Assembly: GCA_943354165.1 (NCBI GenBank)
Contig: CALRBH010000005.1
Coordinates: 18 to 64,017, forward strand
Direction of reading: 5' to 3'
Length of the DNA: 64,000 nt
From: Candidatus Uhrbacteria bacterium RIFOXYB12_FULL_58_10
Lineage (GTDB): Bacteria; Patescibacteriota; Patescibacteriia; UBA9934; GWF2-40-263
Position numbers and translations under genes: made by a program
The notes under the pieces: model-generated
What the model saw: the letters and a program-made list of their open reading frames with translations, nothing else
What the model was told of the DNA's origin: nothing
Database searches by the model: none
In this document: in pieces, positions 1 through 64,000 of the stretch
Position numbering within the stretch: position 1 is the first letter of the stretch
Layout of the letters: the number at the start of each line of letters is the position of its first letter

Positions 1-3000
1 TACACTCAATGGCGCCCGTATTCTTCTCGAGCGACTCGGTGTCGCGGAAGAAGTATGGGAGGCCGACGCGATGTTCCGTGGTGCGGTCGGTCGGATCGCG
101 GAACTCCGTACACTGGTCGAACTGTTGGGCGCACAGGCCGACGAATCCGCGGTAGGCGGCGTCGCCGTTGGTCGGCATCAGGAATTCATTTCCTCCGCGG
201 GCGCGCGGCGTATCGATGCCGAGCGTGAAGGCCAAGTCGTTGTTTACGTCCACGTATTCGCATGGTTCGTTCGTTCCCTTGCGGAACCAGCCGAAGAATC
301 GGCGGCTGCTGATGGAAACGTCCGTCTTGTACTCACAGTTCTGGCCAAGCGGGTTCTTGAAGTAGAAGTTGCCGTCCTTGGTGGACTTCCATTCGTCGCA
401 GAACAGCGCTTCGTGGCTGCAGAGCGTGTTCTTAAACACCTCATCGCCGTAAATGAGCGGATCAATGATGAGGAACTCGGAGTCAAACTTGGTGACCCGG
501 CTCTTATCGAGGTTGAACACTGGCACACCCACTTCCTCACACCCAACGGCTTCCGGAGAACACTGCCCTGCCCCGTTGTTCACAAGGAAGACAGGAACGT
601 CATTTGGAATCACGCGGGTTTCCGGACCGAGCTGGGCGGCGTTTTCTTCCGTGACGTTGCGAATGGTTCGGATCGCACCATCAAAGTCAAAGAGGCAGAA
701 CGTCTTACCTGGCTGGATGGTGCAGACGTTAGGGTTGGAGAGGTACCGGCAAGCCCCTACTGGACCGACGCAGCGCGCATTATGCGTTTCTCCGTATGGC
801 GAGGTGCTGTTGCGTTCATCGTAGAACGCCTCGCAGCCGACTTTCTGCTCCGAGCAGAGGCTGGTGAACTGGTAGAACGAGTGGCTCTGGCTGGCGCGGT
901 CCGTATAGCCCTCACAGCCGAGGAAGAACTGCGGGCTCGCGGCGCCGGTTGGCGTCTGGTCACAGGACGCTGGGACCACGAAGGAACCCTTGATGAGGGT
1001 GATGTTGTCCTCGACCTGCTTCAGGACAATGTTGTCGAGGAAGATGTCATCACTGCCGCTTGCATGAGCAAAGCGAAGGATCGCCGTGTCGGTAATCTCT
1101 GGAATCAACGATGCATCGAGCGGTCCTACCGAGTATGGAAGCCAGCCCTGCGTGAGCGTAACGGCTGGACCAAAGCTGCTTGCGATCCCGCTTCCATTGC
1201 TTGGAATAAGCGTTGCAGCGAGAGGTCCTGTCCCTTTTGCCCAGAACTCAAGGACAAAGGTCTTACCGGCCACCAGCTTCCCTTCGAAATCACCGTACGA
1301 CACGTTACCGAAACCCGTCACGCGCATCGAATGACCGCCTGCTGACACAGACTCATTGGAGACCGTTGGGGTTGCCCCACCGGCTCCGACCCATGGAGCG
1401 AAGGTACCGCTTTCAAACGATTCATTGATAACAGTCGTCGCGTTGCGCCCAGCGCCGCCGGTGTAAGAACGGCAACCGGATGCGGCAGCTGGACACTGCA
1501 CGCTTTCAGACGGGAGACCGAGATAGCGACAATCGCCGTTTGGCAAGGAGAATCCGCCCGTGGAGTTACAGTCCGCAGAAGTAGGCGCGGCGGTCTTACG
1601 ATACTGATTACAACCGACGTCCACGGTGACGGTCTTTGAGAAAAGACGATAATGAATCGCGCCGGCGCCATCGTAGAACTCACGACAATCTGGATTTGTA
1701 AAAATATCCGTGTGCTCATTACAGGAACTGTCTGCCGCGAGAACAGCGATGGAGTCGTTGCAGGTTCGTACTGTCTCGGAAAGCATCGATGAAGACGTAC
1801 ATGGAGCAGCTCCTGCGCTCGCATCGTTGGCTGGAGCTGGAATCGAAGGCTGGACTGCGTTGTTCGCTGGCTGCGTATAATCAATCACCGAGTTCGTGGT
1901 GAGATTAGACTTGAGCAACGTAAAACTCCGGAGCTGGAACCCTGACGTATCGGTTCCCTCCCAGGTGAAGAATGGCGCCTGTGTGCGATCAGCGGCGGCG
2001 GTTGCTACGGTAGATGCCTGTGCAGGATCCGGTAGCACGCACGCACGGAGGTCGGTATAGTGCTCAACGCTTTCTCCGCCGGCGCCAGGATTGAGATTGG
2101 TGAACGCGTCACATCCAACGAACTGCGCGTCACAAGACTGAGCCTTAGCGGGAATGAAGAACAATGGGAACTTGGAACCTTCATACTTGGTGGGTTCCTG
2201 CTTGAATGCCGCGTAACCGACGCATTCGCCTGGACACTGGTCTACGGCGGACGCGACGGCTGGGACGGATGGATCGCCGTCTTCCGGCGTGTAGAGCTCG
2301 CAGCCGACTTCCTGAGCCGAACAGACCTCTGCGTATTCATCACACTGCGCCGGATCCGTTGGGAGGCCCTTGCAGTTGAGATAAGCCGGAGGAACCTTGA
2401 GGGCAACGCTCTGCGCATTCGCATCGCTATATCCATTGGCAAAATCTGTGGCGCTTTCGCCGCGTTCGAGCTGGATCGCATCGACGAGAGAAGTTCCCGC
2501 AATGCGAATTTCCGCGAGGAGCGAGGTGGCACCGGTCGTGAACGTACATGAAGATCGAACGTATGCAGACGCGTTTGCTGTTGCCGGAGTTACGGAAACC
2601 GTATTTCCCGTGATGGTACATCCGCGTGCGTTTGTCCCGGCGATATTTGCCGCCGCACTTCCTCCGGCGAGCGTAGAGAGAACAATGCTTGCAGTTGGAA
2701 CGGTTGCGCCCTTGGATTCAAAGCTGAAGGTATAGAAGGATCCAGCGGAAAGCTCAATGTCCTTCTGAGAAATTGTGTCTATGGTGAGGTCTACGGCATT
2801 CCCGCCCTCTGCCGGATCAACCGATGGAGCTGGCAAGCCAGAGAACGTCCATCCCGCAAGCAACCCGCCTTCTTCATTTGGCGCCTCAAATCCAGGGTTG
2901 CGCACCTGGTTGAGCGTAACACCGGCCGCGCGCGTAAGTTCACCGCAGCCGACCTGGCTGCCGTCGCATTGCTTCACGTCCTTATTGAAATAGACGCGAT

Positions 3001-5041
3001 CTTCCGTGGCGTAAAGTCCTTCTTGCGTATTTGCGGCGGAACGAACGGCAAAAGTTTGAATCGCCGCATCATGCGCAGGAACGTTGTATGTGGCGCCCGT
3101 TGGCAGGAACGAGAAGGTGTCGTCTGTGGTGACAAGTGTTCCCTTTCCATCAAAGTATTTATTCACGCGGTACCAACGGCAACCGGCGTTCCCCTGGTTA
3201 CAGACGGAAAAATCTACCGTGTTCGCGAGGAAGGCAGTGCGCTCGTTATCGATGGTGTTGGTATAGGCAAGACAGCTTGCAAACTGTTCCGGACACTCTT
3301 CCCCGCGGAAGCGCCAGATGTTCTTTTCGCGCACGCAGTAGCCGAACCCGCCTGTACAGTTCCCCTTGCTGTCTTCCGAGAGACAGGAAAGCGTATCTGC
3401 ACAGTATGTGTTGCGCGCCCCTGAGGCTGAAGAAATCGGCACCTCGCCGTTCACAAAGGACTTACACTGTGTTTCCGGATATTTTAAAATCCAGTTTGGA
3501 TCGATGAGGTGGCAAAACGGATTCCCTCCTCCGCAATCGTTATACGAATCAACGATCTCTTTGAGGGTCTTAGGCGGATCAAACGACGCGTTGATGGTAG
3601 CAGCAATCTCCCAACCGACAGGAATAATGCGGGCCTTGCGCAGTTTCACAAGGTTGCCATAACAGAAGGCTGACGTATAACAGAACGGATCCTGATTTTT
3701 GGCTTTGTTCGTTGCTGGAAAAAGAGGCCAACTACCGTTCAATAAGCCTTCCTCTCCAGACATAGCATCGCGCACCGTGAGCGCGATCCCGGCGTCTGAG
3801 CGTGTGACGGCCGCGGCGAAATTCGGATCCATCACGCAGTTGTTGATGTTACGCGGGATGGTTCCTCCGGCCGGACACACCACAAACTCCGCCAGCAGGT
3901 TGTAGTTGGAGACGGAGATGGGGTTTGCTGTGATGAGCGACCTAAATTGCTCCTGGGCGGCTTCTCGGCCACCATTTGAAAGTGCTTCGATGTCAAACGG
4001 ATTGTCTCCCCCCACAAGCGGAGCCATCCCCTTTGAGATGCGGTCGATGGTGGTGGAGAGCAAGGTGTTCGTAAACGTAGACGCGACGTGTCCGAACAAT
4101 CCCCAGATGAGGTCGGCGTTATTGATGGCGTTCAGGATTTGGAGGTCTGCCGGCTTATCAGGATCTTCCAGTTGTGACTTTTTCACCTCAGCCTCAAGAA
4201 ACGAAGCTGGTGTCTGTACCTTGCCCGTAACCGTGTCTACAACATTCTTATACCCATTGTTAGCCAACTGTTCTTGAATATTGATCTGGCGTTTCTGGTT
4301 AGCCTGTTCCTGCGTCAAGAACGAGATGCTTATGGAAGCGGAAAGTTCGTTCCGTCCCGGAGACAATCCCGCTGAAAATCCTTTTAAAACCGCGCCGACC
4401 GGGTCCTGTGCCGTCGCCGATGTTGTCGCGATAAAACTCTCCCAGTTTTTTATGGTGGAATCAAAATCACATTTTGGCTTTCCTGGCTTGTACGCCTGCG
4501 CGATACCCAACTGAAGGGCGAGCTTAAACTCCGGCAACACGGGAGAACAGATATCAAACTTGATATCGAGTCCAGTGCTGATGACTTCCCCAAGCTGACC
4601 GATCGTCTCTCCGGCCACGTCCTTTCCAAACTTTGTCCAGGCATCCTCTGCGGTATCCGCGTACAAAAGAGGTGTTTGTCCCTTCCCTCCGGAAGCGATA
4701 AACACGGCGGATTCGTACGCAAGTCGATCCGTGACGAAGGTCAAGATGTTCAAAAGCCCGGTGACCAAGGCGATCTGCATGAGAGGGCTTACTACCAAAG
4801 TATCCACAGCGTGTGTGGCCGCTGCTGCACCTTTTGGTGGGTTTGGTGCCACCCCAGGAATCGCTCCACTCGCCGTTTCTAATGTAGCTTCAAGACCCCC
4901 GGAAACCGGGCTTGAAGGACCAGATGCTGCCAACGTCGGCCTCGGCATCAACAAAGCCGTAACCAGACCTCCCCCCACAAGCCCAACGACGGCGAGGGAA
5001 AGGAGAAATGCAGAAATGGACTGGCGGACCTTGAGCGACAT
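1..5041 (-). CDS. Giant cysteine-rich secreted/cell-surface protein, partial (C-terminus beyond window start). It has an N-terminal signal/TM segment, many Cys pairs and two CBM4_9-like beta-sandwich modules with GFE..GW motifs. More than 1,680 aa fall within the window.
   Basis: The reverse-complement frame starting at the ATG at 5041..5039 reads without any stop down to position 1. No long ORF is reported in the track for 1..5040, which fits a stop-less ORF running off the edge. The N-terminus MSLKVRQSISAFLLSLAVVGLVGG is hydrophobic, and the codon bias matches neighbouring genes. Confidence 0.75.
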   Translation of the reverse strand, partial: MSLKVRQSISAFLLSLAVVGLVGGGLVTALLMPRPTLAASGPSSPVSGGLEATLETASGAIPGVAPNPPKGAAAATHAVDTLVVSPLMQIALVTGLLNILTFVTDRLAYESAVFIASGGKGQTPLLYADTAEDAWTKFGKDVAGETIGQLGEVISTGLDIKFDICSPVLPEFKLALQLGIAQAYKPGKPKCDFDSTIKNWESFIATTSATAQDPVGAVLKGFSAGLSPGRNELSASISISFLTQEQANQKRQINIQEQLANNGYKNVVDTVTGKVQTPASFLEAEVKKSQLEDPDKPADLQILNAINNADLIWGLFGHVASTFTNTLLSTTIDRISKGMAPLVGGDNPFDIEALSNGGREAAQEQFRSLITANPISVSNYNLLAEFVVCPAGGTIPRNINNCVMDPNFAAAVTRSDAGIALTVRDAMSGEEGLLNGSWPLFPATNKAKNQDPFCYTSAFCYGNLVKLRKARIIPVGWEIAATINASFDPPKTLKEIVDSYNDCGGGNPFCHLIDPNWILKYPETQCKSFVNGEVPISSASGARNTYCADTLSCLSEDSKGNCTGGFGYCVREKNIWRFRGEECPEQFASCLAYTNTIDNERTAFLANTVDFSVCNQGNAGCRWYRVNKYFDGKGTLVTTDDTFSFLPTGATYNVPAHDAAIQTFAVRSAANTQEGLYATEDRVYFNKDVKQCDGSQVGCGELTRAAGVTLNQVRNPGFEAPNEEGGLLAGWTFSGLPAPSVDPAEGGNAVDLTIDTISQKDIELSAGSFYTFSFESKGATVPTASIVLSTLAGGSAAANIAGTNARGCTITGNTVSVTPATANASAYVRSSCTFTTGATSLLAEIRIAGTSLVDAIQLERGESATDFANGYSDANAQSVALKVPPAYLNCKGLPTDPAQCDEYAEVCSAQEVGCELYTPEDGDPSVPAVASAVDQCPGECVGYAAFKQEPTKYEGSKFPLFFIPAKAQSCDAQFVGCDAFTNLNPGAGGESVEHYTDLRACVLPDPAQASTVATAAADRTQAPFFTWEGTDTSGFQLRSFTLLKSNLTTNSVIDYTQPANNAVQPSIPAPANDASAGAAPCTSSSMLSETVRTCNDSIAVLAADSSCNEHTDIFTNPDCREFYDGAGAIHYRLFSKTVTVDVGCNQYRKTAAPTSADCNSTGGFSLPNGDCRYLGLPSESVQCPAAASGCRSYTGGAGRNATTVINESFESGTFAPWVGAGGATPTVSNESVSAGGHSMRVTGFGNVSYGDFEGKLVAGKTFVLEFWAKGTGPLAATLIPSNGSGIASSFGPAVTLTQGWLPYSVGPLDASLIPEITDTAILRFAHASGSDDIFLDNIVLKQVEDNITLIKGSFVVPASCDQTPTGAASPQFFLGCEGYTDRASQSHSFYQFTSLCSEQKVGCEAFYDERNSTSPYGETHNARCVGPVGACRYLSNPNVCTIQPGKTFCLFDFDGAIRTIRNVTEENAAQLGPETRVIPNDVPVFLVNNGAGQCSPEAVGCEEVGVPVFNLDKSRVTKFDSEFLIIDPLIYGDEVFKNTLCSHEALFCDEWKSTKDGNFYFKNPLGQNCEYKTDVSISSRRFFGWFRKGTNEPCEYVDVNNDLAFTLGIDTPRARGGNEFLMPTNGDAAYRGFVGLCAQQFDQCTEFRDPTDRTTEHRVGLPYFFRDTESLEKNTGAIEC

Positions 5042-5044
5042 ACG

Positions 5045-5671
5045 CTACGGCGTTGGGGTTTGAGTATCTACGGTCTGTTGAAAGGCTTCTCGGAACATCG
5101 TTTTCAACTCCTCATCTGTAAGGGTGTCGAGTTTTTCCTTGGGGACTCCGGCCTGCACAAGCATGGCCTTGAGCTGTTCTGGCGGCAGGTCCAGGAAGAT
5201 GTCCTTATACCCTTCCGCACTCTGGTAGTCGGCCGGAGCGTCTGGTTCTGTTGGCGGTGTTGCATTCACGGCGGCAGAAGGGCTTGCGGCCTCTTCCCCG
5301 CGTCCGCAATCTTTCCCTACCGGACAGTTTGGATCATTCCCGGAATACGTTTCCGTGCGGTCATCGAACCCATCTGAGTCAGAGTCGGCGAGGTAGGGGC
5401 TGGTCTTGAAGACGTAGAGCTCGTCGTAATCCACGAGACCGTCTCCGTCCGTGTCACGGGTCTTCATCGCCTCCTTGTCCGCGTCTTCCTTTTGCGAAGG
5501 GGTCAGGAATCGGTCCGCACTGAAGCGGGCGATCTGTGCATCGATCGGCGCACGGATGGAACTTCCAAACGCGTGGAACCCAAGGAACAGTCCCGCAATT
5601 CCCAAAACAATAATCAGAACAAAAGCCGCCTTTTGTTCCCGAGAAAGTTGCGTTCGGGGACGGACATCCAT
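5045..5671 (-). CDS. Membrane-anchored protein with thrombospondin type-3-like calcium-binding repeats (DTDGDGLVDYDE and DSDSDGFDD...NDPNCP)
   Basis: The 208-aa ORF has an N-terminal TM helix (AAFVLIIVLGIAGLFLGF) and two TSP3/OmpA-like Asp-rich motifs. Its stop lies 4 nt upstream of the giant gene start on the same strand. Confidence 0.7.
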   Translation of the reverse strand: MDVRPRTQLSREQKAAFVLIIVLGIAGLFLGFHAFGSSIRAPIDAQIARFSADRFLTPSQKEDADKEAMKTRDTDGDGLVDYDELYVFKTSPYLADSDSDGFDDRTETYSGNDPNCPVGKDCGRGEEAASPSAAVNATPPTEPDAPADYQSAEGYKDIFLDLPPEQLKAMLVQAGVPKEKLDTLTDEELKTMFREAFQQTVDTQTPTP

Positions 5672-5700
5672 AGGTACACAGGAAGTATACCAAAGGACGG

Positions 5701-5780
5701 AGTTAGTAGTAAGTAGATAGTAGTTAGTAGAGCTGACGGTGGAAACCCTACTACCTACTTACTACTATCTACTAACTAAG
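5701..5780. repeat. TAGTAG-family stop-codon-rich hairpin, copy T1 (arms of TTAGTAG/TAGATAG units, 17-nt loop)
   Basis: The left arm agttagtagtaagtagatagtagttagtag pairs with the right arm ctactacctacttactactatctactaactaag. Related copies occur at 8250..8326 and 34899..34997, with a half copy at 46400..46432. Confidence 0.85.
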
Positions 5781-6535
5781 ATCCCATGCAACCGCTTCCA
5801 CTGCTCGATCGAGACAATCTCCGCGCGGACGCGGGCGTCCAATCCGACGGCTTCTATGGCCGATTTTACGATGGCAGGTTCTCCATACCCTGCAGCCGTG
5901 AGGTTTCCGTGCATTTGTTTACGAGGATGGGAAAAACCAGCCTTTGCAAGCTTAATAATCGCTTCCATATCCCCGCCAGGAGGATATAAATCGAACCGCA
6001 CGATGGCTGAATCAACTTTTGGCACTGGCCGAAACACTTCGCGGGAGACGTTGAACACTTTTTTCACCTTTGCGTAGACCTGACAGGCCACCGCGAGCAG
6101 GCTCATGTTCGGCGACTCGGCGGTAATCCGGTCCGCCACTTCCCTCTGCACCATGAGGGTCATGCTCGTTGGGTACGGCTCGGTGGTCAGAAAACATTCG
6201 ATGATGGGAGAGGTGATGTTGTACGGAATGTTCGCGACGAGTTTGTATGGAGCGACCGGAAGAAGCGAGGCTGGCGTATTCAGCGCATCGCCTTCAATGA
6301 GGTTCAGCTTGTCGCCAAAGATTTCTTTGAGCGGTTCGATAAGGTCGTGGTCGGCTTCAATGGCGGTCACGATCGCTCCGGCTTCGATGAGCGCGTCAGT
6401 GAGGACGCCGGTGCCAGGGCCGATCTCAAGAACTCGGTCGCCGGGTTTTACCTCGGCGGCTTTGATGATGCGTTTCACGATGTTTTGGTCGGCGAGGAAG
6501 TTTTGACCAAAGGATTTCTTGGCGCGGGGAAGCAT
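5765..6535 (-). CDS. ksgA: 16S rRNA (adenine1518-N6/adenine1519-N6)-dimethyltransferase RsmA/KsgA
   Basis: The protein reads MLPRAKKSFGQNFLADQNIVKRII...LEIGPGTGVLTDAL...NIPYNITSP. The start is the internal ATG at 6535; the longer ORF up to 7204 is a frame artefact overlapping tsaC. The stop TAG lies within the T1 hairpin arm. Confidence 0.9.
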   Translation of the reverse strand: MLPRAKKSFGQNFLADQNIVKRIIKAAEVKPGDRVLEIGPGTGVLTDALIEAGAIVTAIEADHDLIEPLKEIFGDKLNLIEGDALNTPASLLPVAPYKLVANIPYNITSPIIECFLTTEPYPTSMTLMVQREVADRITAESPNMSLLAVACQVYAKVKKVFNVSREVFRPVPKVDSAIVRFDLYPPGGDMEAIIKLAKAGFSHPRKQMHGNLTAAGYGEPAIVKSAIEAVGLDARVRAEIVSIEQWKRLHGILVSR

Positions 6536-6544
6536 ACGAAATAT

Positions 6545-6614
6545 ATTGCCTGAGCTTGTCGAAGGCCACGCCGCGACCCTTCGACTTCGGCTGAGGCCTC
6601 CGCTCAGGGAATAA
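6545..6614. repeat. 70-bp palindromic intergenic element, copy A1 (stem gcctgagcttgtcgaagg / ccttcgacttcggctgaggc)
   Basis: Near-identical to 7206..7274. An 18-bp inverted repeat flanks an 11-nt loop, followed by ctccgctcagggaataa. It supplies the TGA stop and the last residues (..IP) of tsaC. Confidence 0.85.
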
Positions 6615-7197
6615 ATAGTGAGCCCTGTCTTAATACTACTAATTTCCCTTCTGAAAAAGCGATAATCGTTGAGGGTTTTCGCTTTGGGAGGCTGCCGGCG
6701 TCGATCAGGGCGTCTGGCTGGATCTTCGCATCTTTGAAGGCTTTTTGCACGGCTCGGGCGCTGTAACAGGCGGGTTCGCCGGATTGATTCGCGGAGGTGG
6801 AGACGATCGGGGCCGCGAGCGCTTTCGAGAGAGCCTGGGCGATAGGATGAGCAGAAACACGTAACGCGATCGTTCCGTCGGCTGCGACGACTTGAGGCGC
6901 GAGCTTCGCCTTCGATTGTTTTGGAAGCACCATCGTAAACGGACCTGGCCAGTGTGCGCGAGCTAACTTCGACGCTTCGATGGGAAAGGTCGCCCACTTC
7001 TTCGCCATCGCCGTCGTCGAGACGATCAACGGGACGGTTTTTTCCGGAGCGCGGCCTTTGATCGAAAAAACTTTCTCGACCGCCGACGCATTTCGGGCGT
7101 CCGCGGCGAGTCCATAACTCGTCTCGGTCGGGAATACGACAACTCCGCCCTCTCGAAGGATGCGGATCGCCTCTTTTGTCGAAACGACAGGAATCAT
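6604..7197 (-). CDS. tsaC: L-threonylcarbamoyladenylate synthase (TsaC/YrdC/Sua5 family)
   Basis: The 197-aa protein carries YrdC-like motifs (VVFPTETSYGLAADA, PIVSTSANQSGEP). Confidence 0.85.
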   Translation of the reverse strand: MIPVVSTKEAIRILREGGVVVFPTETSYGLAADARNASAVEKVFSIKGRAPEKTVPLIVSTTAMAKKWATFPIEASKLARAHWPGPFTMVLPKQSKAKLAPQVVAADGTIALRVSAHPIAQALSKALAAPIVSTSANQSGEPACYSARAVQKAFKDAKIQPDALIDAGSLPKRKPSTIIAFSEGKLVVLRQGSLFIP

Positions 7198-7205
7198 AAA
7201 CCATT

Positions 7206-7274
7206 ATTGCCTGAGCTCGTCGAAGGCTCGCAGCGCCCCTTCGACTGCGGCTGAGGCCTCCGCTCAGGGAATAA
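7206..7274. repeat. 70-bp palindromic intergenic element, copy A2
   Basis: About 90% identical to copy A1, with the same hairpin. It supplies the TGA stop and the C-terminal ..LIP of the epimerase gene. Confidence 0.85.
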
Positions 7275-8247
7275 GAGATTTCAATGTCTTTCGGAGCCCC
7301 TCCTCAAGACTCATTTCTGCTTTCCACCCAAGTTCCTTCATGGCCTTCTTGGAGACCAAGGCACTACGGCGAACTTCACCTGCTTTCGCCGGACCAAACT
7401 GCATCGTGCTGCCACGTACAGCTCGTACCTCCCCTGACCCCTCCTTCGTAAGGAGGGGGGCTGAGGCCGCGGTGAGTCGATTCATCATTTTGAAAAGTTT
7501 CAACACGCTTGTCTCCTGTCCTGTGCCGATGTGATAGATCCCGTGAGCATTCTTGCCCATCGCAAGGACGTTGGCGCGCACGACATCGCCGACGTAGACG
7601 AAATCGCGCGTCTGCTTGCCGTCGCCATTGATGATGATGTCCTCATTCGCAAGCAAATGGCTGCCGAACAGTGCCACCACACCCGCTTCGCCTTTTGTAT
7701 TCTGACGCGGGCCGTACACATTCGCGTAGCGCAAAGAAACCGTGTCGATGCCGTACGTCGATGAGGCAAATTCGAGGTACATCTCCCCTGCCCGCTTGGA
7801 AATTCCGTAGGGGGAGACTGGTTCGGCTGGCTGGGACTCGCTATAGGGCGGACGGACACGATCAGAAAACATCGCCCCACCTGATGAGGAGAAAACGATC
7901 TTCTTCACACCGGCTTCGGCCGCGTGCTGAATGAGCGCGAGTGTGCCGAGCACGTTTACTTTGGCATCCGTGACAGGATCGACGACCGACGAACGAACAT
8001 TCACCTGCGCAGCCGTGTGGAAAACAATGTCAGGCTGAATCTTTTTAAGCAGTGCCGGAAACGCCGGGCTGGTAATCGACATTTTGACGAACTCCGCATT
8101 CGGATTCACGTTTTTCTTGTCCCCGGTCGTCAGGTCATCGATGACATACGTCTTAATCCGGCGCTTGATGAGAGCGTCGGCAATATGGGAGCCGATGAAT
8201 CCGGCTCCGCCGGTGACGAGGGCGCGTTTGTAGGGCATAAGGCTCAT
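7264..8247 (-). CDS. NAD-dependent epimerase/dehydratase (UDP-glucose 4-epimerase-like, SDR family)
   Basis: The protein has TGGAGFIGSH, a YxxxK site (YGISK) and NVYGPRQ. Its C-terminal region contains the in-frame P-family repeat at 7438..7460. Confidence 0.85.
   Translation of the reverse strand: MSLMPYKRALVTGGAGFIGSHIADALIKRRIKTYVIDDLTTGDKKNVNPNAEFVKMSITSPAFPALLKKIQPDIVFHTAAQVNVRSSVVDPVTDAKVNVLGTLALIQHAAEAGVKKIVFSSSGGAMFSDRVRPPYSESQPAEPVSPYGISKRAGEMYLEFASSTYGIDTVSLRYANVYGPRQNTKGEAGVVALFGSHLLANEDIIINGDGKQTRDFVYVGDVVRANVLAMGKNAHGIYHIGTGQETSVLKLFKMMNRLTAASAPLLTKEGSGEVRAVRGSTMQFGPAKAGEVRRSALVSKKAMKELGWKAEMSLEEGLRKTLKSLIP
7438..7460. repeat. CCCCTCCTTCG-TAAGGAGGGG hairpin (P family) embedded in-frame in the epimerase CDS
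   Basis: The same hairpin core occurs at 12599..12620 (in-frame in the O-antigen ligase) and at 25231..25252 (intergenic). Here it encodes ..PLLTKEG.. Confidence 0.75.
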
Positions 8248-8249
8248 GA

Positions 8250-8326
8250 GTTAGTAGTAAGTAGATAGTAGTTAGTAGGGTTGAATGACGGAAAACTACT
8301 ATCTACTTACTACTATCTACTATCTA
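8250..8326. repeat. TAGTAG-family hairpin, copy T2
   Basis: The arm gttagtagtaagtagatagtagttagtag pairs with ctactatctacttactactatctactatcta. It lies between the epimerase start and the prfB stop and provides the prfB TAG stop. Confidence 0.85.
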
Positions 8327-9422
8327 TCGATGCTTAAGCTCCTCCCGCAGGAACGCTTCCATAAACGGCTCTAGATCCCCTTCAAGCACCCCTTCCGCGT
8401 CCGACGTTTCATGCTCGGTTCGATGATCCTTCACGAGCTTGTACGGATGAAGCACGTACGAACGGATCTGATTTCCCCATTCAGCACTCTGATATTCACC
8501 ACGGAGGCGGGCGCGCTCGGCACGGCGCTCTTCTTCCTGCTTGGCGACGAGTTTGCCCATGAGAACTTTCATGGCCATCTCGCGGTTCTGTTTCTGGCTG
8601 CGTTCGTTCTGGCAGGAGACGGTGATGTTGGTTGGTAAGTGCACGATACGCACAGCGGAATAGGTTGTATTCACACTTTGTCCACCTTTTCCCCCAGCCA
8701 TGAAGGTATCGATGCGCAAATCTTTGGGATCAATGACGACCGCGGCGGATTCCTCGAGTTCAGGGATGACTTCGATGAGGGAGAACGTCGTGTGACGCAT
8801 TTTCTCGGCGTCGAACGGACTGATGCGGACCAAGCGGTGCACGCCGTGCTCGCTTTTCAGGTAGCCGTACGCGTACCGGCCGGAGACGCGGAACATGAGG
8901 CTCTTGAAGCCGACGGGTTCGCGCGCTTCTTCGAGAATTTCGATCTCAAATCCCTTCGCTTCGCAAAAGCGGGCGATCATACGGTAGAGCATGGCCGTCC
9001 AATCCTGCGCTTCCGTGCCGCCGCTGCCTGCGTGCATCGCGATGATCGCGTTGCTCACATCATGCGGACCGGAAAAGAGCGTCGCGAATTCCATCTTCGA
9101 AAATTTCGCTTCGAGTTCCTTAAGCTTGGTGGCAATGTCATCATGCATGCCGTCCTCGCCTTCTGCCTGCGCGAGTTCCGTCATGTCCTTCAGGTCATCG
9201 ACCTCCTTCAAAAAGCTTTCCCAGGTGGAAAGTTCGGTACGCATGTCCGCCGCTTCCTTCCCTAACCGCTTCGCACGTTCCTGATCCTGCCAGAAATCCG
9301 GCGCTTCCATCTTTTTCTCCAATTCCGATAACTTCGTCTTTATCGAATCCAGGTCAAAGCAACCCCCACGTGCGCACAGCGCGCTCGCGGAGGGCTTGGA
9401 TTTGGTGGAGGAGTTCTTTCAT
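8324..9422 (-). CDS. prfB: Peptide chain release factor 2 with programmed +1 ribosomal frameshift. Frame 0 is 9422..9357 and is followed by an in-frame TGA at 9356..9354. The +1 frame is 9355..8324.
   Basis: Upstream of the annotated ORF, frame 0 reads MKELLHQIQALRERAVRTWGLL and then hits TGA. The motif tgg ggg ttg CTT TGA C matches the canonical RF2 shift site (SD-like GGGGG, then CUU UGA C). After the +1 shift the frame reads DLDSIKTKLSELEKKMEAPDFW.., which aligns with RF2. The downstream SPF and GGQ motifs are present. Confidence 0.9.
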
Positions 9423-9448
9423 AGGGATCGTGTGGCGCCCTTACCACC

Positions 9449-9760
9449 TTAGAGGTTAATTTGCTTCGCAAATTTACCGAGCACGGGCAGCTCCCACATC
9501 TTTCCGTTGGCGGCGTTTACGATTCCCATGATGATCAGCATGAAGAGCAGGATGGAACCGAGGGCCCAGACGATCTGACCGAGCACCGGGATGATGTTCC
9601 CTACCCAGAGCAGGATCCAGGCGAGGAGAATGACCAGCCCTTGCTTCCCGTGGTGCTGGGCGAACTTACTGTCCTTGGCGAGCAAAAGCGGGATCAGGCA
9701 CAGGATGCCGAGATAGCCGATGGCTGCGAAAAACTTGTTGTCTTCGATCTCTTTTTCCAT
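9449..9760 (-). CDS. DUF4870-like small membrane protein
   Basis: The 103-aa protein has 3 predicted TM helices and a pattern (IGYLGILCLIPLL..KDSKFAQHHGKQGLVILL) resembling the DUF4870 family. Confidence 0.55.
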   Translation of the reverse strand: MEKEIEDNKFFAAIGYLGILCLIPLLLAKDSKFAQHHGKQGLVILLAWILLWVGNIIPVLGQIVWALGSILLFMLIIMGIVNAANGKMWELPVLGKFAKQINL

Positions 9761-9772
9761 AGTGGAGGTATT

Positions 9773-11742
<1,970 letters not shown>

Positions 11743-11748
11743 AAGATA

Positions 11749-11864
11749 GGGTTGTAAGGGTTGTAATGGACTGTTAGGGGCGAAAGGTCGCTAGGAAAGC
11801 ACGGACGGTCGGGAAAACCCCTTACCACCCTTACTGCCCTTACAGCCCTTACAGCCCTTACCGC
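11749..11864. repeat. GTAAGGG-family hairpin (G family) upstream of groES
   Basis: The forward arm gggttgtaagggttgtaatggactgttagggg is complemented by ccccttaccacccttactgcccttacagcccttacagcccttacc. Confidence 0.8.
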
Positions 11865-11884
11865 CCACGGAATGTCGCTAGATA

Positions 11885-11911
11885 TTAGCAGTCATCAGTT
11901 TAGATTGCTAG
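11885..11911. promoter_or_regulatory. CIRCE-like inverted repeat (putative HrcA operator) about 145 nt upstream of groES
   Basis: TTAGCAGTC-N9-GATTGCTAG has 3 mismatches from the consensus TTAGCACTC-N9-GAGTGCTAA. It overlaps the 3' end of the upstream ligase gene. Confidence 0.4.
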
Positions 11912-13253
11912 CGGCGATATTTTTATCGGTTTTTATTGACTTGTCAAGACAAATCCCACACACAATCGCTGCGAGGGCGAGCCCGCTCCAGAGGCTCCAG
12001 AGGTAATGATCAAACAGGGCAAGGACGATGAGGCAGGCGATCAACGAGGCGGCCATGATGCCGTCGCGCGTAAATAATCGAGGACGGAGCGAGCGCCACA
12101 GTTCCCTTCCCGCTAGGAGAAAGAAGAGGGAGGCGAGAAGACCGCCTTCGGCGAGGAACAGGAGGAAGGCGTTGTGGACTGGCTGGTAGGCGTAGGACGG
12201 GAATCCGGGGCGAAGTGCGGCGAGCTTCGAAGTGAATTGTGAGGTCCCGGTTCCAAGGATCGGACTCGACATGAACACCTCTGGAAATTGGGCGAGGGCG
12301 GCGTAGCGTTCTGCGATCGAACGTTCTTCCAGCCGCGCGGTCGGAATGGCGCGCGTAAGGACTTCCGTTCGGAAGACGATGAGAGTCAGGAGGATGGCGC
12401 AGCCGGCGATGCCGGCGACCGGAAGCGCGCGGCGTGGAAGTTCACGACGGGACCAGAGCAAGAGGATGCCGACGGTTCCGGTTCCAGCCGCCACCGCGAG
12501 CCAGGCGCTGCGGGAAAAGGTGAGGATCAGGGTCGCGGAAAAGATCGCGAGAGCTAAACGCGTCGCGGGCTGATGCCATGAACGGCAACCGCCCCTAACC
12601 CCTCCTTGGCGAAGGAGGGGAATCGCGCTTAGTTCCCAAATGCAAAGCAGGATACCAACTGCCAAATAGCCACCAAACACGTTTGGATGCGGGAATGAAC
12701 CATACGCACGCAGCGTGCGGATGCCTCCGGCGGATTCCACGACGGATGCGCCGAGTTCTGGCGCGTTGTGCGCGGAAAGGCCGAGCCAATGACTGGCGGG
12801 ACTATCGCCCATGAAGGTCTGAATTATCCCGAAGAGACTCACGGGCACGAGTCCGGCAATGAAGGCGTGGCGTGCCATCGAGACATCGGTTCGCTCATCG
12901 GTGATGAGGAGAGCGAGTGCCGCGGCCGCAGCAACATGGAAGAGATGCGAGAGGGCGAGGAGCGGATCTGCGCTCACGAATGAACTCGCGAGCAGGGCAA
13001 GAGCACAGAGTTTTGCCCAGCGGAAAAGTAGTTGGTAGGTGGTAGTTGGTAGTTGGGGTTTTCCGCGTGCAACAAGAAGAGCGAGTGCGAGGAGTTCGGT
13101 TGCGTACAACAGGGTTTTTCCGTACTCCCATCCCCCGCCATCAAGCGTTCTCTCCATCACGATCCACACCATCTGCCACGGCAACAGGAAAAGCAGCGCG
13201 TACAGGCCGTTGGTTACGAGGCGATCTTTGTTCATACGCCGTGAATTCGACAT
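11895..13253 (-). CDS. O-antigen ligase / O-antigen polymerase family membrane protein (Wzy_C domain)
   Basis: It is a multi-TM protein with the motif TFSRSAWLAVAAG characteristic of the WaaL/Wzy_C family. It contains an in-frame P-family hairpin at 12599..12620 encoding PLLRQGG. Confidence 0.7.
   Translation of the reverse strand: MSNSRRMNKDRLVTNGLYALLFLLPWQMVWIVMERTLDGGGWEYGKTLLYATELLALALLVARGKPQLPTTTYQLLFRWAKLCALALLASSFVSADPLLALSHLFHVAAAAALALLITDERTDVSMARHAFIAGLVPVSLFGIIQTFMGDSPASHWLGLSAHNAPELGASVVESAGGIRTLRAYGSFPHPNVFGGYLAVGILLCIWELSAIPLLRQGGVRGGCRSWHQPATRLALAIFSATLILTFSRSAWLAVAAGTGTVGILLLWSRRELPRRALPVAGIAGCAILLTLIVFRTEVLTRAIPTARLEERSIAERYAALAQFPEVFMSSPILGTGTSQFTSKLAALRPGFPSYAYQPVHNAFLLFLAEGGLLASLFFLLAGRELWRSLRPRLFTRDGIMAASLIACLIVLALFDHYLWSLWSGLALAAIVCGICLDKSIKTDKNIAASNLN
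12599..12620. repeat. P-family hairpin (cccctccttggcgaaggagggg) in-frame within the O-antigen ligase CDS
   Basis: A perfect 9-bp stem with a 4-nt loop. It is the same core as at 7438 and 25231. Confidence 0.75.
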
Positions 13254-14131
13254 TCCTCAAGCCATTGATCCCTATATTCCTCTCGACGATCCTGGTCGTG
13301 GAACTTTAGGTACTCCTCATTCGCGATCACGCGGCTGTCCTTGTTGAGGAGGTCGCGTATGGGTTGTGGGAAGCGACGTTCTTGGAGCTTGCGTGCCCAG
13401 GTTTCAGGAATGAATTTGGGAAACTTCCAGACGGGAACCCCTGCCGAAACAGTCGGATGCAGTGCCCGTCCCGCTGCCTGCGGAATGAAGCGATTCGTCC
13501 ACACGTTAAGCTTATGGAACCTCTCAAATACGCCACCCGCGTCATATACAGGGACAAGTGAACGCGCCCATACCGCCAGATACGGATCACCGCCTGGAAT
13601 CGAAAGACGTTCCAGGTTGAGCGCGTCCTCGCTTGCGAAAAAACTGAAACAGAACGGGTCGCGCGTCTTCACTCCTGGCCGCTCGCGCGTCAAAATGAAC
13701 GGCGCAACGCAGAGCAGACGTGACGACCACAGCTGACCCGGCTTCGTGATGACAAAAAGGTCGATGTCGGAACTTTCGCGCGTGTGCGAAAACGCGAGCG
13801 TGTTCCCCGCCGCGATGCCAATGACTCCGGGAACGCGTTTGAGATATTGAACGGCCCTGTGAACGCGCGCGAACTTTCGAATTGCGTCGTGCGTCCGCTC
13901 ATCACGTACCTGAGCGAGCCCCGAGGTTCCCTTTCGTCCGATGTAGGCGCCTTCCTGCACGCATTCTGCCCGTAAGACCATCGACGTCTCCAGGGTGCGA
14001 TCGATTTCTCCACGCGACGTCTCCTCCCCGTTCTGAAACATCCATGTATAGAGCTCATCGCGCGTCAGCGGATAGTCGAAGAGCGCGTACCACGAGACCG
14101 TCCGGAAGATGGCGCTCTCCGTGCGGTTCAT
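13232..14131 (-). CDS. Hypothetical protein with a nucleotidyltransferase-fold-like motif (GIAAGNTLAFSHTRESSDIDLFVI)
   Basis: The 299-aa ORF has a G[SN]-x(9-13)-D-x-D pattern resembling Pol-beta-like nucleotidyltransferases. It overlaps the upstream gene by 22 nt. Confidence 0.4.
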   Translation of the reverse strand: MNRTESAIFRTVSWYALFDYPLTRDELYTWMFQNGEETSRGEIDRTLETSMVLRAECVQEGAYIGRKGTSGLAQVRDERTHDAIRKFARVHRAVQYLKRVPGVIGIAAGNTLAFSHTRESSDIDLFVITKPGQLWSSRLLCVAPFILTRERPGVKTRDPFCFSFFASEDALNLERLSIPGGDPYLAVWARSLVPVYDAGGVFERFHKLNVWTNRFIPQAAGRALHPTVSAGVPVWKFPKFIPETWARKLQERRFPQPIRDLLNKDSRVIANEEYLKFHDQDRREEYRDQWLEECRIHGV

Positions 14132-14140
14132 AAGGAAGGT

Positions 14141-14881
14141 TTAAGCTGGAGGAAGGGCTGGAACTCCGACAGGCTTTCGGAACACGATCCACTGCTGGAG
14201 GATGGACATGGCGGTGATGACGACCCAGTACAACGCCAGACCGGCGGGCAGTGTGGCCCCGATGAAAATGGTCATGAGCGGCATGGTGTACATCATGGAC
14301 TTGTTCATGGTCGCGAGCATGTCCTCGTCCTTTGCCCCTGGCGTTCCCTGCACCTGCTTGGGTGGTCGCTTTGCCATCAGCATCTTCGTCTGCACAAACT
14401 GAAGGGCTCCGGCGAGCAAGGCGAGAGGGAGAGATTTCTGGGTCAGGTTGAGGAATCCAAGGAACAGCTCATGGATTTCTGTCGGGTGTTTTACGAACGA
14501 GTACAGCGCGGAAAAACTCTCCGTAGAGAGCCCCGCCTGAAGCACAGAATAGAGAGCGATAATAATCGGGAGCTGGATGAGGAGCGGTAAGCAGGAAGAA
14601 AGAGGGTTCACTTTCTCCTTCTTGTAGAGTTCCATCATGGCCTTTCCGAGCGCTTCCTTGTCGTCCTTATGCTCCTTTTTCAAATCTTCAAGCTTTGGCT
14701 GAAGGTCCTGAAGGGCCTTCTGCGACACGAGCGAGGAGTGGTTGAGCGGCCACATGACGAGCTTCACGAGGATCGTGAGCGCGATGATGGCAAACCCCAT
14801 ATCCGCACCGGGCAGCGTGTTATACAACCAAATCAACAGGTTATAGAGCGGCTGATAAAGGACGGTATGGAACAAAGACAT
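14141..14881 (-). CDS. yidC: Membrane protein insertase YidC/Oxa1 (short form)
   Basis: The 246-aa protein has conserved YidC core helices (FAIIALTILVKLVMWPL.., LYWVVITAMSILQQW). Confidence 0.85.
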   Translation of the reverse strand: MSLFHTVLYQPLYNLLIWLYNTLPGADMGFAIIALTILVKLVMWPLNHSSLVSQKALQDLQPKLEDLKKEHKDDKEALGKAMMELYKKEKVNPLSSCLPLLIQLPIIIALYSVLQAGLSTESFSALYSFVKHPTEIHELFLGFLNLTQKSLPLALLAGALQFVQTKMLMAKRPPKQVQGTPGAKDEDMLATMNKSMMYTMPLMTIFIGATLPAGLALYWVVITAMSILQQWIVFRKPVGVPALPPA

Positions 14882-14884
14882 AGG

Positions 14885-16174
14885 TTACGTGGTCTCAGGG
14901 GTAGAAGGTGTTGAATCGCTCGGCTGCGCCTCGCTTGTAGAAGTTGTAGAAAGTGGAGTCGTTTCTACATTTTCTACACCTTCTACACTTTCTACAATCT
15001 GGTCCGGCTTCCCTTCCTCAGCAATATTGATCTTCCAACCAGAGAGCTTGGCAGCGAGGCGGACGTTTTGACCTCCGCGTCCAATGGCGAGCGAGAGCTG
15101 ATCGGCATTCACCTTCACGGAAGCGGAACGATCGGATTCTTGCACACTCACGGCCAGGACTTTTGCTGGAGCAAGAGCATTGGCAATAAACTTCTCTGGA
15201 ATGTCGTTCCATTCGATGATATCCACCTTTTCTCCACCCAACTCTGCAATGATGGTCTGAATGCGGGTTCCGCGCTGACCAATACAAGCACCGATTGGAT
15301 CAATGGAATCATCCTTCGCAGACACGGACACCTTGGAGCGTGATCCTGCTTCGCGAGCGAGAGCTTTGATCTCCACGGTTCCTTCGGACACTTCTGGAAT
15401 TTCCATTTCAAAGAGCTTGCGGACTACTTCCTCAGAGGCGCGGGAGAGGAGAATTTCCGGACCACGCGTGGTGAGGGCAACCTGGCGGACGTACACCTTG
15501 ATGCGGTCGCCGGTGGCGTAACGCTCCGTTGGAATCTGGTCCTCCGGGCGAATGATGCCGGTGGTGCGGCCAATGTCGACAAGAACCACGCGACCCTCGC
15601 GGCGCTGCACAGTGCCGTTGAGCATCTTGCCCTCATGTTCCTTGAACTCGTTGAACACGATTTCGCGTTCGGCCTCGCGCAGCTTCTGCATGATGACCTG
15701 TTTGGCGGTCATTGCCGCCATGCGTCCGAATTCGCCTTCCATCGGCATTTCTGTGCGGAGCACGTCGCCGATGCTTGCAGACATCTTAAGCACGCTCGCC
15801 GCAGAAAGCATGAGCTCCGTCTTTGGATTGAAGGATGGAAGATCGTCTTCGTCGATCGTTACGGACGTAACGCTTTCCCCGCGATCACGGGCCTGTTTGA
15901 TTTCGTTTGCGAGCTTCTCCACGCGTGCTTTGCGCTCCAGGTCCGCCGCCTCAAGCGCTTCCGGAGTAATGTCGGCAACGACCATCTTTACATCAAACAC
16001 ACGGGTGGCGCCCGTTTCCGGATCGAACTCCACTTCAATGTTCATGTTCTTATCGCCGAAGTCCTTACGGTAGGCGGCGGCGAGGGCGGCTTCGATGGCG
16101 GAAAGGACTGCTTCATATGCGAGCCCTTTTTCCTCGCAAATCTGACGAATAGCTTGTTCAATGGGTGATGACAT
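14885..16174 (-). CDS. nusA: Transcription termination/antitermination factor NusA, with a low-complexity Val/Glu/Thr/Ser-rich C-terminal tail
   Basis: The N-terminal domain, S1 domain and two KH domains (GACIGQRGTRIQ, IGRGGQNVRLAAKLSGW) are recognisable. The C-terminal tail is encoded by TTCTACA/TGTAGAA repeats at 14935..14997. Confidence 0.92.
   Translation of the reverse strand: MSSPIEQAIRQICEEKGLAYEAVLSAIEAALAAAYRKDFGDKNMNIEVEFDPETGATRVFDVKMVVADITPEALEAADLERKARVEKLANEIKQARDRGESVTSVTIDEDDLPSFNPKTELMLSAASVLKMSASIGDVLRTEMPMEGEFGRMAAMTAKQVIMQKLREAEREIVFNEFKEHEGKMLNGTVQRREGRVVLVDIGRTTGIIRPEDQIPTERYATGDRIKVYVRQVALTTRGPEILLSRASEEVVRKLFEMEIPEVSEGTVEIKALAREAGSRSKVSVSAKDDSIDPIGACIGQRGTRIQTIIAELGGEKVDIIEWNDIPEKFIANALAPAKVLAVSVQESDRSASVKVNADQLSLAIGRGGQNVRLAAKLSGWKINIAEEGKPDQIVESVEGVENVETTPLSTTSTSEAQPSDSTPSTPETT
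14935..14997. repeat. TTCTACA heptamer tandem and inverted repeats inside the nusA 3' coding end
   Basis: TGTAGAA x2 is followed by TTCTACA x4. The segment is hairpin-capable and encodes VESVEGVENVETT. Confidence 0.65.
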
Positions 16175-16243
16175 ATCAAGAAAAAACGTCTTGGTAAAAA
16201 TCGAACCCGTCGTTGTCGACAGGTCCAGTACCCACCGAGACTA

Positions 16244-16615
16244 TCACCTTCCATACGGCCCGTCAACGGCCGGAAAGTGAACAATGCTGGGCTCTTCACC
16301 CGGTTTCATAGAGATGGAAACTACGTCGATGCGATAGGAACGACCCTCCCAGCTCCGTTCAATAATGTAGGCCTCCGCGCAAGACACCATATGTCGCCAT
16401 TTCTGCCGCGTGATGGATTCCTCCGGATAGCCATACTCATCCCCCGCCCGTGTTTTTACCTCCACAAAAACGACCTCGCCCTGCAGATCGCAGACGAGGT
16501 CGATTTCTCCAAAATGAGTCCGTGCCTGGCGCGCGAGAACTTTCATCCCTTTGCGTACAAGATACTCCGCCGCAATTTCCTCCCCACGATTACCGAATTC
16601 CCTCCTCGATTCCAT
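16244..16615 (-). CDS. YraN family (UPF0102) endonuclease
   Basis: EEIAAEYLVRKGMKVLARQART.FGEIDLVC..VVFVEVKTR matches the YraN signature. The start is taken at the internal Met (MESRREF); the ORF extends to 16657. Confidence 0.7.
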   Translation of the reverse strand: MESRREFGNRGEEIAAEYLVRKGMKVLARQARTHFGEIDLVCDLQGEVVFVEVKTRAGDEYGYPEESITRQKWRHMVSCAEAYIIERSWEGRSYRIDVVSISMKPGEEPSIVHFPAVDGPYGR

Positions 16616-16622
16616 AATGCGG

Positions 16623-17027
16623 TTACGATCGTCCAGGAAGATACTTGTTCCGTTCACGGTCCAATCGTTCCTGTTCCCTGATTTCCGGAAGACGCTTTTT
16701 CAAAAATACGACGATGCGCACCGCCCAAACGATGGCGAGGATGAAAAGGGCCGCGTACCAGAACCGGTTGCCGAAGAACGGCACGTTCTCATAGCTCATG
16801 AACGCAAGGATGGTTCCGAGGAGTCCAACCGTTACGCACAGGCTGCCCACGCGGGAAAACATCCGTCCGATGTGGCGGTCCGTCTTCTTGCGGGCGTTTA
16901 CGATGCGGATGACGATGCCGAGGAAAAACAGTCCGAGGGTGAGCGCGAACACGACGCGGCCAGCGCCTGAGGTGACGTCCGGAATGGAGGTCCAGAAATT
17001 ATAGGAAATCAGCGAGGAAAAATTCAT
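16623..17027 (-). CDS. Hypothetical membrane protein (3-4 TM)
   Basis: The 134-144 aa hydrophobic ORF sits between yraN and a small membrane protein gene. No family is recognised. Confidence 0.45.
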   Translation of the reverse strand: MNFSSLISYNFWTSIPDVTSGAGRVVFALTLGLFFLGIVIRIVNARKKTDRHIGRMFSRVGSLCVTVGLLGTILAFMSYENVPFFGNRFWYAALFILAIVWAVRIVVFLKKRLPEIREQERLDRERNKYLPGRS

Positions 17028-17034
17028 AATGAGA

Positions 17035-17283
17035 TTATCGAACAAAAATTCCAGCAAAACCGTTCAGGATATCCGAGACAATGTTGGTCGCGATGAACAT
17101 GCCGATGAACGCGATGATAAGGCCAACGATCTTATACAGGAACCTGGATTGGCCAACGCCGAGCTTTTCCTCCGCCCAGTCATTGGTGCCAAACCATTCA
17201 AACACGGTCTCCGTCTTCCAGACAATCAGGAAGCCGACGACCATGACGACAAGACCTAACGGGATGCGCAACAGTGGGGACAT
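17035..17283 (-). CDS. Hypothetical small membrane protein (2 TM)
   Basis: An 82-85 aa ORF with two hydrophobic helices, immediately downstream of tRNA-Val on the same strand. Confidence 0.4.
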   Translation of the reverse strand: MSPLLRIPLGLVVMVVGFLIVWKTETVFEWFGTNDWAEEKLGVGQSRFLYKIVGLIIAFIGMFIATNIVSDILNGFAGIFVR

Positions 17284-17298
17284 ATTGTTCAAAACTTG

Positions 17299-17375
17299 TG
17301 GTGGACGCTGGGGGATTCGAACCCTCGACCTACTCGGTGTAAACGAGCCGCTCTAACCAGCTGAGCTAAGCGTCC
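17299..17375 (-). tRNA. tRNA-Val (anticodon TAC), CCA encoded
   Basis: The reverse complement GGACGCTTAGCTCAGCTGGTTAGAGCGGCTCGTTTACACCGAGTAGGTCGAGGGTTCGAATCCCCCAGCGTCCACCA forms a cloverleaf with a 7-bp acceptor stem, the anticodon loop TTTACAC and a TTCGAAT T-loop. There is one A:C mismatch in the T-stem. Confidence 0.9.
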
Positions 17376-17630
17376 ATAATTTTCAACTAACCAGGTCCGA
17401 CGCCCTGATGGGGTACGGACCCCCGACCGCATCAGCGCGTCGGGGCTGAGCTAAGCGTCCATAATTTTCAACTAACCAGGTCCGACGCCCTGATGGGGTA
17501 CGGACCCCCGACCGCATCAGCGCGTCGGGGCTGAGCTAAGCGTCCATAATTTTCAACTAACCAGGTCCGACGCCCTGATGGGGTACGGACCCCCGACCGC
17601 ATCAGCGCGTCGGGGCTGAGCTAAGCGTCC
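17376..17630. repeat. Three perfect tandem 85-bp units immediately 5' of tRNA-Val(TAC). In tRNA orientation each unit is the tRNA 5' 15 nt (GGACGCTTAGCTCAG), then a 51-nt GC-rich hairpin insert, then TGGTTAG and 11 nt.
   Basis: The period is 85 (units start at 17376, 17461 and 17546), and every unit ends with gctgagctaagcgtcc, identical to tRNA positions 1-16. The insert has inverted repeats (CCGACGC/GCGTCGG and CTGATG/CATCAG). A related single element lies 5' of tRNA-Ile at 34528..34620. Confidence 0.9.
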
Positions 17631-17640
17631 ATAATTGCTA

Positions 17641-17669
17641 TTGACCATGCCTTCCGCAGAGAGTATCTT
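17641..17669 (+). promoter_or_regulatory. Sigma70-like promoter for the 17737 ORF
   Basis: TTGACC, a 17-nt spacer and TATCTT, followed by the RBS AAAGGAGA 6 nt before the GTG start at 17737. Confidence 0.45.
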
Positions 17670-17736
17670 AATGCTCGCGTCTCATCAAGCCTGCCCGCCG
17701 GTAGGCAGGAGTGCGTAACCCTAAAGGAGAGTTTCC

Positions 17737-18048
17737 GTGCAGCAGCCCCAACCGCAGACCGCCACCGTTCCTTCCGTCCCCCCGACCGTCGTTGGTCCCA
17801 AGACGCCGCCCATCGACCCGTCGAACATCACCCCCGAGCAGATCATCTTGGCGATCTCCCGAGATCCAAAGATGTTCTCGCAGCTGTGCACGGAGTTCAG
17901 GACCGACAAAGACCCCGTGTACCGTGAACGGCTCCGTCACACCGCCACCGCGCTCATGAAAAACAAGAAGATCAGCTGGAACGACGAGACAGGGCTCATC
18001 GGCCTCACGCGTGCCGTGACCGTGCGCAAAGCGGTCGCCGCCGCCTGA
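17737..18048 (+). CDS. Hypothetical small protein with a Pro-rich N-terminus
   Basis: The 103-aa ORF has its own promoter, RBS and a downstream terminator hairpin. No family is recognised. Confidence 0.5.
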   Translation: MQQPQPQTATVPSVPPTVVGPKTPPIDPSNITPEQIILAISRDPKMFSQLCTEFRTDKDPVYRERLRHTATALMKNKKISWNDETGLIGLTRAVTVRKAVAAA

Positions 18049-18088
18049 TGATCGCGTCCCGCTCCCGCCACGAGGCCCACGTTCTTAT

Positions 18089-18118
18089 GACCTACCCCAT
18101 GCGGTAGGTCTTCTTCTT
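18089..18118 (+). terminator. Rho-independent terminator
   Basis: The hairpin gacctacc-ccatgc-ggtaggtc is followed by ttcttctt. Confidence 0.6.
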
Positions 18119-18145
18119 GCCAAACTCACCCCCTGTGACTATACT
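18117..18145 (+). promoter_or_regulatory. Sigma70-like promoter for tRNA-Leu(GAG)
   Basis: TTGCCA, a 17-nt spacer and TATACT, about 18 nt upstream of the tRNA 5' end. Confidence 0.5.
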
Positions 18146-18163
18146 GCGCGCGCGATTCAATTC

Positions 18164-18250
18164 GCGGACGTGGCGGAATTGGTATACGCACTAGCTTGAG
18201 GGGCTAGCGCTCGCAAGGGCTTGAGGGTTCGAGTCCCTCCGTCCGCACCA
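18164..18250 (+). tRNA. tRNA-Leu (anticodon GAG), class II with long variable arm, CCA encoded
   Basis: GCGGACGTGGCGGAATTGGTATACGCACTAGCTTGAGGGGCTAGCGCTCGCAAGGGCTTGAGGGTTCGAGTCCCTCCGTCCGCACCA; the anticodon loop is TTGAGGG. Confidence 0.9.
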
Positions 18251-18251
18251 C

Positions 18252-18288
18252 AAAACGCTCCACCGTAAGGTAGAGCGTTTTGTCTTTC
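18252..18288 (+). terminator. Rho-independent terminator after tRNA-Leu
   Basis: The hairpin aaaacgctc..gagcgtttt is followed by gtctttcc. Confidence 0.7.
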
Positions 18289-19035
18289 CTAAAACATTCT
18301 CGTCTTCCCCGTAATCACCTTGAAAGTCATCGGTTCCACGGTGATGTCGAATCGGTTCCCGTGCATCTCTTCCCCGTCAGCAAGGACGGTCATGGTTTCC
18401 TGAGAACGGATCTCTAATGTCTGAAGAGGGATAATGCTTTTTCCCATTTTGCGCTTCTTGAACCATCCGCCGGATTCGGTGGTACGGATCACCACTTCAA
18501 GGAGTCCATCGCGCGGGTTCCCGACTTCCCCTTCCGTTGGATGTTCCACGGCGGCAAGGTTACGAATTTCGAGCGAGCCCGCGCCCGTAGGACTGAGCTT
18601 ATATCCGTCACAGATAAGTTCTGCCTTGAAGCGCGGAACCGTGACACCCGCAATGAACCGCCGACCGTTTACCAGACCTGAGTCTATGGTCTCTACAATG
18701 CGCGAAGACAACGTATCGCAGGCGGCAATGCCTGTGGGGATTCCGAGAATTCTCGCGAGCCCTTGTGGCTCTCCCATGGGAATCATCCCGAACACCACAC
18801 CAGTGTCTGCCACGGCATCCAGGACTTTCTTTGCGGTCGCATCGTTCCCTACGGCGACGACCGTCGTAAGCCCGCGCCGAACCTCATCCCGAATCATTTC
18901 TCCCGGATCCCGAAAGAGCGCGAGGCGCACGACTTTTCCGGAAAGGCCGAGGTCGGTAAGGCGGCTTTCTACGTCCGCAAGCTCATTGCGGTACTTGGGC
19001 TCCGCCAGAAACTCGTCATAGATGTACCCGTACAC
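18289..19035 (-). CDS. Diacylglycerol kinase catalytic-domain family lipid kinase (YegS/BmrU-like)
   Basis: The 248-aa protein has the DAGK_cat-like motif VVAVGNDATAKKVLDAV and a C-terminal beta-sandwich region. Confidence 0.6.
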   Translation of the reverse strand: MYGYIYDEFLAEPKYRNELADVESRLTDLGLSGKVVRLALFRDPGEMIRDEVRRGLTTVVAVGNDATAKKVLDAVADTGVVFGMIPMGEPQGLARILGIPTGIAACDTLSSRIVETIDSGLVNGRRFIAGVTVPRFKAELICDGYKLSPTGAGSLEIRNLAAVEHPTEGEVGNPRDGLLEVVIRTTESGGWFKKRKMGKSIIPLQTLEIRSQETMTVLADGEEMHGNRFDITVEPMTFKVITGKTRMF

Positions 19036-19041
19036 ACGCGG

Positions 19042-19410
19042 TTATTTCTCCTGTGGCTCGACCGAGCCCCCTTCCATGCTGATGCGGCCGTTCACAATGG
19101 CCCCAGGGGCAATAGAGAGTACACGTGCTTCGATATCTCCATGCACACGGGAAGTTTCAAGGAGTTCGAGTCGATCGGACACGCGGAGGTTTCCCTGAAT
19201 CTCTCCTGCAATGATGGCCGAGTCTGCGGACACGTCCGCTTGAATGCGTGCGCTCTCGCCGACGCGAAGCGACTCGTCCGTATGGACCGATCCGCTCACC
19301 TCCCCATCGATCACCACATCTCCCTTGCTCGTAAATTCCCCCTCAACGCGAACACCGACCGCGATGATCGTCTCGGCATGGTTGCTTGGCATAGAGTCTC
19401 GTTTGAACAT
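19042..19410 (-). CDS. Bactofilin family cytoskeletal protein
   Basis: The 122-aa protein has repetitive beta-helix motifs (..GEVSGSV....GE.QGNL.VS..LEL...VHGDI...L.I) typical of bactofilin (DUF583). Confidence 0.7.
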   Translation of the reverse strand: MFKRDSMPSNHAETIIAVGVRVEGEFTSKGDVVIDGEVSGSVHTDESLRVGESARIQADVSADSAIIAGEIQGNLRVSDRLELLETSRVHGDIEARVLSIAPGAIVNGRISMEGGSVEPQEK

Positions 19411-19418
19411 AAACCGGT

Positions 19419-20807
19419 TTACTTGAGTCTAGCCTTTCCCGTTGCGGCCTTCAAGGTCGCCCGGAACGTAGATCCCTTCAGTTTTCCGGCACTCTCGGCA
19501 ACAATGGTGCCTCCCATCCCTTCCATAAGCTTTTTGACGACGTACAACCCAAGTCCGGAAGACGTTTTTACAAACTTCGACGCATGGCCGCGGGCAAACT
19601 TTTCGAACAAGTGCATCTTGTCCTCGGGAGAAAGCCCAAACCCAGTATCCTTTACCTCGATGACCACAGAGCCTTCCTTCCGTTCGAGACGGATATGAAT
19701 CGATCCCTTCTCTGTGTACTTGAGCGCGTTGTCCGTCATGTTCATAACCACCTCCTTGAGCTTCTCAGGATCCGCCTGCGTCATGACAGGCTCCTTTGGC
19801 ACGTCGAGCGTCAACGCGACGCCCTTTTCCTTCGCATGTGCCTGCAGGAAGTCGCCGACCCAATGCACGATGGCTCCCGCATCCACATCCGCCATCTTCA
19901 CCTGCAGCCGGCCGGACTCGATGCGAGTAAGGTCAAGAAGATGGTTCACGAGCAGGATGAGCGATTCGGTGCTCTGGCGTACGTTTTCAAGTGCTGAGTG
20001 CTGTTTCTTGTTGATTTTTCCGACCATGCCGTCCTCAAGCATGGCCACATAGCCTTTCGTGATGGCGAGTGGCGTGCGCAGCTGATGGCTCGCGATCGAA
20101 AGAAATTCCGTCTTGAGGGAATCGAGCGCCTTGAGCTTATTATTTGCGACACGCAGCTTGCTGGTGGTGAGCTTCAACGCCTGGAACGTCTGCGCCTTCT
20201 GCACCGCAATCATAATCAGAGAGAGAAGGTTTTCGATGGTCTCACGCTCGTATCGCGTAAGATCGTCTGCCGCGCGGTTCAGTCCGAGGGCAAGTACGCC
20301 TACGGGGATTTTTCCAGAACACATCGGAAACACGAGCGCAAATTTCGCGCCGTGCTTCTCATCAAGCCGCTCCATCTCTTCCGCCGTGAAGGAAGGGGTG
20401 AAGACCTTTCCGAGCCAGTCATGTGTCTGACGCTTCCCGTTCTTAAGGGCTTTCACGCACAAATTTTCCTTGTGGGAGAGGGGAATGGGCAAACGATCAC
20501 CCACGGGCACATCACAGATCGAAGACTTCTTATCTCCACATGCGGCCGCCATCCAAGTGAGGTGTTTCCCTTCCATAACCGCAACGGCAACAAGGGGAAA
20601 AGAAAATTCGCGCACCAGGATCTGCGCGATCTGCCCCGTGAGCTCATGCGGCTCAAGGGAGGCCATGGCGACTTCATCGATGTCGCGCAGGAGCGAGAGG
20701 GTCTTATTACGCACAGCAAGCTCGGCGTTGCGCGCATACATCTCTCGATTCACTTCATCGAGCATGCGCTCCCGGCTCGCAAGTGAATGAGAGGTGCGGT
20801 CGGCCAT
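19419..20807 (-). CDS. Sensor histidine kinase with an N-terminal GAF-like domain (HisKA + HATPase_c), cytoplasmic
   Basis: It has an H-box (SIASHQLRTPL), an N box and a G box (DTGFGLSPED, GLGLYVVKK), and no TM segment. Confidence 0.85.
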   Translation of the reverse strand: MADRTSHSLASRERMLDEVNREMYARNAELAVRNKTLSLLRDIDEVAMASLEPHELTGQIAQILVREFSFPLVAVAVMEGKHLTWMAAACGDKKSSICDVPVGDRLPIPLSHKENLCVKALKNGKRQTHDWLGKVFTPSFTAEEMERLDEKHGAKFALVFPMCSGKIPVGVLALGLNRAADDLTRYERETIENLLSLIMIAVQKAQTFQALKLTTSKLRVANNKLKALDSLKTEFLSIASHQLRTPLAITKGYVAMLEDGMVGKINKKQHSALENVRQSTESLILLVNHLLDLTRIESGRLQVKMADVDAGAIVHWVGDFLQAHAKEKGVALTLDVPKEPVMTQADPEKLKEVVMNMTDNALKYTEKGSIHIRLERKEGSVVIEVKDTGFGLSPEDKMHLFEKFARGHASKFVKTSSGLGLYVVKKLMEGMGGTIVAESAGKLKGSTFRATLKAATGKARLK

Positions 20808-20814
20808 ACTGGAT

Positions 20815-20935
20815 TAAACGACAAACAACAAATCCCAAACGACAAAGAAAGAGGGAAAAGAAGAAACAGCTAAACCTTTTACCCTTTTTTCGTTTTCCAT
20901 ATTTCTTTGTCGTTTGTCGTTTTTCGTTTCATCGT
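20815..20935. repeat. CGACAAA-family long hairpin (arms of about 35 nt)
   Basis: aaacgacaaacaacaaatcccaaacgacaaagaaagag pairs with tttctttgtcgtttgtcgtttttcgtttc. It lies between the histidine kinase start and the upstream gene stop. Confidence 0.75.
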
Positions 20936-20938
20936 CCC

Positions 20939-21232
20939 CTAACGCAGAACTTCAGGCACCGCATCCTTAGAAAACTGAGAAAGATACGGCTTTACCGCCT
21001 CGCGGCACACTTCGCGGGACGCCGGCCCGAAGAGTTCTTCGAACTGGCCGACCAGCCCTTCGAGCACGGCTCGAGTATTTCCTGAGATGGTAATTTTATG
21101 ATTCTTCGCGATCACTAAACCCGACACCTTGCCGGCTTCACGCCAAGCGAGAGGCCCGATCACGAGCTCTTGTTCCTTGATAATGTGTTCTGCAAGAAAA
21201 GCGGCTTCCATAGGTCCGTATAAGATTACCAT
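20939..21232 (-). CDS. Hypothetical protein (97 aa), possibly roadblock/LC7-like
   Basis: The ORF has codon bias consistent with its neighbours. The family assignment is uncertain. Confidence 0.4.
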   Translation of the reverse strand: MVILYGPMEAAFLAEHIIKEQELVIGPLAWREAGKVSGLVIAKNHKITISGNTRAVLEGLVGQFEELFGPASREVCREAVKPYLSQFSKDAVPEVLR

Positions 21233-21300
21233 GTTTCAAGTTGCGGTGAAACATCGAGGACGCGTATCATGCCCGCGAGCGGACGTGTTTCTCCCCTTAT

Positions 21301-22203
21301 ATGCCTAAAATTTTCCCGCAGTTCGAACCCCTGGACCTCAGCCATAAGCCCCAGGTCGAATCCCTGACCTCGCGGTTCCATCCTTACTCAGATTTCAACT
21401 TCACTAGCCTGTTTTGCTACAACACAAACGGGTGTGTCGCCCTCTCGGACCTTCATGGCAACGTTGCCGTGCGGTTTGCCGACTACCTCACGGGCCTCCC
21501 GTTCTATTCATTCATCGGCGATGCGTATGCGGATGAAACGGCCCACACGCTCCTCACGCACGCACGCGACGAAGTCGGCGTCGCGGAATTGAAACTTGTT
21601 CCTGAATCCACAGCACAAAACCTCGATCGCAACCGATTCGAGGTGCAGGAAGACCCAGACAACGTCGACTACATCCTGTCTGTAGATCGACTGAAGACCT
21701 ATAATGGCAGCGTCCTGAAACCGTGCCGGAACTCGGTCACCCGCTTCCTCCGTTCCCATATTCCGGAAACGCGACTCCTTGACCTTGCGAACCCCGAAGT
21801 CCAAAAGGAACTAAAAACGCTCTTCCTCGCCTGGGCCAAGCAGAAAAAGATTCCGTTCGACCAGACGGAAAACGAGTTCAAGGCGATCAGTAACATTTTT
21901 AAGCTTCCGACCTATGATCGTCTGGTGACTATTGGTGTTTTTGTCGAAGGACAGCTCGCGGGATTTTCTATCAGCGAGATCCTCGCCAACGGATACGCAA
22001 CGACCCACTTTGAGAAGGGCAATCCTTCACGCCATGTCGGCATCTACCAATACATGACACAGGAGACGGCCCGGATTCTTTCGACGATGGAGTGCGCGTT
22101 CATCAACTACCAGCAGGACATGGGACTCCCCGGCCTCAAGACTTACAAGAAGGGATACCATCCCATTTCGTATCTAAAAAAATTCCGCGTCACGTGGAAG
22201 TAG
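21301..22203 (+). CDS. DUF2156 domain protein (MprF C-terminal-like, putative aminoacyl-tRNA-dependent transferase with GNAT-like fold)
   Basis: The 300-aa protein resembles the phosphatidylglycerol lysyltransferase C-terminal domain (LPG_synthase_C). It has no TM domain. Confidence 0.5.
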   Translation: MPKIFPQFEPLDLSHKPQVESLTSRFHPYSDFNFTSLFCYNTNGCVALSDLHGNVAVRFADYLTGLPFYSFIGDAYADETAHTLLTHARDEVGVAELKLVPESTAQNLDRNRFEVQEDPDNVDYILSVDRLKTYNGSVLKPCRNSVTRFLRSHIPETRLLDLANPEVQKELKTLFLAWAKQKKIPFDQTENEFKAISNIFKLPTYDRLVTIGVFVEGQLAGFSISEILANGYATTHFEKGNPSRHVGIYQYMTQETARILSTMECAFINYQQDMGLPGLKTYKKGYHPISYLKKFRVTWK

Positions 22204-22233
22204 ATCCGCGTGTGTGATACTATTTCCCTAAGT

Positions 22234-23064
22234 ATGAAGCTCAATGAACCAAAGCATTTGCGCAACAGCCTGTCCCTGCGCATCGCGGTCGCTCTGTTCG
22301 CGGCCCATCTCGTTTGGTGGGGAGCATTAACACTCCTGAATGCGCCCGACGAAACCAAGGCCATTTGGGGAGCCTCATACCAGGTGCTCGCCCTCTGGGG
22401 AGGTGTCTGGGGACTCATCATCGCCCGGTCATGGGGCGGCATGAAGAGCGTCATGGGACGATCCGTCGGTGCGTTTGCCATCGGGTTGATTTTGCAGAAC
22501 TTCGGACAGAGCGTGTTCAGCTACTTCAACTTGTTCGCCCAGGTTGAAATGCCCTACCCTTCGCTCGCAGACCTTGGCTACTTCGGCAGCATCCCGTTCT
22601 ATATCTACGGCGCCATCATGCTCGGAAAGGCCTCTGGGGTGAGCATTTCCCTCAAGTCCGTCTCGAGCAAATTGCAGGCCGTTACCATTCCGGTCATCAT
22701 GCTGGGACTTTCCTACTTCTACTTCCTTCGGGGGTATGAGTTTAATTGGTCGGCACCGCTCCGAATGTTCCTCGATTTCGGCTATCCATTCGGTCAGGCC
22801 ATTTACGTATCGCTCGCCATGCTCGTCTACCTGCTGTCTACCAAGACTCTGGGGGGAATTATGAAAGACAAAGTGCTCCTGATCCTCGCCGCCCTCGTCG
22901 TCCAGTACCTCGCCGATTATAACTTCCTCTACCAAGCCGCCGCCGGGAGCTGGGCCGTCAGCGGATATGGCGATGTCATCTATCTCACGGCTTACTTCCT
23001 CATGGCATTCGGACTCATCCATCTTAAGACCGAATACATCCACGCCCGCCCCTCGGCCTCCTAA
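22234..23064 (+). CDS. Hypothetical polytopic membrane protein (about 8 TM)
   Basis: The 277-aa protein starts at the internal Met (the ORF opens at 22210) and lies 30 nt downstream of the DUF2156 gene. Confidence 0.55.
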   Translation: MKLNEPKHLRNSLSLRIAVALFAAHLVWWGALTLLNAPDETKAIWGASYQVLALWGGVWGLIIARSWGGMKSVMGRSVGAFAIGLILQNFGQSVFSYFNLFAQVEMPYPSLADLGYFGSIPFYIYGAIMLGKASGVSISLKSVSSKLQAVTIPVIMLGLSYFYFLRGYEFNWSAPLRMFLDFGYPFGQAIYVSLAMLVYLLSTKTLGGIMKDKVLLILAALVVQYLADYNFLYQAAAGSWAVSGYGDVIYLTAYFLMAFGLIHLKTEYIHARPSAS

Positions 23065-23068
23065 AAAA

Positions 23069-23104
23069 ATAGCCTCGCCAATATGGTGAGGCTATTTTGT
23101 TTTC
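23069..23104. terminator. Bidirectional rho-independent terminator
   Basis: The hairpin aatagcctc..gaggctatt is flanked by A-tracts and T-tracts on both sides. It lies between the convergent genes ending at 23064 and 23107. Confidence 0.7.
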
Positions 23105-23106
23105 CC

Positions 23107-23460
23107 CTAGTTCCCCCAACAGACCGTCTGTTCCCTCACCACCGTTTCCGGCGTAGAAAAATACTTTAGACAGACACGCCGTGCATCTTCGATCACAAAC
23201 GCCTTACAGGAAAAGATGTCGATGAGCGCTTCGTTGAACTTCGTGAACGTATGAATGGAAACGTGTGAGTAGTCCAGCACTGCGAAGCAGGACAACCCAG
23301 GATTTTCCGGCACGCCTTCACAGACCACCGGCCCGTAAAGGATGTTCATCTTCACCACCGCAACGACTTCTACGGCGAATTCCTTTAGGCAATCTTCATC
23401 ATGAATCGCATCCCCGGCGTGGGAAAGATCGAAGAGAATATGGTACCGAGGTGTCTGCAT
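23107..23460 (-). CDS. speH: S-adenosylmethionine decarboxylase proenzyme (small class 1A, SpeH type)
   Basis: The 117-aa protein has the motif LDYSHVSIHTF matching the self-processing region of AdoMetDC. Confidence 0.7.
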   Translation of the reverse strand: MQTPRYHILFDLSHAGDAIHDEDCLKEFAVEVVAVVKMNILYGPVVCEGVPENPGLSCFAVLDYSHVSIHTFTKFNEALIDIFSCKAFVIEDARRVCLKYFSTPETVVREQTVCWGN

Positions 23461-23468
23461 AGTGGGGG

Positions 23469-25178
23469 TTACATTTCCATTGCTGGCTTGATGCCGAGGA
23501 GCGCAAGACCGTTTTCGAGCACCTGCTGCACGGCCTTCACCGTCGCGAGGCGCGCCATGCGCTCTTCCCCTTCACTCGAGGCGACGGGAACGGCTTCGTA
23601 GTAGGAACTGAAGGTCTGGGCGAGGTCGAAGAGGTACTGGGCGATGAGACTTGGCTTCAACTCGGCTCCCGCGGCCGCTACGGCTTCAGGATAAGAGGCC
23701 AGCGCAAGCAGCAACCGATGCTCCAGTGGATGTGTGAACCTCAATCCCTTACCACCTTTACCGCCCTTACCACCTTTACCCGCCTTCTTGAGCACACTCG
23801 TTGCGCGGGCGAACATATAGAGGAGGTATGGGCCGGAGAAACCTTCGAACGACATGGCTTCGGCGCGATCAAAGATGATTTTCTTGTCCGGATCCTGCTT
23901 GAGCATCGCGAAGCGGATGGCGGCGAAGGCTACCGACTGCGCCGCGGCGTCGAGTTGCTTCTGGCTCCAGTCCTCATGGCGCTTCTTGGATTCCGCATGC
24001 GCCGCCGCGATCAGCTCATCGCGGAACTCTTCATACCGAATCGCGTTTCCTTTCCGGGAGGACATTGATCCTTCCTTAAGAGTGACGAATTCGTAGGAAA
24101 CGTGTTCCATCTCCTTCTCGAACCCCATCCGCTTGAGGGTCGCAAACAGCTGGCGCATGGCGAGCGTCTGGCGGCCGTCGATCACGAACAGACTGCGCGG
24201 GGCGTGATAGTCATCATCCTTGCGCATCGCGAGGGCGAGGTCCTTGGCGTTGTACAGAAGCGTCCCATCGGACTTCACAAGCAGGTTGGCTCCGAAGCCT
24301 TCATCCTCCAAGTCGACGATCCAAGCTCCTTCACTCATTTTTACGATCCCTTTCTTTTTCAAATCCTCGATGATCTCCTTGGTTTGAGGAATGAGATCGC
24401 TCTCATAATAGGTTTTCTGGATGGTGAGGCCGAGTTCCTTCTGGATGGCCTTAAAGTTCTTGAGCGACCAAGTGCGGGTTTGCTTCCAGAGGCGCACAGC
24501 GGGACCCTTGAGGTCCTCGAGCTCGTGGTGGATGGCGGAAATAGCCTGCTTCACTACTGGATCTGCAGACGCAGCGACCGCTTCCACGTACATGCGCTCA
24601 AGAAACGCGATATCATCCTCGTCCGCGCGGCGCTGGTCCTTGCTGCGCTGGATGGCCCAAAGACAGGCGGCCACGTTCGCGCCCAAATCGTTCACATAGG
24701 ACACGGGAATCACCTCATGACCGAGCGCACGCAGAAGATCAACGACCGCCTGGCCCAAAAAGAAATTTCGAAGGTGACCGACGTGCAATCCTTTGTGCGT
24801 ATTCGGGTTCGCGAACTCGACGAGGACCCGTTTGCCCTGGCCCGAATCGGACGTGCCGAACTTTTTGCCATCGGCGGCAATCTCTCCGAGGATCGCGGTG
24901 CCGAAAGAAGTGTCGTCGAACGTAAAGTTAATGTACGGACCCTTGGCCTCCGCCTTCTTAATGAATCCGTCTGGCGAAATCTTCGGCGCAAGCTCGGAAG
25001 CGATCTCCATGGGGTTCCGGCCCATTCCTTTTGCGAGGACGAAACAGGGAAACGCAATGTCGCCCATTGCTGGGTCTGGTGGGCTCGTGAGGTCTGCCAT
25101 CGTCGGCGCGTATTCCTTGCCGATCGCGGACTTCAACGCGAGCAGGACCTGCTTTTTGGCATCGAGCATGATGGACAT
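23469..25178 (-). CDS. argS: Arginine--tRNA ligase
   Basis: The 569-aa protein has a HIGH-region variant (PNTHKGLHVGHLRN), a KMSK-like motif and a DALR anticodon-binding C-terminus. It contains a GKGGKGGKGGKG insertion encoded by the G-family repeat. Confidence 0.95.
   Translation of the reverse strand: MSIMLDAKKQVLLALKSAIGKEYAPTMADLTSPPDPAMGDIAFPCFVLAKGMGRNPMEIASELAPKISPDGFIKKAEAKGPYINFTFDDTSFGTAILGEIAADGKKFGTSDSGQGKRVLVEFANPNTHKGLHVGHLRNFFLGQAVVDLLRALGHEVIPVSYVNDLGANVAACLWAIQRSKDQRRADEDDIAFLERMYVEAVAASADPVVKQAISAIHHELEDLKGPAVRLWKQTRTWSLKNFKAIQKELGLTIQKTYYESDLIPQTKEIIEDLKKKGIVKMSEGAWIVDLEDEGFGANLLVKSDGTLLYNAKDLALAMRKDDDYHAPRSLFVIDGRQTLAMRQLFATLKRMGFEKEMEHVSYEFVTLKEGSMSSRKGNAIRYEEFRDELIAAAHAESKKRHEDWSQKQLDAAAQSVAFAAIRFAMLKQDPDKKIIFDRAEAMSFEGFSGPYLLYMFARATSVLKKAGKGGKGGKGGKGLRFTHPLEHRLLLALASYPEAVAAAGAELKPSLIAQYLFDLAQTFSSYYEAVPVASSEGEERMARLATVKAVQQVLENGLALLGIKPAMEM
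23746..23784. repeat. GTAAGGG-family repeat embedded in-frame in argS, encoding (GKG)n
   Basis: cccttaccacctttaccgcccttaccacctttacccgcc is the reverse complement of GGTAAGGG/GGTAAAGG units and encodes KKAGKGGKGGKGGKG. Confidence 0.75.
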
Positions 25179-25187
25179 AGGGGTCGG

Positions 25188-25252
25188 AGGGCTGTAAGGG
25201 CGGTAAGGGTCGTAAGGGGCTGAATACGTTCCTCCCCTTCGCCAAGGGGAGG
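25188..25252. repeat. Composite intergenic spacer between argS and tyrS: GTAAGGG units followed by a P-family hairpin (cctcccc ttcgccaa ggggagg)
   Basis: gggctgtaagggcggtaagggtcgtaagggg is followed by cctccccttcgccaaggggagg. Confidence 0.75.
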
Positions 25253-25277
25253 TTGGGAGGGGTTGCCGTCCATGGCA

Positions 25278-26489
25278 TCAGCCTTGTATGACACGAACGA
25301 AGTGCCGCTTTCCTTTCTGGATGACGTTTCCATTTTCCGTCGGGGTGATCGACAAGTCGTAGCCCGAAACGACAACCTCATCGACTTTCACTCCCCCGCC
25401 ATCGATCAAACGGCGAGCTTCGCCGTTGCTTGTGGCGAGGCCGGTGCGGACGAGGGCGTCGATGATGCCGATGGAGCCCAGGATTTTGACCGTTGGGATT
25501 TCGGTTGGCATCGCATGGTCCTGGAAGAGCGCATTGAACGCTTTCTTGGCGGCCTTTGCCTTGGCGCGGCTGTAAAAGAAGGTGACGACTTCCTCGGCGA
25601 GGTGGGCCTTCACATCGCGTGGGTTGGCGCCGGTCGCAAGTTCGTCTTTGATGGCCGCGAGTTCGATCGCTGGGATCTCCGTGAGCAATTCGAAGCCTGG
25701 TTCGATCATGCCATCAGTCCAGCTCATCACCTTGCCGAACATTTCGTCTGGCGAATCCGCAAGCGTGATCATGTTCCCTTCGCTCTTCCCCATCTTCTTG
25801 CCGGTATTGTCGACGAGAAGCTTCGTGGTGAGGACGAATTTCTCCTTGTGCTTGATTTCCTTCATGAGCGTGCGGCCGGCAAGCATGTTGAACGTCTGAT
25901 CGTTCCCGCCGATTTCCCCATCGACATCCATAGCGACAGAATCGTAGCCCTGCATGAGGGGATAGAGGAATTCGTGGAGGTGGACTGGCTTTCCTTCTGC
26001 GACGCGCTTCTCAAACATGTCGCGTTCGAGCATTTGCTGGACGGTGTAATGCGAAGCGAGTTCGACGACGTTGCTGAACGACATCTTGCCGAGCCACTTA
26101 GAGTTGTACTTAAGCTCGGCCTTGTTCTCGCCGGAGAATTTAAGGATCTTCGATGCCTGCTTCTTGTAGTTCTTGGCATTCTCGAGAACCTGTTCGCGAG
26201 TGAGACGGACGCGAGTTGCCGACTTGTCGGTAGGATCGCCAATCATGGCGGTGAAATCGCCGATGAGGAGGATGATCTTGTGGCCGAGGTCCTGGAGCTC
26301 GCGCAGTTTCATGAGGACGATGGCGTTCCCCAAGTGGAGCGATGGGCCGGTTGGGTCGATGCCAAGGTAGATGGTGAGTTGTTTCCCTTCTACGAGGCGG
26401 GCGCGAACGAAATCGCGCGATGGGTACACGTTTTCCACTCCTCGAGTGAGGAGGGCGTCGATTTTGTGGGCGTCAGTAATAACGTTCAT
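25278..26489 (-). CDS. tyrS: Tyrosine--tRNA ligase
   Basis: It has HLGN (a HIGH variant), KMGKS and a C-terminal S4-like domain. The start is at MNVITDAHK, the internal Met of the longer ORF. Confidence 0.93.
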   Translation of the reverse strand: MNVITDAHKIDALLTRGVENVYPSRDFVRARLVEGKQLTIYLGIDPTGPSLHLGNAIVLMKLRELQDLGHKIILLIGDFTAMIGDPTDKSATRVRLTREQVLENAKNYKKQASKILKFSGENKAELKYNSKWLGKMSFSNVVELASHYTVQQMLERDMFEKRVAEGKPVHLHEFLYPLMQGYDSVAMDVDGEIGGNDQTFNMLAGRTLMKEIKHKEKFVLTTKLLVDNTGKKMGKSEGNMITLADSPDEMFGKVMSWTDGMIEPGFELLTEIPAIELAAIKDELATGANPRDVKAHLAEEVVTFFYSRAKAKAAKKAFNALFQDHAMPTEIPTVKILGSIGIIDALVRTGLATSNGEARRLIDGGGVKVDEVVVSGYDLSITPTENGNVIQKGKRHFVRVIQG

Positions 26490-26519
26490 ATCCCGCGCAT
26501 CGTAGCGGAAATGACTGAT

Positions 26520-26557
26520 TTTCGCAAAAATCAAACGACCCCGTTGTGGGGTCGTTT
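26520..26557 (-). terminator. Rho-independent terminator downstream of valS
   Basis: The hairpin aaacgacccc-gttgt-ggggtcgttt is followed on the minus strand by gatttttgcg. Confidence 0.65.
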
Positions 26558-26568
26558 ATTGCAGGTTA

Positions 26569-29229
26569 TTACAGGGCTTTGAGCTGAACCTCTAAGGCCG
26601 ACAGCTTCAACTGCGCCTCTGCGAGCTTCGCCCGCATCTCGGCGACCACCTTCTCCGGCGCCTTACCAACGAATTCCTTGTTAGTAAGCTTGGCTTCCGT
26701 ACCATCAATGTACTTACGAGCCGAAGCGATCTCGCCTTCGATGCGCGTGCGTTCCTTCGCCATGTCTACGAGACCGGCGAGGGGGATATGTATCGTGAAT
26801 CCGGTACCGACGGCGGACATGCTTCCCTCTGGCTTAGCGGCATCAGCCGCAATCGTCAGTTCGCCCACACGCGCCAATCGACGAATCAGCGATGCGTTCG
26901 CTTCGAGAAGTTCCGCCTGCGCACCCGCCGAAATCACCGCGACAATTTCCTTGGCTGGTTCCACCTTGTAGTCGGCACGCATCGCACGAATCGACGTAAT
27001 GACGCTTCGGACGGTTTCGAACTGCGCTTCGGCCTCTTCGTCGCGCGCGCCCGAACTTGTCGGATAAGGTTCGATGATGAGCATGCCCTTCTCACCCATT
27101 TCCTTCCAGATCGTCTCCGTCACAAACGGCATGAACGGATGCCAGAGGCGAATGATTCCATTGAGAATGAACCGAAGGTTCGCGTCGGTCGATACGAGAA
27201 GCGTCGCGTCCGTACGCTGGATCTTTGCGATCTCGAGATACCAGTCGGCGAACTCACTCCAGGTGAATTCACGCAAAGTTTCTCCGGCGGCAGAGTAATC
27301 CTTGTTCTCAAGGAATCGAACGGTTTTGCTAACAGTTTCCTCGAATCGGGACATGATCCACCGATCAGCCAAGGTCGTTCCTGTGGCCTCCGGCCTAACG
27401 CCTAACGCCTGTGCCCCAACTGTCGTCAGCACGAACCGGGAAATGTTCCAAAGCTTGTTCGTAAAGTTCCGCAAGCCGGCAACCTTCTCCTCAGAGAGCT
27501 TCACGTCGTTCCCCGCCGTCGAACCGATCACGAGCGAGAGACGCGTGGCGTCCGCTCCGTACTTCGCGATCATGTCGAGCGGGTTGATGATGTTGCCGAG
27601 GGACTTCGACATCTTCCTTCCCTGCTCATCACGCACGAGGCCGTGCAAGTAAACTTCCTTGAACGGAACTTCACCGAGAAGATAAGTCGTCATGCTCACC
27701 ATGCGCACGACCCAGAAGGTCAGAATGTCGTAACCTGTTTCGAGAACGCTCGTCGGATGGAATGTCTTGAGATCGTTCGTCTTCTCAGGCCAACCCAATG
27801 TCGAAAACGTCCAAAGTCCGGAGCTGAACCAGGTATCGAGGGTGTCTTCATCCTGAACCCACCCATCTCCCTCAGGAGCCGATGTGCCGACAAAAGTTTC
27901 CTCCCCGACCTCCCGGACCTCCCCAACCTTCCCAACCTTTCGGTACCAGACAGGAACGCGATGTCCGAACCAAATCTGGCGGCTGATACACCAGTCGCGG
28001 AGATTATCGACCCATTGGAAGTAGGCCTTCTCGAATCGCTCTGGGGTGATCTTCACCTTGCCGGAACGAACGGCGTCCTGGGTCAAAGTTTTCAACGTCG
28101 CCTTCTTGCCATCGCGATCAAATTCCTTGGAAGCACTGATAAACCACTGCAATTTAGGCAAAGGTTCGACGGTTCCGCCCGAACGTTCGGCGGTCGCCAA
28201 GTTCTGAATCGTCTTTTCCTCTGCTTCGATGAGACCTTGCTCCTTCAACCATGAAGCGACGATTTCGCGGGCTTCTTTCGTTGTCTTGCCAGCGACGAGT
28301 GGTCCGGCCACCTCGTTCATCCGTCCGTCTTCACCAATCACCTGCTTCAAGGTGAGTCCGTGACGATCTGCGATATCGGCGTCGATCAAACTATGTGCAG
28401 GCGTAACACCAAGCGCACCGGTTCCGAACTCTGGATCGACGGAATCGTCGGCGACGACCTTAATGGAAATCGTCGTGCCAGCGAATGGGATGTTTCCGAA
28501 TGTCATCCCGACGAACTGCTTGTAACGAGCGTCCTTTGGGTTCACGGCCACGGCCATGTCCCCTACTTTGGTCTCCGGGCGCGTCGTGGAAATGGCGATC
28601 GGGAAGTCCTTGCTGTACTTGAACGTATAAAGCGTCGCCTCCACTTCCTTATAGATAATTTCGATGTCTGAAATGGTCGTCTGTCCAAGCGGATCCCAGT
28701 TAATGACGCGATAGCCGCGATAAATAAGGCCGTCGTCGTACATCTTTTTGAAGGCGACATTCACGGTATGATTGCGCTCTGCGTCGAGCGTGTAGGCCTC
28801 GCGACTCCAATCGAGCGAGCTCCCCATCTTCTTGCACTGGTTCACGATAGTATCGTGGCTCTCCTGGGCGAACTTGTTCACCTCATCCAAAAACTTCTCT
28901 CGGCCAAGCGTGTGGCGAGGAGATTTCATGCCGCCCTCGATCAAAAGCTTCTCGACTTTCGACTGAGTTGCAATCGCGGCGTGGTCTGTACCAGGAATCC
29001 AGAGCGCCTTCTTGCCGCGCATGCGCTCAAAACGGACCATGAGGTCCTGGATGGCGAGCATAGTGGCGTGGCCCATGTGGAGCGTGCCGGTCACGTTCGG
29101 TGGAGGCAGAACCATGGAGAACGGTTCTTTGCGTTCGCCTGGAAGATTGTCGGGGTTGAAGAATCCACTCTGTTCCCAGTCCTTATAGACCTGGTCTTCG
29201 TGGGCTCCTGGCTCGTAGGCTTTTGGCAT
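26569..29229 (-). CDS. valS: Valine--tRNA ligase
   Basis: MPKAYEPGAHE.. aligns with ValRS N-termini, and a HIGH-like motif (PPNVTGTLHMGHA), KMSKS and a C-terminal coiled coil are present. A W-family repeat is inserted in-frame at 27901..27943. The ORF extends upstream to 29388 through another W-family copy. Confidence 0.95.
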   Translation of the reverse strand: MPKAYEPGAHEDQVYKDWEQSGFFNPDNLPGERKEPFSMVLPPPNVTGTLHMGHATMLAIQDLMVRFERMRGKKALWIPGTDHAAIATQSKVEKLLIEGGMKSPRHTLGREKFLDEVNKFAQESHDTIVNQCKKMGSSLDWSREAYTLDAERNHTVNVAFKKMYDDGLIYRGYRVINWDPLGQTTISDIEIIYKEVEATLYTFKYSKDFPIAISTTRPETKVGDMAVAVNPKDARYKQFVGMTFGNIPFAGTTISIKVVADDSVDPEFGTGALGVTPAHSLIDADIADRHGLTLKQVIGEDGRMNEVAGPLVAGKTTKEAREIVASWLKEQGLIEAEEKTIQNLATAERSGGTVEPLPKLQWFISASKEFDRDGKKATLKTLTQDAVRSGKVKITPERFEKAYFQWVDNLRDWCISRQIWFGHRVPVWYRKVGKVGEVREVGEETFVGTSAPEGDGWVQDEDTLDTWFSSGLWTFSTLGWPEKTNDLKTFHPTSVLETGYDILTFWVVRMVSMTTYLLGEVPFKEVYLHGLVRDEQGRKMSKSLGNIINPLDMIAKYGADATRLSLVIGSTAGNDVKLSEEKVAGLRNFTNKLWNISRFVLTTVGAQALGVRPEATGTTLADRWIMSRFEETVSKTVRFLENKDYSAAGETLREFTWSEFADWYLEIAKIQRTDATLLVSTDANLRFILNGIIRLWHPFMPFVTETIWKEMGEKGMLIIEPYPTSSGARDEEAEAQFETVRSVITSIRAMRADYKVEPAKEIVAVISAGAQAELLEANASLIRRLARVGELTIAADAAKPEGSMSAVGTGFTIHIPLAGLVDMAKERTRIEGEIASARKYIDGTEAKLTNKEFVGKAPEKVVAEMRAKLAEAQLKLSALEVQLKAL
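27901..27943. repeat. W-family repeat (GGTTGGGGAAGTTTGGGAGGTTCGGAAGG type) inserted in-frame in valS, encoding KVGKVGEVREVGEE
   Basis: The plus strand ctccccgacctcccggacctccccaaccttcccaacctttcgg is the reverse complement of the family consensus. It lies in the conserved ..WYRK^..TFVG.. region. Confidence 0.8.
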
Positions 29230-29244
29230 GTCGGGCATAAGCGA

Positions 29245-29284
29245 GAGGTTTGGAAGGTTGGGGAGGTTCGGAAGGTTTGGAAGG
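29245..29284. repeat. W-family repeat just upstream of the valS start. If translated in the valS frame it would encode LPNLPNLPNL.
   Basis: gaggtttggaaggttggggaggttcggaaggtttggaagg. Confidence 0.8.
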
Positions 29285-29336
29285 ATGAGTTGAATCGGGT
29301 TTACTGTAGGGGAAATTGGGCTGGGGGGCAATATTG

Positions 29337-29361
29337 ATGTCATCACAAATTGTGATGACAT
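29337..29361. promoter_or_regulatory. Perfect 12-1-12 palindrome atgtcatcacaa-a-ttgtgatgacat (possible operator), with a second related palindrome at 29654..29678 (ctaaggtcacaa-t-ttgtgaccttag)
   Basis: Both palindromes share the core TCACAA-N-TTGTGA. One lies just downstream of the ORF6N gene stop and the other inside its coding region. Confidence 0.4.
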
Positions 29362-29365
29362 GGCG

Positions 29366-29905
29366 TCAACTTTTGAATCCGATTTCATCTTGTGATGAGT
29401 CTGGTTCGGAGAGAAGATGGCGCAGAGCCTCGAATACCGTGACGAACTGCTCGTCGTATGTCTTTTCCATCGCTTCTACTTTTTCAAGTAAGTCCTTATA
29501 ACCCTGGATCATTTCTCGCATTCTCGTAAATACACGGATGATCTGAATATTTACAAGAATCGCCCGCTCACTCTTTAGAACACTTGAAAGCATGGCAACG
29601 CCTTGCTCAGTAAAAGCCATTGGTCTCCAACGAAAATGTGTGGAGTCTTCGCCTAAGGTCACAATTTGTGACCTTAGATTTCTTGCTTCATACACAGTTA
29701 AAATGAACATAAAATCCTCCGGAAACCGTTCACTGTTTCGTTTCACTGCTTGCTTCAATACCTTCGTGGGCACGCCGTACAGTTCGGCTAAATCCGCATC
29801 CAACATCACCTTCCTCCCCCGAATCACGAAAATCCGTTGCTCAATCCTCTCCGACGGTACGAGCGACATATCCATACACGTAAAAAATAAAAACGCCTCC
29901 GGCAC
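29366..29905 (-). CDS. ORF6N (KilA-N-related) domain protein, typical of phage/mobile-element antirepressor-like genes. The region is locally AT-rich.
   Basis: RIFVIRGRKVMLDADLAELYGVPTKVLKQAVKRNSERFPEDFMFILT matches the ORF6N domain signature. The segment visibly has lower GC than its flanks. Confidence 0.7.
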   Translation of the reverse strand: MPEAFLFFTCMDMSLVPSERIEQRIFVIRGRKVMLDADLAELYGVPTKVLKQAVKRNSERFPEDFMFILTVYEARNLRSQIVTLGEDSTHFRWRPMAFTEQGVAMLSSVLKSERAILVNIQIIRVFTRMREMIQGYKDLLEKVEAMEKTYDEQFVTVFEALRHLLSEPDSSQDEIGFKS

Positions 29906-30069
29906 AAATGCGGGAGGCTACTTATGCAGGTATTAAACCTGATTTTTTCGTTTTTGTCAAACCTGAACATGCAGGCTTGACGCCTCTCAAATTGATCGCT
30001 AAGGTACGCCATTCCCATGCTTGTCTCTTACGGGGCCCTTACGCCCTGGAGGATACTCTTAGGCAACGC

Positions 30070-31206
30070 ATGCCCTTCAATAAGGCCCAACAAATCAGCG
30101 AAGCATTGAAGCGGAGTGCCTCTCCGGTGGTTTGCGTAGCTGAGGGGGCTGGGGCCGATGGATACGCCGCCGCACTTGGCCTTGCCCGCGCCCTCGGCAA
30201 GCTTGGCAAGAAAGTAGAGATCGTCGCAGCCGACGGGAAGACTCCATCCGTCCTCTCCTTCCTCGCAGGTGCCGACACCGTAAAAACTACCTTCGAACGC
30301 CTCCGCCGGTTCCGGATTGAACTCGATATTTCAAAGACTCCGGTGGACGGCCTTTCCTACGAATTGAAAAACCAGAAACTGCTCATTCACCTCGAACCTC
30401 GCCAGGGATCTTGGAAGAAGGAAGATGTGAAGATGGCCGCCTCGATGTACCGCCACGACCTCATCATCGTCCTCGGAGCTGCGGACTTTGAAGCGTGTGG
30501 GAAGCTCTACTCCGCGCATCCGGATTTCTTCACGCACACTCCCGTCCTCAACATCGATGTTCGCGCGGAGAACGAACATTTCGGTCATCTCAACGCTGTT
30601 GACCTTACGGCCTCCTCGCTTGGCGAAGCCTGTCTCGCGATCGTTGAATCGATGGACCCGTCGCTCGTCGACGAAGAGATGGCGACTGCCTTCCTCACCG
30701 GCATCATCGCCCGCACCCGTAGTTTCCGCGCCCGCACCGTGACACCGAAGCATCTCGAAGTAGCTGGAAAGCTTCTTGGAAAAGGAGCGAAGCGCGATAA
30801 GATCGTCGAGAACCTTTATCGCACTCGAACAGTCCCTACGCTCAAGCTTTGGGGCACCGCGCTTACCCGACTTAAGTCCGACGTAGCAACGAAACTCGTC
30901 TGGTGCGTCCTCACCCGCGCCGACTTTACGGCGGCTGGGACCGATGAACGCGAACTCGCCGACGTTGTCGACGAACTTATCACTTCGAGCCCTGACGCCC
31001 AGGTCATCGCCCTCTTCTATGAGGCGGCCGACGGGTCCATTCAGACCCTGGTCCGCGCCGAGCGCCCCCGCAACGCCGTTTCCCTCACAGAAAACTGGCA
31101 TGGCATCGGGACGCCGGAAGAGGCTCGTGTGAGCTTCAAGGGAAAGACGATTATTGATGTGGAACGCGAGGTCATCGCACAGATGAAAAAGACGCTGACT
31201 GCATAA
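30070..31206 (+). CDS. DHH/DHHA1 family phosphoesterase (NrnA-like), with DHH motifs partly degenerate
   Basis: It has DHHA1-like C-terminal motifs. The N-terminal region VVCVAEGAGADGYAAALGL lacks the canonical His residues. The ORF begins at 29908, and the start at 30070 (MPFNKAQ) is inferred from alignment with NrnA. Confidence 0.5.
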   Translation: MPFNKAQQISEALKRSASPVVCVAEGAGADGYAAALGLARALGKLGKKVEIVAADGKTPSVLSFLAGADTVKTTFERLRRFRIELDISKTPVDGLSYELKNQKLLIHLEPRQGSWKKEDVKMAASMYRHDLIIVLGAADFEACGKLYSAHPDFFTHTPVLNIDVRAENEHFGHLNAVDLTASSLGEACLAIVESMDPSLVDEEMATAFLTGIIARTRSFRARTVTPKHLEVAGKLLGKGAKRDKIVENLYRTRTVPTLKLWGTALTRLKSDVATKLVWCVLTRADFTAAGTDERELADVVDELITSSPDAQVIALFYEAADGSIQTLVRAERPRNAVSLTENWHGIGTPEEARVSFKGKTIIDVEREVIAQMKKTLTA

Positions 31207-31236
31207 AGCCGATCCTCGAGGGTCGGCTTTATTTCT
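31206..31236 (+). terminator. Rho-independent terminator
   Basis: aaagccgatcc-tcgag-ggtcggcttt is followed by atttc. Confidence 0.65.
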
Positions 31237-31253
31237 GGTACAATGCCCGCACT

Positions 31254-32603
31254 ATGAACGGAGGAGCCGAAGCCGTACGCGAAGCTCTTGGGCGCGATCA
31301 TGCGCTTGGGTTTGCGTTTCAGCTCATGAAGGATTGCTCCGATGCGGAGATATTCCTCGTTGGAGGGTTCGTGCGCGATGCCCTGCTTGGCCATCCGTCC
31401 AAGGATGCGGACTTTGTCGTACGCGGTATCAGCCAGGAAAAGCTCGAGGCTTGGCTCAGTGAGTATGGCGAGGTCGTGTTCGTCGGCCGCGCGTTTGGGG
31501 TCTACAAGTTCAAGCCATCGATCCATCCAGAACACGACGAAATCGACATTGCCCTGCCACGTACAGAGGTGCCGACTCAGGACAGCCTTGGCGGGTACCG
31601 GGATTTTTCGATGAAGTCCGATGCGATGCTTTCCATCGAGGACGATTTGGCTCGCCGGGACTTTACGATCAATGCCATCGCATACAACTTGAAGGACAAC
31701 ACGCTCGTTGATCCGTTTGGCGGACTCAAGGATCTCGAGGCGAAGATCTTACGCACCGTAGGCGAACCGAAGGATCGATTCGCCGAGGATCTTTCCCGTG
31801 TCCTTCGAGGGATCCGGTTCAGCGCCACCTTGGATTTCACGATCGAGGATGCAACCTGGTGGGCGATCAAGGACGCGGCCTCGCATATCAATCGCACGCG
31901 GGAGGTCGATGACAAAACCGTGTTCGTGGTTCCGCGCGAAACCGTGGGAACCGAGCTCGTGAAGGCGATCCATGCGAACCCGCACGCGTCTCTCAAGCAT
32001 CTGCACGACGCCGGGCTCATGCGTGAACTGTTTCCAGAGCTTGAGCACCTGGTGGTTCACTCCTCCTACCTCGACGTCCTCTCAAAGATGCACGCTGATG
32101 CCCCACCGGACGCCGTGTTCGCCGTTTTGCTGCGCGGCATTCCTACGGAACGCGTCGGCGCCCTGCTTCACCAGAGCGGACTCGACGCCCTGCCCCGCAC
32201 ACACCCGCTGCGCCTGCATGCGAACGACATCACTTGGATCGTCGCCACGCTCCAGGACGGACGCCCGGATCCAACGGCGCTCGTCGCCTGCGACTTCGAA
32301 CGCTTCTTCATGAACGAGCGTGCCCCCGCCTACCTCGCCGCCCTCACTGCACAAGGCCACGAGGACGAAGCGCGCCGCGCACGATTGCGAGCTGCAGAAA
32401 TCCGCGCGCGCTGGTGGGCCACGGACGATGAAAAGATCCCGCCGCTGGTCTCAGGAAACGACGCGACGAATCTAGGCCTGGCCCCTGGCCCCGCCGTTCG
32501 TCTGCTCCTCGATGCGATGCGCTCTGCGCAGCTCGAAGGCCAGGTGAAAAATCGCACGGCGGCGCTACACATGATGGAACAATTGATAAAGGAGATGGAA
32601 TAA
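31254..32603 (+). CDS. cca: CCA-adding tRNA nucleotidyltransferase (Pol-beta head domain type, no HD domain)
   Basis: The head motif is GGFVRDALLG..DADFVV, followed by RRDFTINAIAY and a C-terminal tRNA-binding body. Confidence 0.8.
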   Translation: MNGGAEAVREALGRDHALGFAFQLMKDCSDAEIFLVGGFVRDALLGHPSKDADFVVRGISQEKLEAWLSEYGEVVFVGRAFGVYKFKPSIHPEHDEIDIALPRTEVPTQDSLGGYRDFSMKSDAMLSIEDDLARRDFTINAIAYNLKDNTLVDPFGGLKDLEAKILRTVGEPKDRFAEDLSRVLRGIRFSATLDFTIEDATWWAIKDAASHINRTREVDDKTVFVVPRETVGTELVKAIHANPHASLKHLHDAGLMRELFPELEHLVVHSSYLDVLSKMHADAPPDAVFAVLLRGIPTERVGALLHQSGLDALPRTHPLRLHANDITWIVATLQDGRPDPTALVACDFERFFMNERAPAYLAALTAQGHEDEARRARLRAAEIRARWWATDDEKIPPLVSGNDATNLGLAPGPAVRLLLDAMRSAQLEGQVKNRTAALHMMEQLIKEME

Positions 32604-32605
32604 CA

Positions 32606-32634
32606 AAACCCGGTCACTGAGTGACCGGGTTTTG
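32606..32634. terminator. Bidirectional terminator hairpin
   Basis: aaaacccggtcac-tgag-tgaccgggtttt. Confidence 0.7.
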
Positions 32635-32635
32635 T

Positions 32636-32712
32636 GGTGGGCGGTACAAGGCTCGAACTTGTGACCTTCACAATGTCAATGTGACGCTCTAACCAACTGA
32701 GCTAACCGCCCA
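32636..32712 (-). tRNA. tRNA-Val (anticodon GAC), CCA encoded
   Basis: The reverse complement is GGGCGGTTAGCTCAGTTGGTTAGAGCGTCACATTGACATTGTGAAGGTCACAAGTTCGAGCCTTGTACCGCCCACCA. Confidence 0.9.
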
Positions 32713-32752
32713 TGCCGAAGCGCGGGCATCGTATGTAAAATGCGATGCGCTG

Positions 32753-34006
32753 TCAACGCTTCGAACGCGCCGCCAACATGAGGTCTGAGACGTTCGCTCC
32801 GGTGATCCCCGTCTTGATCTGGCTCCCGACTTTCTTGAAAAACGTATACGCGTCGTTGTCCGCCAAATACTTCTCCGGGTCGAGCTTGAGGCGCTTTGCC
32901 TTTGCCGCAACAGTCACGTCGGCAATGGCTCCAGCGACTGGTGTGTTATCGATCCCGTCAGATGCACACGAAATAACAAGGCTGTCGTCTTCGATGTGCG
33001 GAAGAGCTCCCAGTACCAGCTCCTGATTGCGTCCGCCCTTCCCTTTTCCCTTGAGTGTAACCGTGGTTTCTCCGGCCGCGATAACCATTTCCCCAGGCCG
33101 TGGCAGACCTGCGAGCAGGCGACCCACCTCGCGAGCCTCGCCGCTCACGCTCGTGCCGTATACGCGCAGCGCATACCCGCGACGCTTTGCCTCTTTCCCC
33201 ATCGCCTCAACGGCCTTCGCATTGTTCACGAGGAGAATATTCGTGACGTTCCGGAATATATGTGGATCCTTGGGCGTCTCGCGCAATTCACAGGCAGGCA
33301 TGCGACAGAGTTTGAGAAGGTCATGGTGTTTCATGATGCGTTCAGCGTCCGCAACGGTCGTTGTATCCATTACGGTCGGACCCGAAGCAACTACGCCGAT
33401 ATCATCTCCCGGAACATCGGAAAAAATAAGTCCGAGCACGGTGGCAGGTGCGGCCATGGCGGCCAATTGTCCGCCCTGAACCTCAGAGAGGTGTTTGCGT
33501 ACCGTGTTCATCTCGTGGATGTCGGCTCCTGCGTTCATCATGGCCTGTGTGATCATGGAAACCTGATCGCAGGTGATCGAATACGGCCAGCACAGGAGCG
33601 CGGACCCGCCTCCGGAAATAATCGCGATGACAAGATCATCCTCGCGAAGGCTTTTTAGGATCCCAAGGATATCCCCGGTGGCGCGGATGTTCGACATGGA
33701 CGGCAACGGATGCGTCCCAGCAATACTTTTCACCTTCTTGAGCTTGCCACGCTTCACGTCGAGCACGACCCCGTCCGTCAGCGAATCACCAAGAAGACCT
33801 TCGAGCTCCTTCGCGGCATCGAACGCCGCTTTTCCAATCCCAATGAGGTATACGCGACCGAATTTTTTGAGATCAAAAATCTGTCCGTCCACCACAAGAC
33901 GGTTTCCGATGCGTTTCACCTTCGTATTCACCACATCGGTCGTACGGACCGCATCCATCCCCGCCTTCAGCACAGCCAGGGCATCCGCGCGCAATGAGTG
34001 CTTCAT
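32753..34006 (-). CDS. Glycerate kinase (MOFRL family, GckA/TtuD-like)
   Basis: The 417-aa protein has DUF4147 + MOFRL architecture (GIGKAA.., IISGGGSALL, GGRNQE). Confidence 0.8.
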   Translation of the reverse strand: MKHSLRADALAVLKAGMDAVRTTDVVNTKVKRIGNRLVVDGQIFDLKKFGRVYLIGIGKAAFDAAKELEGLLGDSLTDGVVLDVKRGKLKKVKSIAGTHPLPSMSNIRATGDILGILKSLREDDLVIAIISGGGSALLCWPYSITCDQVSMITQAMMNAGADIHEMNTVRKHLSEVQGGQLAAMAAPATVLGLIFSDVPGDDIGVVASGPTVMDTTTVADAERIMKHHDLLKLCRMPACELRETPKDPHIFRNVTNILLVNNAKAVEAMGKEAKRRGYALRVYGTSVSGEAREVGRLLAGLPRPGEMVIAAGETTVTLKGKGKGGRNQELVLGALPHIEDDSLVISCASDGIDNTPVAGAIADVTVAAKAKRLKLDPEKYLADNDAYTFFKKVGSQIKTGITGANVSDLMLAARSKR

Positions 34007-34434
34007 ACGATATGAGTATGTTCATCATCCGTTGGTTCATCGAGCCGAATCCATGGTTCCGAGTCCGTGCGGGAGAGATACATGATCAGGAATCCTCCGA
34101 GCACTACAACCGCTGCCCCGATGAGGAGCGTGCCGAGGATGGCGACGGATCCGCACCCGACGAGTGCGACGATCTGCTCGGCATCATTGGTACTATCCAG
34201 GAGGCAGGCGGTCAGCGAACCTTGCGCGTACCGCACACCGATGAGTGATGATCCGATCCCGGAAGCGAGGGCGAGGAGGCTGAACAGGCAGCTGAACCTG
34301 ACCTTGCGGACGCGGCCAAGGCGCAGCAGGGCGACCAGAGAAAAAAAGACCCCTCCAAGCACCCAATACGCAAAGAAGGAGATAATCGAAAGGATAATGA
34401 AGAGGGCGGTCAGCTCGGGGGGCATGCCAAACAT
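34003..34434 (-). CDS. Hypothetical membrane protein (4 TM)
   Basis: Its stop overlaps the glycerate kinase start by 4 nt (ATGA). The start is taken at MFGMPPEL; the ORF extends to 34503. Confidence 0.45.
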   Translation of the reverse strand: MFGMPPELTALFIILSIISFFAYWVLGGVFFSLVALLRLGRVRKVRFSCLFSLLALASGIGSSLIGVRYAQGSLTACLLDSTNDAEQIVALVGCGSVAILGTLLIGAAVVVLGGFLIMYLSRTDSEPWIRLDEPTDDEHTHIV

Positions 34435-34527
34435 AGTAAAAGAGAGTATACGGGGATTTCCGCTGCATTGACAATCGGCCTCCCGACAGGTAGAACAACT
34501 CATCGCCCCGGGTTAGAATGACCGACA

Positions 34528-34620
34528 TCGGGTCCGTAGCTCAGCCCCGACGCTCCCTGATGGGAGGTCGGGGGTCCGACCGCCTCAGCGCGTCGGACCT
34601 GGTTACTCGCTCGGCAAACT
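34528..34620. repeat. tRNA-associated element 5' of tRNA-Ile(TAT): the tRNA 5' 15 nt (GGGTCCGTAGCTCAG), a 55-nt GC-rich hairpin insert, TGGTTA and 17 nt
   Basis: The insert CCCCGACGCTCCCTGATGGGAGGTCGGGGGTCCGACCGCCTCAGCGCGTCGGACC is clearly homologous to the insert in the 85-bp units at 17376..17630. Confidence 0.85.
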
Positions 34621-34621
34621 T

Positions 34622-34698
34622 GGGTCCGTAGCTCAGTTGGTTAGAGCGCCGAGCTTATACCTCGGTGGTCGATGGTTCGAGTCCATCCGGACCCACCA
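34622..34698 (+). tRNA. tRNA-Ile (anticodon TAT), an unusual UAU anticodon, CCA encoded
   Basis: GGGTCCGTAGCTCAGTTGGTTAGAGCGCCGAGCTTATACCTCGGTGGTCGATGGTTCGAGTCCATCCGGACCCACCA has a 7-bp acceptor stem, the anticodon stem CCGAG/CTCGG and the loop CTTATAC. Confidence 0.8.
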
Positions 34699-34709
34699 AT
34701 CAAATATCT

Positions 34710-34889
34710 ATGCCATTTCTGCTTCTCGGAATAGTCAGCCTGGTCGCTGGACTCATCTTCCATCGGCTCGCAAAGAAAAATCATGACCACGACGGCGAGC
34801 TCGGTTCTACCGGACTCATCCTCGGCGGGATCCTTTTGATCGTCTTTTTTGGACTGTATTACCGGGTCGTGACGCTGTTTGGTAACTAA
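34710..34889 (+). CDS. Hypothetical small membrane protein (59 aa, 2 TM)
   Basis: MPFLLLGIVSLVAGLIFHRL...ILGGILLIVFFGLYY lies between tRNA-Ile and a TAGTAG hairpin. Confidence 0.35.
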   Translation: MPFLLLGIVSLVAGLIFHRLAKKNHDHDGELGSTGLILGGILLIVFFGLYYRVVTLFGN

Positions 34890-34898
34890 AGAACAAGA

Positions 34899-34997
34899 GT
34901 TAGTAGATAGTAGTAAGTAGTTAGTAGATAGTAGTAAGTAGTTAGTAGATTTTCCGTCGCACATCCCTACTAACTACTATCTACTAACTACTAACTC
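34899..34997. repeat. TAGTAG-family hairpin, copy T3 (left arm internally duplicated)
   Basis: gttagtagatagtagtaagtagttagtagatagtagtaagtagttagtagat, a loop, then tactaactactatctactaactactaactca. Confidence 0.85.
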
Positions 34998-35006
34998 ACG
35001 CACCCT

Positions 35007-35753
35007 ATGCCAGCCCTCGACATTCTTTTTGAAAATGCGGATATTCTTGCCATCAACAAACCGGCGGGACTTATTGTGCATGAGGTGAACGAGGGGGATG
35101 TGGAGCCGACGCTCGTGGATGCCATCGTGAAGCATGTTCCTGCCATCAAGAATGTTGGCGATGATCCCGTGCGCCCAGGCATCGTCCACCGCCTGGACCG
35201 AGACGTATCCGGAGTGATGGTGATTGCGAAGACTCCTGAAGCTTTCGAAAATTTAAAAACAGCATTTAAGGAGCGAACGGTTGTGAAGGAATACATCGCT
35301 CTTGTATACGGACAGCTCCCAAAGGAGTTCGACACCATCACTCTGAATATCGGGCGTTCCCAGCGCAGCGGGCGCATGGTTGGCCGGCCGACCTCGCAGG
35401 ATGGAATGGAGGCGATCACGGATTATGAGGTCATCGAACGCTTCCGCACCGCCACGCTCGCCAAGGTGAACATCAAGACGGGACGCATGCACCAGATCCG
35501 CGCGCACATGTTTGCCATCGGCCATCCTGTCGTCGGTGACACATTGCACACCCGCGTCATAAAAAAGATCCGTCCGATTGAGCTTGGACGCGTATTTCTC
35601 CACGCCGCCAAACTCACCATCCCGATGCTGGACGGTTCCTCAAAAACCTTCGAAGCGCCCATGCCGAAAGAACTGACGGACCTTCTCGCGAACATGCCGA
35701 AGCAGCAGATCAAAGTCAGCAGCCATAAAGACATACCTCTCGGCGATTTCTAA
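35007..35753 (+). CDS. RluA family pseudouridine synthase
   Basis: ILAINKPAGLIVH... HRLDRDVSGVMV ... RMHQIRAHM. Confidence 0.85.
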   Translation: MPALDILFENADILAINKPAGLIVHEVNEGDVEPTLVDAIVKHVPAIKNVGDDPVRPGIVHRLDRDVSGVMVIAKTPEAFENLKTAFKERTVVKEYIALVYGQLPKEFDTITLNIGRSQRSGRMVGRPTSQDGMEAITDYEVIERFRTATLAKVNIKTGRMHQIRAHMFAIGHPVVGDTLHTRVIKKIRPIELGRVFLHAAKLTIPMLDGSSKTFEAPMPKELTDLLANMPKQQIKVSSHKDIPLGDF

Positions 35754-35763
35754 AATCCTGCAT

Positions 35764-36315
35764 ATGGTCATCTCCATCACGGGCATGCCTGGATCCGGAA
35801 AGTCTACGGTCGGACGCGAGCTCGCAAAATCACTCAACGTTCCCTTCTATTCCATGGGCGACCTGCGCGCCAAAATGGCGATGGAACGCGGGTTGACCAT
35901 CGACCAGCTGAACGAGCTTGGAGAACGTGAATCGTTTACAGACAACGATGCGGACGCGTACCAGACCAAGCTCGGGGAATCCGGCGAAAGCTTCGTGGTG
36001 GACGGCCGGCTGTCCTGGCACTTCATCCCCCGCTCGTTCAAGGTCTTTCTCGACGTAGACGATGTGGAAGGCGCCCGCCGCATCTATGGGGCCTCCCAGA
36101 AGCACGCCCGGCCTGATGAGCGCCCGTATGCGAGCGTGGACGACGCCAAGGAGGCCATCGCCGCCCGCGTGGCCTCGGACCGGCGCCGCTATGAAAAGTA
36201 CTATGGGGTCGATTTTACCGACCGGTCCCGCTATGACCTGGTGGTAGACACCACGTCCTTCCAGGCCAAACAGGTCATTAAGCGCATTCTTGACAATCTG
36301 CCTGCACACAGCTAA
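35764..36315 (+). CDS. P-loop nucleoside-monophosphate kinase, cytidylate kinase-like (family 2)
   Basis: Walker A motif ISITGMPGSGKSTVGRELA in a 183-aa protein. Confidence 0.55.
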   Translation: MVISITGMPGSGKSTVGRELAKSLNVPFYSMGDLRAKMAMERGLTIDQLNELGERESFTDNDADAYQTKLGESGESFVVDGRLSWHFIPRSFKVFLDVDDVEGARRIYGASQKHARPDERPYASVDDAKEAIAARVASDRRRYEKYYGVDFTDRSRYDLVVDTTSFQAKQVIKRILDNLPAHS

Positions 36316-36416
36316 GGTTCCGGCACTTATAAACCAAGCAGCCTGGCTACGAACGCAGATCCTTCCCCTCCGTTGAGGGTCAGGATGCGGTCCTCTGGAA
36401 GGCGCTCATACGCATT

Positions 36417-36812
36417 ATGTCCGACGCAAAAGTAGTAAACCCGAACGACTCGGTCAAAGTCGCTTCCCCTAAGCAGGGCGAAGTCACCGTGATCCGCGTA
36501 GAAGACCTCAAGCCAGGCATGACGGTCCGCGTCCACGAGAAAATCTCGGACGTGTCCGCCAAGGGCGAAGCCCGTGAACGCGTGCAGATCTATGAGGGCT
36601 TGATCCTCGGACTGCGCGGCGCCGGCCTCTCCCGCACCATGACGGTGCGCAAGAACGCCAACGGCTGGGGCGTCCACAAGATCTACCCAGTTCGCTCCCC
36701 AGTAGTTTCAAAGATCGAACTCGTGAAGCAGGCCAAGGTTCGCCGCGCGAAACTTTCCTACATCATCGACCAGAAAAAGCCGTTCAAGCGCAAGCTCAAG
36801 GAACGCAGCTAA
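36417..36812 (+). CDS. rplS: 50S ribosomal protein L19
   Basis: PGMTVRVHEKI..RVQIYEGLILGLRGAGLSRTMTVRK..NGWGVHKIYPVRSPVV..RRAKLSY aligns with bacterial bL19. Confidence 0.85.
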   Translation: MSDAKVVNPNDSVKVASPKQGEVTVIRVEDLKPGMTVRVHEKISDVSAKGEARERVQIYEGLILGLRGAGLSRTMTVRKNANGWGVHKIYPVRSPVVSKIELVKQAKVRRAKLSYIIDQKKPFKRKLKERS

Positions 36813-36815
36813 AAC

Positions 36816-36850
36816 AAAAACCCCGGCCTTACGGCTGGGGTTTTTGTTTT
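36816..36850. terminator. Bidirectional rho-independent terminator
   Basis: aaaaaccccggcc-ttac-ggctggggtttttgtttt. Confidence 0.7.
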
Positions 36851-36855
36851 AGCTC

Positions 36856-38595
36856 TTAGAGATTCGCAAGGTCACGAGCGGTCTGGACGATGCCGCCGAG
36901 GCGGACATTGAACGACTCCGCTTCCGTGAGCTGGATCACCTTGGTCGGCCAGTCAGCCCCGAAGAGCTGGAGGGCGACGTCAGGGGAAGCAATGCGATTG
37001 ATGGTGTTGTTGGATCCAAGAACGTACACGTTCTTGGTGTCCCCGAAGATGCGAACGAGGGTTCCTGCAGCCACGGTTGCTTTTGGTGCAACTCCACCGA
37101 ATGGAATCGCGTTGAGCTCGGTCACAGAGATCGTCTTCACGCCACTAAAATTCTTAAAGTAGGTGAAGAAGGTGACCTCATCGTTGAAGACGAAGCGCAC
37201 CTCGTTCTTTACGAGATACACCGTCTTGCTCCCAGGAGCTTTTACGGCATAGATCCCGGAAGTTGGGTTCATCGTATCGATCAGGATGGAAGTCTTCATG
37301 GTAGCCGCATAGATGCGGCCATCAACGCCCTTCCAGTACGGACGGTTGTCCGCGCCGATGGCGGCAGAGGTTCCGCGGCCGATGTCGTGGGCAACGCCCG
37401 TGACACGGTCGAGGAAGGCAACCTGCGACTCAGCATTAATGCCGACGGCCTTGTTTCCGCGCACACCGGTGATTCCAATCGCCACCTGCTTTGGAGCAGA
37501 AGCGATGTCGAACACGTTCGTGCGAGAACCGCCGTTAGCGGTTGCCGAGAAGAGTTCCGTGCTGGTGAGCAAGAACCGACCGAATGCGGCGTTGCCAATA
37601 AACTTGGCGGCGCCGGAGGTGGAAAGTGAGAGGCGATCCTCTGCATCAATCCATGCCATACGATTGCCCTTAATCTGGTAGGCGTCCTTGATAGGGCGGA
37701 ACCAAGTAATGGTCTGGCCTGGGTAGTTCGTCGGCTCAGCCTGCAACTTTGGGTTGTAGGTGTGGCGCGTGTAGAACTGGAAGTACTCAATGGACCCATT
37801 CGAAAGGTAGTGGGCGGCCACGAGGTCTTCCGAGCTGATGGTGTAGCTTGTTGGCACGAATACCGCCTTGCCACGACGGGCATCGACGATCTTCGCATCC
37901 ATGAACCAGAGCTGCTTGTCTCCGTTCGGGAAGACCATCTTTACGAGGACTTCGCCGTTGAAGACATCCTGAATCTCTTCACGATTCAGCTGGAAGCGTT
38001 CGGTAGGCGGACGAGCTTTCTGCTCCTCATAGTCGTACACATACACCGCGGCCTGCTTAAAGGCCTTATTGGTGTTGGTGTGGTTCATTTCAACCTGGAA
38101 GAACACGTTCTTCCCTTCCACGAACACATCAATTTTTGTCGCTTCCGCAAAGAAGACGTTCGTAAGGAGATCTGTAACCTCGCCGGTAGCAAGGTTAACT
38201 TCCTTTACGTTCCAGCGGCTGTCGGACAGGCCGGTAGGAATGGCGTACACGAGACGTGTGCCGTTCTTCTCTACGCGCTCTGGGGAAAAGGCTCCCGCTG
38301 GCACGTTCTGAATGCGCTTCATGGACCCGCTGTTCAACAGAACAAGGTCATAGCGCTCGCAGCCAGAAGCGCCACAGGCGCCGGTTGGCTCCGCGATAAA
38401 CACGTTTCCACCCAAAGTGTATGGACCAAGGGCGCCGGTAGCAAACGGAAGGCGTTCGACGGAATAGCCGTCGTAGTGCCAGACCGCTTCGGTGACAACA
38501 CGCTCAAATCCACCAACGTCCGCGTGGACGCCGGTAGCGAGAGGAGCGAGGGCGGCAGACAAAGCGACTGCCGAGATCACAAGTGGTTTAAACAT
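36856..38595 (-). CDS. Hypothetical secreted protein (signal peptide, 579 aa)
   Basis: It has the N-terminal signal MFKPLVISAVALSAALAPLATGVHA and is beta-rich. No family is recognised. Confidence 0.6.
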   Translation of the reverse strand: MFKPLVISAVALSAALAPLATGVHADVGGFERVVTEAVWHYDGYSVERLPFATGALGPYTLGGNVFIAEPTGACGASGCERYDLVLLNSGSMKRIQNVPAGAFSPERVEKNGTRLVYAIPTGLSDSRWNVKEVNLATGEVTDLLTNVFFAEATKIDVFVEGKNVFFQVEMNHTNTNKAFKQAAVYVYDYEEQKARPPTERFQLNREEIQDVFNGEVLVKMVFPNGDKQLWFMDAKIVDARRGKAVFVPTSYTISSEDLVAAHYLSNGSIEYFQFYTRHTYNPKLQAEPTNYPGQTITWFRPIKDAYQIKGNRMAWIDAEDRLSLSTSGAAKFIGNAAFGRFLLTSTELFSATANGGSRTNVFDIASAPKQVAIGITGVRGNKAVGINAESQVAFLDRVTGVAHDIGRGTSAAIGADNRPYWKGVDGRIYAATMKTSILIDTMNPTSGIYAVKAPGSKTVYLVKNEVRFVFNDEVTFFTYFKNFSGVKTISVTELNAIPFGGVAPKATVAAGTLVRIFGDTKNVYVLGSNNTINRIASPDVALQLFGADWPTKVIQLTEAESFNVRLGGIVQTARDLANL

Positions 38596-38741
38596 AGGGT
38601 CAATATTGATTACTGCTTGTACAAGCCCTCCTTATGAAGGACCGCGCAATATAGCCTAAAAATCGACTTCTGTCAATGATCTTACCCCTTTATTTCCCTT
38701 TGTAAAGGACAAAAATACGGGCCGTGTTGGCCCGTATTTTT

Positions 38742-41603
38742 CTAGAAAATCGCTTTGAGAAACTTCCCTGTCACGCTTTCTTTTACTTTCGCCACTTCCT
38801 TTGGCGTCCCTTCCGCAACCACGCGTCCGCCGGCATCTCCGCCATCCGGACCCATATCGATGACCCAGTCGGCCCCCTTAATGACGTCCAGGTTGTGTTC
38901 GATGATGGTAACGGTGTTCCCCTTCTCCACAAGCTGGTGGAGCACTCCCATGAGGCGCTTGATGTCCTCGAAGTGCAGACCCGTCGTCGGCTCATCGAGA
39001 ATATACATCGTGCGTCCCGTGGCGCGGCGCGAGAGTTCCGTCGAAAGCTTCACACGCTGGGCTTCTCCGCCGGAGAGCGTGGTGGCGCTCTGGCCAAGGC
39101 GCAGATACCCGAGCCCGACCTCATGCAGAACATCGAGCTTGTCGAAGATGGCGGGCTGGTCCGCGAAGAAACGGCGGGCTTCCTCCACCGTCATCGAAAG
39201 GACGTCCGCAATCGACTTGCTCTTGTAGTGGACCTCGAGAACTTCCGCGTTATAACGCGTGCCATGACACTCGGAGCACTCCACGTACACGTCCGGGAGG
39301 AACTGCATTTCGATGCAGCGCATCCCGTCTCCGCCACAAGCCTCGCAACGTCCTCCGCCCTTCACGTTGAAGCTGAAATGTCCGGCGTCGAACTTGCGGA
39401 TCTTCGCTTCCGGCACCTCGGTGAAGAGGTCGCGGATGGCGGTGAAGACGCCAGTGTAGGTGGCAGGATTCGAACGCGGAGTCCGTCCGATCGGCGACTG
39501 GTCCACGGCCACAACCTTATCGATGTGTTCAATGCCCTTAATTTCCTTGTGGGCACCTGGGTAAACTTTTGCTCGATAAAAGTGCCTGGAAAGCGTGTTT
39601 CCGAGAATATCCAGAATCAGCGTGGATTTTCCGGAGCCGGAAACGCCGGTTACACACACTAATTTTCCAAGCGGAATATCTACGGATACATTTTTTAAAT
39701 TGAAGGCCGTAGCTCCCTCGATACGAACCGACTTTCCGTTTCCCTTCCGATAGTTCCGTGGAAGCTCGATCTTCTTCGCACCAGAAAGGTAGGCGCCGGT
39801 CAGCGACTCCTTATTCTTCGCGAGCTGGGCAGGAGTTCCTTCGGCAACAATCTCCCCGCCGTACTCCCCCGCTCCTGGACCCACGTCGAAGACGTAATCC
39901 GCCGCCTGAATCATCGCTTCATCGTGTTCGACGACGATTACAGTGTTTCCTAGGTCGCGCAGGCGCTTGATGGTTTCGATGAGCTGGTCGTTGTCGCGCG
40001 AGTGCAGCCCGATGGACGGCTCATCAAGAATATAAATGACGCCGGAGAGCGAGCTTCCAAGCTGGGTCGCAAGGCGCACGCGCTGCGCTTCCCCGCCGGA
40101 GAGCGACATCGCGGAACGGTCGAGCGTGAGATAGCCGAGACCGACATCCGTAAGGTGCGTGAGACGAGCGACGACTTCCTTCGCGACGCGTTCTGCGACC
40201 ATCCGTTCTTCCTTCGAAAGATCATCCCAGGTCACATCGGACTTCCCTTTCTTTTGTGCGAACGATGCGAACCATTCGAACGCCTTGCCGATCGGAAGGT
40301 TCACGACATCAGCAATGTTACGCGTACCAATGAGGATCGCGAGCGCTTCCTTGCGCAGGCGCTTCCCCATGCAGGCCGGGCACATCATGGTGCGCATGTA
40401 AGTCTCGAGCTCGGTGCGGACGTACTCGGAATCGGTTTCCTTGTACTTGGCTTCGAGCTGGGCGAGCACGCCTGGGAAGGTGACCTGTGCGCCGTCGAGT
40501 TCGTACGTCTCATCACCCGTTCCTTCGAGGGCAATCTTGAACTTATCCTTTGGAAGCTTTTCGACGGGGACGCTCATGGAGAACTTGTGGCGCTTGGCGA
40601 CGAGTTCGAGGAGGCGCTGGTAGCTGGTCTGGTTCCCGGCGATGCGCGTCCAAGGGCGCACGGCGCCTTCTGCGAAGGAGAGGCGGGGATTTGGGATCAC
40701 GAGGTCAGCTTCGAGGACGAGCTTCACGCCAAGGCCGGTACAGTCTGGGCAGGCGCCATGAGGGGAATTGAAGGAAAAGAGGCGTGGCTCCGGTTTTGGG
40801 AGGTTCACGCCACAGCGCGGGCAGGAAAAACTCTGCGAGAAAAGCGTTTCGTCTCCCGTATCATCATTCACCGCGACCATGAGCCCGTTTCCGTACTCAA
40901 GCGCCTTCTTTACGAAGTTCTCGAGCGTGGCGTTGTCGTACGTGTTCCCTGCGAGGAGCTCGACGACGAGCATGTCCACGGAATGCGACTTCTTTTTGTC
41001 CTTGCGCATGGCGATGGCTTCATCGGTATCCATAAGAAGACCGTCGAAACGCACGCGGGTGAATCCGGCATCAAGCGCGGCCACGAGGGCGGCCTTGTGT
41101 TCGCCTTTCTGCTCGCGAATGACCGGAGCGAAGAGTTGGATCGTGCCCTTCCCCATAAGGATGCGCATGCGCTCGAGGATCTGCGGCAATTTCTGCTCGG
41201 ACACCGCATCGCCGCAGGTCGGACAGTGCACGCGGCCAGCGCGGGCGAAAAGCAAACGGAGGAAATCGTAGATTTCCGTGACGGTCCCAACGGTGGAGCG
41301 CGGGTTATGCGAAGAAGACTTCTGATCGATGGCGATGGTCGGCGAGAGTCCCGTAATCTCATCCACGTCCGGCTTGTCCTGCAGTTCCAAGAACTGGCGG
41401 GCGTAGCTCGAAAGCGATTCCATGTAGCGGCGCTGCCCCTCGGCATACACCGTGTCGAACGCGAGCGAAGATTTTCCGGAGCCGGACAGGCCAGTGAACA
41501 CCACCAACTTCCCCTTCGGAATATCTACATTCACGTTCTTCAGATTGTTAACTCTGGCGCCGCGGACAGAGATGAAATCGGTGTGGGAAGAGCGTTGAGA
41601 CAT
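38742..41603 (-). CDS. uvrA: Excinuclease ABC subunit A
   Basis: It has two ABC ATPase modules ([14 protein letters not shown] and [10 protein letters not shown]), zinc fingers (CPTCGD and CEACGGDG) and signature motifs (LSGGEAQR). The start is at [17 protein letters not shown]. Confidence 0.97.
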
Positions 41604-41666
41604 AGTGCGTGCGATGCTATCAAACAAAACCCCGCCGGGCAAGGGGCGGGGATAGATATCACTAAT

Positions 41667-43280
41667 TTACTCGCGCGCACCAGCAGGTGCTTCGCCTGAA
41701 TCAAATCGTTTTTGTGCGGCGCCAGGGGTGATACAGGAATCTAAAAGAGTCCCAGGGACAAATGCACATTTCTTGCCGATCTTTTGCTCCACACCACAAG
41801 GATCAGTCTCACACATCAGCTTGAGGGTTACTTCCCCCGACATAAAGTGTCCGGGTTGAAGATGGGTCATGCTCGTAATCGTTGTTCCCGTCGCCATTTC
41901 ATTTTGCACTTTCAAACTCTCATATTGTTCACAATTTTTTATGGTGTTGCAAACAATCGGAACCATCGCACATGTCCCTGTCGCCACATCATCTGCATAC
42001 CCCGCGACAAGTAGGGCTCCCGTCACCTTGGTCCCTGACCATAGGCTAGAGACAATAATCGACCCGGCACTGACAGCCGCCGCGGTTGTACCAACCACGC
42101 CAGATGCCGCTCCGACCGCTCCAACAGCCGCGGTCCCACCGCTGAGCACGAACGCAGCGGCTGCAGTTCCGATCGCAGCAGTAGCAAATGCGAGCATCTC
42201 ACCACCGCTCGAGATGGCATTAATGTCCTTTGTATAAAAGCACTGCTCTTTAGAAACTAACTTCTCGTTATTCATGACGACGTTCCTGGACAAGGTACTG
42301 CAAATTGCCGCCGAAGGAGGCACTTTACCTGGATTTCTGCTGGAGTCGGAAACCACCTCTTCACATCTCGTACAGATCCCTTTCCCATCTGGCTGAATTG
42401 CACACAGCTTGCCGGCCTCACCGTTACAATCTTTTCCTGTCACAGACCCTCGGAAAGAGCACAAGGAACCGTCAGCCTGTTCAACACCAGCTTCGTTTTT
42501 TATGATCACTCCTTTATCCCCACACTTCCCAGAAGTAATTGGTTTACTATTTTTATCACCAATCGTAAATTTTTTCTCAATCAATTCTTCGCAACTGAAC
42601 CCTCCGGTAAGAGCTACGTTCCGAGGCATCGGCATGCTTGGGACCTGTAATTTTACGAGCTGCGGGTTCACGGTGAAGAGAATTACGTAGGCACCCATAA
42701 GAAGAACGAGACCGATGACCGCATTTTGGATCATCCCCTTGGCCTTTGCCGTCTCCCCCGTCTGCGCCGCAAGGATATATCGCAACCCTCCGATCATCAA
42801 AAGGACGATTGCAATAGTGACTGATACCCCAAGCAAAAACTGGTAAGCCTTCTCAATATAATCCCCAAGGTCTGTCACAGTAATGACTCCTGCTCCAAGA
42901 GGAATGGAAAGTGAAATCCCTTCTGAATTGATTGGAAAACAATACCCTCGTTCTCGTGAGCATCTCGGGGCATCATCTTGAAACTCACCGGTTATTTTTC
43001 CATCAGGAGATTTGAAGGATGTGCATTGTTTTTTGGTAAAACAGAACAAGCCGGTGTCCGGATGTTGATCGAGTGTCTGTGCACAGACGATCATGGCATT
43101 TCCATCGCTGGCACAGGCAGCGCTACACGCCTCCGCAATTGTCTTTCCCTTAAGCTGCGCGAACTTACTCGTCTCGCACCAACAATCGCACGCAGGGCCC
43201 GACTGCGCGCCTGCTGGCATCGGCAACGCTAAGAGCAGTGTGGCGATAGAGAGGAGGATGGAGGCAAAGACACGTCGCAT
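41667..43280 (-). CDS. Cysteine-rich secreted protein with a central TrbC/VirB2-like double-TM hairpin and an Ala/Gly-rich region
   Basis: It has the signal peptide [25 protein letters not shown], about 30 Cys residues and two adjacent hydrophobic helices ([51 protein letters not shown]). It has its own terminator at 41627..41655. Confidence 0.6.
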
Positions 43281-43287
43281 ATCGGTT

Positions 43288-44007
43288 CTACTTGAGGGCC
43301 CGTTGAATAAGCGCGTCCAGGACATCGGCGGGGATAGATCCAGGGATCATGGTTCCGTTCACGAAGAAGGTCGGGGTGCCTTTCACGCCTGCGGCGACCC
43401 CATCGGCGAAATCGGCGGCGACTTCCTTTGCGTACTTTCCGCTCGAAAGACAGGAACGGAAGGTCGCCTCGTTCAAATTGAGCGCACGGGCGAAGGTCTG
43501 GAGCTCGTTTGCCGACACTACTGACTGGTTTGCGTAGATCTTATCGTGATATTCCCAAAACTTCCCCTGGTCCCCCGCGCAGTTGGCCGCTTGTGCCGCC
43601 ATCTCCGCGAGCGGATGAAGTTCCGTGATGGGAAAGTCCCGATAGATGAACCGAACCTTGTCTCCATATTTGAGCGCGGCTGATCGAACGACGAAACTAG
43701 ACTCGCGCGAGTACGGACAGCCGAAGTCGGCGAACTCCACGATGGTGATCGGGGCCTTGGCGTTTCCAAGGGACGGATCGTCCGTGGTCGCCACGTTCGT
43801 CGAAGTTCCTGTAAGAGGGATGGAAGCGGCGATGGAGCTCGGGGTGTAGGCGGAAAGAAAGGCGAGTTGCGACGGATCGAGTTCCCCGGAGCGGATGAGA
43901 CGCGCGTAGTGGGTCACGCGCCACGCGAATACCCCAAACGCACCGATTGCACAGATGATGGCAACCCCTCCAAGCACTCGCCCAATTCTGATGCGCCCTC
44001 CCCACAT
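43288..44007 (-). CDS. DsbA-family thiol:disulfide oxidoreductase, membrane-anchored (CPYS active site)
   Basis: It has a TM anchor followed by a thioredoxin fold with FGCPYSRE. The start is at MWGGRIR; the ORF extends to 44163. Confidence 0.75.
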   Translation of the reverse strand: MWGGRIRIGRVLGGVAIICAIGAFGVFAWRVTHYARLIRSGELDPSQLAFLSAYTPSSIAASIPLTGTSTNVATTDDPSLGNAKAPITIVEFADFGCPYSRESSFVVRSAALKYGDKVRFIYRDFPITELHPLAEMAAQAANCAGDQGKFWEYHDKIYANQSVVSANELQTFARALNLNEATFRSCLSSGKYAKEVAADFADGVAAGVKGTPTFFVNGTMIPGSIPADVLDALIQRALK

Positions 44008-44211
44008 AGTGAAAGGAAGTATATCATGGTGAGGTATGGAGGAGCACGAGCGGGACGTCCGTACTACGGACGAAAAATTCAAGAAACGGCAGAAGAAGCT
44101 CCGGCCGACGATGAAGGTGAGCGGACGTGGGATGAAACGCTTTGCAGGACGCAAGATCCCCAAGCGTTGACGTAAGAGGTTACTTTTGATAGATTCTTGC
44201 CAACCAAATCT

Positions 44212-44430
44212 ATGATTTCCACCATCCTCAATTGGAGCGAGCTCGTCTTAGCCGGCCTCCTCACTGCCAGCATTCTCATGCAGTCCCGCGGCGCCGGCCT
44301 TTCGAGCGCTTTTGGCGGAGAAGGCAATGTGTACCGCACCAAGCGTGGCGTTGAGAAAGCCCTCTTTCAGGCCACAATCGTTTTCGCTATTTTGTTCTTC
44401 GGAACCGCTCTTGCGAATACACTGGTTTAA
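44212..44430 (+). CDS. secG: Preprotein translocase subunit SecG
   Basis: MISTILNWSELVLAGLLTASILMQSRGAGLSSAFGG.. matches SecG. Confidence 0.75.
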   Translation: MISTILNWSELVLAGLLTASILMQSRGAGLSSAFGGEGNVYRTKRGVEKALFQATIVFAILFFGTALANTLV

Positions 44431-44472
44431 CCTGTGTTCCAACGTAAACAATCGCATTCAAAGGACCTGGCA

Positions 44473-46251
44473 ATGCGTCAGGTTCTTTCAACCTTGAAGC
44501 GTTCTCGCTTCCCAAGCCTTCGCCAGTGGAAACATCTTCCACGGCTGCTTACGAGCACGGAACGACTCACTCTCCGTATCTGCCTGGGCGTTGGAATCGC
44601 TTCCCTTGCCATTCTCGCCACTTGGTACGTACTCACGCACCGTGCCGAGGTCCCAGCCGTTGGCGGAACCTATACAGAAGCCTTTATTGGAGAACCGAGA
44701 TTCATTAATCCGCTTTACGCCTCCACAAGTGACGCGGATGCAGATTTATCGCATCTTATTTTTTCCGGACTTGTACGTTGGGATCCCATCGAGGGGATCG
44801 TAAATGACCTGGCGGAAGAAATCACCATCTCGGAAGACGGAAAGACCTATACAGTCCAGCTTCGTGAGGATGCGCACTTCCACAATGGCACATCTGTCCG
44901 TGCAAGCGATGTCCTGTTTACTTTTGCGGCCGTTCAAAATCCGGAATATCGATCACCTCTTGCGGTGAGCTTTCGTGGCATCACCATCAGCCAAGTTGAC
45001 GACCTTACGGTTTCTTTTGAACTCACCAAGGCATTTGCCCCATTCATCGCAAGCCTTTCGTTCGGTATTCTTCCCTCCGAGCTCTGGGTAGACATTCCAG
45101 CAAAAAATGTTCCGCTTGCAGCCCTCAACCTTGAACCTATCGGGAGCGGTCCATTTAAGTTCAAGGAATTTTCGAAAGACAAAAAGGGGACCATTCTTTC
45201 CTATACGCTCGAGCGCAATGCAAATTTCTATGACGAGAAGCCGTTCCTAGAGACGTTCACGGCTAAATTCTACGCAAATGCCGAGGATGCCATTTCCGCG
45301 CTCGACAACCGCAATGTCGAGGGGGTTGCCTTTGTGCCACCAGAACAAGAGGATCGCGTCCTCAAATCCTCCATCGCCAGTTTGGCTCACCCTTCCATTC
45401 CTCTTACGGCTTCCATTTCATTCAACCAAGACAAGCACGCAGCCTTAAAATCGCTCGCTGTGCGCCAAGCGCTCGAACGTCTCATTGATCGGGAGGCGCT
45501 CGTTCGTGAAGCACTGCATGGAAACGGTCAAACGGCTTATTCCCCAATCCCTGACGGGATTCTTGGAGCAAGCGTGGATCTTGCAAAACATCCCTTCGAC
45601 CCAGGGGCCGCCATCGCGCTGCTTGAAGGCGCGAAGTTCATAAAAACGGAAGGTCAACCATACCGTTCTCTCCCGAAAGATATAGCGGATGCCCGCAAAA
45701 AGCAGCTTCCGGAGAATGCAGACCCCTCGACAGCATCGGTGCTTTCTGTTACCATTACCACGGTACAGAAACCGAAGTTCGTGCGCACGGCAGAACTTCT
45801 GAAGGCTCAGTTCGAGGCGGCCGGCATAAAAACAGAGATTGCGGTTGTGCCCGCCGAGAATCTCCTCGACTCCGTCGTAAAGCCAGGAGCCTACGAAATT
45901 CTTCTCACGGAAACCTTAACGGGAGGCGATCCTGATCCCTATCCGTTTTGGCATTCTTCTCAGATCGGCAACGGCGGACTCAATTTGGCGCATTACGCGA
46001 ACCGCAACGTAGACACGTTGTTAGAGGACGCGCGTGCGACCGTGGATCCAACCGTACGAGAAGCCAAGTACAAGGAATTTCAAACCATCCTCGCCGATGA
46101 GGTGCCTGCCGTATTTCTCTACCGTTCTACGTATGCATATGCCTACGCCAGCAAGCTTCGTGACGTGACGATTGATCGCATTCTGACCCCTCCAGACCGT
46201 TTTTCCACGATCTCCAAGTGGTTTGTGAAAACAAAGAAGGTGTTGAAGTAG
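44473..46251 (+). CDS. ABC transporter substrate-binding protein, family 5 (OppA/DppA-like), membrane-anchored
   Basis: The protein is about 590 aa with an N-terminal TM/signal anchor, the SBP_bac_5 fold and the conserved motif PYPFWHSSQ. Confidence 0.7.
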   Translation: MRQVLSTLKRSRFPSLRQWKHLPRLLTSTERLTLRICLGVGIASLAILATWYVLTHRAEVPAVGGTYTEAFIGEPRFINPLYASTSDADADLSHLIFSGLVRWDPIEGIVNDLAEEITISEDGKTYTVQLREDAHFHNGTSVRASDVLFTFAAVQNPEYRSPLAVSFRGITISQVDDLTVSFELTKAFAPFIASLSFGILPSELWVDIPAKNVPLAALNLEPIGSGPFKFKEFSKDKKGTILSYTLERNANFYDEKPFLETFTAKFYANAEDAISALDNRNVEGVAFVPPEQEDRVLKSSIASLAHPSIPLTASISFNQDKHAALKSLAVRQALERLIDREALVREALHGNGQTAYSPIPDGILGASVDLAKHPFDPGAAIALLEGAKFIKTEGQPYRSLPKDIADARKKQLPENADPSTASVLSVTITTVQKPKFVRTAELLKAQFEAAGIKTEIAVVPAENLLDSVVKPGAYEILLTETLTGGDPDPYPFWHSSQIGNGGLNLAHYANRNVDTLLEDARATVDPTVREAKYKEFQTILADEVPAVFLYRSTYAYAYASKLRDVTIDRILTPPDRFSTISKWFVKTKKVLK

Positions 46252-46258
46252 CGGTTTT

Positions 46259-46345
46259 GCCCAGGTGGCGGAATTGGTATACGCGCAGGTCTCAGAAGCC
46301 TGTGCCCTTACGGGCTTGAGAGTTCGAGTCTCTCTCTGGGCACCA
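46259..46345 (+). tRNA. tRNA-Leu (anticodon CAG), class II, CCA encoded
   Basis: GCCCAGGTGGCGGAATTGGTATACGCGCAGGTCTCAGAAGCCTGTGCCCTTACGGGCTTGAGAGTTCGAGTCTCTCTCTGGGCACCA. Confidence 0.9.
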
Positions 46346-46442
46346 TTCGACTCGCTGTTGCTCGCTCATGGTCTTTGACCATCGGAACGAATTTTTCAAA
46401 CTACTAACTACTTACTACAAACTACTAACTGTATTTTTTGCT

Positions 46443-48323
46443 ATGGACCCTAAGCCCCAGACCCCAGCCCCACGCCGCAACGACCGTCCGAGCGGACGCC
46501 CAGCGCCGAGCAACTCCTCACGCCCAAATCCAAACGGACAGGGACGTTTCGACAAGTTCCGCGGCAAGGTGTTCACCCGCGATACTGTGAAGCCAAACGT
46601 TGCCCCCGCCGCTGCCGCGCACCCAACCGGCCCAGAAGCGCAGCCAGCCACCAAGCCACCCGCCACCGGCGATAAGCTTCGCATTGCGGTCATGGGCGGC
46701 TGCGAGGAAGTTGGGCGCAACTGCACCCTGCTTGAATACGGCAATGACATCATCTTCGTAGACATGGGCCTTCAGTTCCCTGAAGAAGACATGCCGGGCG
46801 TTGACTACATCATCCCCAACATGAGTTACATCAAGGGGAAGGAAAAGAACGTCCGCGGCATTATCATCACGCACGGCCACTACGACCACATCGGTGGGAT
46901 CCCGCACAACGTGCCAAAGATCGGCAACCCGCCAATTTTTGCCCTTCCGGTATCCGCCGCGATTATTAAGCGCCGCCAGGAAGATTTTCAGTCCCCACCG
47001 CTGAACGTGAAGATCACGGGCGTGGATCAGGTCCTGCAGCTCGGTGTCTTTAAGGTCAGCTTCTTTCACATCAATCACTCCATCCCTGATGCTGTCGGGA
47101 TTGTGATCGAAACTCCAGCAGGTGTGGTGTGTCACACCGGCGACTGGAAGTTCGATTTCCATCCAACCGGCACCGTGCATGCGGATTTCCAGAAGATCGC
47201 CGCCATCGGACAAAAGGGCGTGCTGTGTCTCATGGGCGATTCCACCAATGCCTCCAAGCCTGGCCACCAGGTTTCTGAAAAGGTCATTGGTGAGGAGATT
47301 GAACGCATCATTGAGAAGGCTCCAGGACGTGTAATCGTCGGGACGTTTGCTTCCCTTCTCGGCCGCATCAAGCAGATCATCGAAATTTCTGAAAAGCTTG
47401 GCAAGAAGGTGGCACTCGACGGCTTCTCCATGAAGACCAACGTCGAAATCGCCAAGGAGCTTGGGTTCATCAAGGTTTCTCCTCATACTTTCATCCCCAT
47501 CGAGGATGCGGACAGCGTTCCACCAGAAAATCTGGTGATCGTCTGTACCGGTGCGCAGGGCGAAAAGAACGCGGCCCTCAATCGAATTGCCAGTGACGAA
47601 CATCGATCCATTAAAATCATCAAAGGCGACACGGTGGTGTTCTCGAGCTCCGTCATTCCGGGGAATGAAGGGTCCATTCAGCGCCTGCAGGACACGCTTT
47701 ACCGCAAGCGCGCCCGCGTCATCCATTACAAGATGATGGACGTGCACGCCGGCGGACACGCGCAGCAGGAGGACATTAAGCTCATGCTCGCGCTGTTCAA
47801 GCCAAAGTATTACGTGCCTATCGAAGGCAACCATTTCCTCCTGCGCGAGAACGCCCAGGTGGCCTACTCCATGGGTTGGAAGGAGGAAAATGTCTTCGTC
47901 GTAGACAACGGCCAGGTCATGGAATACTGGCCAGGCGGCGGCCGCATGACCCAGGAGAAGCTCGTCACGGACTACGTGTTCGTGGACGGCCTCGGGGTCG
48001 GCGACGTTTCGCAGGTCGTGTTGCGTGATCGTCAGGCCCTCGCTGAGGACGGTATGGTGATCGTGGTGGTGAAGGCCGACAAGCATACGGGAGATCTCGT
48101 AGGCGTGCCGGACATCATTAGCCGCGGATTCATCTTCATGAAGGACCACCAGGAACTCGTCGAAGGGACCGCCAAGAAGGTCCAGGACGTCCTCAAGAAA
48201 ACCACCAAGAGCGAAGCGGATCCTGAGCACATCAAGACGCTCATCCGCGATGAAGTTGGAGCGTACCTGTTCCAGAAGACGGAACGCCGCCCAATGATTC
48301 TCCCAGTCCTGATCGAAGTCTAG
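46443..48323 (+). CDS. rnj: Ribonuclease J (metallo-beta-lactamase/beta-CASP), with an N-terminal Pro/Ala-rich disordered extension of about 85 aa
   Basis: HGHYDHIGG, the beta-CASP motifs and an RNase J C-terminal domain are present. The start is at MDPKPQT; the ORF opens at 46368. Confidence 0.92.
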   Translation: MDPKPQTPAPRRNDRPSGRPAPSNSSRPNPNGQGRFDKFRGKVFTRDTVKPNVAPAAAAHPTGPEAQPATKPPATGDKLRIAVMGGCEEVGRNCTLLEYGNDIIFVDMGLQFPEEDMPGVDYIIPNMSYIKGKEKNVRGIIITHGHYDHIGGIPHNVPKIGNPPIFALPVSAAIIKRRQEDFQSPPLNVKITGVDQVLQLGVFKVSFFHINHSIPDAVGIVIETPAGVVCHTGDWKFDFHPTGTVHADFQKIAAIGQKGVLCLMGDSTNASKPGHQVSEKVIGEEIERIIEKAPGRVIVGTFASLLGRIKQIIEISEKLGKKVALDGFSMKTNVEIAKELGFIKVSPHTFIPIEDADSVPPENLVIVCTGAQGEKNAALNRIASDEHRSIKIIKGDTVVFSSSVIPGNEGSIQRLQDTLYRKRARVIHYKMMDVHAGGHAQQEDIKLMLALFKPKYYVPIEGNHFLLRENAQVAYSMGWKEENVFVVDNGQVMEYWPGGGRMTQEKLVTDYVFVDGLGVGDVSQVVLRDRQALAEDGMVIVVVKADKHTGDLVGVPDIISRGFIFMKDHQELVEGTAKKVQDVLKKTTKSEADPEHIKTLIRDEVGAYLFQKTERRPMILPVLIEV

Positions 48324-48333
48324 ACAGACAAGG

Positions 48334-48362
48334 AACGCCCCACATGGGGCGTTTTCCTTTTC
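48334..48362 (+). terminator. Rho-independent terminator after rnj
   Basis: gaacgcccc-acat-ggggcgtt is followed by ttccttttc. Confidence 0.7.
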
Positions 48363-48388
48363 TGGCTCCCCTGTTACCATGCAGCCGT

Positions 48389-49372
48389 ATGATAAAAGCT
48401 CTGACCGCTCTGCAACCGACCAATTTTTTCCATATCGGAAACTGGTTTGGGGCGATTGAACCCGCGGTTGCCTTGCAACGAGACCATAAACTCTCGATGT
48501 TCATTGTCGATTACCATGCGATTACGGTTCCGCAGAAGCCGGAGGAGCTACGGAAGAACATTCTCTTCGCCGCCGCCACGTATCTTGCGGCTGGCATCGA
48601 TCCGAAGACGACGACACTCTTCCAGCAGTCGGCCGTCTCCGAACACACGGAGCTCGCCTGGGTCTTGAACTGCATTGCCAAGGTCGGCGAACTTGAACGG
48701 ATGACCCAGTTCAAGGATAAGGCGAAGGGCAAAGGCGAAAGCGTTTCTATGGGCCTCTTCGGATACCCTGTGCTCATGGCCGCGGACATTCTTCTCTACG
48801 ACACGGAAGTCGTTCCCGTCGGCGAAGATCAGAAACAACATGTCGAACTCGCTCGCGACTTGGCGATCCGCTTCAACCGCGACTTCGGCGAAACGTTCGT
48901 GGTCCCAGTTCCGAAGATCCGCGAAGTCGGCGCCCGCATTATGGGACTGGATGACCCGATGAAGAAAATGTCGAAGTCGGCTCCGAGTGCGAAGAACTAC
49001 ATCTCCCTCATGGACGATGCGGACACGGTCGTGAAAAAGATTAAGGGTGCGGTGACGGATTCCGGAAGCGAAATTCGAGGTGGCAACGATCGCCCTGCGT
49101 TCTCGAACCTACTCGCGATCTATTCGCTCATCACGCACCGATCAGTTGAGGCCATCGAGACGGAATATATCGGCAAACAATACTCAGACTTCAAGGGCGA
49201 TCTCGCGGAGGTTCTGAACCTCTGGTTGGCCCCGTTACAGGCCAAAATCAAGACATTTGTTGAACACGAAAATGATCTCAAGGCGATTCTTAATGAGGGG
49301 GCGCAGAGGGCGCGGGAGCAAGCGCAGAGGCGCATGAAGCAGGTGCGGGAGAGGATTGGGGTGGCGCTCTAA
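48389..49372 (+). CDS. trpS: Tryptophan--tRNA ligase
   Basis: HIGN (a HIGH variant), GEDQKQH and KMSKS are present in a 328-aa protein. Confidence 0.93.
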   Translation: MIKALTALQPTNFFHIGNWFGAIEPAVALQRDHKLSMFIVDYHAITVPQKPEELRKNILFAAATYLAAGIDPKTTTLFQQSAVSEHTELAWVLNCIAKVGELERMTQFKDKAKGKGESVSMGLFGYPVLMAADILLYDTEVVPVGEDQKQHVELARDLAIRFNRDFGETFVVPVPKIREVGARIMGLDDPMKKMSKSAPSAKNYISLMDDADTVVKKIKGAVTDSGSEIRGGNDRPAFSNLLAIYSLITHRSVEAIETEYIGKQYSDFKGDLAEVLNLWLAPLQAKIKTFVEHENDLKAILNEGAQRAREQAQRRMKQVRERIGVAL

Positions 49373-49375
49373 CTG

Positions 49376-49403
49376 TTGACCAACCCGCCCAATCGTGTTA
49401 TAT
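49376..49403 (+). promoter_or_regulatory. Strong sigma70-like promoter for rnpB
   Basis: TTGACA (49376-49381), a 16-nt spacer and TATATT (49398-49403). The predicted TSS at about 49410 coincides with the P1 helix start. Confidence 0.55.
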
Positions 49404-49407
49404 TCCG

Positions 49408-49925
49408 GCGGTCCTGGGACGGCCGGACGGCTACGGTGGATCGCAAGATTCGCTGAGGAAAGTCCGAACACCCGTGGCATCGCAAGGTGCTACGCCAAGG
49501 AACGTCGCTAACGGCGACCGGGTATACCTGTGGGATGTAGAGGCGTTGGAGCAATTCACGCTTTTGGATCTCATAATAAGCCTAGGGAAAGTCTCCCCTG
49601 AAGATAGGACGGGGAGTGCGAAACCAGATCGAAAGGTCTGGGGACGTAGCCACAGAGACAATACTGACGGCCTTCGCGCAAGCCAGGCAGCTGCCTGGCA
49701 AGCATGGCCGCTCAAGGTGAAAAGTGAGGTGATGTGTCGCAAGACGCTGCACCTCTCCCTGCATGGTGACATGCAGGCGATGCAAACCCGTTCCGGTGCA
49801 AGAGCAAGTTTGGTAGCTCGCACGAGCCATGCAGCAATGTATGGACCAGAGAGATGGCCGTCTCCTGCGCACCTAACCCGTGCGGAGAAGACAAAATTCG
49901 GCTTACAGGCCGCTCCCAGGACAGC
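49408..49925 (+). ncRNA. rnpB: RNase P RNA (bacterial type A)
   Basis: The P4 strands GAGGAAAGTCCG and ACAAAATTCGGCTTACAGG are conserved, as are ACAGAGACAATAC..GGCC and AAGGTGAAAAGTG, which correspond to E. coli M1 CAACAGAGAGCAAACC and GGTAAGGGTGAAAGGGTG. P1 pairs GTCCTGGGA with TCCCAGGAC. A terminator follows. Confidence 0.85.
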
Positions 49926-49957
49926 TAAAACCCTCGCTTACCGCGGGGGTTTTTGCT
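49926..49957 (+). terminator. Rho-independent terminator after rnpB
   Basis: aaaaccctcgc-ttac-cgcgggggttttt. Confidence 0.65.
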
Positions 49958-49971
49958 ACCATACGCCTACT

Positions 49972-51393
49972 ATGAAGCGCTCAGAGCTATTCTTCACGAT
50001 CGTTCTCCTCCCCGTGGATCTGCTGGCCCTCATCGCGGCGTCTATTGCGGCGTTCCATTTGCGTCTGCACCCGTATTTCGTGAACCTCCGACCCGTCACC
50101 TTCGACCTCACCATCGAGAACTATCTTCCGGTAGCGACGCTCGTCTCCTTTGGGTGGATGGTCATCTTTGCCGTGAGCGGATTGTACGGCATGCGCCGGC
50201 GCGCGATGGCGACAGAGCTTACGCGCGTATTCCTTGCCTGCTCTGCCGGCATGGCCGGAGTGTTCTCCATTCTCTTCTTCTCCCGCACGCTTTTTGAATC
50301 GCGTTTCATCGCTGTCGCCGCATGGATCCTGGCAATCATTTTCGTCTGCGCGGCACGCATCGCGGTTCGTCTTGTCCAGCGCAGTCTCCTTTACGCCGGC
50401 ATCGGCGAACATAAGGTCGTCCTCATCGGCAACAGCCATTCCGGAGACGAGCTCGAGAAATTCTTCAAAGCCCGTCATCGGTTCGGCTTCCATGTCGCCG
50501 GTCATTTTCCTAAGTTCGATGAAGCCGCCCGCGAACACATCCATGCCCTCAAATCCAAGGACCAGGTCGATGAAATTTTCCTCGTCGATCCGGAAATGAG
50601 CCGAAAGGACGCCTTTGAGATCCTTTCGTTTACCGAAAACGAACACCTGGGCTTCCGCTACGTCGCCGATCTCTTTGCCGCGGCAGCCGGACGATCGATT
50701 ATCCATACGTTCACGGGGATTCCCGTCATCGAAGTACAGAAGACTCCCCTCGATGGTTGGGGCGCCATCTACAAGCGCATTTTCGACATCGTCGGATCGC
50801 TCGTTCTCATCATTGCAACCTTACCGATTCAAATCGTGGTCGCCATCGCCCTTTTCATCGAGAGTCCTGGGCGCGTATTCTTCTCCCGCCTTCCGAATGG
50901 CAAGAAAGTTCTGCGCATGGGCGGTTCAGGCCGGCCGTTCCACTACTTCAAGTTCCGTTCGATGATCAAGGACGCCCACCTGTTCCGATTCGATCCTGAC
51001 TTCGTAAAAAAGTACGGCAACCTTCGGGAAGGATCCCCCATGTTCAAACTCAAGGACGATCCGCGCGTCACCCGCGTAGGAAAGATCCTGCGCAAATACT
51101 CGCTCGATGAGCTGCCGGAGTTTTACCTCGTCCTGCTAGGCCGCATGTCGCTGGTCGGTCCACGCCCACATCTCCCGGAGGAGGTCGCTAACTACAAGCC
51201 GCACCAGCGCAAAGTGCTTACGATTAAGCCTGGAATCACCGGAATGGCCCAGATTAGCGGCCGTGCCGACCTTGACTTTGACGAAGAAGTCCGCCTAGAT
51301 GTGAGCTATATAGAGCGCTGGAGCCCATGGCTCGACCTCTACATCTTGCTCAAGACCCCCTTTGCTGTTTTGTTTAGAGGAGGGGCGTATTAA
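49972..51393 (+). CDS. Polyprenyl-phosphate sugar phosphotransferase (WbaP/CpsE-like bacterial sugar transferase)
   Basis: It has N-terminal TM helices and the C-terminal Bac_transf domain (..LDELPEFYLVLLGRMSLVGPRP..). The start is at MKRSELFF; the ORF 49474.. overlaps rnpB. Confidence 0.88.
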   Translation: MKRSELFFTIVLLPVDLLALIAASIAAFHLRLHPYFVNLRPVTFDLTIENYLPVATLVSFGWMVIFAVSGLYGMRRRAMATELTRVFLACSAGMAGVFSILFFSRTLFESRFIAVAAWILAIIFVCAARIAVRLVQRSLLYAGIGEHKVVLIGNSHSGDELEKFFKARHRFGFHVAGHFPKFDEAAREHIHALKSKDQVDEIFLVDPEMSRKDAFEILSFTENEHLGFRYVADLFAAAAGRSIIHTFTGIPVIEVQKTPLDGWGAIYKRIFDIVGSLVLIIATLPIQIVVAIALFIESPGRVFFSRLPNGKKVLRMGGSGRPFHYFKFRSMIKDAHLFRFDPDFVKKYGNLREGSPMFKLKDDPRVTRVGKILRKYSLDELPEFYLVLLGRMSLVGPRPHLPEEVANYKPHQRKVLTIKPGITGMAQISGRADLDFDEEVRLDVSYIERWSPWLDLYILLKTPFAVLFRGGAY

Positions 51394-51395
51394 AA

Positions 51396-51487
51396 GGGCT
51401 GTAAGGATGGTAAGGGCGGTAATGGACTGTAAGGGCGAAAGATCGAACCAACCCCTTACCATCCTTACAACCCTTACAGCCCTCACC
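51396..51487. repeat. GTAAGGG-family hairpin (G family) between wbaP and the GT4 gene
   Basis: gggctgtaaggatggtaagggcggtaatggactgtaagggcg pairs with ccccttaccatccttacaacccttacagccctcacc. Confidence 0.8.
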
Positions 51488-51501
51488 ACCCCACGATCCT
51501 C

Positions 51502-52587
51502 ATGAAACTCGCGATTGTCCACGACCACCTCGTCCAAGACGGGGGTGCGGAACAGGTGCTGCGGGTTCTCCAGGAAATCTGGCCCGAGGCACCCACCTAC
51601 ACCCTCGTTTTTGATGCGGCCAAAATGCCGTCGTTCAAGGACAAGGACATTCGATCTTCGTTCCTCCAGAAGCTCCCGTTCGCGAAGTCCCGCTACCAGT
51701 GGTACATCGCCCTCATGCCAACCGCTACGGAGTCCTACGACCTGCGGGAGTTCGATGTAGTGGTCTCGAGCTCGAGTGCATTCTCCAAAGGCATCATCAC
51801 GCGCCCTGGAGCCATTCACATCTGCTACTGCCACACGCCGACGCGTTACCTGTGGTCGGATTCCGTGAGCTATGTGAACGAGCTCAAGGTTCCAAAGCCG
51901 ATCAAGATGTTCCTGCCTCCCCTGCTCTCGATGCTGCGGGTTTGGGATCGCCATGCGGCAGATCGCGTCGACCATTTCATCGCGAATTCTGCGACGGTGA
52001 AGGAACGCATCAATAAATATTACGAAGCACCGAGCACTATCATCCATCCGCCGGTTGATGTGTCGAAGTTTGCGATTTCTGATGCGCCAAAGAGTTATTT
52101 CCTCGCTGGCGGACGACTCGTTCCGTACAAACGGTTCGACCTTGTGGTGCAGGCAGCCAATAAAACCGGCATTCCTGTGAAGATTTTCGGTTCTGGCCCT
52201 GCGGAGGCGGAGTTGAAGGCGATGGCCAAAGGGAACGTCGAATTTCTCGGTCGCGTTACGCTCGCCGAGCAGGCGAAGCTGTACGCGAACGCCAAGGCGT
52301 ACATTCATCCGCAGGAGGAAGACTTCGGGATGACGGCGGTTGAGTCGATGGCCGCGGGCCGGCCGGTGATTGCGTTCAATCGCGGTGGAGCGACAGAGAC
52401 GGTTGTTCCAGGCGTGACGGGAGAGTTCCTCGATGAGCAAAGTTGGGAAGAGCTTGCGGATCATCTCATTCGATTCGACAATGCGAAGTACGATCCAGCG
52501 GCGATCCGAACCCATGCGGAAAAGTTTTCTACGGAGCAATTTAAAGCCAAGCTCAAGGCGTTCGTCGAGGAGAAACTTCGGAAATAA
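51502..52587 (+). CDS. Glycosyltransferase family 4 (GT-B)
   Basis: It has the C-terminal GT4 EX7E region (..EDFGMTAVESMAAGRPVIA..). Confidence 0.85.
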   Translation: MKLAIVHDHLVQDGGAEQVLRVLQEIWPEAPTYTLVFDAAKMPSFKDKDIRSSFLQKLPFAKSRYQWYIALMPTATESYDLREFDVVVSSSSAFSKGIITRPGAIHICYCHTPTRYLWSDSVSYVNELKVPKPIKMFLPPLLSMLRVWDRHAADRVDHFIANSATVKERINKYYEAPSTIIHPPVDVSKFAISDAPKSYFLAGGRLVPYKRFDLVVQAANKTGIPVKIFGSGPAEAELKAMAKGNVEFLGRVTLAEQAKLYANAKAYIHPQEEDFGMTAVESMAAGRPVIAFNRGGATETVVPGVTGEFLDEQSWEELADHLIRFDNAKYDPAAIRTHAEKFSTEQFKAKLKAFVEEKLRK

Positions 52588-52590
52588 TCT

Positions 52591-53727
52591 GTGAACATTC
52601 TCATAGACATCCGACATCTTGGAGGAGGAACTCCGAGCGGAGTCGGTCAGTACGCGCGCGAACTTTTGCGTGCGCTTCTTCCGCTTGATCCGACCGTTTC
52701 GTACACGTTGCTTTCGACCGGCTTTCGAAAACCAACGCTTCCCTTTTCACTTCCGCTAAACGCAAAACACGTTCACATCCACGCGCCCAACCGGGCGTTG
52801 TTTGCGTCCATGGCGTTGGCATTTCCGAAGCTCGATAAGCTCGTAAAAGGCCGATTCGACGTAGTTTTCGTGCCGAATCTACATGTGACTCCCCTCTCGG
52901 CTGGAATCCCGATGGTCCTCACGATCCACGACGCGAGCTGGCTGGTAAATCCGTCCTGGTTTTCTCCAAAGACAAGGCTCTGGCACAAGATCGTCCGACC
53001 GAAAGTGCTCGTCGATCGCGCAACGCGATTGATCGTTCCGTCTGAAAGCACCGCGCGAGAAGCACAGGCTTTCCTTGGCGCTGACCCGTCGAAAATTCGT
53101 ATAATCCCACACGGCGTGGATCCGATCTTTTCGCCGAAGCCGACGCCACAGGATCACGGCGTGCGATCGCGCTTGAATCTTCCGAAGCGCTTCGCTCTCT
53201 TCCTTGGAACCATCGAAGCGCGTAAAAACGTCGACGGAATCATCGAGGCGGTCCGAATGTACCGCGAGAAGACCGGCGATCGACTCGAACTCGTTCTCGT
53301 GGGATCGAAAGGTTGGGGAAGTTTGGGAGGTTCGGAAGGTTTGGGAGGACGAAAGGATGAGTGGGTTACTCGTCTAGGTTACGTCCCCGACACTGACCGT
53401 CCGGCGCTCTACCGATTCGCGTCCGTGTTTCTTTTTTCATCTCACATGGAAGGGTTCGGCATGCCTGTCCTTGAGGCGATGGCGAGCGGGACGCCGGTCA
53501 TCACCAGTCCGCGCGGTGCGCTCCCGGAAGTTGCCGGTGACGCGGCGATGTATGCAGACCCAATCGACCCGAATCGCATCGAAATGTGCCTTGAGCAATT
53601 CTTCGGTAGCCAAGAGTTACAAGCGAAATTATCGGCGCGTGGATTGGAACGAGCGAAGGGGTTTGATTGGGGAGAGACCGCGCGAAAGACCTTGGAAACA
53701 TTGAGAGAAGCGGCTGGGCACGAATAG
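52591..53727 (+). CDS. Glycosyltransferase family 4 (GT-B), with an in-frame W-family repeat insertion
   Basis: EGFGMPVLEAMASGTPVI is present. The linker LVLVGSKGWGSLGGSEGLGGRKDE is encoded by the repeat at 53311..53348. Confidence 0.85.
   Translation: MNILIDIRHLGGGTPSGVGQYARELLRALLPLDPTVSYTLLSTGFRKPTLPFSLPLNAKHVHIHAPNRALFASMALAFPKLDKLVKGRFDVVFVPNLHVTPLSAGIPMVLTIHDASWLVNPSWFSPKTRLWHKIVRPKVLVDRATRLIVPSESTAREAQAFLGADPSKIRIIPHGVDPIFSPKPTPQDHGVRSRLNLPKRFALFLGTIEARKNVDGIIEAVRMYREKTGDRLELVLVGSKGWGSLGGSEGLGGRKDEWVTRLGYVPDTDRPALYRFASVFLFSSHMEGFGMPVLEAMASGTPVITSPRGALPEVAGDAAMYADPIDPNRIEMCLEQFFGSQELQAKLSARGLERAKGFDWGETARKTLETLREAAGHE
53311..53348. repeat. W-family repeat in-frame within the GT4 gene (encodes GWGSLGGSEGLGG)
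   Basis: ggttggggaagtttgggaggttcggaaggtttgggagg. Confidence 0.8.
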
Positions 53728-53741
53728 TAGTCAGAAATAAT

Positions 53742-53776
53742 GAGCACCCGGCAGACGAGCTGGGTGCTCTTTGTCT
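53742..53776 (+). terminator. Rho-independent terminator
   Basis: gagcaccc-ggcagacgagct-gggtgctc is followed by tttgtct. Confidence 0.65.
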
Positions 53777-53789
53777 ACGCGGGTGCGAT

Positions 53790-53969
53790 TCAGTTGTCGG
53801 TTTTGTTTTGACGTACCGTTCCAGTGAAGTACATCTTTTGGAAACGATCATTGATGTAGACCATTATCACCTCGTACTCCGTGGGGCCTCTTCCCTGCCA
53901 CCAGGTGTAGTGTTCTACTTCCTTTTCTCTGGTATCCCTGCTGTCGTCGCGACGCTCTTTTCTTGTCAT
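53790..53969 (-). CDS. Hypothetical small hydrophilic protein (59 aa)
   Basis: MTRKERRDDSRDTREKEVEHYTWWQGRGPTEYEVIMVYINDRFQKMYFTGTVRQNKTDN, with AGGAGG 11 nt upstream. It is the only plausible part of the long antisense ORF 53790..54689. Confidence 0.35.
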   Translation of the reverse strand: MTRKERRDDSRDTREKEVEHYTWWQGRGPTEYEVIMVYINDRFQKMYFTGTVRQNKTDN

Positions 53970-53995
53970 GGGCACGGAATCCTCCTGGAGCGCCA

Positions 53996-54259
53996 TCAGG
54001 TGATGATGAGTCGCTTGAAACGACGTGAGAGCCTGAAAGCTCGTTTGGCCAACAACCCAAAACTGAGTGCAGCGACAAAAAAGAACACGATGAGATAGAC
54101 AGGACTTTCGAGGAAATACTGCCGGACGGCGCCCACCAGCATTCCACCTGAAGCCACGACGTTTCCTATCGCCTGAAACAGGCGGAATCGACTCTCTGAT
54201 CTGTACTTCATGTTGAGCCTGTCCTGCATCTTGATAAGGACCCATCCAATCATATTCAC
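53996..54259 (-). CDS. Hypothetical small membrane protein (87 aa, 1-2 TM, basic C-terminus)
   Basis: It has a strong RBS, GGAGGTGAAT, immediately before the ATG, and a hydrophobic core PVYLIVFFFVAALSFGLL. Confidence 0.5.
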   Translation of the reverse strand: MNMIGWVLIKMQDRLNMKYRSESRFRLFQAIGNVVASGGMLVGAVRQYFLESPVYLIVFFFVAALSFGLLAKRAFRLSRRFKRLIIT

Positions 54260-54297
54260 CTCCGCCGAAGATCCTAAGCTTTTCCAATAGTTTTTTC

Positions 54298-54346
54298 AAC
54301 CCCAACCTCCCCAACCTTCCGAACTTCCCAAACCTCCCCAACCCCT
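54298..54346. repeat. W-family repeat (reverse orientation), intergenic upstream of the GT4 gene
   Basis: caaccccaacctccccaaccttccgaacttcccaaacctccccaacccc. Confidence 0.8.
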
Positions 54347-54368
54347 CGCGATTTGCTATACTGCCCGT

Positions 54369-55478
54369 ATGAAACTCGGCATTGATGCACGCATGTATGG
54401 GCCGCGCGTGGGGGGTGGGGGGATTGGGCGGTATGTCGAGGAGCTTGTGAAGCGCCTGGCACGCCGGTCTGATGGGATCCGCTACGTGCTGTTCGTGAAA
54501 CCAGAGGCCCGGGACCTGATCCCGAAGGCCGCCCACTTTGAGGTACGCGAGGCTGACATTCACTGGTATGGCGCCGCTGAACAGCTCCGGATGCCGGCGC
54601 TTATCGACAACGAAAAGCTCGATCTCGTCCATGTGCCGCACTGGAACGTGGCGATGCTGATGAAAACGCCATTTGTTGCGACGATTCACGACCTGATTTT
54701 GCTCGAAGAACCTCGCTCCGCCCGGGCAACGACTCTGCCTGCGGCGTTATATACACTGAAGTACCTCGCGTACCGTGCCGTTTTGCGCCAGGCTGTGGTA
54801 AAATCTCGTGGGATCATCGCTCCATCGCAGGCGGTAAAAGATTCGATTCTTTTTCACTTTTCGACTACGGACAACGCAAAGATCCAAGTGATCAACGAAG
54901 GGGTCACTGAGCTCCCTGCGCCAGCCGGAAATCTCCCTGCGTCACTTGCGGGCCATCCGTATTTCCTCTGCGTGGGCAACAGCTATCCGCACAAGAACCT
55001 TGGAATGGTTCTGAACGCTTTCGCCGCCTTTTTCCCGTTCCATCCGGAAACCAGACTCGTCTTTGCCGGCCGGAGGGACACGTTCCGCATGAGCCTCGAA
55101 GCAGACGTTGCAAAACTCGGCCTGCCGGAGGACGCCGTCGTCTTCATCGACAGTCCGTCGGACACGGAACTTTCGCTCCTGTACGCAAACACCACGCTCT
55201 ACTTGTTCCCTTCCCGCATCGAAGGGTTTGGCCTGCCGCCACTTGAGGCGTTGGCCGCCGGAGCACCTGTCGCCGTGTCCGACATTCCAGTACACAGGGA
55301 AATCCTCGGGGGCGCGGTAAAATATTTCTCCCCGAACGATCCAAAGGCCATCGCAAAGATCATGAGTGAATCTCTTACACGTTCTGTCACCCCGACTATC
55401 GACCCCCGACTACCGACTGCCTACTCGTGGGACAAGATGACCGAAGAAACCGTCGCGCTCTACAAAAAACTCGCTTAA
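54369..55478 (+). CDS. Glycosyltransferase family 4 (GT-B)
   Basis: EGFGLPPLEALAAGAPVAVS in a 369-aa protein. TATACT lies 8 nt upstream of the ATG. Confidence 0.85.
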   Translation: MKLGIDARMYGPRVGGGGIGRYVEELVKRLARRSDGIRYVLFVKPEARDLIPKAAHFEVREADIHWYGAAEQLRMPALIDNEKLDLVHVPHWNVAMLMKTPFVATIHDLILLEEPRSARATTLPAALYTLKYLAYRAVLRQAVVKSRGIIAPSQAVKDSILFHFSTTDNAKIQVINEGVTELPAPAGNLPASLAGHPYFLCVGNSYPHKNLGMVLNAFAAFFPFHPETRLVFAGRRDTFRMSLEADVAKLGLPEDAVVFIDSPSDTELSLLYANTTLYLFPSRIEGFGLPPLEALAAGAPVAVSDIPVHREILGGAVKYFSPNDPKAIAKIMSESLTRSVTPTIDPRLPTAYSWDKMTEETVALYKKLA

Positions 55479-55482
55479 ACGT

Positions 55483-58188
55483 ATGGAGGAGAACGGCCGC
55501 AACAATCCACGCATTATTGCTCGGGTAAACGAAACCGCGAGCGACTCGGCGCTTGAGAGGCTTTTGCGTACGCGCCGTTCGAGTCTCACCGCGGACAACT
55601 CGCTTCCAGGCGAGGTGCGGGCGCGCAGTCTGTTCCAGCCGGAGGAACAGGGACTTTTTCTTAAACGCACTTCACACAATCCCCTTTCCCCGCACATTCT
55701 CTCCCTGCGCGCGCCCGCCCAGGAGCCAGAGGCCTCGTTTGATGGCGTGAACATGCTGGATGGCGAAGTGGTAGAAATTGTAGAAGGCGTAGAAAATGGG
55801 CTTGGTTTGGATCGCGACGACCTTGCCGGACAGCTGCTTGAAGAAACCCTGCCGCTCATCGACACTTCAAAGACTTCTTTGCAATACGTAGAAATTGCCC
55901 TGCCGGATCTTGCTGGTTTCCGCCGCGAAGCCGAGCTCCTTGGACTGAATGCCTTGGAGGTTGCGCCGGATGGCGCAGACCTCTCCGTACTGGCGCCGGT
56001 TTCCATGCCAGAGCGGCTCGCAAACATGTTCGAACTCCCCGATGCCGATGAATCGGAGGGTGAGGAAGAAGACGTTCTCATCGAATTCGCCGGACACGAC
56101 GAAGGTGTCGTGACAATCGAAGAGGTTGGGGAAGTTTGGGATGTTCGGGAAGTTGAGGAGGAAATAAACCTTCCGAACCTACCAAACCTCCCCAACATCC
56201 CAAACCTTTCGTTTTGGCGCTTGCCGCAGCTCCGCACGCTCGGAGCGTTCGTTCTGCTTTCCTTCGCCATCGTTCTGCCGATTCATGCAATGAATGTGGC
56301 GGGAATTTGGGGGAATGCCAAAGACGCTGTGACGAAGCAAGGAGAAACCGGGGCGACGTTGCTTTCTTCCGGAGCCTCTTCCGCGCTTTCGCGTGATGCG
56401 TCTGAGGCGGCGCGTGCGTTTGGCAGCGCGCAGACGAGCTTTGCGCAGGCCCAGTCGTCCGTGTCGAATCTTGGCGTCGCGGCGAACGCGATCATTTCGG
56501 CATTGCCATCAGGATCGAAGGTGGCCTCTGCGAACGCCGTGCTTACGGCCGGTGAAGCTCTCTCGATTGCTGGCGGTCGCATCTCTGAAGGCATCGCTTC
56601 GCTTGGGAACGATCCGCTCGCGAGCCCAACGGACCGCATCGCGCTCTTGCAGGCGTACCTTGAAGGCGCGCTTCCTCACCTTGAGCGTGCGGAGGCAGCC
56701 ATCGCAAAGGTGGATGTACAAACCCTCCCACCAGAAAGCCAATCACGTTTCACCATCCTTCAACAATCCATTCCAAGCGTCGTCTCCGGGATCCGCGAGC
56801 TCATCGAAGTGACCGATGCGGCCTATGCCGTGCTTGGCGGAACCGGGACCAAGCGCTACCTCGCCATCTTCCAGAACAATACGGAAATTCGCCCAACAGG
56901 TGGGTTCATGGGGAGCTTCGCCGAGATGGATATTCGCAAAGGCGAGATCGCCAAGCTCACCATTCCGGGCGGCGGAACGTACGATCTGCGCGCGGGCGTC
57001 ATGAAGCCGTTCATTTCTCCGAAACCACTCAGACTCCTCTCCGCCGCATGGGAATTCCAGGACGCGAACTGGTTCCCAGACTTCCCTACGAGCGCGCGCC
57101 AGATCATGCAGTTCTATGAACATGCCGGACAACCAACGGTAGATGGGGTGATCGCCGTGAACGCCACGTTCGTCGCCTCCCTCCTCGATCTCCTTGGCTC
57201 CATAGAGATGCCGGAATACGGACGCACCATCGACAGCAAGAATTTCCTCCTCGAGACGCAGAAAATCGTAGAGAATGAATACGATCGCGACGAGAACAAG
57301 CCGAAGGCGTTCATCGGCGACCTCGCACCGAAACTTCTTGAGAAGGCTAAGGCGCTTCCGCCAGAAGGATTCCTCGCCTTCCTCGACACCTTGCAGCAAG
57401 GACTCTCTTCCCGCGACATCCAGATCTACTTCGATGATCAGGAGCTCCAGAAACAGGTGATTGAACGCGGATGGGGCGGCGAGCTCAAGTGGAGCGACGG
57501 CGATTACTTCATGGCCGTGGACACCAACCTCGGCGGCGGGAAAACAGACGGCGTCATCCAGCAGAAGATCGACATAAAGGTGAACATTGAGGCCGATGGA
57601 ACCGTTACGGACTCCGTCACGGTCACCCGCACGCACTTTGGCCAGCCAGGAAGCGACTTCTCCGGAGTGAACAACGTCGATTACCTGCGCTTATACGTTC
57701 CCAAAGGCAGTGAGCTTCTCTCAGCCGACGGGTTCTCCATTCCAGACGCCTCCCTCTTCGACGCTCCGATGACGGATTGGCTCATCGACGATGACTTGAT
57801 CTACGGATTGGACGGTGCAAAGACGGATGCGAAGAGCGGAACGGACATCTTCGAGGAATCCGGGAAGACCGTATTCGGCAACTGGATCCAAACGAAACCA
57901 GGCGCCACATCCACCGCACATTTCACCTATCGACTGCCGTTCAAGGTGGAGGTCGGGAAGGCGGATCCTACGCTCATCGACCGGCTGAAGACTTCCCTAG
58001 GGGTCCCAAACACCGGCCGCTACACACTCACCCTCCAGAAGCAGTCCGGGATCCTCGATCGCACCACGACCGTTCACCTTACCGCACCTGAAGCCTGGAA
58101 TCTCGCCTGGTCTTCGCATGAAACGGACGGCGTATCCTTCACCAACGCCATGGATTCATTCTTCGCTACCATCTTTGAACGCAACTAG
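55483..58188 (+). CDS. DUF4012 domain protein (membrane-anchored, cell-envelope glycan associated), carrying an in-frame W-family hairpin
   Basis: The 901-aa protein has an internal TM helix (LGAFVLLSFAIVLPI) and the DUF4012-like core (YLAIFQNNTEIRPTGGFMGSFA...DANWFPDFP). The region 56124..56211 encodes EVGEVWDVREVEEEINLPNLPNLPNIPNL. Confidence 0.7.
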   Translation: MEENGRNNPRIIARVNETASDSALERLLRTRRSSLTADNSLPGEVRARSLFQPEEQGLFLKRTSHNPLSPHILSLRAPAQEPEASFDGVNMLDGEVVEIVEGVENGLGLDRDDLAGQLLEETLPLIDTSKTSLQYVEIALPDLAGFRREAELLGLNALEVAPDGADLSVLAPVSMPERLANMFELPDADESEGEEEDVLIEFAGHDEGVVTIEEVGEVWDVREVEEEINLPNLPNLPNIPNLSFWRLPQLRTLGAFVLLSFAIVLPIHAMNVAGIWGNAKDAVTKQGETGATLLSSGASSALSRDASEAARAFGSAQTSFAQAQSSVSNLGVAANAIISALPSGSKVASANAVLTAGEALSIAGGRISEGIASLGNDPLASPTDRIALLQAYLEGALPHLERAEAAIAKVDVQTLPPESQSRFTILQQSIPSVVSGIRELIEVTDAAYAVLGGTGTKRYLAIFQNNTEIRPTGGFMGSFAEMDIRKGEIAKLTIPGGGTYDLRAGVMKPFISPKPLRLLSAAWEFQDANWFPDFPTSARQIMQFYEHAGQPTVDGVIAVNATFVASLLDLLGSIEMPEYGRTIDSKNFLLETQKIVENEYDRDENKPKAFIGDLAPKLLEKAKALPPEGFLAFLDTLQQGLSSRDIQIYFDDQELQKQVIERGWGGELKWSDGDYFMAVDTNLGGGKTDGVIQQKIDIKVNIEADGTVTDSVTVTRTHFGQPGSDFSGVNNVDYLRLYVPKGSELLSADGFSIPDASLFDAPMTDWLIDDDLIYGLDGAKTDAKSGTDIFEESGKTVFGNWIQTKPGATSTAHFTYRLPFKVEVGKADPTLIDRLKTSLGVPNTGRYTLTLQKQSGILDRTTTVHLTAPEAWNLAWSSHETDGVSFTNAMDSFFATIFERN
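56124..56211. repeat. Complete W-family hairpin (forward and reverse arms) embedded in-frame in the DUF4012 gene
   Basis: The forward arm ggttggggaagtttgggatgttcgggaagttgaggagg, then aaataaa, then the reverse arm ccttccgaacctaccaaacctccccaacatcccaaacctttcg. Both arms are translated. Confidence 0.8.
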
Positions 58189-58191
58189 CTT

Positions 58192-60048
58192 ATGTCGGAC
58201 GTCCCCTCCCCACAGTCGGAACCACTCACCCGCAAGGAAACTCTTGAGGAGGGATTGAATTCGATTTACAAGGATGCGGCAGGAGACATGCCGGACTTCA
58301 CAAAGCTCGAAAAGCGCGGGAGCAACAAGCTCACCGGGCTCCTCGTGAAAATTCTCTTGGTGCTGACGGTCGCCTCGGCGCTTGCCTGGGGAGGATTCTT
58401 CCTCGTGAACACGTTGGGGACGGATTCCAAGAGCTTGGAAACATCCATCGAAGGCCCAGCAACGCGTCGGGCGGGCGAGGAGGCTTTTTATACGATTCGT
58501 TATAGGAACACGGGCAATGTTCCCATCGCTGCACTCTCGCTCACCGTAAGCCTCCCCCCTGGATTCGAACTGAAAGAAACCCTCCCAGCCCCCACGAATG
58601 ACTTCACTTGGACGCTCGGGTCGCTGACGCCGAGTTCCGATGGGGCCGTCACGATCCGCGGGCGATTCCGGAGCGCCGTGCCGAGTACGGAAACCATCCA
58701 GGCACTGTTCAACTATCGTCCAGCCAATTTCAGCTCAGAGTTCCAGGACCTTTCGACGATTCCTGTGAGCATTAACGACTCTTCCGTAGAGCTTTCGGTG
58801 ACGGGGCCGGAAAAGGCGCTGCCAGGAGACGAGGTCACCTACACGATCGAAGTCCTGAACACGACACGTGAGATACAGAAAGGCCTGGTGGTGACAGCAA
58901 AACTGCCGGAGTCATTCACCTTCGCCGGATCTGAACCAAAACCGGAAGATCCTCTCCGTGCGGAGTGGAAGATGGCGGAACTTGCCGCGGGAGAAACGCG
59001 CTCCATCACGGTGCGCGGCCGTTACACCGGATCCTCGGAAGGCACGCAATCGTTTGGTGCGGACCTTTCCTTCCTCGATACGACAAACCGCCTGCCGCTT
59101 GCCACCAAGCAGGTGGCGACGGACTTACTGGGCGGAGACCTCACGTTTCATCTGGTCGTGAACGGAAGCGCGAGCGATGGGTACGCCACGCTCGGCCAGA
59201 ACCTCAAAGTTTCCATCGATTACGCCAACCGCGGGCGTGAGCTCATCTCTGGCGTTTCGCTCACCCTCGCCATCGCGGGCGTTGGAGGCAAAGCGGCTCC
59301 GATCGCCCTGGATAAGGTCACTGGGCTTCCAGAAGGCATGATCGCAGGCGGTACAATGGTCTTCGACGTAACTCACTTCCCTGACATCGATAGTCTGGAT
59401 CCGAATGAAAACGGAATCATCGATCTCAACATTCCCCTCCTCGGGGCGATTGACCCGGCAAAAATTGCGGATGAACTGACGCTGACCCTCACGGCCAAAC
59501 TCGAGAAGGTCGGTTCCGTAGCGAGCCCACGCTCGATCCCCCTCTCTCCCATCGACATCCGTCTTGGTTCCAATCTCGCCATCTCCGCGGAGGCCCGTTA
59601 CTTCGATGATGAGGGGATCCCGGTTGGCAGCGGTTCCCTGCCTCCAAAGGTTGGCGAGTCCACCAAGTACCGCATCTTCTGGAAGGCCGCCAACACGCTG
59701 CACCCGCTCACTGGGCTGCGCATGACCACCAACCTTCCTCCGAACGTTGCCTGGACCGGAGTGAGCGGCGGAGAAGGCACCATGAAATTTAATGACACAA
59801 CACGGATCGTCTCCTGGGAGATTCCCGCCTGGGCCGCAGATAAAACCGCCGCGAACGCCTACTTCGAAGTCGGGGTCGCGCCGAATGCGAGCGACGTGGG
59901 AACCTTCCTCAAGCTGACCAACGCGATTTCGGCGGAGGCCACGGACGGGAAGAACGGTGCTCACCTCTCGAGGGCGCTCGACATCCTCACGAGCGAGGCG
60001 CCGACGGACGCAGGAGTGAAAGGAAAAGGAGTCGTCATTGATCGCTAG
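58192..60048 (+). CDS. Membrane-anchored surface protein with DUF11 (conserved repeat domain) modules
   Basis: It has an N-terminal TM (LLVKILLVLTVASALAW) followed by DUF11-like motifs (YTIRYRNTGNVPIAALSLTVSLPPGFE, VTYTIEVLNTTRE). Confidence 0.65.
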   Translation: MSDVPSPQSEPLTRKETLEEGLNSIYKDAAGDMPDFTKLEKRGSNKLTGLLVKILLVLTVASALAWGGFFLVNTLGTDSKSLETSIEGPATRRAGEEAFYTIRYRNTGNVPIAALSLTVSLPPGFELKETLPAPTNDFTWTLGSLTPSSDGAVTIRGRFRSAVPSTETIQALFNYRPANFSSEFQDLSTIPVSINDSSVELSVTGPEKALPGDEVTYTIEVLNTTREIQKGLVVTAKLPESFTFAGSEPKPEDPLRAEWKMAELAAGETRSITVRGRYTGSSEGTQSFGADLSFLDTTNRLPLATKQVATDLLGGDLTFHLVVNGSASDGYATLGQNLKVSIDYANRGRELISGVSLTLAIAGVGGKAAPIALDKVTGLPEGMIAGGTMVFDVTHFPDIDSLDPNENGIIDLNIPLLGAIDPAKIADELTLTLTAKLEKVGSVASPRSIPLSPIDIRLGSNLAISAEARYFDDEGIPVGSGSLPPKVGESTKYRIFWKAANTLHPLTGLRMTTNLPPNVAWTGVSGGEGTMKFNDTTRIVSWEIPAWAADKTAANAYFEVGVAPNASDVGTFLKLTNAISAEATDGKNGAHLSRALDILTSEAPTDAGVKGKGVVIDR

Positions 60049-60054
60049 AAGAAT

Positions 60055-60084
60055 AAAACGACTCCCTCTATGGGAGTCGTTTTA
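60055..60084. terminator. Bidirectional terminator hairpin
   Basis: aaaacgactccc-tcta-tgggagtcgtttt. Confidence 0.7.
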
Positions 60085-60161
60085 TGGTGCACCTGACTCG
60101 ATTCGAACGAGTGACCTCTTCCTTCGGAGGGAAGCGCTCTATCCAGCTGAGCTACAGGTGC
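60085..60161 (-). tRNA. tRNA-Arg (anticodon CCG), CCA encoded
   Basis: The reverse complement is GCACCTGTAGCTCAGCTGGATAGAGCGCTTCCCTCCGAAGGAAGAGGTCACTCGTTCGAATCGAGTCAGGTGCACCA. Confidence 0.9.
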
Positions 60162-60209
60162 AAGGCGGGGTGCGAAGTGAGGAGACGGTAGGTCGAAAAG
60201 GCCTTTTCG

Positions 60210-61139
60210 TCAACCAATCCTCCTTATCATTCTTCCTAGACGATAGACCTGATACCCGATCGACGAGACAGGAACGTCAAACGTTCCTGGAACGGATACT
60301 CGTGTCCCATCGAAGCCGAGTTTAAAGCGAGTGATGCCAGACCATGAATGATCTGCGGGCGCGTCTACCGGAGCGATCCCCCACCAGTCGTAGGCCTTGA
60401 GTCCTTTCGCCTTGGCATCTTTCATGAGGGCCCAGTGAAGGAAAAATGGAGCCATGACGTTCCTGTGGCGGTCGCCTGAGGCGCCATGCAGGTAGGTGCG
60501 CGTGCCTTCAAAGTCTATGGCAATGGCCGTGGCGATAGCTTCGCCGGCGAACATGGCCTCGGCGCAGATGACGGACGGGTTCGTCTTCAGGAGCTCATAA
60601 TAATAAGAGGCTGGATGCACGCGGAAGTCTCCGCGGTGCGCGGTGGTTTCGAAGAGGGGCCAAACGCGGTCGAAGGCGGCATGCATGGTGACTTCTACTC
60701 CTTTGCGCTCTGCCAAACGAACGTTGTAACGCGTCTTTTCGTGCATGGCGGCGAGGAGAGCTTCTTCGGCCTTCGTCAGGTCCGTGATGAGCGTGTCCGA
60801 TGGCTGGATCGGCGATGATTCTACCGCGTGAGCAACGTATTCGCACGGTTCAACGCGTAAAAAAACTGCACGCTGTGCCCGGGCGTACTCGATGAGCTCG
60901 AACATGGCGCGCTCCGCATCGCCGATGGGGCCTTTTGGACAATAGAGATACGACATCTTGAGCGGGAGCGGCATGGTAATGAGCTGGGCGGCCCAACCAA
61001 CGCCTGCAACGCGTTCGACCTTCCGACCGACGGACGATTGAAACTCTCCCCAGCCCCAGGAATGCAGAAATCCGCCGGATGCGGGGAGCATTGGCGCAAC
61101 GAGGGCGTTCCATTCGTGTTGATCAGTGACAATTCGCAC
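60210..61139 (-). CDS. FemAB-family aminoacyl-tRNA-dependent peptidyltransferase (peptidoglycan interpeptide bridge formation; FemX/MurM-like)
   Basis: The 309-aa protein carries the FemAB hallmark GGFLHSWGWGEFQ. Confidence 0.75.
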   Translation of the reverse strand: MRIVTDQHEWNALVAPMLPASGGFLHSWGWGEFQSSVGRKVERVAGVGWAAQLITMPLPLKMSYLYCPKGPIGDAERAMFELIEYARAQRAVFLRVEPCEYVAHAVESSPIQPSDTLITDLTKAEEALLAAMHEKTRYNVRLAERKGVEVTMHAAFDRVWPLFETTAHRGDFRVHPASYYYELLKTNPSVICAEAMFAGEAIATAIAIDFEGTRTYLHGASGDRHRNVMAPFFLHWALMKDAKAKGLKAYDWWGIAPVDAPADHSWSGITRFKLGFDGTRVSVPGTFDVPVSSIGYQVYRLGRMIRRIG

Positions 61140-61141
61140 AC

Positions 61142-61693
61142 TTATCGTGAAAGCGATTTAAGCGCGGCGCGGATACGGTCTTCGACGGAGCCTTTCGTGT
61201 CCTTCAGCGCGTCGTCGGCTTGTTTGCGGGTGTAGCCAAGGCCCATAAGCGCATCGATTTCCTCTCCGTTTTGTCCGCTACCTGTCGAAGCGTCGCCTTC
61301 CTCGGCGATGATTCCTGAAAGTTCAAGGATGATCTTCTGCGCGGTCTTCTTTCCGATCCCCGGAACCGCCGAAAGGAACGCGACGTCCCCTTTCATGATG
61401 TGTGACTTCACTACATCGACCGTTCCCGCGTTTGCGATCTTCTGCGCGCTCTTTGGCCCGACCCCGGAGACGGTCGTCAGCCTCCAGAACAGCTCCAGCG
61501 TGTTCATGTTTTCAAACCCAAAGAGTTCCCGGCCATCATCGCGTTGGACCTCGTGCGTATAGAGCATGACCTCGGACGGCAGCGCGCGGATGAGCATTTC
61601 CGGCATGGTGACTTTGTAGCCAACCCCGGCCACGTCCACAATCAAAAACCCATTTCCGCGAAAAGCCACTGTTCCCTTGAGCATGGCAATCAT
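61142..61693 (-). CDS. ruvA: Holliday junction branch migration complex subunit RuvA
   Basis: MIAMLKGTV..GVGYKV..LELFWRLTTVSGVGPKSAQKI...VPGIGKKTAQKII. Confidence 0.92.
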   Translation of the reverse strand: MIAMLKGTVAFRGNGFLIVDVAGVGYKVTMPEMLIRALPSEVMLYTHEVQRDDGRELFGFENMNTLELFWRLTTVSGVGPKSAQKIANAGTVDVVKSHIMKGDVAFLSAVPGIGKKTAQKIILELSGIIAEEGDASTGSGQNGEEIDALMGLGYTRKQADDALKDTKGSVEDRIRAALKSLSR

Positions 61694-62934
61694 AGGAATG
61701 AGGCCCGATAGAACTTCTGCGCGCGATCTTCGATTTCTTTCAGGACAGGCACGGGAAGTCGCGGCATTTTTCCATGGCCGACAATGGCATCATGAATGAT
61801 GCGCATCGTTTTTCCAAACGAGGGGCCTGGATCCATCTTGAGCAGCTCCATGAGCGCCATTCCATCAAGTCCGGCCTCGCGGAAGAGGCGGTTGCGCTCC
61901 TTGGTCTTCTCCACGCCCCGGATGGATGCTTTTTCCGCTCGTTTCCAGGGGGCGAAGTCGTGTTCTGCACGCAAAAAGTTCACGAGGACCGAGGCGTCAT
62001 GCCACCAGACGTGCCCATCATGGCGGACGGACGAAACTACGGCGTCGAGAAAGACGGCGCCTTGGAGAATGTCGATGAAATCATCCGGATCGTATCCGCG
62101 ATCATGAGACAGTCGGACAAGGGATTCGATCTTCCCGGGATCGGCGCCCATCGAGAAGCTTCCGATGGGTTCCAGGTGGCGTGCAATGACGTCTTCCACG
62201 ATAGCGGTGTCGCGCGAGGTGAGGCGACGTGCCCCGGCGACGCGATGCAGAAACGATTGGTAATGCGGCGAATGAATGGCGCGGTCATGCCCGAGGAAAT
62301 GTGCACGAATACCGTACGATTCGTAGAACATGAGTTCGAGCGCGCGGGCGGATAGGTTTTTGTGCTTAAGCGCGAACTTTTCGAAGAGATCGATGTACCG
62401 GGCGCGAAGTTTAGCCCGATCTGATGCACCGATATCCTCCCAACTGGAGGAAGCATCCATTTTGAACCCCAGCTTCTCCCCTTCGCTCCCCGGAAGCACG
62501 CTAAAACTCACCGTGGCCCACTTGGCGGTGTCATGACAAAGGACAAACACCTCAAACAGCGCCGCATACTCCTTAAGCGTGTCTTCGAGTTCCTGAATCT
62601 CACCTTCGTACCCCTTCAAGCGACGAAACTCTTCGATATCAAGGAGGTGAATGTCCCCTTCAATGAGGCCGTAAAGTACGGTGAGGGCGATACGCAGGTG
62701 ATCTTCCAGGAATGGGCCTTCGCAGTGGTACGGCGGGGTTTGCGGGGTCTTGAGGGACTCGGCAAACAGGGGTTCCTGGGAGGCCATCCCGCGCAAAGTA
62801 GCTTCCGCCCGGCCGGCCAGGGTCTTATTGCGAAAAACGGCCTCTAAAGCCGTGGTAAGCGGCTGAGATTCCGGTCGGTCATGGGCACGTTTCGCTCCCC
62901 ACATAATGAAAAGATTATACTCCTTTCCCGCCAT
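61690..62934 (-). CDS. HD-domain phosphohydrolase with a CCA-enzyme-like C-terminal tail (possible stand-alone HD partner of the head-only cca gene)
   Basis: It has HD motifs (VLCHDTAKW and FLGHDRAIH). The C-terminus MELLKMDPGPSFGKTMRIIHDAIVGHGKMP resembles the tRNA-NT body/tail motif also seen at the end of the cca product (GLAPGPAVRLLLDAM). Confidence 0.45.
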   Translation of the reverse strand: MAGKEYNLFIMWGAKRAHDRPESQPLTTALEAVFRNKTLAGRAEATLRGMASQEPLFAESLKTPQTPPYHCEGPFLEDHLRIALTVLYGLIEGDIHLLDIEEFRRLKGYEGEIQELEDTLKEYAALFEVFVLCHDTAKWATVSFSVLPGSEGEKLGFKMDASSSWEDIGASDRAKLRARYIDLFEKFALKHKNLSARALELMFYESYGIRAHFLGHDRAIHSPHYQSFLHRVAGARRLTSRDTAIVEDVIARHLEPIGSFSMGADPGKIESLVRLSHDRGYDPDDFIDILQGAVFLDAVVSSVRHDGHVWWHDASVLVNFLRAEHDFAPWKRAEKASIRGVEKTKERNRLFREAGLDGMALMELLKMDPGPSFGKTMRIIHDAIVGHGKMPRLPVPVLKEIEDRAQKFYRASFL

Positions 62935-62987
62935 CTTCTGAAATAAAATGGCGGCCCTGGGGTCGGGCCGCTTCAGACATCAGAACC

Positions 62988-63620
62988 TCAGCGTGGAAAC
63001 CGGCGTTCAATCTCTACGGCAAGCTGGGCCGCGATGTCGGCGCTCGACATGTCGTGACTGACAGAAATCACCACATCGGCATGTTTCTGCCAGATTGGAC
63101 GCATTTCGCGCACAGAAGGCAGCATGATTTTCTCATGATACTCATCCGTATACGAGCTTCCCTGTCGCATCCGGCGCCGCTCCAGAATGAGCGATTCTTC
63201 CGGGTCAATGAACACCTTCAGGTCCGCATACTGCCGCACCGGATCGTGAAATCCGAAGATGCTATCGAGCAGGATCCGTTTGCCGACCACCGCATCGGGC
63301 TCAAACTTCTCCACGCCGATCCGCGCATGCTGCTGGCGAGAATAGGCCGGAAGCTCCACGTAGCTCACTCCCTTTTTCAGGGCGCGCACAACGTATGAAA
63401 GACCCACCAGATCAAACGCGCGTGAATCCTCCCAGTTGTGCATCCCGTCCACCATCGGCACCGACTCAAGTCCGTGGTAGAACCCGTCCCCTCGCAATCG
63501 CTGCGCGCACCGCGTGTCCTGCAAGAGGTCAGCGGTTGTCGACTTCATGGACCCAGCGGACGGTCCCGTAACCACAATAATCTTTCTTTCCGAACTTTCC
63601 ATGGAAACCTCCGCGCGCAA
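62988..63620 (-). CDS. P-loop kinase-like protein (uridine kinase/PRK family-like, degenerate Walker A)
   Basis: IIVVTGPSAGSMKSTTADLL, with later segments similar to nucleoside kinases. The assignment is weak. Confidence 0.35.
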   Translation of the reverse strand: MRAEVSMESSERKIIVVTGPSAGSMKSTTADLLQDTRCAQRLRGDGFYHGLESVPMVDGMHNWEDSRAFDLVGLSYVVRALKKGVSYVELPAYSRQQHARIGVEKFEPDAVVGKRILLDSIFGFHDPVRQYADLKVFIDPEESLILERRRMRQGSSYTDEYHEKIMLPSVREMRPIWQKHADVVISVSHDMSSADIAAQLAVEIERRFPR

Positions 63621-63632
63621 CTATATCACACG

Positions 63633-63968
63633 CTATTTTTTTAGCACGGCGTAAACGGAGGCTCCCATCGCGGCGACCCCTGGGCGATGGAACACGACAC
63701 GCTCGTCTTTCTCAAGCGTGCGACGAACGGATTCGCGCAACGCGCCGGTTCCATTTCCGTGGACGATGTGGATGACTTCTGAACCACTCAAGTATTCAAC
63801 GTCAATAAATCGTTCGAGTACGGCGCGAGCTTCATTCAAATCAAGCCCGTGAAGATCGACTTCCGGAGCATTCCCCGCCATCTCGGCAACCGAAATCTTG
63901 CCCTCAGGCGAACTCTGCCCGTGGCTGATTGGGTCCCCGCTCACGGTAGGAACATTCTTGCGTTTCAT
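63633..63968 (-). CDS. Smr domain protein
   Basis: VDLHGLDLNEARAVLERFI....VIHIVHGNGTGALRESV matches the Smr/MutS2 C-terminal domain signature. Confidence 0.7.
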   Translation of the reverse strand: MKRKNVPTVSGDPISHGQSSPEGKISVAEMAGNAPEVDLHGLDLNEARAVLERFIDVEYLSGSEVIHIVHGNGTGALRESVRRTLEKDERVVFHRPGVAAMGASVYAVLKK

Positions 63969-64000
63969 AGGTTATTCGGCGAGAACGGCTTGAACATCCA

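Follow-up and report, generated by a model that had tools for sequence, protein, structure and literature searches.

A giant cysteine-rich protein and a predicted calcium-binding membrane partner as a putative surface pair in Uhrbacteria-like Patescibacteria

The 64,000 nt of Candidatus Uhrbacteria DNA analysed here, hereafter referred to as the window, begin with about 5 kb in which an open reading frame (ORF) track lists no long gene, raising the question of whether this DNA encodes anything and, if so, what. A sequence-only reading had claimed that the minus-strand frame opened by the ATG at 5041 is stop-free to the window edge, and that the track missed the gene because it runs off the window. 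Both statements hold: re-translation gives 1,680 codons (2..5041, minus strand) with no stop, the frame continues beyond the window, and the register from 5043 is packed with stops. No other gene seen in the window comes near it in size. Upstream extension of the contig, which had been suggested as a check, leaves the frame open; it runs for 2,016 codons on the ENA copy of the source scaffold, up to the contig end, and close homologues (n = 159) are about 3,000-3,400 aa long. Judged by the size of these homologues, the full protein is ~3,100-3,300 aa, with its first 1,680 aa in the window. We considered whether this could be a chance or decaying ORF, or one encoding a cytoplasmic metal-binding protein, and find either hardly credible. 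With a stop probability of 0.0377 per codon, from the local base composition, 1,680 open codons would arise by chance with a probability of ~1e-28, and hundreds of full-length homologues share invariant residues.

The beginning of the protein bears on the same alternative. The ENA gene caller placed the start at codon 88, in which case a hydrophobic helix at aa 85-115 could pass as the first segment; against this, the region comprising aa 1-87 is a conserved feature of the homologues. Residues 1-39 (4925..5041, minus strand) have the makings of a Sec-type signal peptide or signal anchor, with a K/R n-region, a 24-aa hydrophobic core, and the sequence PRPTLAA↓SG. A hydrophobic N-terminal segment is present in 135 of 142 complete homologues, and an AXA-like motif follows it in all 49 homologues tested. 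The protein had been called signal-anchored, and the Sec-type segment is indeed there, as either a signal peptide or an anchor. The helix at aa 85-115 was also tried as a second transmembrane (TM) segment. Its mean Kyte-Doolittle (KD) value is 1.33, not consistently TM-grade, and only 25% of family members reach 1.6; since a TM helix here would leave ~3,000 residues, rich in Cys and including the CBM modules, on the cytoplasmic side, we rejected this reading.

Motifs that would hold the protein at the cell surface were sought by several routes. Among the 142 complete homologues, none has LPXTG in the last 60 aa, a lipobox (L-x-x-C) at the signal-peptide end, or a class III pilin signal (G↓F/M-T-L-x-E) at the N-terminus. 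We found no C-terminal hydrophobic segment or TM helix in the giant protein, and no SLH or related wall-anchoring domain using Pfam and NCBIfam. Were the signal peptide cleaved off, only the putative interaction with a partner protein, described below, would be left to retain the giant protein.

The cysteines also point to an extracellular protein. The part of the protein in the window has 56 Cys (3.3%), the content across this part and the homologues is 3.3-4.5%, and complete proteins have a median of 138, nearly all Cys being invariant in family alignments. The count in the mature proteins is even in 137 of 142 complete homologues (p = 1.7e-34), which bears out the earlier description of dense Cys pairs. 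Together with the spacing of the cysteines and the lack of any CxxC spacing in the query protein, this parity points to pairing as disulfides, roughly 70 per molecule. The same parity, the missing CxxC spacing and the low His content (0.7%) count against a cytoplasmic metal-binding protein, as do the CBM modules and the TSP3 modules of the partner, which are extracellular types. Homology and the parity statistics thus effectively refute the reading that the gene is non-functional or its product cytoplasmic.

Two further genes of the window had been linked to this theme, a DsbA-like gene (43288-44163) and a Cys-rich gene encoding a 552-aa protein with a T4SS_pilin domain (41667-43325). Both exist, but they lie 36-38 kb from the giant gene rather than nearby, and the active site of the DsbA-like protein reads CPYS, not CxxC. 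A look-up with the pilin-domain ORF gave no gene call identical to it. No DsbA-like protein other than the CPYS variant was seen in the window; taken on its own, that would favour a cytoplasmic location.

Most of the giant protein is unassigned: neither Pfam nor structural comparison accounts for about 90% of its length. The only families that came up when Pfam, NCBIfam and PDB sequences were searched with the 1,680-aa fragment and with full-length homologues were CBM_4_9 and a single DUF7107. Residues 85-379 (3905..4789, minus strand), which include the conserved hydrophobic helix with a DRLAYE motif, are helical at low confidence in an AlphaFold2 (AF2) model and have no Pfam, PDB or Foldseek match. 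The core that follows, aa 380-640 (3122..3904, minus strand), is the most conserved region of the protein (conservation 0.66). It contains 15 Cys, the segments GNLVKLRKARIIPVGWE and HLIDPNWILKYPETQC, and the invariant residues R468, R471, E478, D514, R543, D549 and E572. AF2 models aa ~400-520 of the core with pLDDT 75-90, but the model of aa 1-700 as a whole has pLDDT ~52, a quality probably held down by the 28-sequence MSAs from which the structure models were built; with this low-confidence model, Foldseek found no match in the PDB (best E 0.9). On these searches and models, the 550-aa N-terminal region is family-specific, with no detectable homologue or fold match.

The invariant Arg, Glu and Asp residues of the best-conserved region would also suit an enzyme or a specific binding site. 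We considered whether the protein is a secreted, glycan-targeting effector or enzyme, in which aa 380-640 would have a catalytic or lytic activity so far unrecognised and the CBM modules would bring it to the surface of prey, a host or a polymer, much as in CBM-bearing toxins (Vip3, Cry) or multi-modular glycanases. CBMs are mostly appended to enzymes, and no retention motif was found, both of which fit. However, no catalytic family was detected by Pfam, NCBIfam, PDB sequence, PDB profile or Foldseek searches, the putative catalytic part adjoins the signal peptide at the membrane-proximal end, and the strict pairing with a membrane protein (see below) suggests a cell-associated complex. We regard such an effector as quite improbable. 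Its remaining support comes from Foldseek matches, which include Vip3 and Cry toxins and phage receptor-binding proteins; these have TM-scores of only ~0.1-0.15 and very high rmsd, so that they reflect only shared beta-sandwich modules. Indeed, the Vip3 and Cry matches are confined to the CBM-like modules (TM ~0.12-0.15, rmsd >30 Å), and the helical pore-forming domain of these toxins has no match to the low-confidence N-terminal model. A phage origin was likewise rejected, matches in a viral library showing only generic likeness to multi-beta-sandwich tail fibres.

At least two CBM4_9-like modules had been proposed, and both motifs quoted for them are present (aa 715-733 and aa 1207-1217). 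The second module (aa ~1196-1345; 1007..1456, minus strand), which starts with NESFESGTFAPW and ends with FLDNIVLKQVE, is recognised directly by Pfam: aa 1203-1273 score 33.2 bits against PF02018 (gathering score 25.9; E 7.7e-8), and the homologues P0001 and P0178 score 30.0 and 37.3 bits. Its AF2 model (pLDDT ~75-90) matches 4xup (CBM22) in Foldseek with E 6e-8 and a TM-score of 0.70 on the target, as well as 3p6b (CBM4). Foldseek matches of the modelled region also include CBM16 and CBM29, and identity to solved CBMs is 13-19%. The first module (aa ~700-870; 2432..2944, minus strand; start NPGFEAP...GW, end VDAIQLERGE) has no direct Pfam match, and was recovered by other means. Compared with module 2 by hhalign, it gives a probability of 90.7% and E 1.3e-6 (94.9% on homologue P0001); its AF2 model is a beta-sandwich with pLDDT ~75-90, and Foldseek comparison of the model supports the link. 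A profile of the whole family gave only weak matches in the PDB, to CBM16 at module 1 (E 0.003) and to a CBM4 laminarinase at module 2 (E 0.014). We conclude that the presence of two CBM_4_9/CBM22-like folds in the window part is supported by profile comparisons and models alike; carbohydrate binding by these modules is putative. Cys-rich beta regions surround them. Between the modules, aa 871-1195 (1457..2431, minus strand) have 18 Cys with a recurrent C-x5-G-C-x2-[YF] pattern, a conservation of 0.61, and AF2 beta structure with pLDDT mostly >70; a further Cys-rich beta region, aa 1346-1680 (2..1006, minus strand), runs off the window. Part of the aa 871-1195 region recurs after module 2, the one ancient duplication detectable in a protein that is otherwise nearly without internal repeats.

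The putative partner is encoded immediately upstream, by a 208-aa ORF with its stop codon at 5045..5671 (minus strand); an identical protein is encoded on ENA scaffold_448. The sequence-only reading had correctly placed this gene next to the giant gene but gave the spacing as 4 nt; its stop TAG lies at 5047-5045, leaving a 3-nt gap (CGT) to the giant ATG, in the same frame. The operon-like pairing is far from peculiar to this genome: in 67 of 69 related loci the giant gene is directly preceded by a small gene, 1-3 nt away wherever the gap was measured, and the family of the small protein numbers 529 relatives of ~230 aa. A single TM helix, AAFVLIIVLGIAGLFLGFHAF, is predicted at aa ~15-35 (5567..5629, minus strand), with R/K residues ahead of it and KD maxima of 1.8-2.8 at aa ~18-40 in the homologues. 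Outside the helix are two TSP3-type calcium-binding loops (5351..5455, minus strand), one at aa 73-84 (DTDGDGLVDYDE) and one at aa 96-107 (DSDSDGFDDRTE); an invariant Cys pair in the pattern CPxGxxC (C116, C122) comes after them. The protein in the window scores below threshold with TSP3_bac (PF18884; 14.3 bits, cut-off 25). Of 57 close family members, however, 31 match PF18884 (E<=0.01; best E 6.6e-10), and precomputed matches exist for several relatives. The acidic D/E positions of both DxDxDGxxDxxE loops are invariant in the 57-sequence alignment, and 67 of 69 upstream ORFs have one or two strict motifs. After a low-complexity linker comes a small domain, predicted to be helical (aa ~160-205; 5057..5194, minus strand), with a conserved block (L171, G175, D186); five of the 57 members weakly match SAM_2 (best E 1.2e-5). 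The small protein is thus predicted to be a type II membrane protein with a calcium-binding ectodomain.

How the pair is distributed and how fast it changes bear on what it is for. With aa 88-700 as query, we recovered 1,230 cluster representatives, nearly all 2,500-3,700 aa, and relatives occur in at least 569 species-level genomes of Ca. Uhrbacteria, a Falkowbacteria and other Patescibacteria. We found neither a published description of the family nor a characterised homologue in the literature; a 2026 preprint on Pam pili covers other CPR classes and unrelated proteins. An alternative possibility is that the giant protein and its calcium-binding partner are a scaffold of the cell's own envelope, a part of the wall or surface layer, with peptidoglycan or secondary wall polymers of the same cell, not a host, as the ligands of the CBM-like modules. 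The 80 loci listed fall on 80 different contigs, each in its own assembly by accession prefix, none having a second locus, and the giant gene keeps its position amid housekeeping genes in related loci, as might be expected of such a component. The giant protein is 38-44% identical between relatives, compared with 52-56% for KsgA and the epimerase; its rate of change is slightly above that of the less conserved housekeeping neighbours. This moderate divergence suits a scaffold, as does an invariant Cys framework in a non-repetitive chain. Moreover, the best-conserved region (aa 380-640) has a basic patch, KLRKAR, to which anionic wall polymers could bind, and TSP3 repeats, which gave weak NCBIfam matches to MtsD and CglD here, occur in envelope-linking proteins. 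On the other hand, the known S-layer proteins tend to contain few Cys, and many have SLH or other wall-binding domains, none of which we found; a ~3,100-aa chain would be an unusual lattice subunit; and among the folded modules, module 1 varies most (conservation 0.46), as expected for one that sets ligand specificity, which fits a changing external ligand better than a self-ligand. We regard the scaffold as unlikely.

Instead, we think it somewhat probable that the two genes encode a co-translated extracellular envelope pair in this Uhrbacteria-like Patescibacterium: a membrane-tethered, glycan-binding surface fibre and its calcium-binding partner. We infer the surface location, the tethering by the partner, and the binding of glycans or a host. 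The giant protein would be exported by Sec via its N-terminal hydrophobic segment and folded oxidatively into a long string of small beta modules, mostly without repeats and with roughly 70 disulfides, in which the two jelly-rolls of lectin type (CBM_4_9/CBM22-like) are set. The 550 aa at its N-terminus, specific to the family, may remain near the membrane, a guess given the pLDDT of 52 for the model of aa 1-700. The partner would hold its TSP3 Ca2+ loops and small helical domain outside the cell, and might dock, stabilise or assist assembly of the giant protein at the surface in a Ca2+-dependent manner. Glycans on another cell or a polymer surface would be the ligands of the CBM-like modules, which would project outwards, and of the distal C-terminal domain. 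Adhesion or episymbiont-host attachment may be the outcome, as the sequence-only reading had held; its statement that such pairs are typical of these roles finds no counterpart in the literature, where we came across no description of them. CBM folds serve purposes besides adhesion. Classical adhesins are repetitive and fast-evolving; the non-repetitive sequence and invariant Cys framework count against a protein of that type.

A bolder version, which we consider doubtful, is that an extracellular organelle defines the Uhrbacteria/Falkowbacteria branch as a lineage, with the pair as its core. The organelle would be a single-polypeptide fibre with ~70 disulfides, of a length on the order of 100 nm (a rough estimate, not a computed value), whose 550-aa N-terminal region, a new fold, docks Ca2+-dependently onto a TSP3 membrane receptor. 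The cell would rely on it chiefly for contact or feeding, and its oxidative folding would be non-canonical, as the CPYS variant hints. To our knowledge, cell-contact mechanisms in CPR/Patescibacteria are largely unknown beyond a few cultivated Saccharibacteria, and the Uhrbacteria branch has had no candidate apparatus; the surface pair proposed here is such a candidate, present in hundreds of species-level genomes. If correct, the ~70 disulfides per molecule raise the question of how such organisms achieve extracellular oxidative folding. The two CBM-like modules, the partner ectodomain and the N-terminal core are expressible pieces for tests of ligand, Ca2+ and partner binding.

The closest known systems include LapA, SiiE and MpIBP, giant Ca-dependent surface adhesins of Gram-negative bacteria, which are RTX proteins exported by type I secretion (T1SS). 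Like the giant protein, these are extracellular, run to thousands of residues, involve Ca2+, and have a long extender that displays ligand-binding modules of lectin type; a further likeness is probably that retention depends on a dedicated device near the N-terminus. They differ in having dozens of near-identical Ig-like repeats and a C-terminal RTX region. By contrast, the giant protein has a Sec-type N-terminus, no RTX region (three or more GGxGxD motifs in 0 of 142 complete homologues), no Ig-repeat Pfam match in itself or its homologues, almost no repeats, and an inferred ~70 disulfides, and the Ca2+ loops are on a separate protein. A small, duplicated Ca2+-loop module that would attach a large CBM-bearing protein to an anchor also recalls the dockerin-cohesin pairs of cellulosomes, a conceptual likeness only, no dockerin or cohesin homology having been detected in the pair. 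The partner shares its DxDxDGxxDxxE loops with Myxococcus MtsD/CglD and with OmpA-like TSP3 proteins, but it is a 208-aa single-pass protein with only two loops and no VWA or OmpA domain, and its MtsD/CglD matches are weak (24 bits, against an equivalog cut-off of 800). Both jelly-rolls have the fold of the CBM_4_9, CBM22 and CBM16 modules of glycoside hydrolases, with the same N-x-[GS]-F-E...W start and [FY/V]-[IVL]-D-[DN/A]-[IV]-x-L end; they differ in having no recognisable catalytic domain attached, and identity is only 13-19%. SPEARE proteins carry protease- and nuclease-type domains. These are absent from the giant protein, which has no detected sequence relationship to SPEARE proteins and, unlike them, belongs to a family restricted to Uhrbacteria, Falkowbacteria and similar Patescibacteria. 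Nonetheless, the giant surface proteins of DPANN or CPR episymbionts, of which the SPEARE proteins of Nanohaloarchaeota are an example (nanohaloarchaeal giant proteins are mentioned in PMC10266531), are likewise very large and secreted by ultra-small organisms with reduced genomes, and for them, too, a role in host contact has been proposed.

The sequence-only reading held that the minus-strand frame opened by the ATG at position 5041 is stop-free to the edge of the window, and it is: on re-checked translation, positions 1-5041 contain 1,680 sense codons and zero stops. With a stop probability of 0.0377 per codon in a random frame of the local base composition, a run of 1,680 codons would stay open by chance with a probability of ~1e-28; the giant ORF is missing from the ORF list because ORFs running off the source are not listed. 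A 424-aa plus-strand ORF at 71-1345 was rejected as an antisense shadow within the giant gene. The contig could be extended upstream, as had been proposed, through an exact match of the 208-aa product of the adjoining gene on ENA scaffold MEHR18-3_SAMN08297413_METAG-scaffold_448 (66,001 bp), which reaches 1,008 nt past the window; there the giant ORF runs for 2,016 codons to the end of the contig without meeting a stop. The two copies differ at 3 nt (window nt 8, 20 and 69), and their translations by one residue, the R of TTEHRVGLPYF in the window being L in the ENA copy; the window probably derives from a different deposit of this scaffold.

A database search with the 2,016-aa query returned 159 relatives, almost all of them 2,950-3,450 aa long and assigned to Candidatus Uhrbacteria or Patescibacteria under the name "hypothetical protein"; the top match is 54% identical across 100% of the query. 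Judging by these lengths, the protein has ~3,100 aa, of which about half, the N-terminal part, is encoded in the window. With aa 88-700 as the sole query, an exhaustive phmmer search recovered, at E<=1e-3, 1,230 cluster representatives, 884 of which reach E<=1e-30, and the top 150 matches are nearly all 2,500-3,700 aa long, with the match beginning at residue ~60-100. When one genome per species was scanned, at least 569 stretches encoding the family were found; the best 80 of these all lie on separate contigs, by accession prefix from separate assemblies, and their sources are Uhrbacteria, a single Falkowbacteria and numerous Patescibacteria bins, not all of which are correctly labelled. Uhrbacteria and Falkowbacteria both fall within the Parcubacteria group. 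The giant family is large, uncharacterised and lineage-restricted; full-text literature searches found neither the family nor its pairing with a TSP3 partner described, and a 2026 Pam-pilus preprint is about other CPR classes and unrelated proteins.

The giant protein begins with a K/R n-region and a 24-aa hydrophobic core followed by PRPTLAA|SG, which would make its N-terminus Sec-type, a candidate cleaved signal or anchor. The hydrophobic segment is present in 135 of 142 complete homologues, and all 49 homologues tested for it have an AXA-like site after this segment. The ENA gene call places the start at Met88 (10892 on the ENA scaffold, window 4780), losing the signal peptide; ATG 5041 is the better start, since the conserved hydrophobic segment lies upstream of Met88. 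Across complete family members the median cysteine count is 138, nearly all of these cysteines being invariant, and counts for the mature part are even in 137 of 142 members (binomial p 1.7e-34). In the query, no CxxC spacing was found, the commonest gaps between cysteines are 5-6 residues, and histidine makes up only 0.7% of the sequence. Such a pattern would be expected of ~70 disulfides and not of metal clusters. The Sec-type N-terminus, the carbohydrate-binding (CBM) modules and the TSP3 partner point the same way, and from all of these we infer that the protein is extracellular; a non-functional or cytoplasmic protein is extremely improbable.

Between the N-terminus and the beta region, a second hydrophobic helix (aa 85-115, with a DRLAYE motif) is conserved, yet its mean KD of 1.33 falls short of TM grade. 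No Pfam, NCBIfam, PDB or Foldseek match was obtained for aa 85-640, and the AF2 model there is helical and of low confidence, except at aa ~400-520 (pLDDT 75-90). Conservation along the giant protein is highest in aa 380-640 of this stretch (0.66), where R468, R471, E478, D514, R543, D549 and E572 are invariant and a KLRKAR patch occurs. Were the protein a secreted effector or enzyme, its catalytic core would be one that these searches fail to recognise; matches to Vip3 and Cry toxins and phage tail fibres reflect shared beta-sandwich modules only (TM ~0.1-0.15), and we consider this reading quite unlikely.

The model of aa 691-1680 is all-beta (mean pLDDT 73) and includes two jelly-rolls, at aa ~700-870 and ~1196-1345; Foldseek matches this region to CBM22, CBM4, CBM16 and CBM29 (best E 6e-8, TM ~0.7 on the target). 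The two CBM4_9-like modules claimed from sequence alone are thus borne out, the second directly by Pfam CBM_4_9 (33.2 bits, above 25.9) and the first, for which there was no direct Pfam match, by HMM-HMM comparison with the second (91-95% probability) and by a profile match to CBM16 (E 0.003). Module 1 is also the most variable folded module (conservation 0.46). Between the jelly-rolls lie beta modules rich in Cys, in which the motif C-x5-G-C-x2-[YF] recurs, and in a full-length homologue of 3,127 aa the sole internal repeat is a unit of CBM plus following Cys module. Homologues end in a conserved QPRVxVxDNWGWCTG...NPWVxFxG domain, and no TM helix, LPXTG, RTX, pilin signal or lipobox was found at their C-terminus.

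The partner gene (5045-5671, minus strand, 208 aa) ends with TAG at 5047-5045, and only CGT separates it from the giant ATG; the gap is therefore 3 nt, in frame, rather than the 4 nt first reported. Gene order is alike in two distant Uhrbacteria genomes (groES-groEL-MamF/MmsF-prfB-epimerase-ksgA-[small]-[giant]), with small-giant gaps of 1-2 nt. Of the 69 related loci whose upstream DNA is long enough, 67 carry an ORF of ~190-290 aa that ends at the inferred giant start; its product has a hydrophobic helix at the N-terminus and one or two strict copies of DxDxDGxxD. One of the two exceptions shares a contig with one of the two distant genomes, where a small two-loop ORF directly precedes the giant gene, and we read it as an ORF-picking artefact. 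The partner family has 529 relatives of ~230 aa, whose NCBI locus tags adjoin those of giants. Its invariant features are a TM region, two TSP3 loops (D73-E84 and D96-E107), a CPxGxxC pair and a small C-terminal helical block, in keeping with the small TSP3-repeat membrane protein originally described. The window partner scores 14.3 bits against Pfam TSP3_bac (threshold 25), a model matched by 31 of 57 family members (best E 6.6e-10); SAM_2 is weakly matched in the C-terminal block by 5 of 57, and the family profile finds only weak EF-loop and helical-repeat matches in the PDB.

Identities between the window genome and two other Uhrbacteria are 83 and 73% for GroEL, 71 and 68% for PrfB, 55 and 52% for KsgA, 53 and 56% for the epimerase, 46 and 43% for the partner, and 44 and 38% for the giant; the pair thus evolves faster than core housekeeping genes, yet is alignable end to end. 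In two distant Uhrbacteria, the few kb downstream of the giant gene include a gene that weakly matches Y1_Tnp (IS200-like transposase), directly downstream in one genome and three genes off in the other, and a 212-216-aa uncharacterised protein is encoded nearby on the opposite strand. In the window, prfB (8324-9421, minus strand) has a classic programmed +1 frameshift site, CTT TGA C, at 9359; the short upstream frame, MKELLHQIQALRERAVRTWGLL and a stop, runs on in the +1 frame into the listed 332-aa ORF. A listed 479-aa ORF at 5765-7204 (minus strand) has no counterpart among the ENA gene calls, which have ksgA (RrnaAD, 256 aa) at ~5765-6535 and a Sua5/YciO/YrdC gene at 6604-7197. ARAGORN finds a tRNA-Ile with anticodon UAU at 34622-34698 (plus strand); decoding AUA in this way is unusual in bacteria.

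A DsbA and a Cys-rich pilin-like gene nearby had been cited as fitting the same surface theme. Both exist, but 36-38 kb from the pair: a 552-aa signal-peptide protein (41667-43325, minus strand) with 26 cysteines (4.7%) and a PF18895 T4SS_pilin match (31.1 bits, cut-off 26.6), and a DsbA-like gene (43288-44163, minus strand; Thioredoxin_4 E 5e-28, DSBA E 7e-21), their listed coordinates overlapping by 38 nt. The DsbA-like gene lends the theme weak support, since its active site is CPYS, not CxxC; such a protein is odd in a genome encoding a protein with an inferred ~70 disulfides.

The anatomy proposed in the sequence-only reading is right apart from small corrections, and the function proposed with it, adhesion or episymbiont-host attachment, is a plausible hypothesis. 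The giant protein might instead be a structural part of the envelope of the cell itself, which we regard as unlikely. The best-supported reading, and the one we lean towards, is that the giant is a glycan-binding fibre on the cell surface, tethered to the membrane and accompanied by a Ca-binding membrane partner. Unlike known giant surface proteins, members of this family are non-repetitive, probably rich in disulfides, and in obligate pairing with a membrane protein of the TSP3 kind.

Follow-up and report, generated by a model that had tools for sequence, protein, structure and literature searches.

A stretch of 64,000 nucleotides from Candidatus Uhrbacteria bacterium RIFOXYB12_FULL_58_10 (hereafter the window) carries, at positions 5701-5780, a palindromic element saturated with TAG triplets, located between ksgA and the gene that follows it. 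The question is what such an element does at the end of a gene and how it came to be there. A sequence-only reading had described three full copies and one half copy, and had taken them for a combined transcription terminator and all-frame translational stop. All four sites were confirmed, and the hairpins were found both by reading the sequence and by an inverted-repeat search of the window. Their bounds are now as follows.

5701-5780, minus strand: E1, TAGTAG hairpin separating the ksgA stop from the following gene, which starts at an ATG (5671)
8249-8326, minus strand: E2, TAGTAG hairpin occupying the entire prfB-to-epimerase spacer
34897-34997, plus strand: E3, TAGTAG hairpin between a 59-aa gene and a pseudouridine synthase gene (ATG at 35007)
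46399-46432, plus strand: solitary CTACT-type G-free array of 4.6 units, without an AGTAG partner arm

The unit in all four places is the heptamer AGTAG+WW (W = A or T). The AGTAG core is invariant in each unit of all copies, and differences occur only at the two spacer positions. A search with TAGTAGNTAGTAG, allowing at most one mismatch, gave 23 matches in the window compared to 0.01 expected, all of them within the four sites. Every arm was resolved by Tandem Repeats Finder as a period of 7 with 4.0-7.3 copies. The arms are 25-34 nt long with 29-38% GC, the stems 22-34 nt and the loops 17-18 nt. On the plus strand, E1 consists of an AGTAG arm (5701-5730), a loop of 17 nt (5731-5747), and a CTACT arm (5748-5779). 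The arms of E2 span 8249-8278 and 8294-8326, with 17 nt from the last AGTAG to the first CTACT, and fold into a 22-bp perfect stem. The loop of E3 is 18 nt. The internal arm duplication described in E3 is present, in the 5' arm only, but it is an exact repeat of 21 nt, i.e., three units (Tandem Repeats Finder: period 21, 2.5 copies, 100% match), and not of 22 nt. This duplication is evidence of unit slippage and agrees with the proposal that the element is still evolving. The solitary array lies 54 nt past a tRNA-Leu gene and 10 nt ahead of the RNase J start (ATG at 46443).

Predicted folding energies of the hairpins lie between -32.8 and -45.8 kcal/mol (z-scores between -3.7 and -5.9 relative to shuffled sequences); the RNA folds of E1 (in mRNA sense), E2, and E3 have energies of -41.3, -32.8, and -40.5 kcal/mol, respectively. 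E1, E2, and E3 are homologous copies: their alignment covers the arms, a stretch of the loop (TTTTCCGTC), and the terminal bases CTACTAACTC, the order of the spacer dinucleotides is common to all three, and they are oriented alike relative to transcription. A pattern search of the window with the loop motif as written gave 2 hits compared to 1.5 expected, which is not significant. An assembly artefact was rejected because contigs from independent assemblies (L177, L122, and L169) match copies in the window identically. Logan contig L177 contains an identical E1 and breaks within its 3' arm, as expected for a repeat. At the gathering score, Rfam covariance models gave no hit to the hairpins, and the hits in the window were six tRNAs and the RNase P RNA; BLAST of E3 against plasmid and phage records gave no match. 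A CRISPR identity was considered and rejected. An integron attC site was also rejected, because GTTAGTA and TACTAAC do not fit the GTTRRRY / RYYYAAC core, the flanks are syntenic housekeeping genes, and no integrase is encoded in the window.

Each 7-nt unit of the arms contains two stop codons, and on either strand, starting from either edge, all three frames meet a stop within 18-22 nt, as had been read from the sequence. The gene ksgA (5765-6535, minus strand) takes its last four codons and its stop from E1: L-V-S-R-TAG corresponds to 5779-5765, with the TAG at 5765-5767. KsgA has a C-terminus of normal length, of which the last four residues come from element sequence. The TAG of prfB (8324-8326) is the outermost triplet of E2. 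Both donated stops had been recognized before. E3 donates none, since the 59-aa gene in front of it ends on its own TAA (34887-34889), 7 nt ahead of the element, so that the placement at gene 3' ends with donation of the stop codon applies to two of the three copies. Moreover, placement purely at gene ends does not describe these elements, which adjoin the next start codon as tightly as the preceding stop. The hairpins end 2-30 nt from the next start in all three copies; after E2, the called epimerase ATG is at 8247-8245 and the homologue-aligned ATG at 8238-8236.

E1 and E2 lie within the conserved operon RF2-epimerase-Sua5-KsgA-x. The gene order NusA-YidC-x-Wzy-GroES-GroEL-MamF-RF2-epimerase-Sua5-KsgA-x-giant protein is kept in relatives. 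The RF2|epimerase gap is -8, 2, and 6 nt in three relatives and 76 nt here, which is essentially the element. The gap between KsgA and the next gene is 7 and 16 nt in two of the three relatives and 93 nt here, again essentially the element. In the third relative (L166), this gap is 193 nt and is occupied by a different palindromic element (165-180 nt). By this comparison of gene junctions, the TAGTAG hairpins are insertions relative to the relatives at both places. With regard to MITE features, the element is an inverted repeat throughout, the three junctions show no evident duplication, and the nearest relatives, at ~60% protein identity, provide no empty site. No IS element was found within the 64-kb window, and the Pfam results for its called genes include no transposase, no RAYT (REP-associated tyrosine transposase), and no integrase.

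The TAGTAG family is one of at least four families of hairpins and arrays with 7- or 9-nt units in the window. The others are listed below; where no strand is given, none was assigned.

11748-11866: 9-nt-unit hairpin (GTAAGGG+NN / CCCTTAC+NN), -59 kcal/mol, identical in the independent contig L122
51394-51491: second copy of the GTAAGGG-unit hairpin, -44.6 kcal/mol, identical in L169
20816-20929: 7-nt-unit hairpin (AAACGAC / TTTGTCG), found by inverted-repeat and tandem-repeat searches
14935-14997, minus strand: 9-nt-unit hairpin (TGTAGAA+NN), in frame in the low-complexity C-terminal tail of NusA
56122-56207, plus strand: 9-nt-unit hairpin (GTTNGGGAW / AACCTNCCN), in frame in a DUF4012 protein gene (55483-58188)
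11423-11448, minus strand: solitary 9-nt-unit array, sense strand CCCTTAC, directly 5' of the GroEL ATG (11410)
25188-25218, minus strand: solitary 9-nt-unit array, sense strand CCCTTAC, directly 5' of an ATG at 25178
29246-29298, minus strand: solitary 9-nt-unit array, sense strand of TCCGAACCT type, directly 5' of the ValRS ATG (29238)
54300-54343, plus strand: solitary 9-nt-unit array (CCCCAACCT), 5' of an ATG at 54369

The hairpin at 11748-11866 lies between the stop of a Wzy_C-family gene (11895) and the GroES start (11742), and the 3' portion of its loop (GACGGTCGGGAAAACC) is similar to the TAGTAG loops. The second copy lies between a stop at 51391-51393 and a glycosyltransferase start at 51502, and the two GTAAGGG-family hairpins have ~25 nt of loop sequence in common. 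The AAACGAC hairpin occupies the spacer from the stop of a 90-aa gene (20939) to a histidine kinase start (20807). The hairpin in the NusA tail encodes ..VESVEGVENVETTPLSTTSTS.., and the array at 54300-54343 has an inverted partner array ~0.95 kb away (53305-53356). Intragenic copies in frame belong to 9-nt-unit families (NusA tail, DUF4012 protein), whereas the heptamer families lie between genes. In the window, the five solitary intergenic arrays all present the G-free strand as sense, just 5' of a start codon. An SD-like (Shine-Dalgarno) tetramer was found in only 5 of the 43 called genes of the window; the start-site leaders contain little G, and position -1 is T in 34 of the 43.

AGTAG-type hairpins were also found in many phyla and in metagenomes, where they usually fill the spacer from a stop to the next start. 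The core recurs in genomes of 38-72% GC, and the loop sequences vary between organisms. At one locus (L143), two copies have identical 35-nt loops and different flanks. For the count of positions in metagenomes, 35 non-redundant TAGTAG hairpins were used, 27 of them with both flanks called, and co-directional gene pairs flank 21 of these 27. The upstream ORF ends within 15 nt of the element in 20 of the 21 co-directional cases, and inside it in 13, so that the placement next to gene ends seen in the window is general. In unbiased counts, the AGTAG arm is the 5' arm in 21:0 cases (12:0 reference-genome loci, 6:0 viral contigs, and 3:0 among the window copies). In other phyla, solitary AGTAG arrays showed neither a sense/antisense bias nor a preference for the pyrimidine strand (22 vs 15). 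Among tandem-arm hairpins outside the window with units other than AGTAG, a general purine-first rule was not found: five were purine-first, two neutral, and two pyrimidine-first, the last two being real cases that remained after exclusion of N runs. Units containing a stop codon made up 35 of the 53 other heptamer arrays in the fetched loci (30.7 ± 2.6 expected), which is not significant. The two arms of a hairpin share spacer unit types in 55 of 116 comparisons, compared to 22 expected from a shuffle between hairpins; in a test for in-register co-variation, the order of the spacers was no better than after shuffling within hairpins (50).

Short tandem units, intergenic position, and folding place the TAGTAG elements beside several described repeats, of which the closest precedents are inverted pairs of GGGAATC heptamers in Xanthomonas, TAACTGA arrays in Beggiatoaceae, and the GTAG-tagged REPs. 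In Xanthomonas, 70-75 cases per genome consist of two convergent arrays able to form a stem-loop, and the repeat number of heptameric SSR arrays varies among relatives (Rehm et al. 2015, PMC4692102). Long SSR (LSSR) or STRR heptamer arrays are known from cyanobacteria (Mrazek 2007 and Mazel 1990, as cited in PMC4692102). The TAGTAG elements, too, are intergenic and have at least 3-4 head-to-tail 7-nt units in inverted array pairs, with arms 17-18 nt apart. Unlike GGGAATC, the TAGTAG unit is TAG-rich and AT-rich rather than G-rich and has no quadruplex potential. In contrast to the Xanthomonas and STRR arrays, the TAGTAG elements have a host in the candidate phyla radiation, share loop sequence between copies, fill stop-to-start spacers, and donate stop codons. 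Literature searches on STRR/heptanucleotide and small dispersed repeats returned nothing directly usable, and a comparison with intrastrand triplexes (PMC4666352) was not relevant.

TAACTGA direct repeats have a patchy phylogenetic distribution in Beggiatoaceae, Cyanobacteria, and Bacteroidetes. They contain stops in all frames and end a few nucleotides before start codons; some overlap the upstream stop, and an SD motif is usually absent between array and start (MacGregor 2015, PMC4679880). The TAGTAG elements share all of these features. They show the same behavior but are not the same family, as judged from the unit sequence and the inverted arrangement: TAACTGA arrays are direct, with only one indirect repeat reported (MacGregor 2015, PMC4679880), whereas TAGTAG elements are two inverted arrays forming a long hairpin, with insertion demonstrated against syntenic relatives. 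GTAG REPs and REPINs are small palindromes located mostly past coding regions, between unidirectional or convergent genes (PMC3733652, PMC3116915). The TAG with which an adjoining ORF stops often comes from their GTAG ends (Di Nocera et al. 2013, PMC3733652), and REP dimers, viewed as non-autonomous mobile DNA, fold as a single long hairpin (PMC3733652; Bertels & Rainey 2011, PMC3116915). With these stops and the TAACTGA arrays published, the design is less unusual than it had seemed. A REP unit is a short GC-rich palindrome of 20-40 bp with a single unpaired GTAG, whereas in TAGTAG elements the whole arm consists of tandem heptamers containing GTAG, repeated and paired in AT-rich arms of 25-34 nt. 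Rickettsia palindromic elements and MITE-like palindromes (Correia/NEMIS, ERIC) are insertions that fold on themselves and are tolerated in frame within genes or at the ends of genes; transcribed together with the gene, they form stem-loops in the mRNA, and their distribution is lineage-specific. The palindrome at the same ksgA junction in L166 is of this type. The arms of such elements are unique sequence, in contrast to the tandem short units of TAGTAG arms, and tolerance in frame is seen here only for the 9-nt-unit families, not for the TAGTAG family.

The terminator half of the earlier proposal, a factor-independent terminator or attenuator joined to an all-frame stop, is not supported, and we consider it very improbable. 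Like intrinsic terminators, the TAGTAG hairpins are stable stem-loops past a stop codon, with a purine-rich 5' side and a pyrimidine-rich 3' side. This polarity would resemble that of bidirectional intrinsic terminators, and the G-free, U/A/C-rich RNA of the 3' arm would give a relatively weak RNA:DNA hybrid. However, no T-tract follows the stem of any copy (the following sequences are CCGTCCTTTGG, CATGAGCC, and ACGCACCC), and a terminator consensus scan of the window reported none of the copies. An intrinsic terminator has a short GC-rich stem (about 5-14 bp) with a loop of 3-8 nt and lies at the end of a transcription unit. The TAGTAG hairpins have AT-rich stems two to four times longer and larger loops, and they lie inside operons. 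No promoter-like site was found between the hairpins and the next start codons, and a promoter inside the element was considered and rejected. Efficient termination would therefore silence the downstream genes, whose starts are so close. The five canonical terminator-like hairpins of the window (GC-rich stem, T-rich tail or A/T tracts) are all at convergent junctions, where termination is needed, whereas the six intergenic tandem-unit hairpins all separate co-directional genes (Fisher's exact test on 5/0 vs 0/6, p ~0.002, hand calculation). In our reading, the TAGTAG hairpin is not an efficient transcription terminator.

A possible but unlikely alternative is that the hairpin is a selected cis-regulatory module, a device for translational coupling or insulation in a genome without SD motifs. 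The ribosome would stop in the UAG-rich 5' arm and unwind the foot of the stem, exposing the G-free 3' arm and the start codon, so that the downstream cistron would be translated solely when the upstream one is; alternatively, RNase III could cut the 20-22-bp perfect stem and free a short pyrimidine-rich leader. All three copies and most metagenome examples have the stop in or at the 5' arm and the start just past the 3' arm. The overlapping or abutting junctions of the relatives imply a termination-reinitiation coupling that must be preserved. The G-poor leaders, the sense-strand G-free solitary arrays, and the arm polarity, which is a natural consequence of this model, also fit, and a post-transcriptional role has been put forward for TAACTGA arrays in the same position (MacGregor 2015, PMC4679880). 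Against this, the element is not required, since the same junctions work in relatives without any such element, and lineage-specific proliferation with several unrelated unit sequences looks mutational or selfish rather than designed. Because spacer complementarity in register is no better than after a within-hairpin shuffle, precise pairing of the arms is not under strong selection; a strand-specific G-U signature was looked for in the folds and not seen. It is quite improbable that the arms are instead the recognition pattern of an oligomeric protein, a 5-nt core every 7 nt with free 2-nt spacers, the hairpin being secondary. Restriction of all variation to the spacers, and the same core across genomes of widely different GC content, would favor such an array. 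HutP recognizes UAG-N4-UAG-N4-UAG, and omega repressor binds contiguous 7-bp heptads, direct or inverted; the reader could accordingly be a HutP-like protein recognizing UAG every 7 nt or an omega/ribbon-helix-helix-type DNA binder of heptad iterons. However, none of the genes in the 64-kb window encodes a candidate protein, the arrays are absent in relatives, and unrelated cores with the same architecture (GTAAGGG, AAACGAC, GGTTNGGRA) would need several different proteins.

Two further accounts concern the origin of the hairpins. That they are REPIN-like elements moved by a RAYT (Y1/HUH) transposase, with GTAG as recognition and cleavage tetranucleotide, we regard as highly improbable. GTAG is present in every TAGTAG unit and in three array families of the window (AGTAG, TGTAGAA, and GTAGTTG), and ORFs next to GTAG-REPs are reported to obtain TAG stops from their termini (PMC3733652). 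With GTAG outside, the strict polarity (5'-GTAG ... CTAC-3' on both strands) would mirror that of head-to-head GTAG-REP dimers; tail-to-tail dimers are also frequent, however, and REP biology alone does not predict 21:0. Moreover, the anatomy is not that of a REP, where the stem is short (5-13 bp) and GC-rich and the GTAG tag is unpaired; no Y1 transposase gene lies within the 64 kb, and other families of the same architecture have no GTAG. Least probable of all, and largely refuted already, is independent local growth, in which each hairpin was made in place from a stop-codon region by replication slippage and template switching, with no movement. Heptamer arrays are known slippage products that are over-represented intergenically (Mrazek 2007, as cited in PMC4692102 and PMC4679880), the 21-nt event in E3 shows slippage operating, and loops differ between organisms. 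Nevertheless, the spacer order, part of the loop, and the terminal bases are common to the three copies, and loops are also shared by the GTAAGGG-family pair and by the two L143 copies; shared loops cannot come from independent origins.

The explanation that we prefer, and to which we give about an even chance of being right, is a copy-and-paste, slippage-prone palindromic repeat element tolerated at gene junctions. A small non-coding palindrome with heptamer arms (AGTAG plus two A/T bases) would have multiplied in a Uhrbacteria-like genome, its length altered through unit slippage. Because the window encodes no transposase, RAYT, or integrase, the copying itself is something we infer. Copies would persist only where they are harmless, at the junction of two co-transcribed genes. 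A gene with an insertion in its last codons would obtain a new stop from the 5' arm, which closes every frame within about 20 nt; the stops of ksgA and prfB are examples of such replacement. Self-folding would keep the upstream stop and the downstream start adjacent at the foot of the stem, and the G-free arm beside the downstream start would suit the G-poor, SD-less leaders of this organism. In the mRNA, the element would form a stable intercistronic stem-loop, which probably ties downstream translation to ribosomes coming from the upstream gene and may act as a processing or stabilizing site. The unbiased solitary AGTAG arrays and the lack of enrichment of stop-containing units count against the tolerated-repeat explanation. 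The strict 5'-AGTAG polarity fits a tolerance filter only loosely, and the invariant core with variation at two positions only looks like a sequence-specific constraint, unexplained by pure selfish drift. Improbable, in our estimation, is the more far-reaching idea that the hairpins are either a polarity-constrained intercistronic module for ribosome hand-over in SD-less bacteria or the signature of a repeat-writing or mobilizing enzyme. In the former case, the 5' arm could be a UAG-rich stop and the G-free 3' arm a landing or leader sequence; the latter could account for the invariance of the core, for the hypervariable dinucleotide, and for a polarity in which the purine arm is always 5'.

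Heptamer repeat arrays are among the most over-represented and least understood bacterial repeats. The present case adds clear evidence of hairpin insertion into translationally coupled junctions, a stop-saturated unit that explains how insertions can take over the stop of the gene they enter, an arm polarity that is absolute in the unbiased counts, and an association with SD-less start sites with G-poor leaders. Together, these turn a vague repeat class into testable hypotheses on how operons are translated in SD-poor bacteria, among them the candidate phyla radiation, and on the spread of small palindromic repeats. In practical terms, essential genes owe their annotated C-termini and stop codons to these elements, and short-read assemblies break at them. 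If the enzyme reading were true, a repeat-writing or mobilizing enzyme would be at work in many phyla as well as in their phages.

The sequence-only reading had placed three hairpins and one half copy with TAGTAG-type units in the window, and the sequence at these places matches its description:

E1: AGTAG-type arm AGTTAGTAGTAAGTAGATAGTAGTTAGTAG at 5701-5730 (plus strand), 17-nt loop, CTACT-type arm at 5748-5779
E2: 8249-8326, layout as in E1
E3: 34897-34997, 5' arm longer than in E1 and E2
Solitary array: 46399-46432, CTACT-type arm only

The unit is a heptamer in which the core AGTAG is invariant and the remaining two bases vary between A and T (TT, TA, AT, or AA). When the window was scanned with TAGTAGNTAGTAG, allowing at most one mismatch, 23 matches were obtained (0.01 expected), all confined to E1, E2, E3, and the solitary array. 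The three hairpins align as a single element in the mRNA sense, in the same orientation relative to transcription, and have in common TAG(T/A)TAGTAGATAGTAGTAAGTAG-N-TAGTAG, a loop starting TTTTCC..GTC, and then CTACTAACTACTATCTACT(T/A)ACTACTAACTC. Loops in common next to unrelated flanks mean that the copies derive from one another. The arm duplication reported for E3 is present and exact, with a length of 21 nt (three units) instead of 22 nt. The RNA folds predicted for E1-E3 on either strand have energies of -33 to -46 kcal/mol, with z-scores of -3.7 to -5.9. E1 is identical in an independent Logan assembly contig, which terminates inside the E1 3' arm, a behavior typical of repeats.

The window is part of a 66-kb metagenome scaffold, and the closest matches of its KsgA are Candidatus Uhrbacteria/Patescibacteria proteins (~60% identity). 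E1, E2, and E3 all have co-directional genes on both sides. E1 has ksgA and a 208-aa gene as its neighbors and supplies the final four codons and the TAG of ksgA (5779-5765); the KsgA C-terminus has the usual length (compared with 17 homologues), and the next ATG follows 29 nt past the element. E2 separates prfB from an epimerase gene. Its outermost triplet is the TAG of prfB (8324-8326), the called epimerase ATG is located 1 nt past the other edge, and the ATG that matches homologues (MPYKRALV vs MKYKTALV) 10 nt past it. A 59-aa gene has its TAA 7 nt ahead of E3, and 9 nt separate the other end of E3 from the pseudouridine synthase ATG; the solitary array precedes the RNase J start by 10 nt. 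All three frames are shut within 18-22 nt of either edge of E1-E3 on both strands. The earlier observation that the ksgA and prfB stop codons are element sequence and that every frame is closed therefore holds. Just upstream of the 59-aa gene preceding E3 is a tRNA-Ile (34622-34698) with the anticodon TAT, not a common one in bacteria.

The gene order NusA-YidC-x-Wzy-GroES-GroEL-MamF-RF2-epimerase-Sua5-KsgA-x-giant protein is kept in three relatives, which allowed junction lengths to be compared.

Junction lengths in relatives and in the window
RF2/epimerase: relatives -8, 2, and 6 nt (e.g., gaaTAGctATGaag); window 76 nt
KsgA/next gene: two relatives 7 and 16 nt; window 93 nt
Wzy/GroES: two relatives 65-71 nt; window 152 nt

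The surplus length at all three junctions essentially equals the hairpin, and thus the hairpins are lineage-specific insertions at junctions with normally coupled translation. The third relative (L166, Uhrbacteria, ENA BUCK21-1 scaffold_15) has another, MITE-like palindromic element (GGGGTTGCGAATAACGAATTAGTTACTTATTACAC..., ~165-180 nt), which occurs in two copies in 20 kb (3589-3768 and 10783-10948). One copy is in the GroES-GroEL gap, and the other occupies the ksgA/next-gene junction, where E1 sits in the window. Evidently, gene junctions of these genomes accumulate self-folding insertions.

Further hairpins were found in the window:

11748-11866 and 51394-51491: GTAAGGG+NN hairpins, tandem-unit arms, ~25 nt of loop sequence in common
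20816-20929: AAACGAC hairpin, tandem-unit arms
14935-14997: TGTAGAA+NN hairpin, tandem-unit arms
56122-56207: GTTNGGGAW hairpin, tandem-unit arms
18245-18288, 23063-23101, 32600-32638, 36807-36854, and 60048-60090: terminator-like hairpins, canonical anatomy

Hairpins 11748 and 51394 are exactly reproduced in independent assemblies. The 3' part of the 11748 loop (GACGGTCGGGAAAACC) is similar to the TAGTAG loops (GACGGTGGAAACC), a hint of common ancestry across unit types. The two 9-nt-unit hairpins without in-frame stops (14935-14997 and 56122-56207) sit in frame within genes (NusA C-terminal tail, reading ..VESVEGVENVETTPLSTTSTS.., and DUF4012 protein) and recall Rickettsia palindromic elements.

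The window also has many solitary 7- and 9-nt arrays. Two arrays of one 9-nt unit family (AGGTTNGGR/CCCCAACCT) in inverted orientation, ~0.95 kb apart (53305-53356 and 54300-54343), enclose two small opposite-strand genes of 68 and 85 aa with no Pfam match, an arrangement that resembles cargo between inverted arrays. Another such pair (27900-27938/29246-29298) encloses the 5' portion of the ValRS gene, and a heptamer array of the GTAG-containing unit GTAGTTG (x4.1, 13028-13056) is located on the antisense strand inside a Wzy_C-family gene. At 17360-17636, an 85-nt unit repeated 3.3 times with 100% identity adjoins tRNA-Val (17299-17375, minus strand). Within each unit is a hairpin with a 23-bp stem, and the unit start overlaps the tRNA-Val 5' end sequence; the scaffold's ENA record is one copy short of the window, as an 85-nt offset shift shows. 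The match to bacterial class A RNase P RNA (49415-49922) spans 508 nt on a 367-position model, so this RNA has sizeable insertions; a mechanical ORF (49474-51393) that overlaps it has a spurious 5' end, the real gene start being 49972.

An SD-like tetramer, a motif for ribosome binding, precedes only 5 of the 43 called genes in the window, the 14 nt preceding the start codon are G-poor, and position -1 is T in 34/43. This is essentially a genome without Shine-Dalgarno motifs and with G-poor leaders. Solitary arrays in intergenic DNA precede GroEL, ValRS, RNase J, the gene at 54369, and the gene of a 569-aa protein; in all five, the strand without G is the sense strand, immediately ahead of the ATG. 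Given the arm polarity, a hairpin inserted either way round presents the stop-rich arm to incoming ribosomes and the G-free (CTACT-type) arm to the next start.

AGTAG-core arrays of at least 4 units occur at >120 loci among the matches listed for species-representative genomes, whose hosts include Cyanobacteria, Bacteroidota, Acidobacteriota, Planctomycetota, Chloroflexota, Patescibacteria, and others. The polarity test covered 12 + 6 + 3 cases among the matches listed: in 12/12 reference loci with a hairpin partner arm the AGTAG arm is 5', and viral contigs gave 6 loci for the forward and 0 for the reversed pattern, the other three cases being those of the window. A scan for A/T-spacer hairpins listed 40 metagenome contigs (38-72% GC) with unrelated loops. 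Among the non-redundant hairpins with both flanks called by crude ORF calls, 21/27 are flanked by co-directional genes. In 13 of these 21 the ORF upstream terminates within the element, and in 20 it does so within 15 nt of it; the first possible downstream start lies within 24 nt in 18, a distance skewed small by the ORF definition. In one foreign locus (L143), two copies have the same loop but differ in their flanks. Outside the window genome, the pyrimidine-strand-on-sense preference did not hold for solitary AGTAG arrays of other phyla, a purine-first rule could not be upheld for non-AGTAG tandem-arm hairpins, and stop-containing units were not significantly enriched among other heptamer arrays.

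The chance seems about even that the TAGTAG hairpins represent a palindromic, non-autonomous repeat that is copied, grows by slippage, and persists only where co-transcribed genes meet. Such a repeat would spread by copying, its tandem-heptamer arms would lengthen through slippage, and it would be harmless at these junctions by offering immediate stops in all frames, self-folding that holds the stop and the next start adjacent, and a G-free arm beside the start codon. Homology of the copies, their insertion compared with relatives, the donation of stop codons, predicted stability, position, and polarity are shown by the sequence; the copying mechanism and the selective filter are inferred, and any effect at the RNA level (coupling, processing, or stabilization) would be putative. 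Growth purely in place is hardly credible, as it is contradicted by the loops common to the copies. A selected translational-coupling module would fit the geometry, the absence of Shine-Dalgarno motifs, and the polarity, but is unlikely, since relatives do without the TAGTAG hairpin and the in-register pairing of the spacers is not kept.

The elements had also been read as transcription terminators combined with the all-frame stop. However, E1, E2, and E3 have no T-run on the 3' side, and the terminator scan of the window reports none of the TAGTAG copies. Instead, the terminator-like hairpins of canonical anatomy, whose short stems are GC-rich and bordered by A- and T-tracts, occupy convergent gene or tRNA junctions (5/5), whereas the intergenic tandem-unit-arm hairpins of the window occupy co-directional ones (6/6; 5/0 vs 0/6, Fisher's exact p ~0.002, calculated by hand). 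The terminator interpretation thus does not stand, and a terminator or attenuator is quite improbable. No promoter-like site was found between a TAGTAG hairpin and the next start codon. An array bound by a protein in heptad register would account for the invariant core and free spacers; this is improbable, as no candidate protein is encoded in the window and several proteins would be needed for several cores. Mobilization of the RAYT/REPIN type is suggested by the repeated GTAG and the GTAG-outside polarity, yet the hairpin anatomy differs from REP and no Y1 transposase was seen among the called genes of the 64-kb window, which makes it very doubtful.

Heptamer arrays are over-represented in intergenic DNA, and in each Xanthomonas genome 70-75 GGGAATC arrays form convergent inverted pairs, whose function is not known (PMC4692102). 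TAACTGA arrays of Beggiatoaceae, Cyanobacteria, and Bacteroidetes provide stops in all frames, end a few nt before start codons, and overlap upstream stops, usually without an SD motif (PMC4679880). ORFs next to GTAG-tagged REPs often take their TAG stop from a REP terminus, and head-to-head dimers predominate (PMC3733652). The TAGTAG hairpins unite known traits, namely inverted heptamer arrays, all-frame stops, and stop-to-next-start placement, and this combination occurs here in a genome of the candidate phyla radiation.

Follow-up and report, generated by a model that had tools for sequence, protein, structure and literature searches.

To our knowledge, E. coli repeats of the BoxC/PIT/TMECO class were recognized decades ago, and their origin and spread have gone unexplained since the 1990s. 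In 2000, Hoyne et al. reportedly described repeats of the class II purine-motif intrastrand triplex type, from E. coli as well as other Proteobacteria. TMECO elements have the architecture 9 / 3–6 / 9 / 3 / 9 (in nucleotides), with TTA or CCG as the second loop, and they often occur as inverted pairs (PMC4666352). TMECO forms a stable triplex in vitro, as measured by CD and NMR; the triplex was not seen by in vivo DMS footprinting, nor in double-stranded DNA (PMC4666352). The related PIT elements block DNA polymerase (PMC4666352), and no mobility genes are found near TMECO (Holder et al. 2015, PMC4666352).

Here we consider three sites in the window, which is the whole 64-kb stretch of DNA that we analyzed. 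From their predicted fold, these sites belong to the known class of repeats that includes BoxC, PIT, or TMECO of E. coli. An earlier note on these hairpins overlooked their membership of this already described intrastrand-triplex class (PMC4666352). Our explanation as a whole, including how the copies spread, is that each site is one copy of a short repeat that is dispersed and belongs to the intrastrand-triplex class, and we consider it probable.

Anatomy of the three copies

All three sites have perfect 9-bp stems, at 7438–7458, 12599–12620, and 25231–25252, with loops of 3, 4, and 4 nt. The hairpins read CCCCTCCTT-cgt-AAGGAGGGG, CCCCTCCTT-ggcg-AAGGAGGGG, and CCTCCCCTT-cgcc-AAGGGGAGG, respectively. 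The earlier note described these as the same perfect hairpin. They are indeed perfect at all three sites, but copy 3 has two compensatory base-pair exchanges, and the first hairpin ends at 7458: the previous endpoint of 7460 takes in two extra G. Also, the hairpin of 21–23 nt that was taken to be the full unit is only part of it. The unit continues 3' of the hairpin with a 3-nt loop and then GGGGAGGTA, GGGGCGGTT, or GGAGGGGTT, which is the third strand of a mirror repeat. In each copy, a 9-nt pyrimidine arm and the purine arm complementary to it enclose a loop of 3–4 nt, and a second loop, of 3 nt, leads to a 9-nt domain of G, T, and A. In every copy, this third domain (a G-rich 9-mer) mirrors the purine arm. 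As an example, the G-rich strand of the motif (33–34 nt) reads CCCCTCCTTACGAAGGAGGGGTCAGGGGAGGTA. The cores and the tails that follow them are:

7426..7458, minus strand: triplex-motif core of copy 1, 33 nt (CCCCTCCTT, ACG, AAGGAGGGG, TCA, GGGGAGGTA), with 9/9 allowed triads, in the epimerase coding sequence
7408..7425, minus strand: tail of copy 1, 18 nt; core and tail together are the 51-nt (17-aa) insertion PLLTKEGSGEVRAVRGS, residues 264–280
12587..12620, minus strand: triplex-motif core of copy 2, 34 nt (CCCCTCCTT, CGCC, AAGGAGGGG, TTA, GGGGCGGTT), with 8/9 triads, in the Wzy_C coding sequence from P212
12568..12586, minus strand: tail of copy 2, 19 nt, in common with copy 3 (GCCGTTCATGGCATCAGCC), translated as CRSWHQP
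25231..25264, plus strand: triplex-motif core of copy 3, 34 nt (CCTCCCCTT, CGCC, AAGGGGAGG, TTG, GGAGGGGTT), with 9/9 triads, intergenic and in the opposite orientation
25265..25283, plus strand: tail of copy 3, 19 nt, overlapping the tyrS stop codon (25278–25280, minus strand)

When we compared the copies three ways, copy 3 differed from copies 1 and 2 by a swap of two whole triads, with coordinated changes. Copies 2 and 3 have 19 nt in common past the core, and self-BLAST aligned 12568–12615 with 25283–25236 (87.5%, opposite orientation). We searched for this tail in 240 other loci and found short matches at chance level only, so the 19-nt tail is local to the source genome. The tail of copy 2 may be part of the native Wzy_C gene, and copy 3 would then contain host DNA. 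The three-way alignment gave no consistent target-site duplication and no clean element boundary, and these solo copies lack terminal inverted repeats.

A triplex finder, run on the 64 kb, returned these three sites (9/9, 8/9, and 9/9 allowed triads) and no others. There are 17 perfect hairpins with stems of at least 8 bp in the whole 64 kb, and 100 dinucleotide-preserving shuffles gave 0 matches to either hairpin pattern. We also used a covariance model (R1; 40 positions) that was trained on 70 copies, all from other genomes. R1 matched site 1 at 48.8 bits (E = 1e-13; 7423–7462, minus strand) and site 2 at 46.8 bits, both across all 40 positions, and matched site 3 at full length with 19.2 bits (E = 5e-4). 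On the other strand, the hairpin by itself scored just 21.7–23.5 bits. Separately, the window contains an 85-nt tandem repeat whose units are 100% identical.

Covariation of the third domain and the stem

Across the motif family, the third domain tracks the stem when the stem changes. The flank was not part of the search pattern, and we scored the third domain up to 8 nt past the stem. The stem AAGGAGGGG was followed by GGGGWGGW in 88 of 149 copies and by GGWGGGGW in none of the 149. For the stem AAGGGGAGG, these were reversed: GGGGWGGW followed in 3 of 136 copies and GGWGGGGW in 88 of 136. The same mirror counts in viral contigs were 61/91 and 0/91. Among hairpins with other stems, 166 of 421 were followed by their own mirror, whereas permuted stems gave 45 on average and 62 at most. 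In 39 cases, the linker that leads from the purine arm into the third domain contains an extra variable GC hairpin, which fits the expectation for a fold-back linker. We considered a G-quadruplex or Shine-Dalgarno (SD)/anti-SD mimicry as the reason for the G-rich flank, and set both aside because each position of the flank follows the stem, in mirrored order.

The family extends across many phyla and viral contigs, with near-identical motif sequences among them, and is abundant in the Bacteroidota. The same architecture is present in independent assemblies by the hundreds, and isolate genomes are among them. Inverted pairs of the motif, spanning at least 86 nt, are found in other genomes (for instance, at locus L071). 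A literature search by sequence, with CCCCTCCTT and related strings, found only unrelated eukaryotic or primer matches.

Two copies are insertions in proteins

The genes that host or adjoin the three copies are:

7264..8247, minus strand: NAD-dependent epimerase (GalE-like), 327 aa, host of copy 1 (Pfam PF01370, E = 1.4e-56)
11895..13253, minus strand: Wzy_C / O-antigen-ligase-family membrane protein, 452 aa, host of copy 2 (Pfam PF04932)
23469..25178, minus strand: argS, downstream neighbor of copy 3 (Pfam PF00750, PF05746, PF03485)
25278..26534, minus strand: tyrS, upstream neighbor of copy 3 (Pfam PF00579, E = 1.3e-73)

Copy 1 is in frame in the epimerase, where it encodes P264-LLTKEG, and copy 2 is in frame in the Wzy_C protein, where it encodes P212-LLRQGG. 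Both translations had been reported previously, for an epimerase and an O-antigen ligase, and we confirmed them. The two genic copies agree in orientation and in starting frame (PLL...), and they translate as PLLxKEGxGEV-type segments. Copy 3 lies just after tyrS and ~50 nt from the start of argS, with both genes on the minus strand; its hairpin (25231–25252) is intergenic, in the argS-tyrS spacer, as the earlier note had placed it.

Epimerase homologues have 308–314 aa, versus 327 aa here, and the 17-aa segment is absent from all of the aligned homologues (17/17; 55–71% identity) as well as from the solved epimerase structure PDB 4zrm. Wzy_C homologues mostly have 421–430 aa, versus 452 aa here. 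The inserted residues are absent from 17 homologues, and the orthologues are gapped by 11–12 aa at this loop. The orthology of the compared genes is backed by conserved gene order: in the Uhrbacteria orthologues, the order YidC, Wzy_C, GroES, GroEL, RF-1, and epimerase is maintained. In 34.6 kb of syntenic Uhrbacteria DNA, we found no such motif. An empty-site allele from a close relative was not found; the nearest epimerase orthologues in the protein database are 66–71% identical. The copies are shown to be lineage-specific insertions, and the two genic copies add 11–17 aa that related bacteria lack. The earlier note expected lineage-specific segments in both proteins, and this expectation held for the 17 + 17 homologues and for PDB 4zrm: conservation of the segments in distant taxa was not found among the aligned homologues.

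In the AlphaFold model of the epimerase, the mean pLDDT at residues 261–280 is 54–56, versus 85–97 in the flanks and 87.8 overall. In other words, the insert is modeled as a low-confidence loop within an otherwise confident prediction. We attribute the presence of two copies in ORFs to the core of 33–34 nt (33 nt is 11 codons), which is stop-free in the frame that is used and falls in tolerant loops. In another lineage (L244), the orthologous Wzy_C protein has a different, TMECO-like variant of the motif in the same loop, and the second loop of this variant is CCG. We also considered whether the GKG repeat in argS might be an insertion, and ruled this out by alignment to ArgS from the PDB: it fills a variable linker of similar length.

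Elsewhere, the motif lies within the reading frames of Lgt, MgsA/RarA, a beta-CASP hydrolase, TsaE, PanE, an Orn/DAP decarboxylase, LipB, IleRS, TsaD, and HolA. In seven of these (Lgt, RarA, LipB, TsaD, IleRS, TsaE, and PanE), the copy splits a Pfam domain. Copies in other genomes are translated in different frames and also in the reverse orientation, giving peptides such as SPSLVRRG and PPPYEGGG. The in-frame locations and the absence from orthologues support the view, put forward in the earlier note, of a mobile or selfish element that is tolerated in proteins; the mobility itself we infer. The proposed analogy to the Rickettsia palindromic elements (RPE) also stands, as the family is dispersed, is found in frame in other unrelated genes, and yields inserts that orthologues lack.

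DUF559 endonuclease genes are found next to the motif

Using tblastn, we found matches to DUF559 in 13 of 312 fetched loci (~4%; ~2.2 Mb of DNA). In all 13 loci, the best-scoring alignment was at most 103 nt from a copy of the motif; locus L094 has a second, weaker alignment at 151 nt from the motif. The commonest layout is motif, DUF559 gene, and inverted motif, in which both third domains point toward the gene, and two different arrangements of DUF559 relative to the motif occur. Loci L009 and L208 are examples with a motif-flanked DUF559 gene. Motif-encoded peptides are present in the called ORFs of 22/120 DUF559 homologues, versus 0.1% of shuffled sequences. For one DUF559 gene from Patescibacteria, the third domain of a motif copy ends 7 nt before the ATG, and the second loop of this copy is 36 nt. 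Even in E. coli K-12, a BoxC lies 168 nt downstream of ycjD, which encodes a DUF559 protein; BoxC has 23 copies in E. coli.

In several loci, DUF559 is the sole clearly recognizable protein family beside the copies, and no recurring transposase family was found beside the copies in the fetched loci. We found neither a DUF559 gene nor a transposase in the 64-kb window, and the papers we screened that mention DUF559 contained nothing on repeats. DUF559, which is a Vsr-like PD-(D/E)XK family, is our best candidate for the enzyme that would seed new copies, although this is the least certain step of our explanation.

How the copies may arise and spread

The sequence predicts that the G-rich single strand can fold into a hairpin whose third domain fills the major groove, and that this fold would be held by G*G-C and A/T*A-T reverse-Hoogsteen triads. 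By analogy to the E. coli repeats with the same architecture, the fold would be transient and confined to DNA that becomes single-stranded as it is replicated, repaired, or transcribed, and the folded motif would stall polymerases and provoke repair. New copies might then be seeded by nuclease-initiated repair or by gene conversion. The candidate nuclease is the small DUF559 protein, whose gene in other genomes is flanked by two motif copies in inverted orientation. This explanation implies no function for the host cell.

A more ambitious reading joins DUF559 cassettes, movement between phyla, and the colonization of ORFs: the triplex repeats would be the ends or recognition sites of a selfish element. 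We hold this reading tentatively, as possible but on balance doubtful. The autonomous form, of ~0.45–0.5 kb, would be a motif, the DUF559 endonuclease gene, and an inverted motif, and the element would pass between phyla, partly on phages. Solo copies of 33 nt would be seeded through break-and-repair. Because these are 11 codons long and mostly stop-free, they could enter ORFs and make loop insertions in housekeeping proteins, which would be conspicuous in bacteria of the candidate phyla radiation. If true, this would be a pan-bacterial counterpart of the Rickettsia palindromic elements with an identifiable enzyme.

Alternatively, the motifs might not be mobile at all, but rather fragile sites or landing pads: the folded motif stalls the polymerase and leads to breaks, repair (templated repair or gene conversion) occasionally copies a motif from another locus, in some cases with adjacent DNA, and DUF559 genes are selfish endonuclease genes that merely home into or beside such sites. 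TMECO loci do show raised local rearrangement with no transposase nearby (PMC4666352). The lack of target-site duplications among the three copies would fit this scenario, as would the 19 nt past the motif that copies 2 and 3 have in common, which is possibly host sequence, and the two different arrangements of DUF559. On the other hand, near-identical motifs across phyla and viral contigs argue for horizontal spread of the unit, and DUF559 genes recur between two inverted copies in what resembles one element. We think that immobile landing pads are unlikely.

The repeats could instead be kept for regulation and act at the RNA level, as a terminator, an mRNA stabilizer, or a hairpin that sequesters the SD sequence or pauses the ribosome. 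The stem pairs an SD-like AAGGAGG with an anti-SD-like CCTCCTT on either strand, so that CCUCCUU/AAGGAGG mimics the anti-SD/SD duplex; copy 3 directly follows tyrS; and the folding energies are modestly below those of shuffled sequences (z of -2.1 to -3.5). However, no U-run follows any copy on either strand, and we rejected an intrinsic terminator on these grounds (no T-run after any hairpin). Copy 3 is also ~50 nt from the start of argS, two copies are within ORFs, and the conserved, covarying third domain would have no role in a plain RNA hairpin. Nor does the motif match any Rfam family, whether by gathering score or by E-value threshold: at the gathering score, the hits in the window were tRNAs and RNase P only, and below threshold, motif pairs elsewhere gave only spurious matches of the microRNA-hairpin type. 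The motif is abundant in the Bacteroidota, where translation depends little on SD pairing. Finally, purine-motif triplexes do not form in RNA, and PIT elements have neither promoter nor terminator activity in E. coli (PMC4666352). Overall, a role in RNA seems very unlikely.

It is extremely improbable that the extra residues are functional parts of the proteins that arose in place, with the similarity in DNA due to coincidence of composition or to selection for peptides rich in Pro, Leu, and Gly. The two genic copies do share their orientation and starting frame, and this loop of Wzy_C also contains an insert in a second lineage. But the residues are missing from all of the orthologues and from the solved structure, an intergenic copy has the same nucleotide architecture, other frames and the other orientation are used in other genomes, shuffled sequences gave 0 matches, and AlphaFold's confidence in the insert is low. 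Lastly, an artefact of assembly or binning is almost certainly not the explanation: the window does come from a metagenome scaffold (MEHR18-3 scaffold_448, metagenome SAMN08297413) and does contain the 100%-identical 85-nt repeat, but the inserts (33–53 nt) lie in continuous syntenic genes with intact frames, and hundreds of independent assemblies, isolates included, have the same architecture.

Implications

This motif family recurs within the reading frames of essential genes (a tRNA synthetase, Lgt, LipB, TsaD, RarA, the epimerase, and Wzy) and is therefore a source of loop insertions in proteins beyond Rickettsia. The consistent adjacency of DUF559, even at ycjD of E. coli, provides the first testable candidate for an enzyme behind the triplex repeats, and it would point to a role for a large uncharacterized family. 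For genome annotation, many small "hypothetical" ORFs, as well as extensions at the N or C terminus (such as PLLxKEG and TTPNPSLxRRG), are translated copies of the repeat.

Comparison to known repeats

As in the BoxC/PIT/TMECO class, the repeat has a 9-nt C-rich arm, a loop of 3–6 nt, a G-rich arm, a 3-nt loop, and a mirror domain, for a total of 33–37 nt. All of the hallmarks of class II purine-motif triplex repeats are found here at the level of sequence: the stem/loop, triads with at most one mismatch, and mirror covariation. The second loop of copy 2 (TTA) corresponds to TMECO type A, and that of the L244 copy (CCG) to type B. Like these repeats, the motif is dispersed and multi-copy, is solo or in inverted pairs, and lacks a promoter or terminator signature. 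There are also differences. The stems in the window (CCCCTCCTT or CCTCCCCTT) depart from the TMECO consensus of CCCTCNCCC-N3-6-GGGNGAGGG-N3-GGGNGAGGG, and the copies here bear an extra tail of ~19 nt. TMECO is "always intergenic" in E. coli MG1655, whereas 2 of the 3 copies here are in ORFs. The host belongs to the candidate phyla radiation, and DUF559 genes, which are absent from the reports on TMECO, accompany the motif. The logic of the fold is the same as in the E. coli class, and this family extends to many phyla and viral contigs, with repeated copies within reading frames.

REP/BIME elements are also small GC-rich hairpin repeats that are solo or in inverted pairs and that sometimes flank a small gene that is presumed to mobilize them. 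For REP/BIME, these are RAYT (IS200/IS605-like) transposases, whereas the gene flanked here encodes a DUF559 PD-(D/E)XK endonuclease. Unlike REP/BIME, the repeat has a third, mirror-symmetric domain, no conserved GTAG-type head in the alignment of 70 copies, and no recurring transposase-like family near the copies. Vsr-fold homing endonucleases, such as I-Bth0305I, reside in introns or inteins. They may be a precedent for the selfish spread of DUF559 via break and repair, with the action of DUF559 on the motif being putative.

Intragenic MITEs (ERIC, Correia, and cyanobacterial) can likewise form in-frame fusions or insertions in ORFs (PMC10969869). MITEs have terminal inverted repeats and target-site duplications; the solo copies here lack the former and show no consistent duplication in the three-way alignment, and inverted pairs of at least 86 nt exist in other genomes. 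Unlike MITEs, which derive from an IS that encodes a transposase, the copies had no related transposase in the loci examined. The RPE are also short structured repeats that are both intergenic and in frame in unrelated genes, where they add a peptide that orthologues lack, at positions that are compatible with the protein fold (PMC10969869). Comparing by description, RPE are ~100–150 bp and are confined to Rickettsia (PMC10969869), whereas this repeat has a core of 33–34 nt (51–53 nt with the tail), makes insertions of 33–51 nt, and is pan-bacterial. Also, an RPE is a long palindrome, while the defining feature here is the third strand of a mirror repeat. Nevertheless, because it is dispersed over many phyla and lies within the frames of unrelated genes, this motif family behaves as an analogue of the RPE.

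Three copies of a triplex-type motif

A perfect hairpin with a pyrimidine-rich and a purine-rich arm occurs at three sites in the window, two of them within genes:

Copy 1, hairpin at 7438-7458: CCCCTCCTT-cgt-AAGGAGGGG, perfect 9-bp stem; host gene 7264-8247, minus strand, NAD-dependent epimerase, 327 aa
Copy 2, hairpin at 12599-12620: CCCCTCCTT-ggcg-AAGGAGGGG, perfect 9-bp stem; host gene 11895-13253, minus strand, Wzy_C/O-antigen-ligase family, 452 aa
Copy 3, hairpin at 25231-25252: CCTCCCCTT-cgcc-AAGGGGAGG, perfect 9-bp stem; intergenic, in the tyrS–argS spacer of 99 nt (tyrS 25278-26534 and argS 23469-25178, both minus strand)

Neither hairpin pattern matched any of 100 dinucleotide-preserving shuffles. 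An earlier note had described the same hairpin three times. This holds for copies 1 and 2, but in copy 3 two base pairs are swapped, in a compensatory way. The two genic copies are in frame, as that note had read them, and encode PLLTKEG (epimerase) and PLLRQGG (Wzy_C).

When we compared the window to itself, 12568-12615 matched 25283-25236 at 87.5%, in the opposite orientation. In a three-way alignment, each hairpin is followed on its 3' side by 3 nt of spacer and then by a G-rich 9-mer, and copies 2 and 3 have an additional 19 nt in common; this tail may be native sequence in copy 2. The alignment gave no target duplication. Past the second loop, this 9-mer mirrors the purine arm rather than complementing it, with A or T facing A: after the purine arm AAGGAGGGG comes GGGG(A/T)GGT(T/A), and after AAGGGGAGG in copy 3 comes GGAGGGGTT. 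Judging by sequence, this pairing obeys the purine-motif (reverse-Hoogsteen) rule for a third strand that is antiparallel to the hairpin's purine strand. Across the window, a simple finder for class II triplexes identified copies 1–3 and nothing else; their allowed triads number 9/9, 8/9, and 9/9, respectively. If both loops are 3 nt, then the core is 33 nt, or 11 codons. There was no match to any Rfam family.

Distribution and mirror covariation

The motif family is widely distributed. A scan for the hairpin alone, with each species represented by one genome, gave at least 120 loci. The 149 matches among those listed include Bacteroidota, Acidobacteriota, Nitrospirota, large sulfur bacteria, Chlamydiota, and many lineages of the candidate phyla radiation. 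In 128 of these 149, the hairpin is flanked on one side by a GGGGNGG[T/A] block, either after a spacer of mostly 3 nt (89 matches) or after an additional, variable GC-rich hairpin (39 matches). We also trained a covariance model on 70 foreign copies only, without those from the window. The genic copies scored 48.8 and 46.8 bits across all 40 positions, exceeding the bare hairpin by about 25 bits, and copy 3 scored 19.2 bits (E = 5e-4). There was no other convincing match to this model anywhere in the window.

The third domain covaries with the stem as its mirror image, in data whose query left the flank out. Stems of the copy 3 type, from a metagenome scan, have GGWGGGGW within 8 nt in 88/136 cases and GGGGWGGW in 3/136. 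Among the listed matches from the first scan, which have the stem of copies 1 and 2, these are reversed (GGGGWGGW in 88/149 and GGWGGGGW in 0/149). In viral contigs, 61/91 have the matching third domain and 0/91 have the alternative. Other pyrimidine/purine stems in the loci that we fetched from other genomes have their own mirror domain in 166/421 cases (permuted stems: mean 45, maximum 62), with a ceiling of 50% because palindromic hairpins were counted on both strands.

The same hairpin is found in 72 viral or proviral stretches from IMG/VR (L247-L318), and certain of these contigs have at least 6 copies of the motif per 24–36 kb. Head-to-tail arrays occur at L101 (7128-7330, with a 41-nt period) and at L141 (4321-5408, with a GC hairpin inserted in the second loop of each copy).

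Copies within genes

The motif's in-frame presence in the epimerase and in Wzy_C is lineage-specific, as shown by alignments to homologs, the check that the earlier note had proposed. Epimerase residues 264-280 (PLLTKEGSGEVRAVRGS) are absent from all 17 homologs compared, which are 55–71% identical and 306–350 aa long (most are 308–313 aa), and from the best solved structure (PDB 4zrm). The 51-nt insert comprises the 33-nt motif and an 18-nt tail. In the AlphaFold model (mean pLDDT 87.8), residues 261-280 are at 54–56 and are unstructured, with a helix on one side and a strand on the other. Orthologs of Wzy_C have 11–12 fewer residues at the motif's position, a variable loop N-terminal to the TFSRSAW motif. 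Orthology of the host genes is supported by their gene order, which is conserved in three Uhrbacteria-like contigs (NusA, YidC, hypothetical, Wzy_C, GroES, GroEL, MamF-like, RF-1, epimerase); the 34.6 kb of syntenic Uhrbacteria-like DNA contains no triplex motif. None of the sequences compared is an empty site from a close relative.

In a related lineage, represented by a 3-kb contig (L244), the Wzy_C ortholog carries, in the same loop, a variant resembling the TMECO (BoxC or PIT) elements of E. coli: CCCTCTCCT-ttcga-AGGAGAGGG-ccg-GGGTGAGGT, with 9/9 triads. Two more motifs lie in the ORF upstream. The three motifs (269-301, 519-551, and 1366-1400) have three different stems, and all are within these two adjacent called genes.

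In the fetched loci, too, there are copies inside ORFs, with Pfam matches that span the motif or are present on both sides of it:

Lgt (Andersenbacteria): encodes PLLSKEGLGEVRDV, closely resembling the epimerase insert
MgsA/RarA
Beta-CASP metallo-hydrolase
TsaE
PanE/ApbA (Chitinophaga MAG)
Orn/DAP decarboxylase
LipB
IleRS
TsaD
HolA: in the linker separating its two Pfam domains

These genes are unrelated, and the copies are in various frames and both orientations, which points to tolerance of a DNA element, as the earlier note had proposed, rather than selection of one peptide.

DUF559 genes beside the motif

DUF559 (PF04480), a Vsr-like PD-(D/E)XK endonuclease, is the sole clearly recognizable protein family that recurs beside the motif in several fetched loci. 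DUF559 genes adjoin motif copies: tblastn matched 13 of 312 loci (about 2.2 Mb from three independent collections), and at all 13 the best alignment is no more than 103 nt from a copy. (At one locus, a weaker second alignment is 151 nt away.) Because hairpin sequence was the basis for sampling the loci, neither the DUF559 share ("4%") nor the share of genic copies is a population estimate. The usual layout is a motif, a gene of ~320 nt, and an inverted motif, with the third domains pointing toward the gene; the flanking copies often differ in stem type. Motif-encoded peptides occur in the called ORF of 22 of the 120 closest DUF559 homologs from the protein database, versus 0.1% of shuffled sequences. 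Beside a DUF559 gene from Patescibacteria is a copy with a second loop of 36 nt, and the third domain of this copy ends 7 nt 5' of the start codon. A DUF559 gene in an IMG/VR contig (L251) is also flanked by two copies. The 64-kb window itself contains no DUF559.

E. coli K-12 has a triplex motif (BoxC/TMECO) 168 nt downstream of its own DUF559 gene, ycjD (L246 3205-3240, or NC_000913.3 1351204-1351239). Given 23 copies per genome (PMC4666352), this adjacency would arise by chance with a probability of a few in a thousand. It goes unmentioned in the TMECO paper's main text (PMC4666352).

Other repeats and structures in the window

A 9-mer (GTAAGGGNN; opposite strand, CCCTTACNN) forms arrays in intergenic leaders at 11416-11449, 11745-11866, 25188-25225, and 51394-51483, two of which are long inverted arrays. 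The same 9-mer lies in frame in argS (23746-23786), where it encodes GKGGKGGKGGKG in a variable linker; comparison with ArgS from the PDB ruled out a net insertion. Intergenic heptamer arrays (AGTAGNT / ACTACTN; 5700-5778, 8248-8322, 34898-34998, and 46398-46430) are mostly inverted pairs that give long hairpin arms, A/G/T-only versus A/C/T-only, and resemble the short tandemly repeated (STRR) sequences of cyanobacteria. A low-complexity family of ~9-mers (GGTTNGGRA / CCCCAACCT) is intergenic, with one inverted pair (27899-27958, 29241-29298, 53306-53356, 54300-54354, and 56120-56210), and matches the triplex model weakly and partially, in its G-rich half.

A 70-nt structured repeat (6544-6614 and 7205-7274; 91.5% identity) spans the stop codons of a Sua5-like gene (6604-7197) and of the epimerase, which gives the two proteins the same C-terminal residues, IP. 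An 85-nt tandem repeat (17360-17636; 3.3 copies, 100% identity) begins within tRNA-Val(tac) (17299-17375) and may be either a scar of integration or an artifact of assembly. The match to bacterial RNase P RNA (49415-49922) spans 508 nt versus 367 model positions, which implies ~140 nt of additional sequence. Perfect 14–15-bp hairpins with A/T flanks abut tRNA-Val(gac) (32603-32635) and tRNA-Arg(ccg) (60053-60085) and are probably bidirectional terminators.

Possible mechanism

From literature on the same architecture, we infer that the G-rich strand would fold into the hairpin plus third strand only when single-stranded, and that the folded motif would hinder polymerases and draw breakage and repair. 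Our least certain step is that DUF559 would cut, with the breaks then spreading copies. Alternatively, the motifs might be mere fragile sites or landing pads that are copied through templated repair, and DUF559 might be a passenger. We disfavor a role at the RNA level, as a terminator or in sequestering the SD: there is no U-run, two of the copies lie in genes, the third domain is under constraint, and the published tests of PIT elements were negative. It seems unlikely that the additional residues evolved in place or that the copies are an assembly artifact.

Comparison with TMECO

TMECO, formerly known as BoxC and as PIT elements (Hoyne and Maher), belong to the class II purine-motif intrastrand triplexes and have the form CCCTCNCCC-N3-6-GGGNGAGGG-N3-GGGNGAGGG; CD and NMR showed a stable triplex in vitro (Holder et al. 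2015, PMC4666352). Their second loop reads TTA or CCG, inverted pairs are frequent, and genome instability is locally higher nearby; no mobility genes were detected in their surroundings (PMC4666352). PIT elements block DNA polymerase, TMECO lack promoter or terminator activity, and RNA does not form purine-motif triplexes (PMC4666352). The window copies have the same architecture, and copy 2 also has the TTA loop. However, their stem sequence differs, and two of them are genic, whereas every TMECO in E. coli MG1655 is intergenic (PMC4666352). Since the architecture is shared and the stem is not, we classify the window copies, on sequence grounds, as a new sequence variant of the already known class II intrastrand-triplex class, not as TMECO itself.
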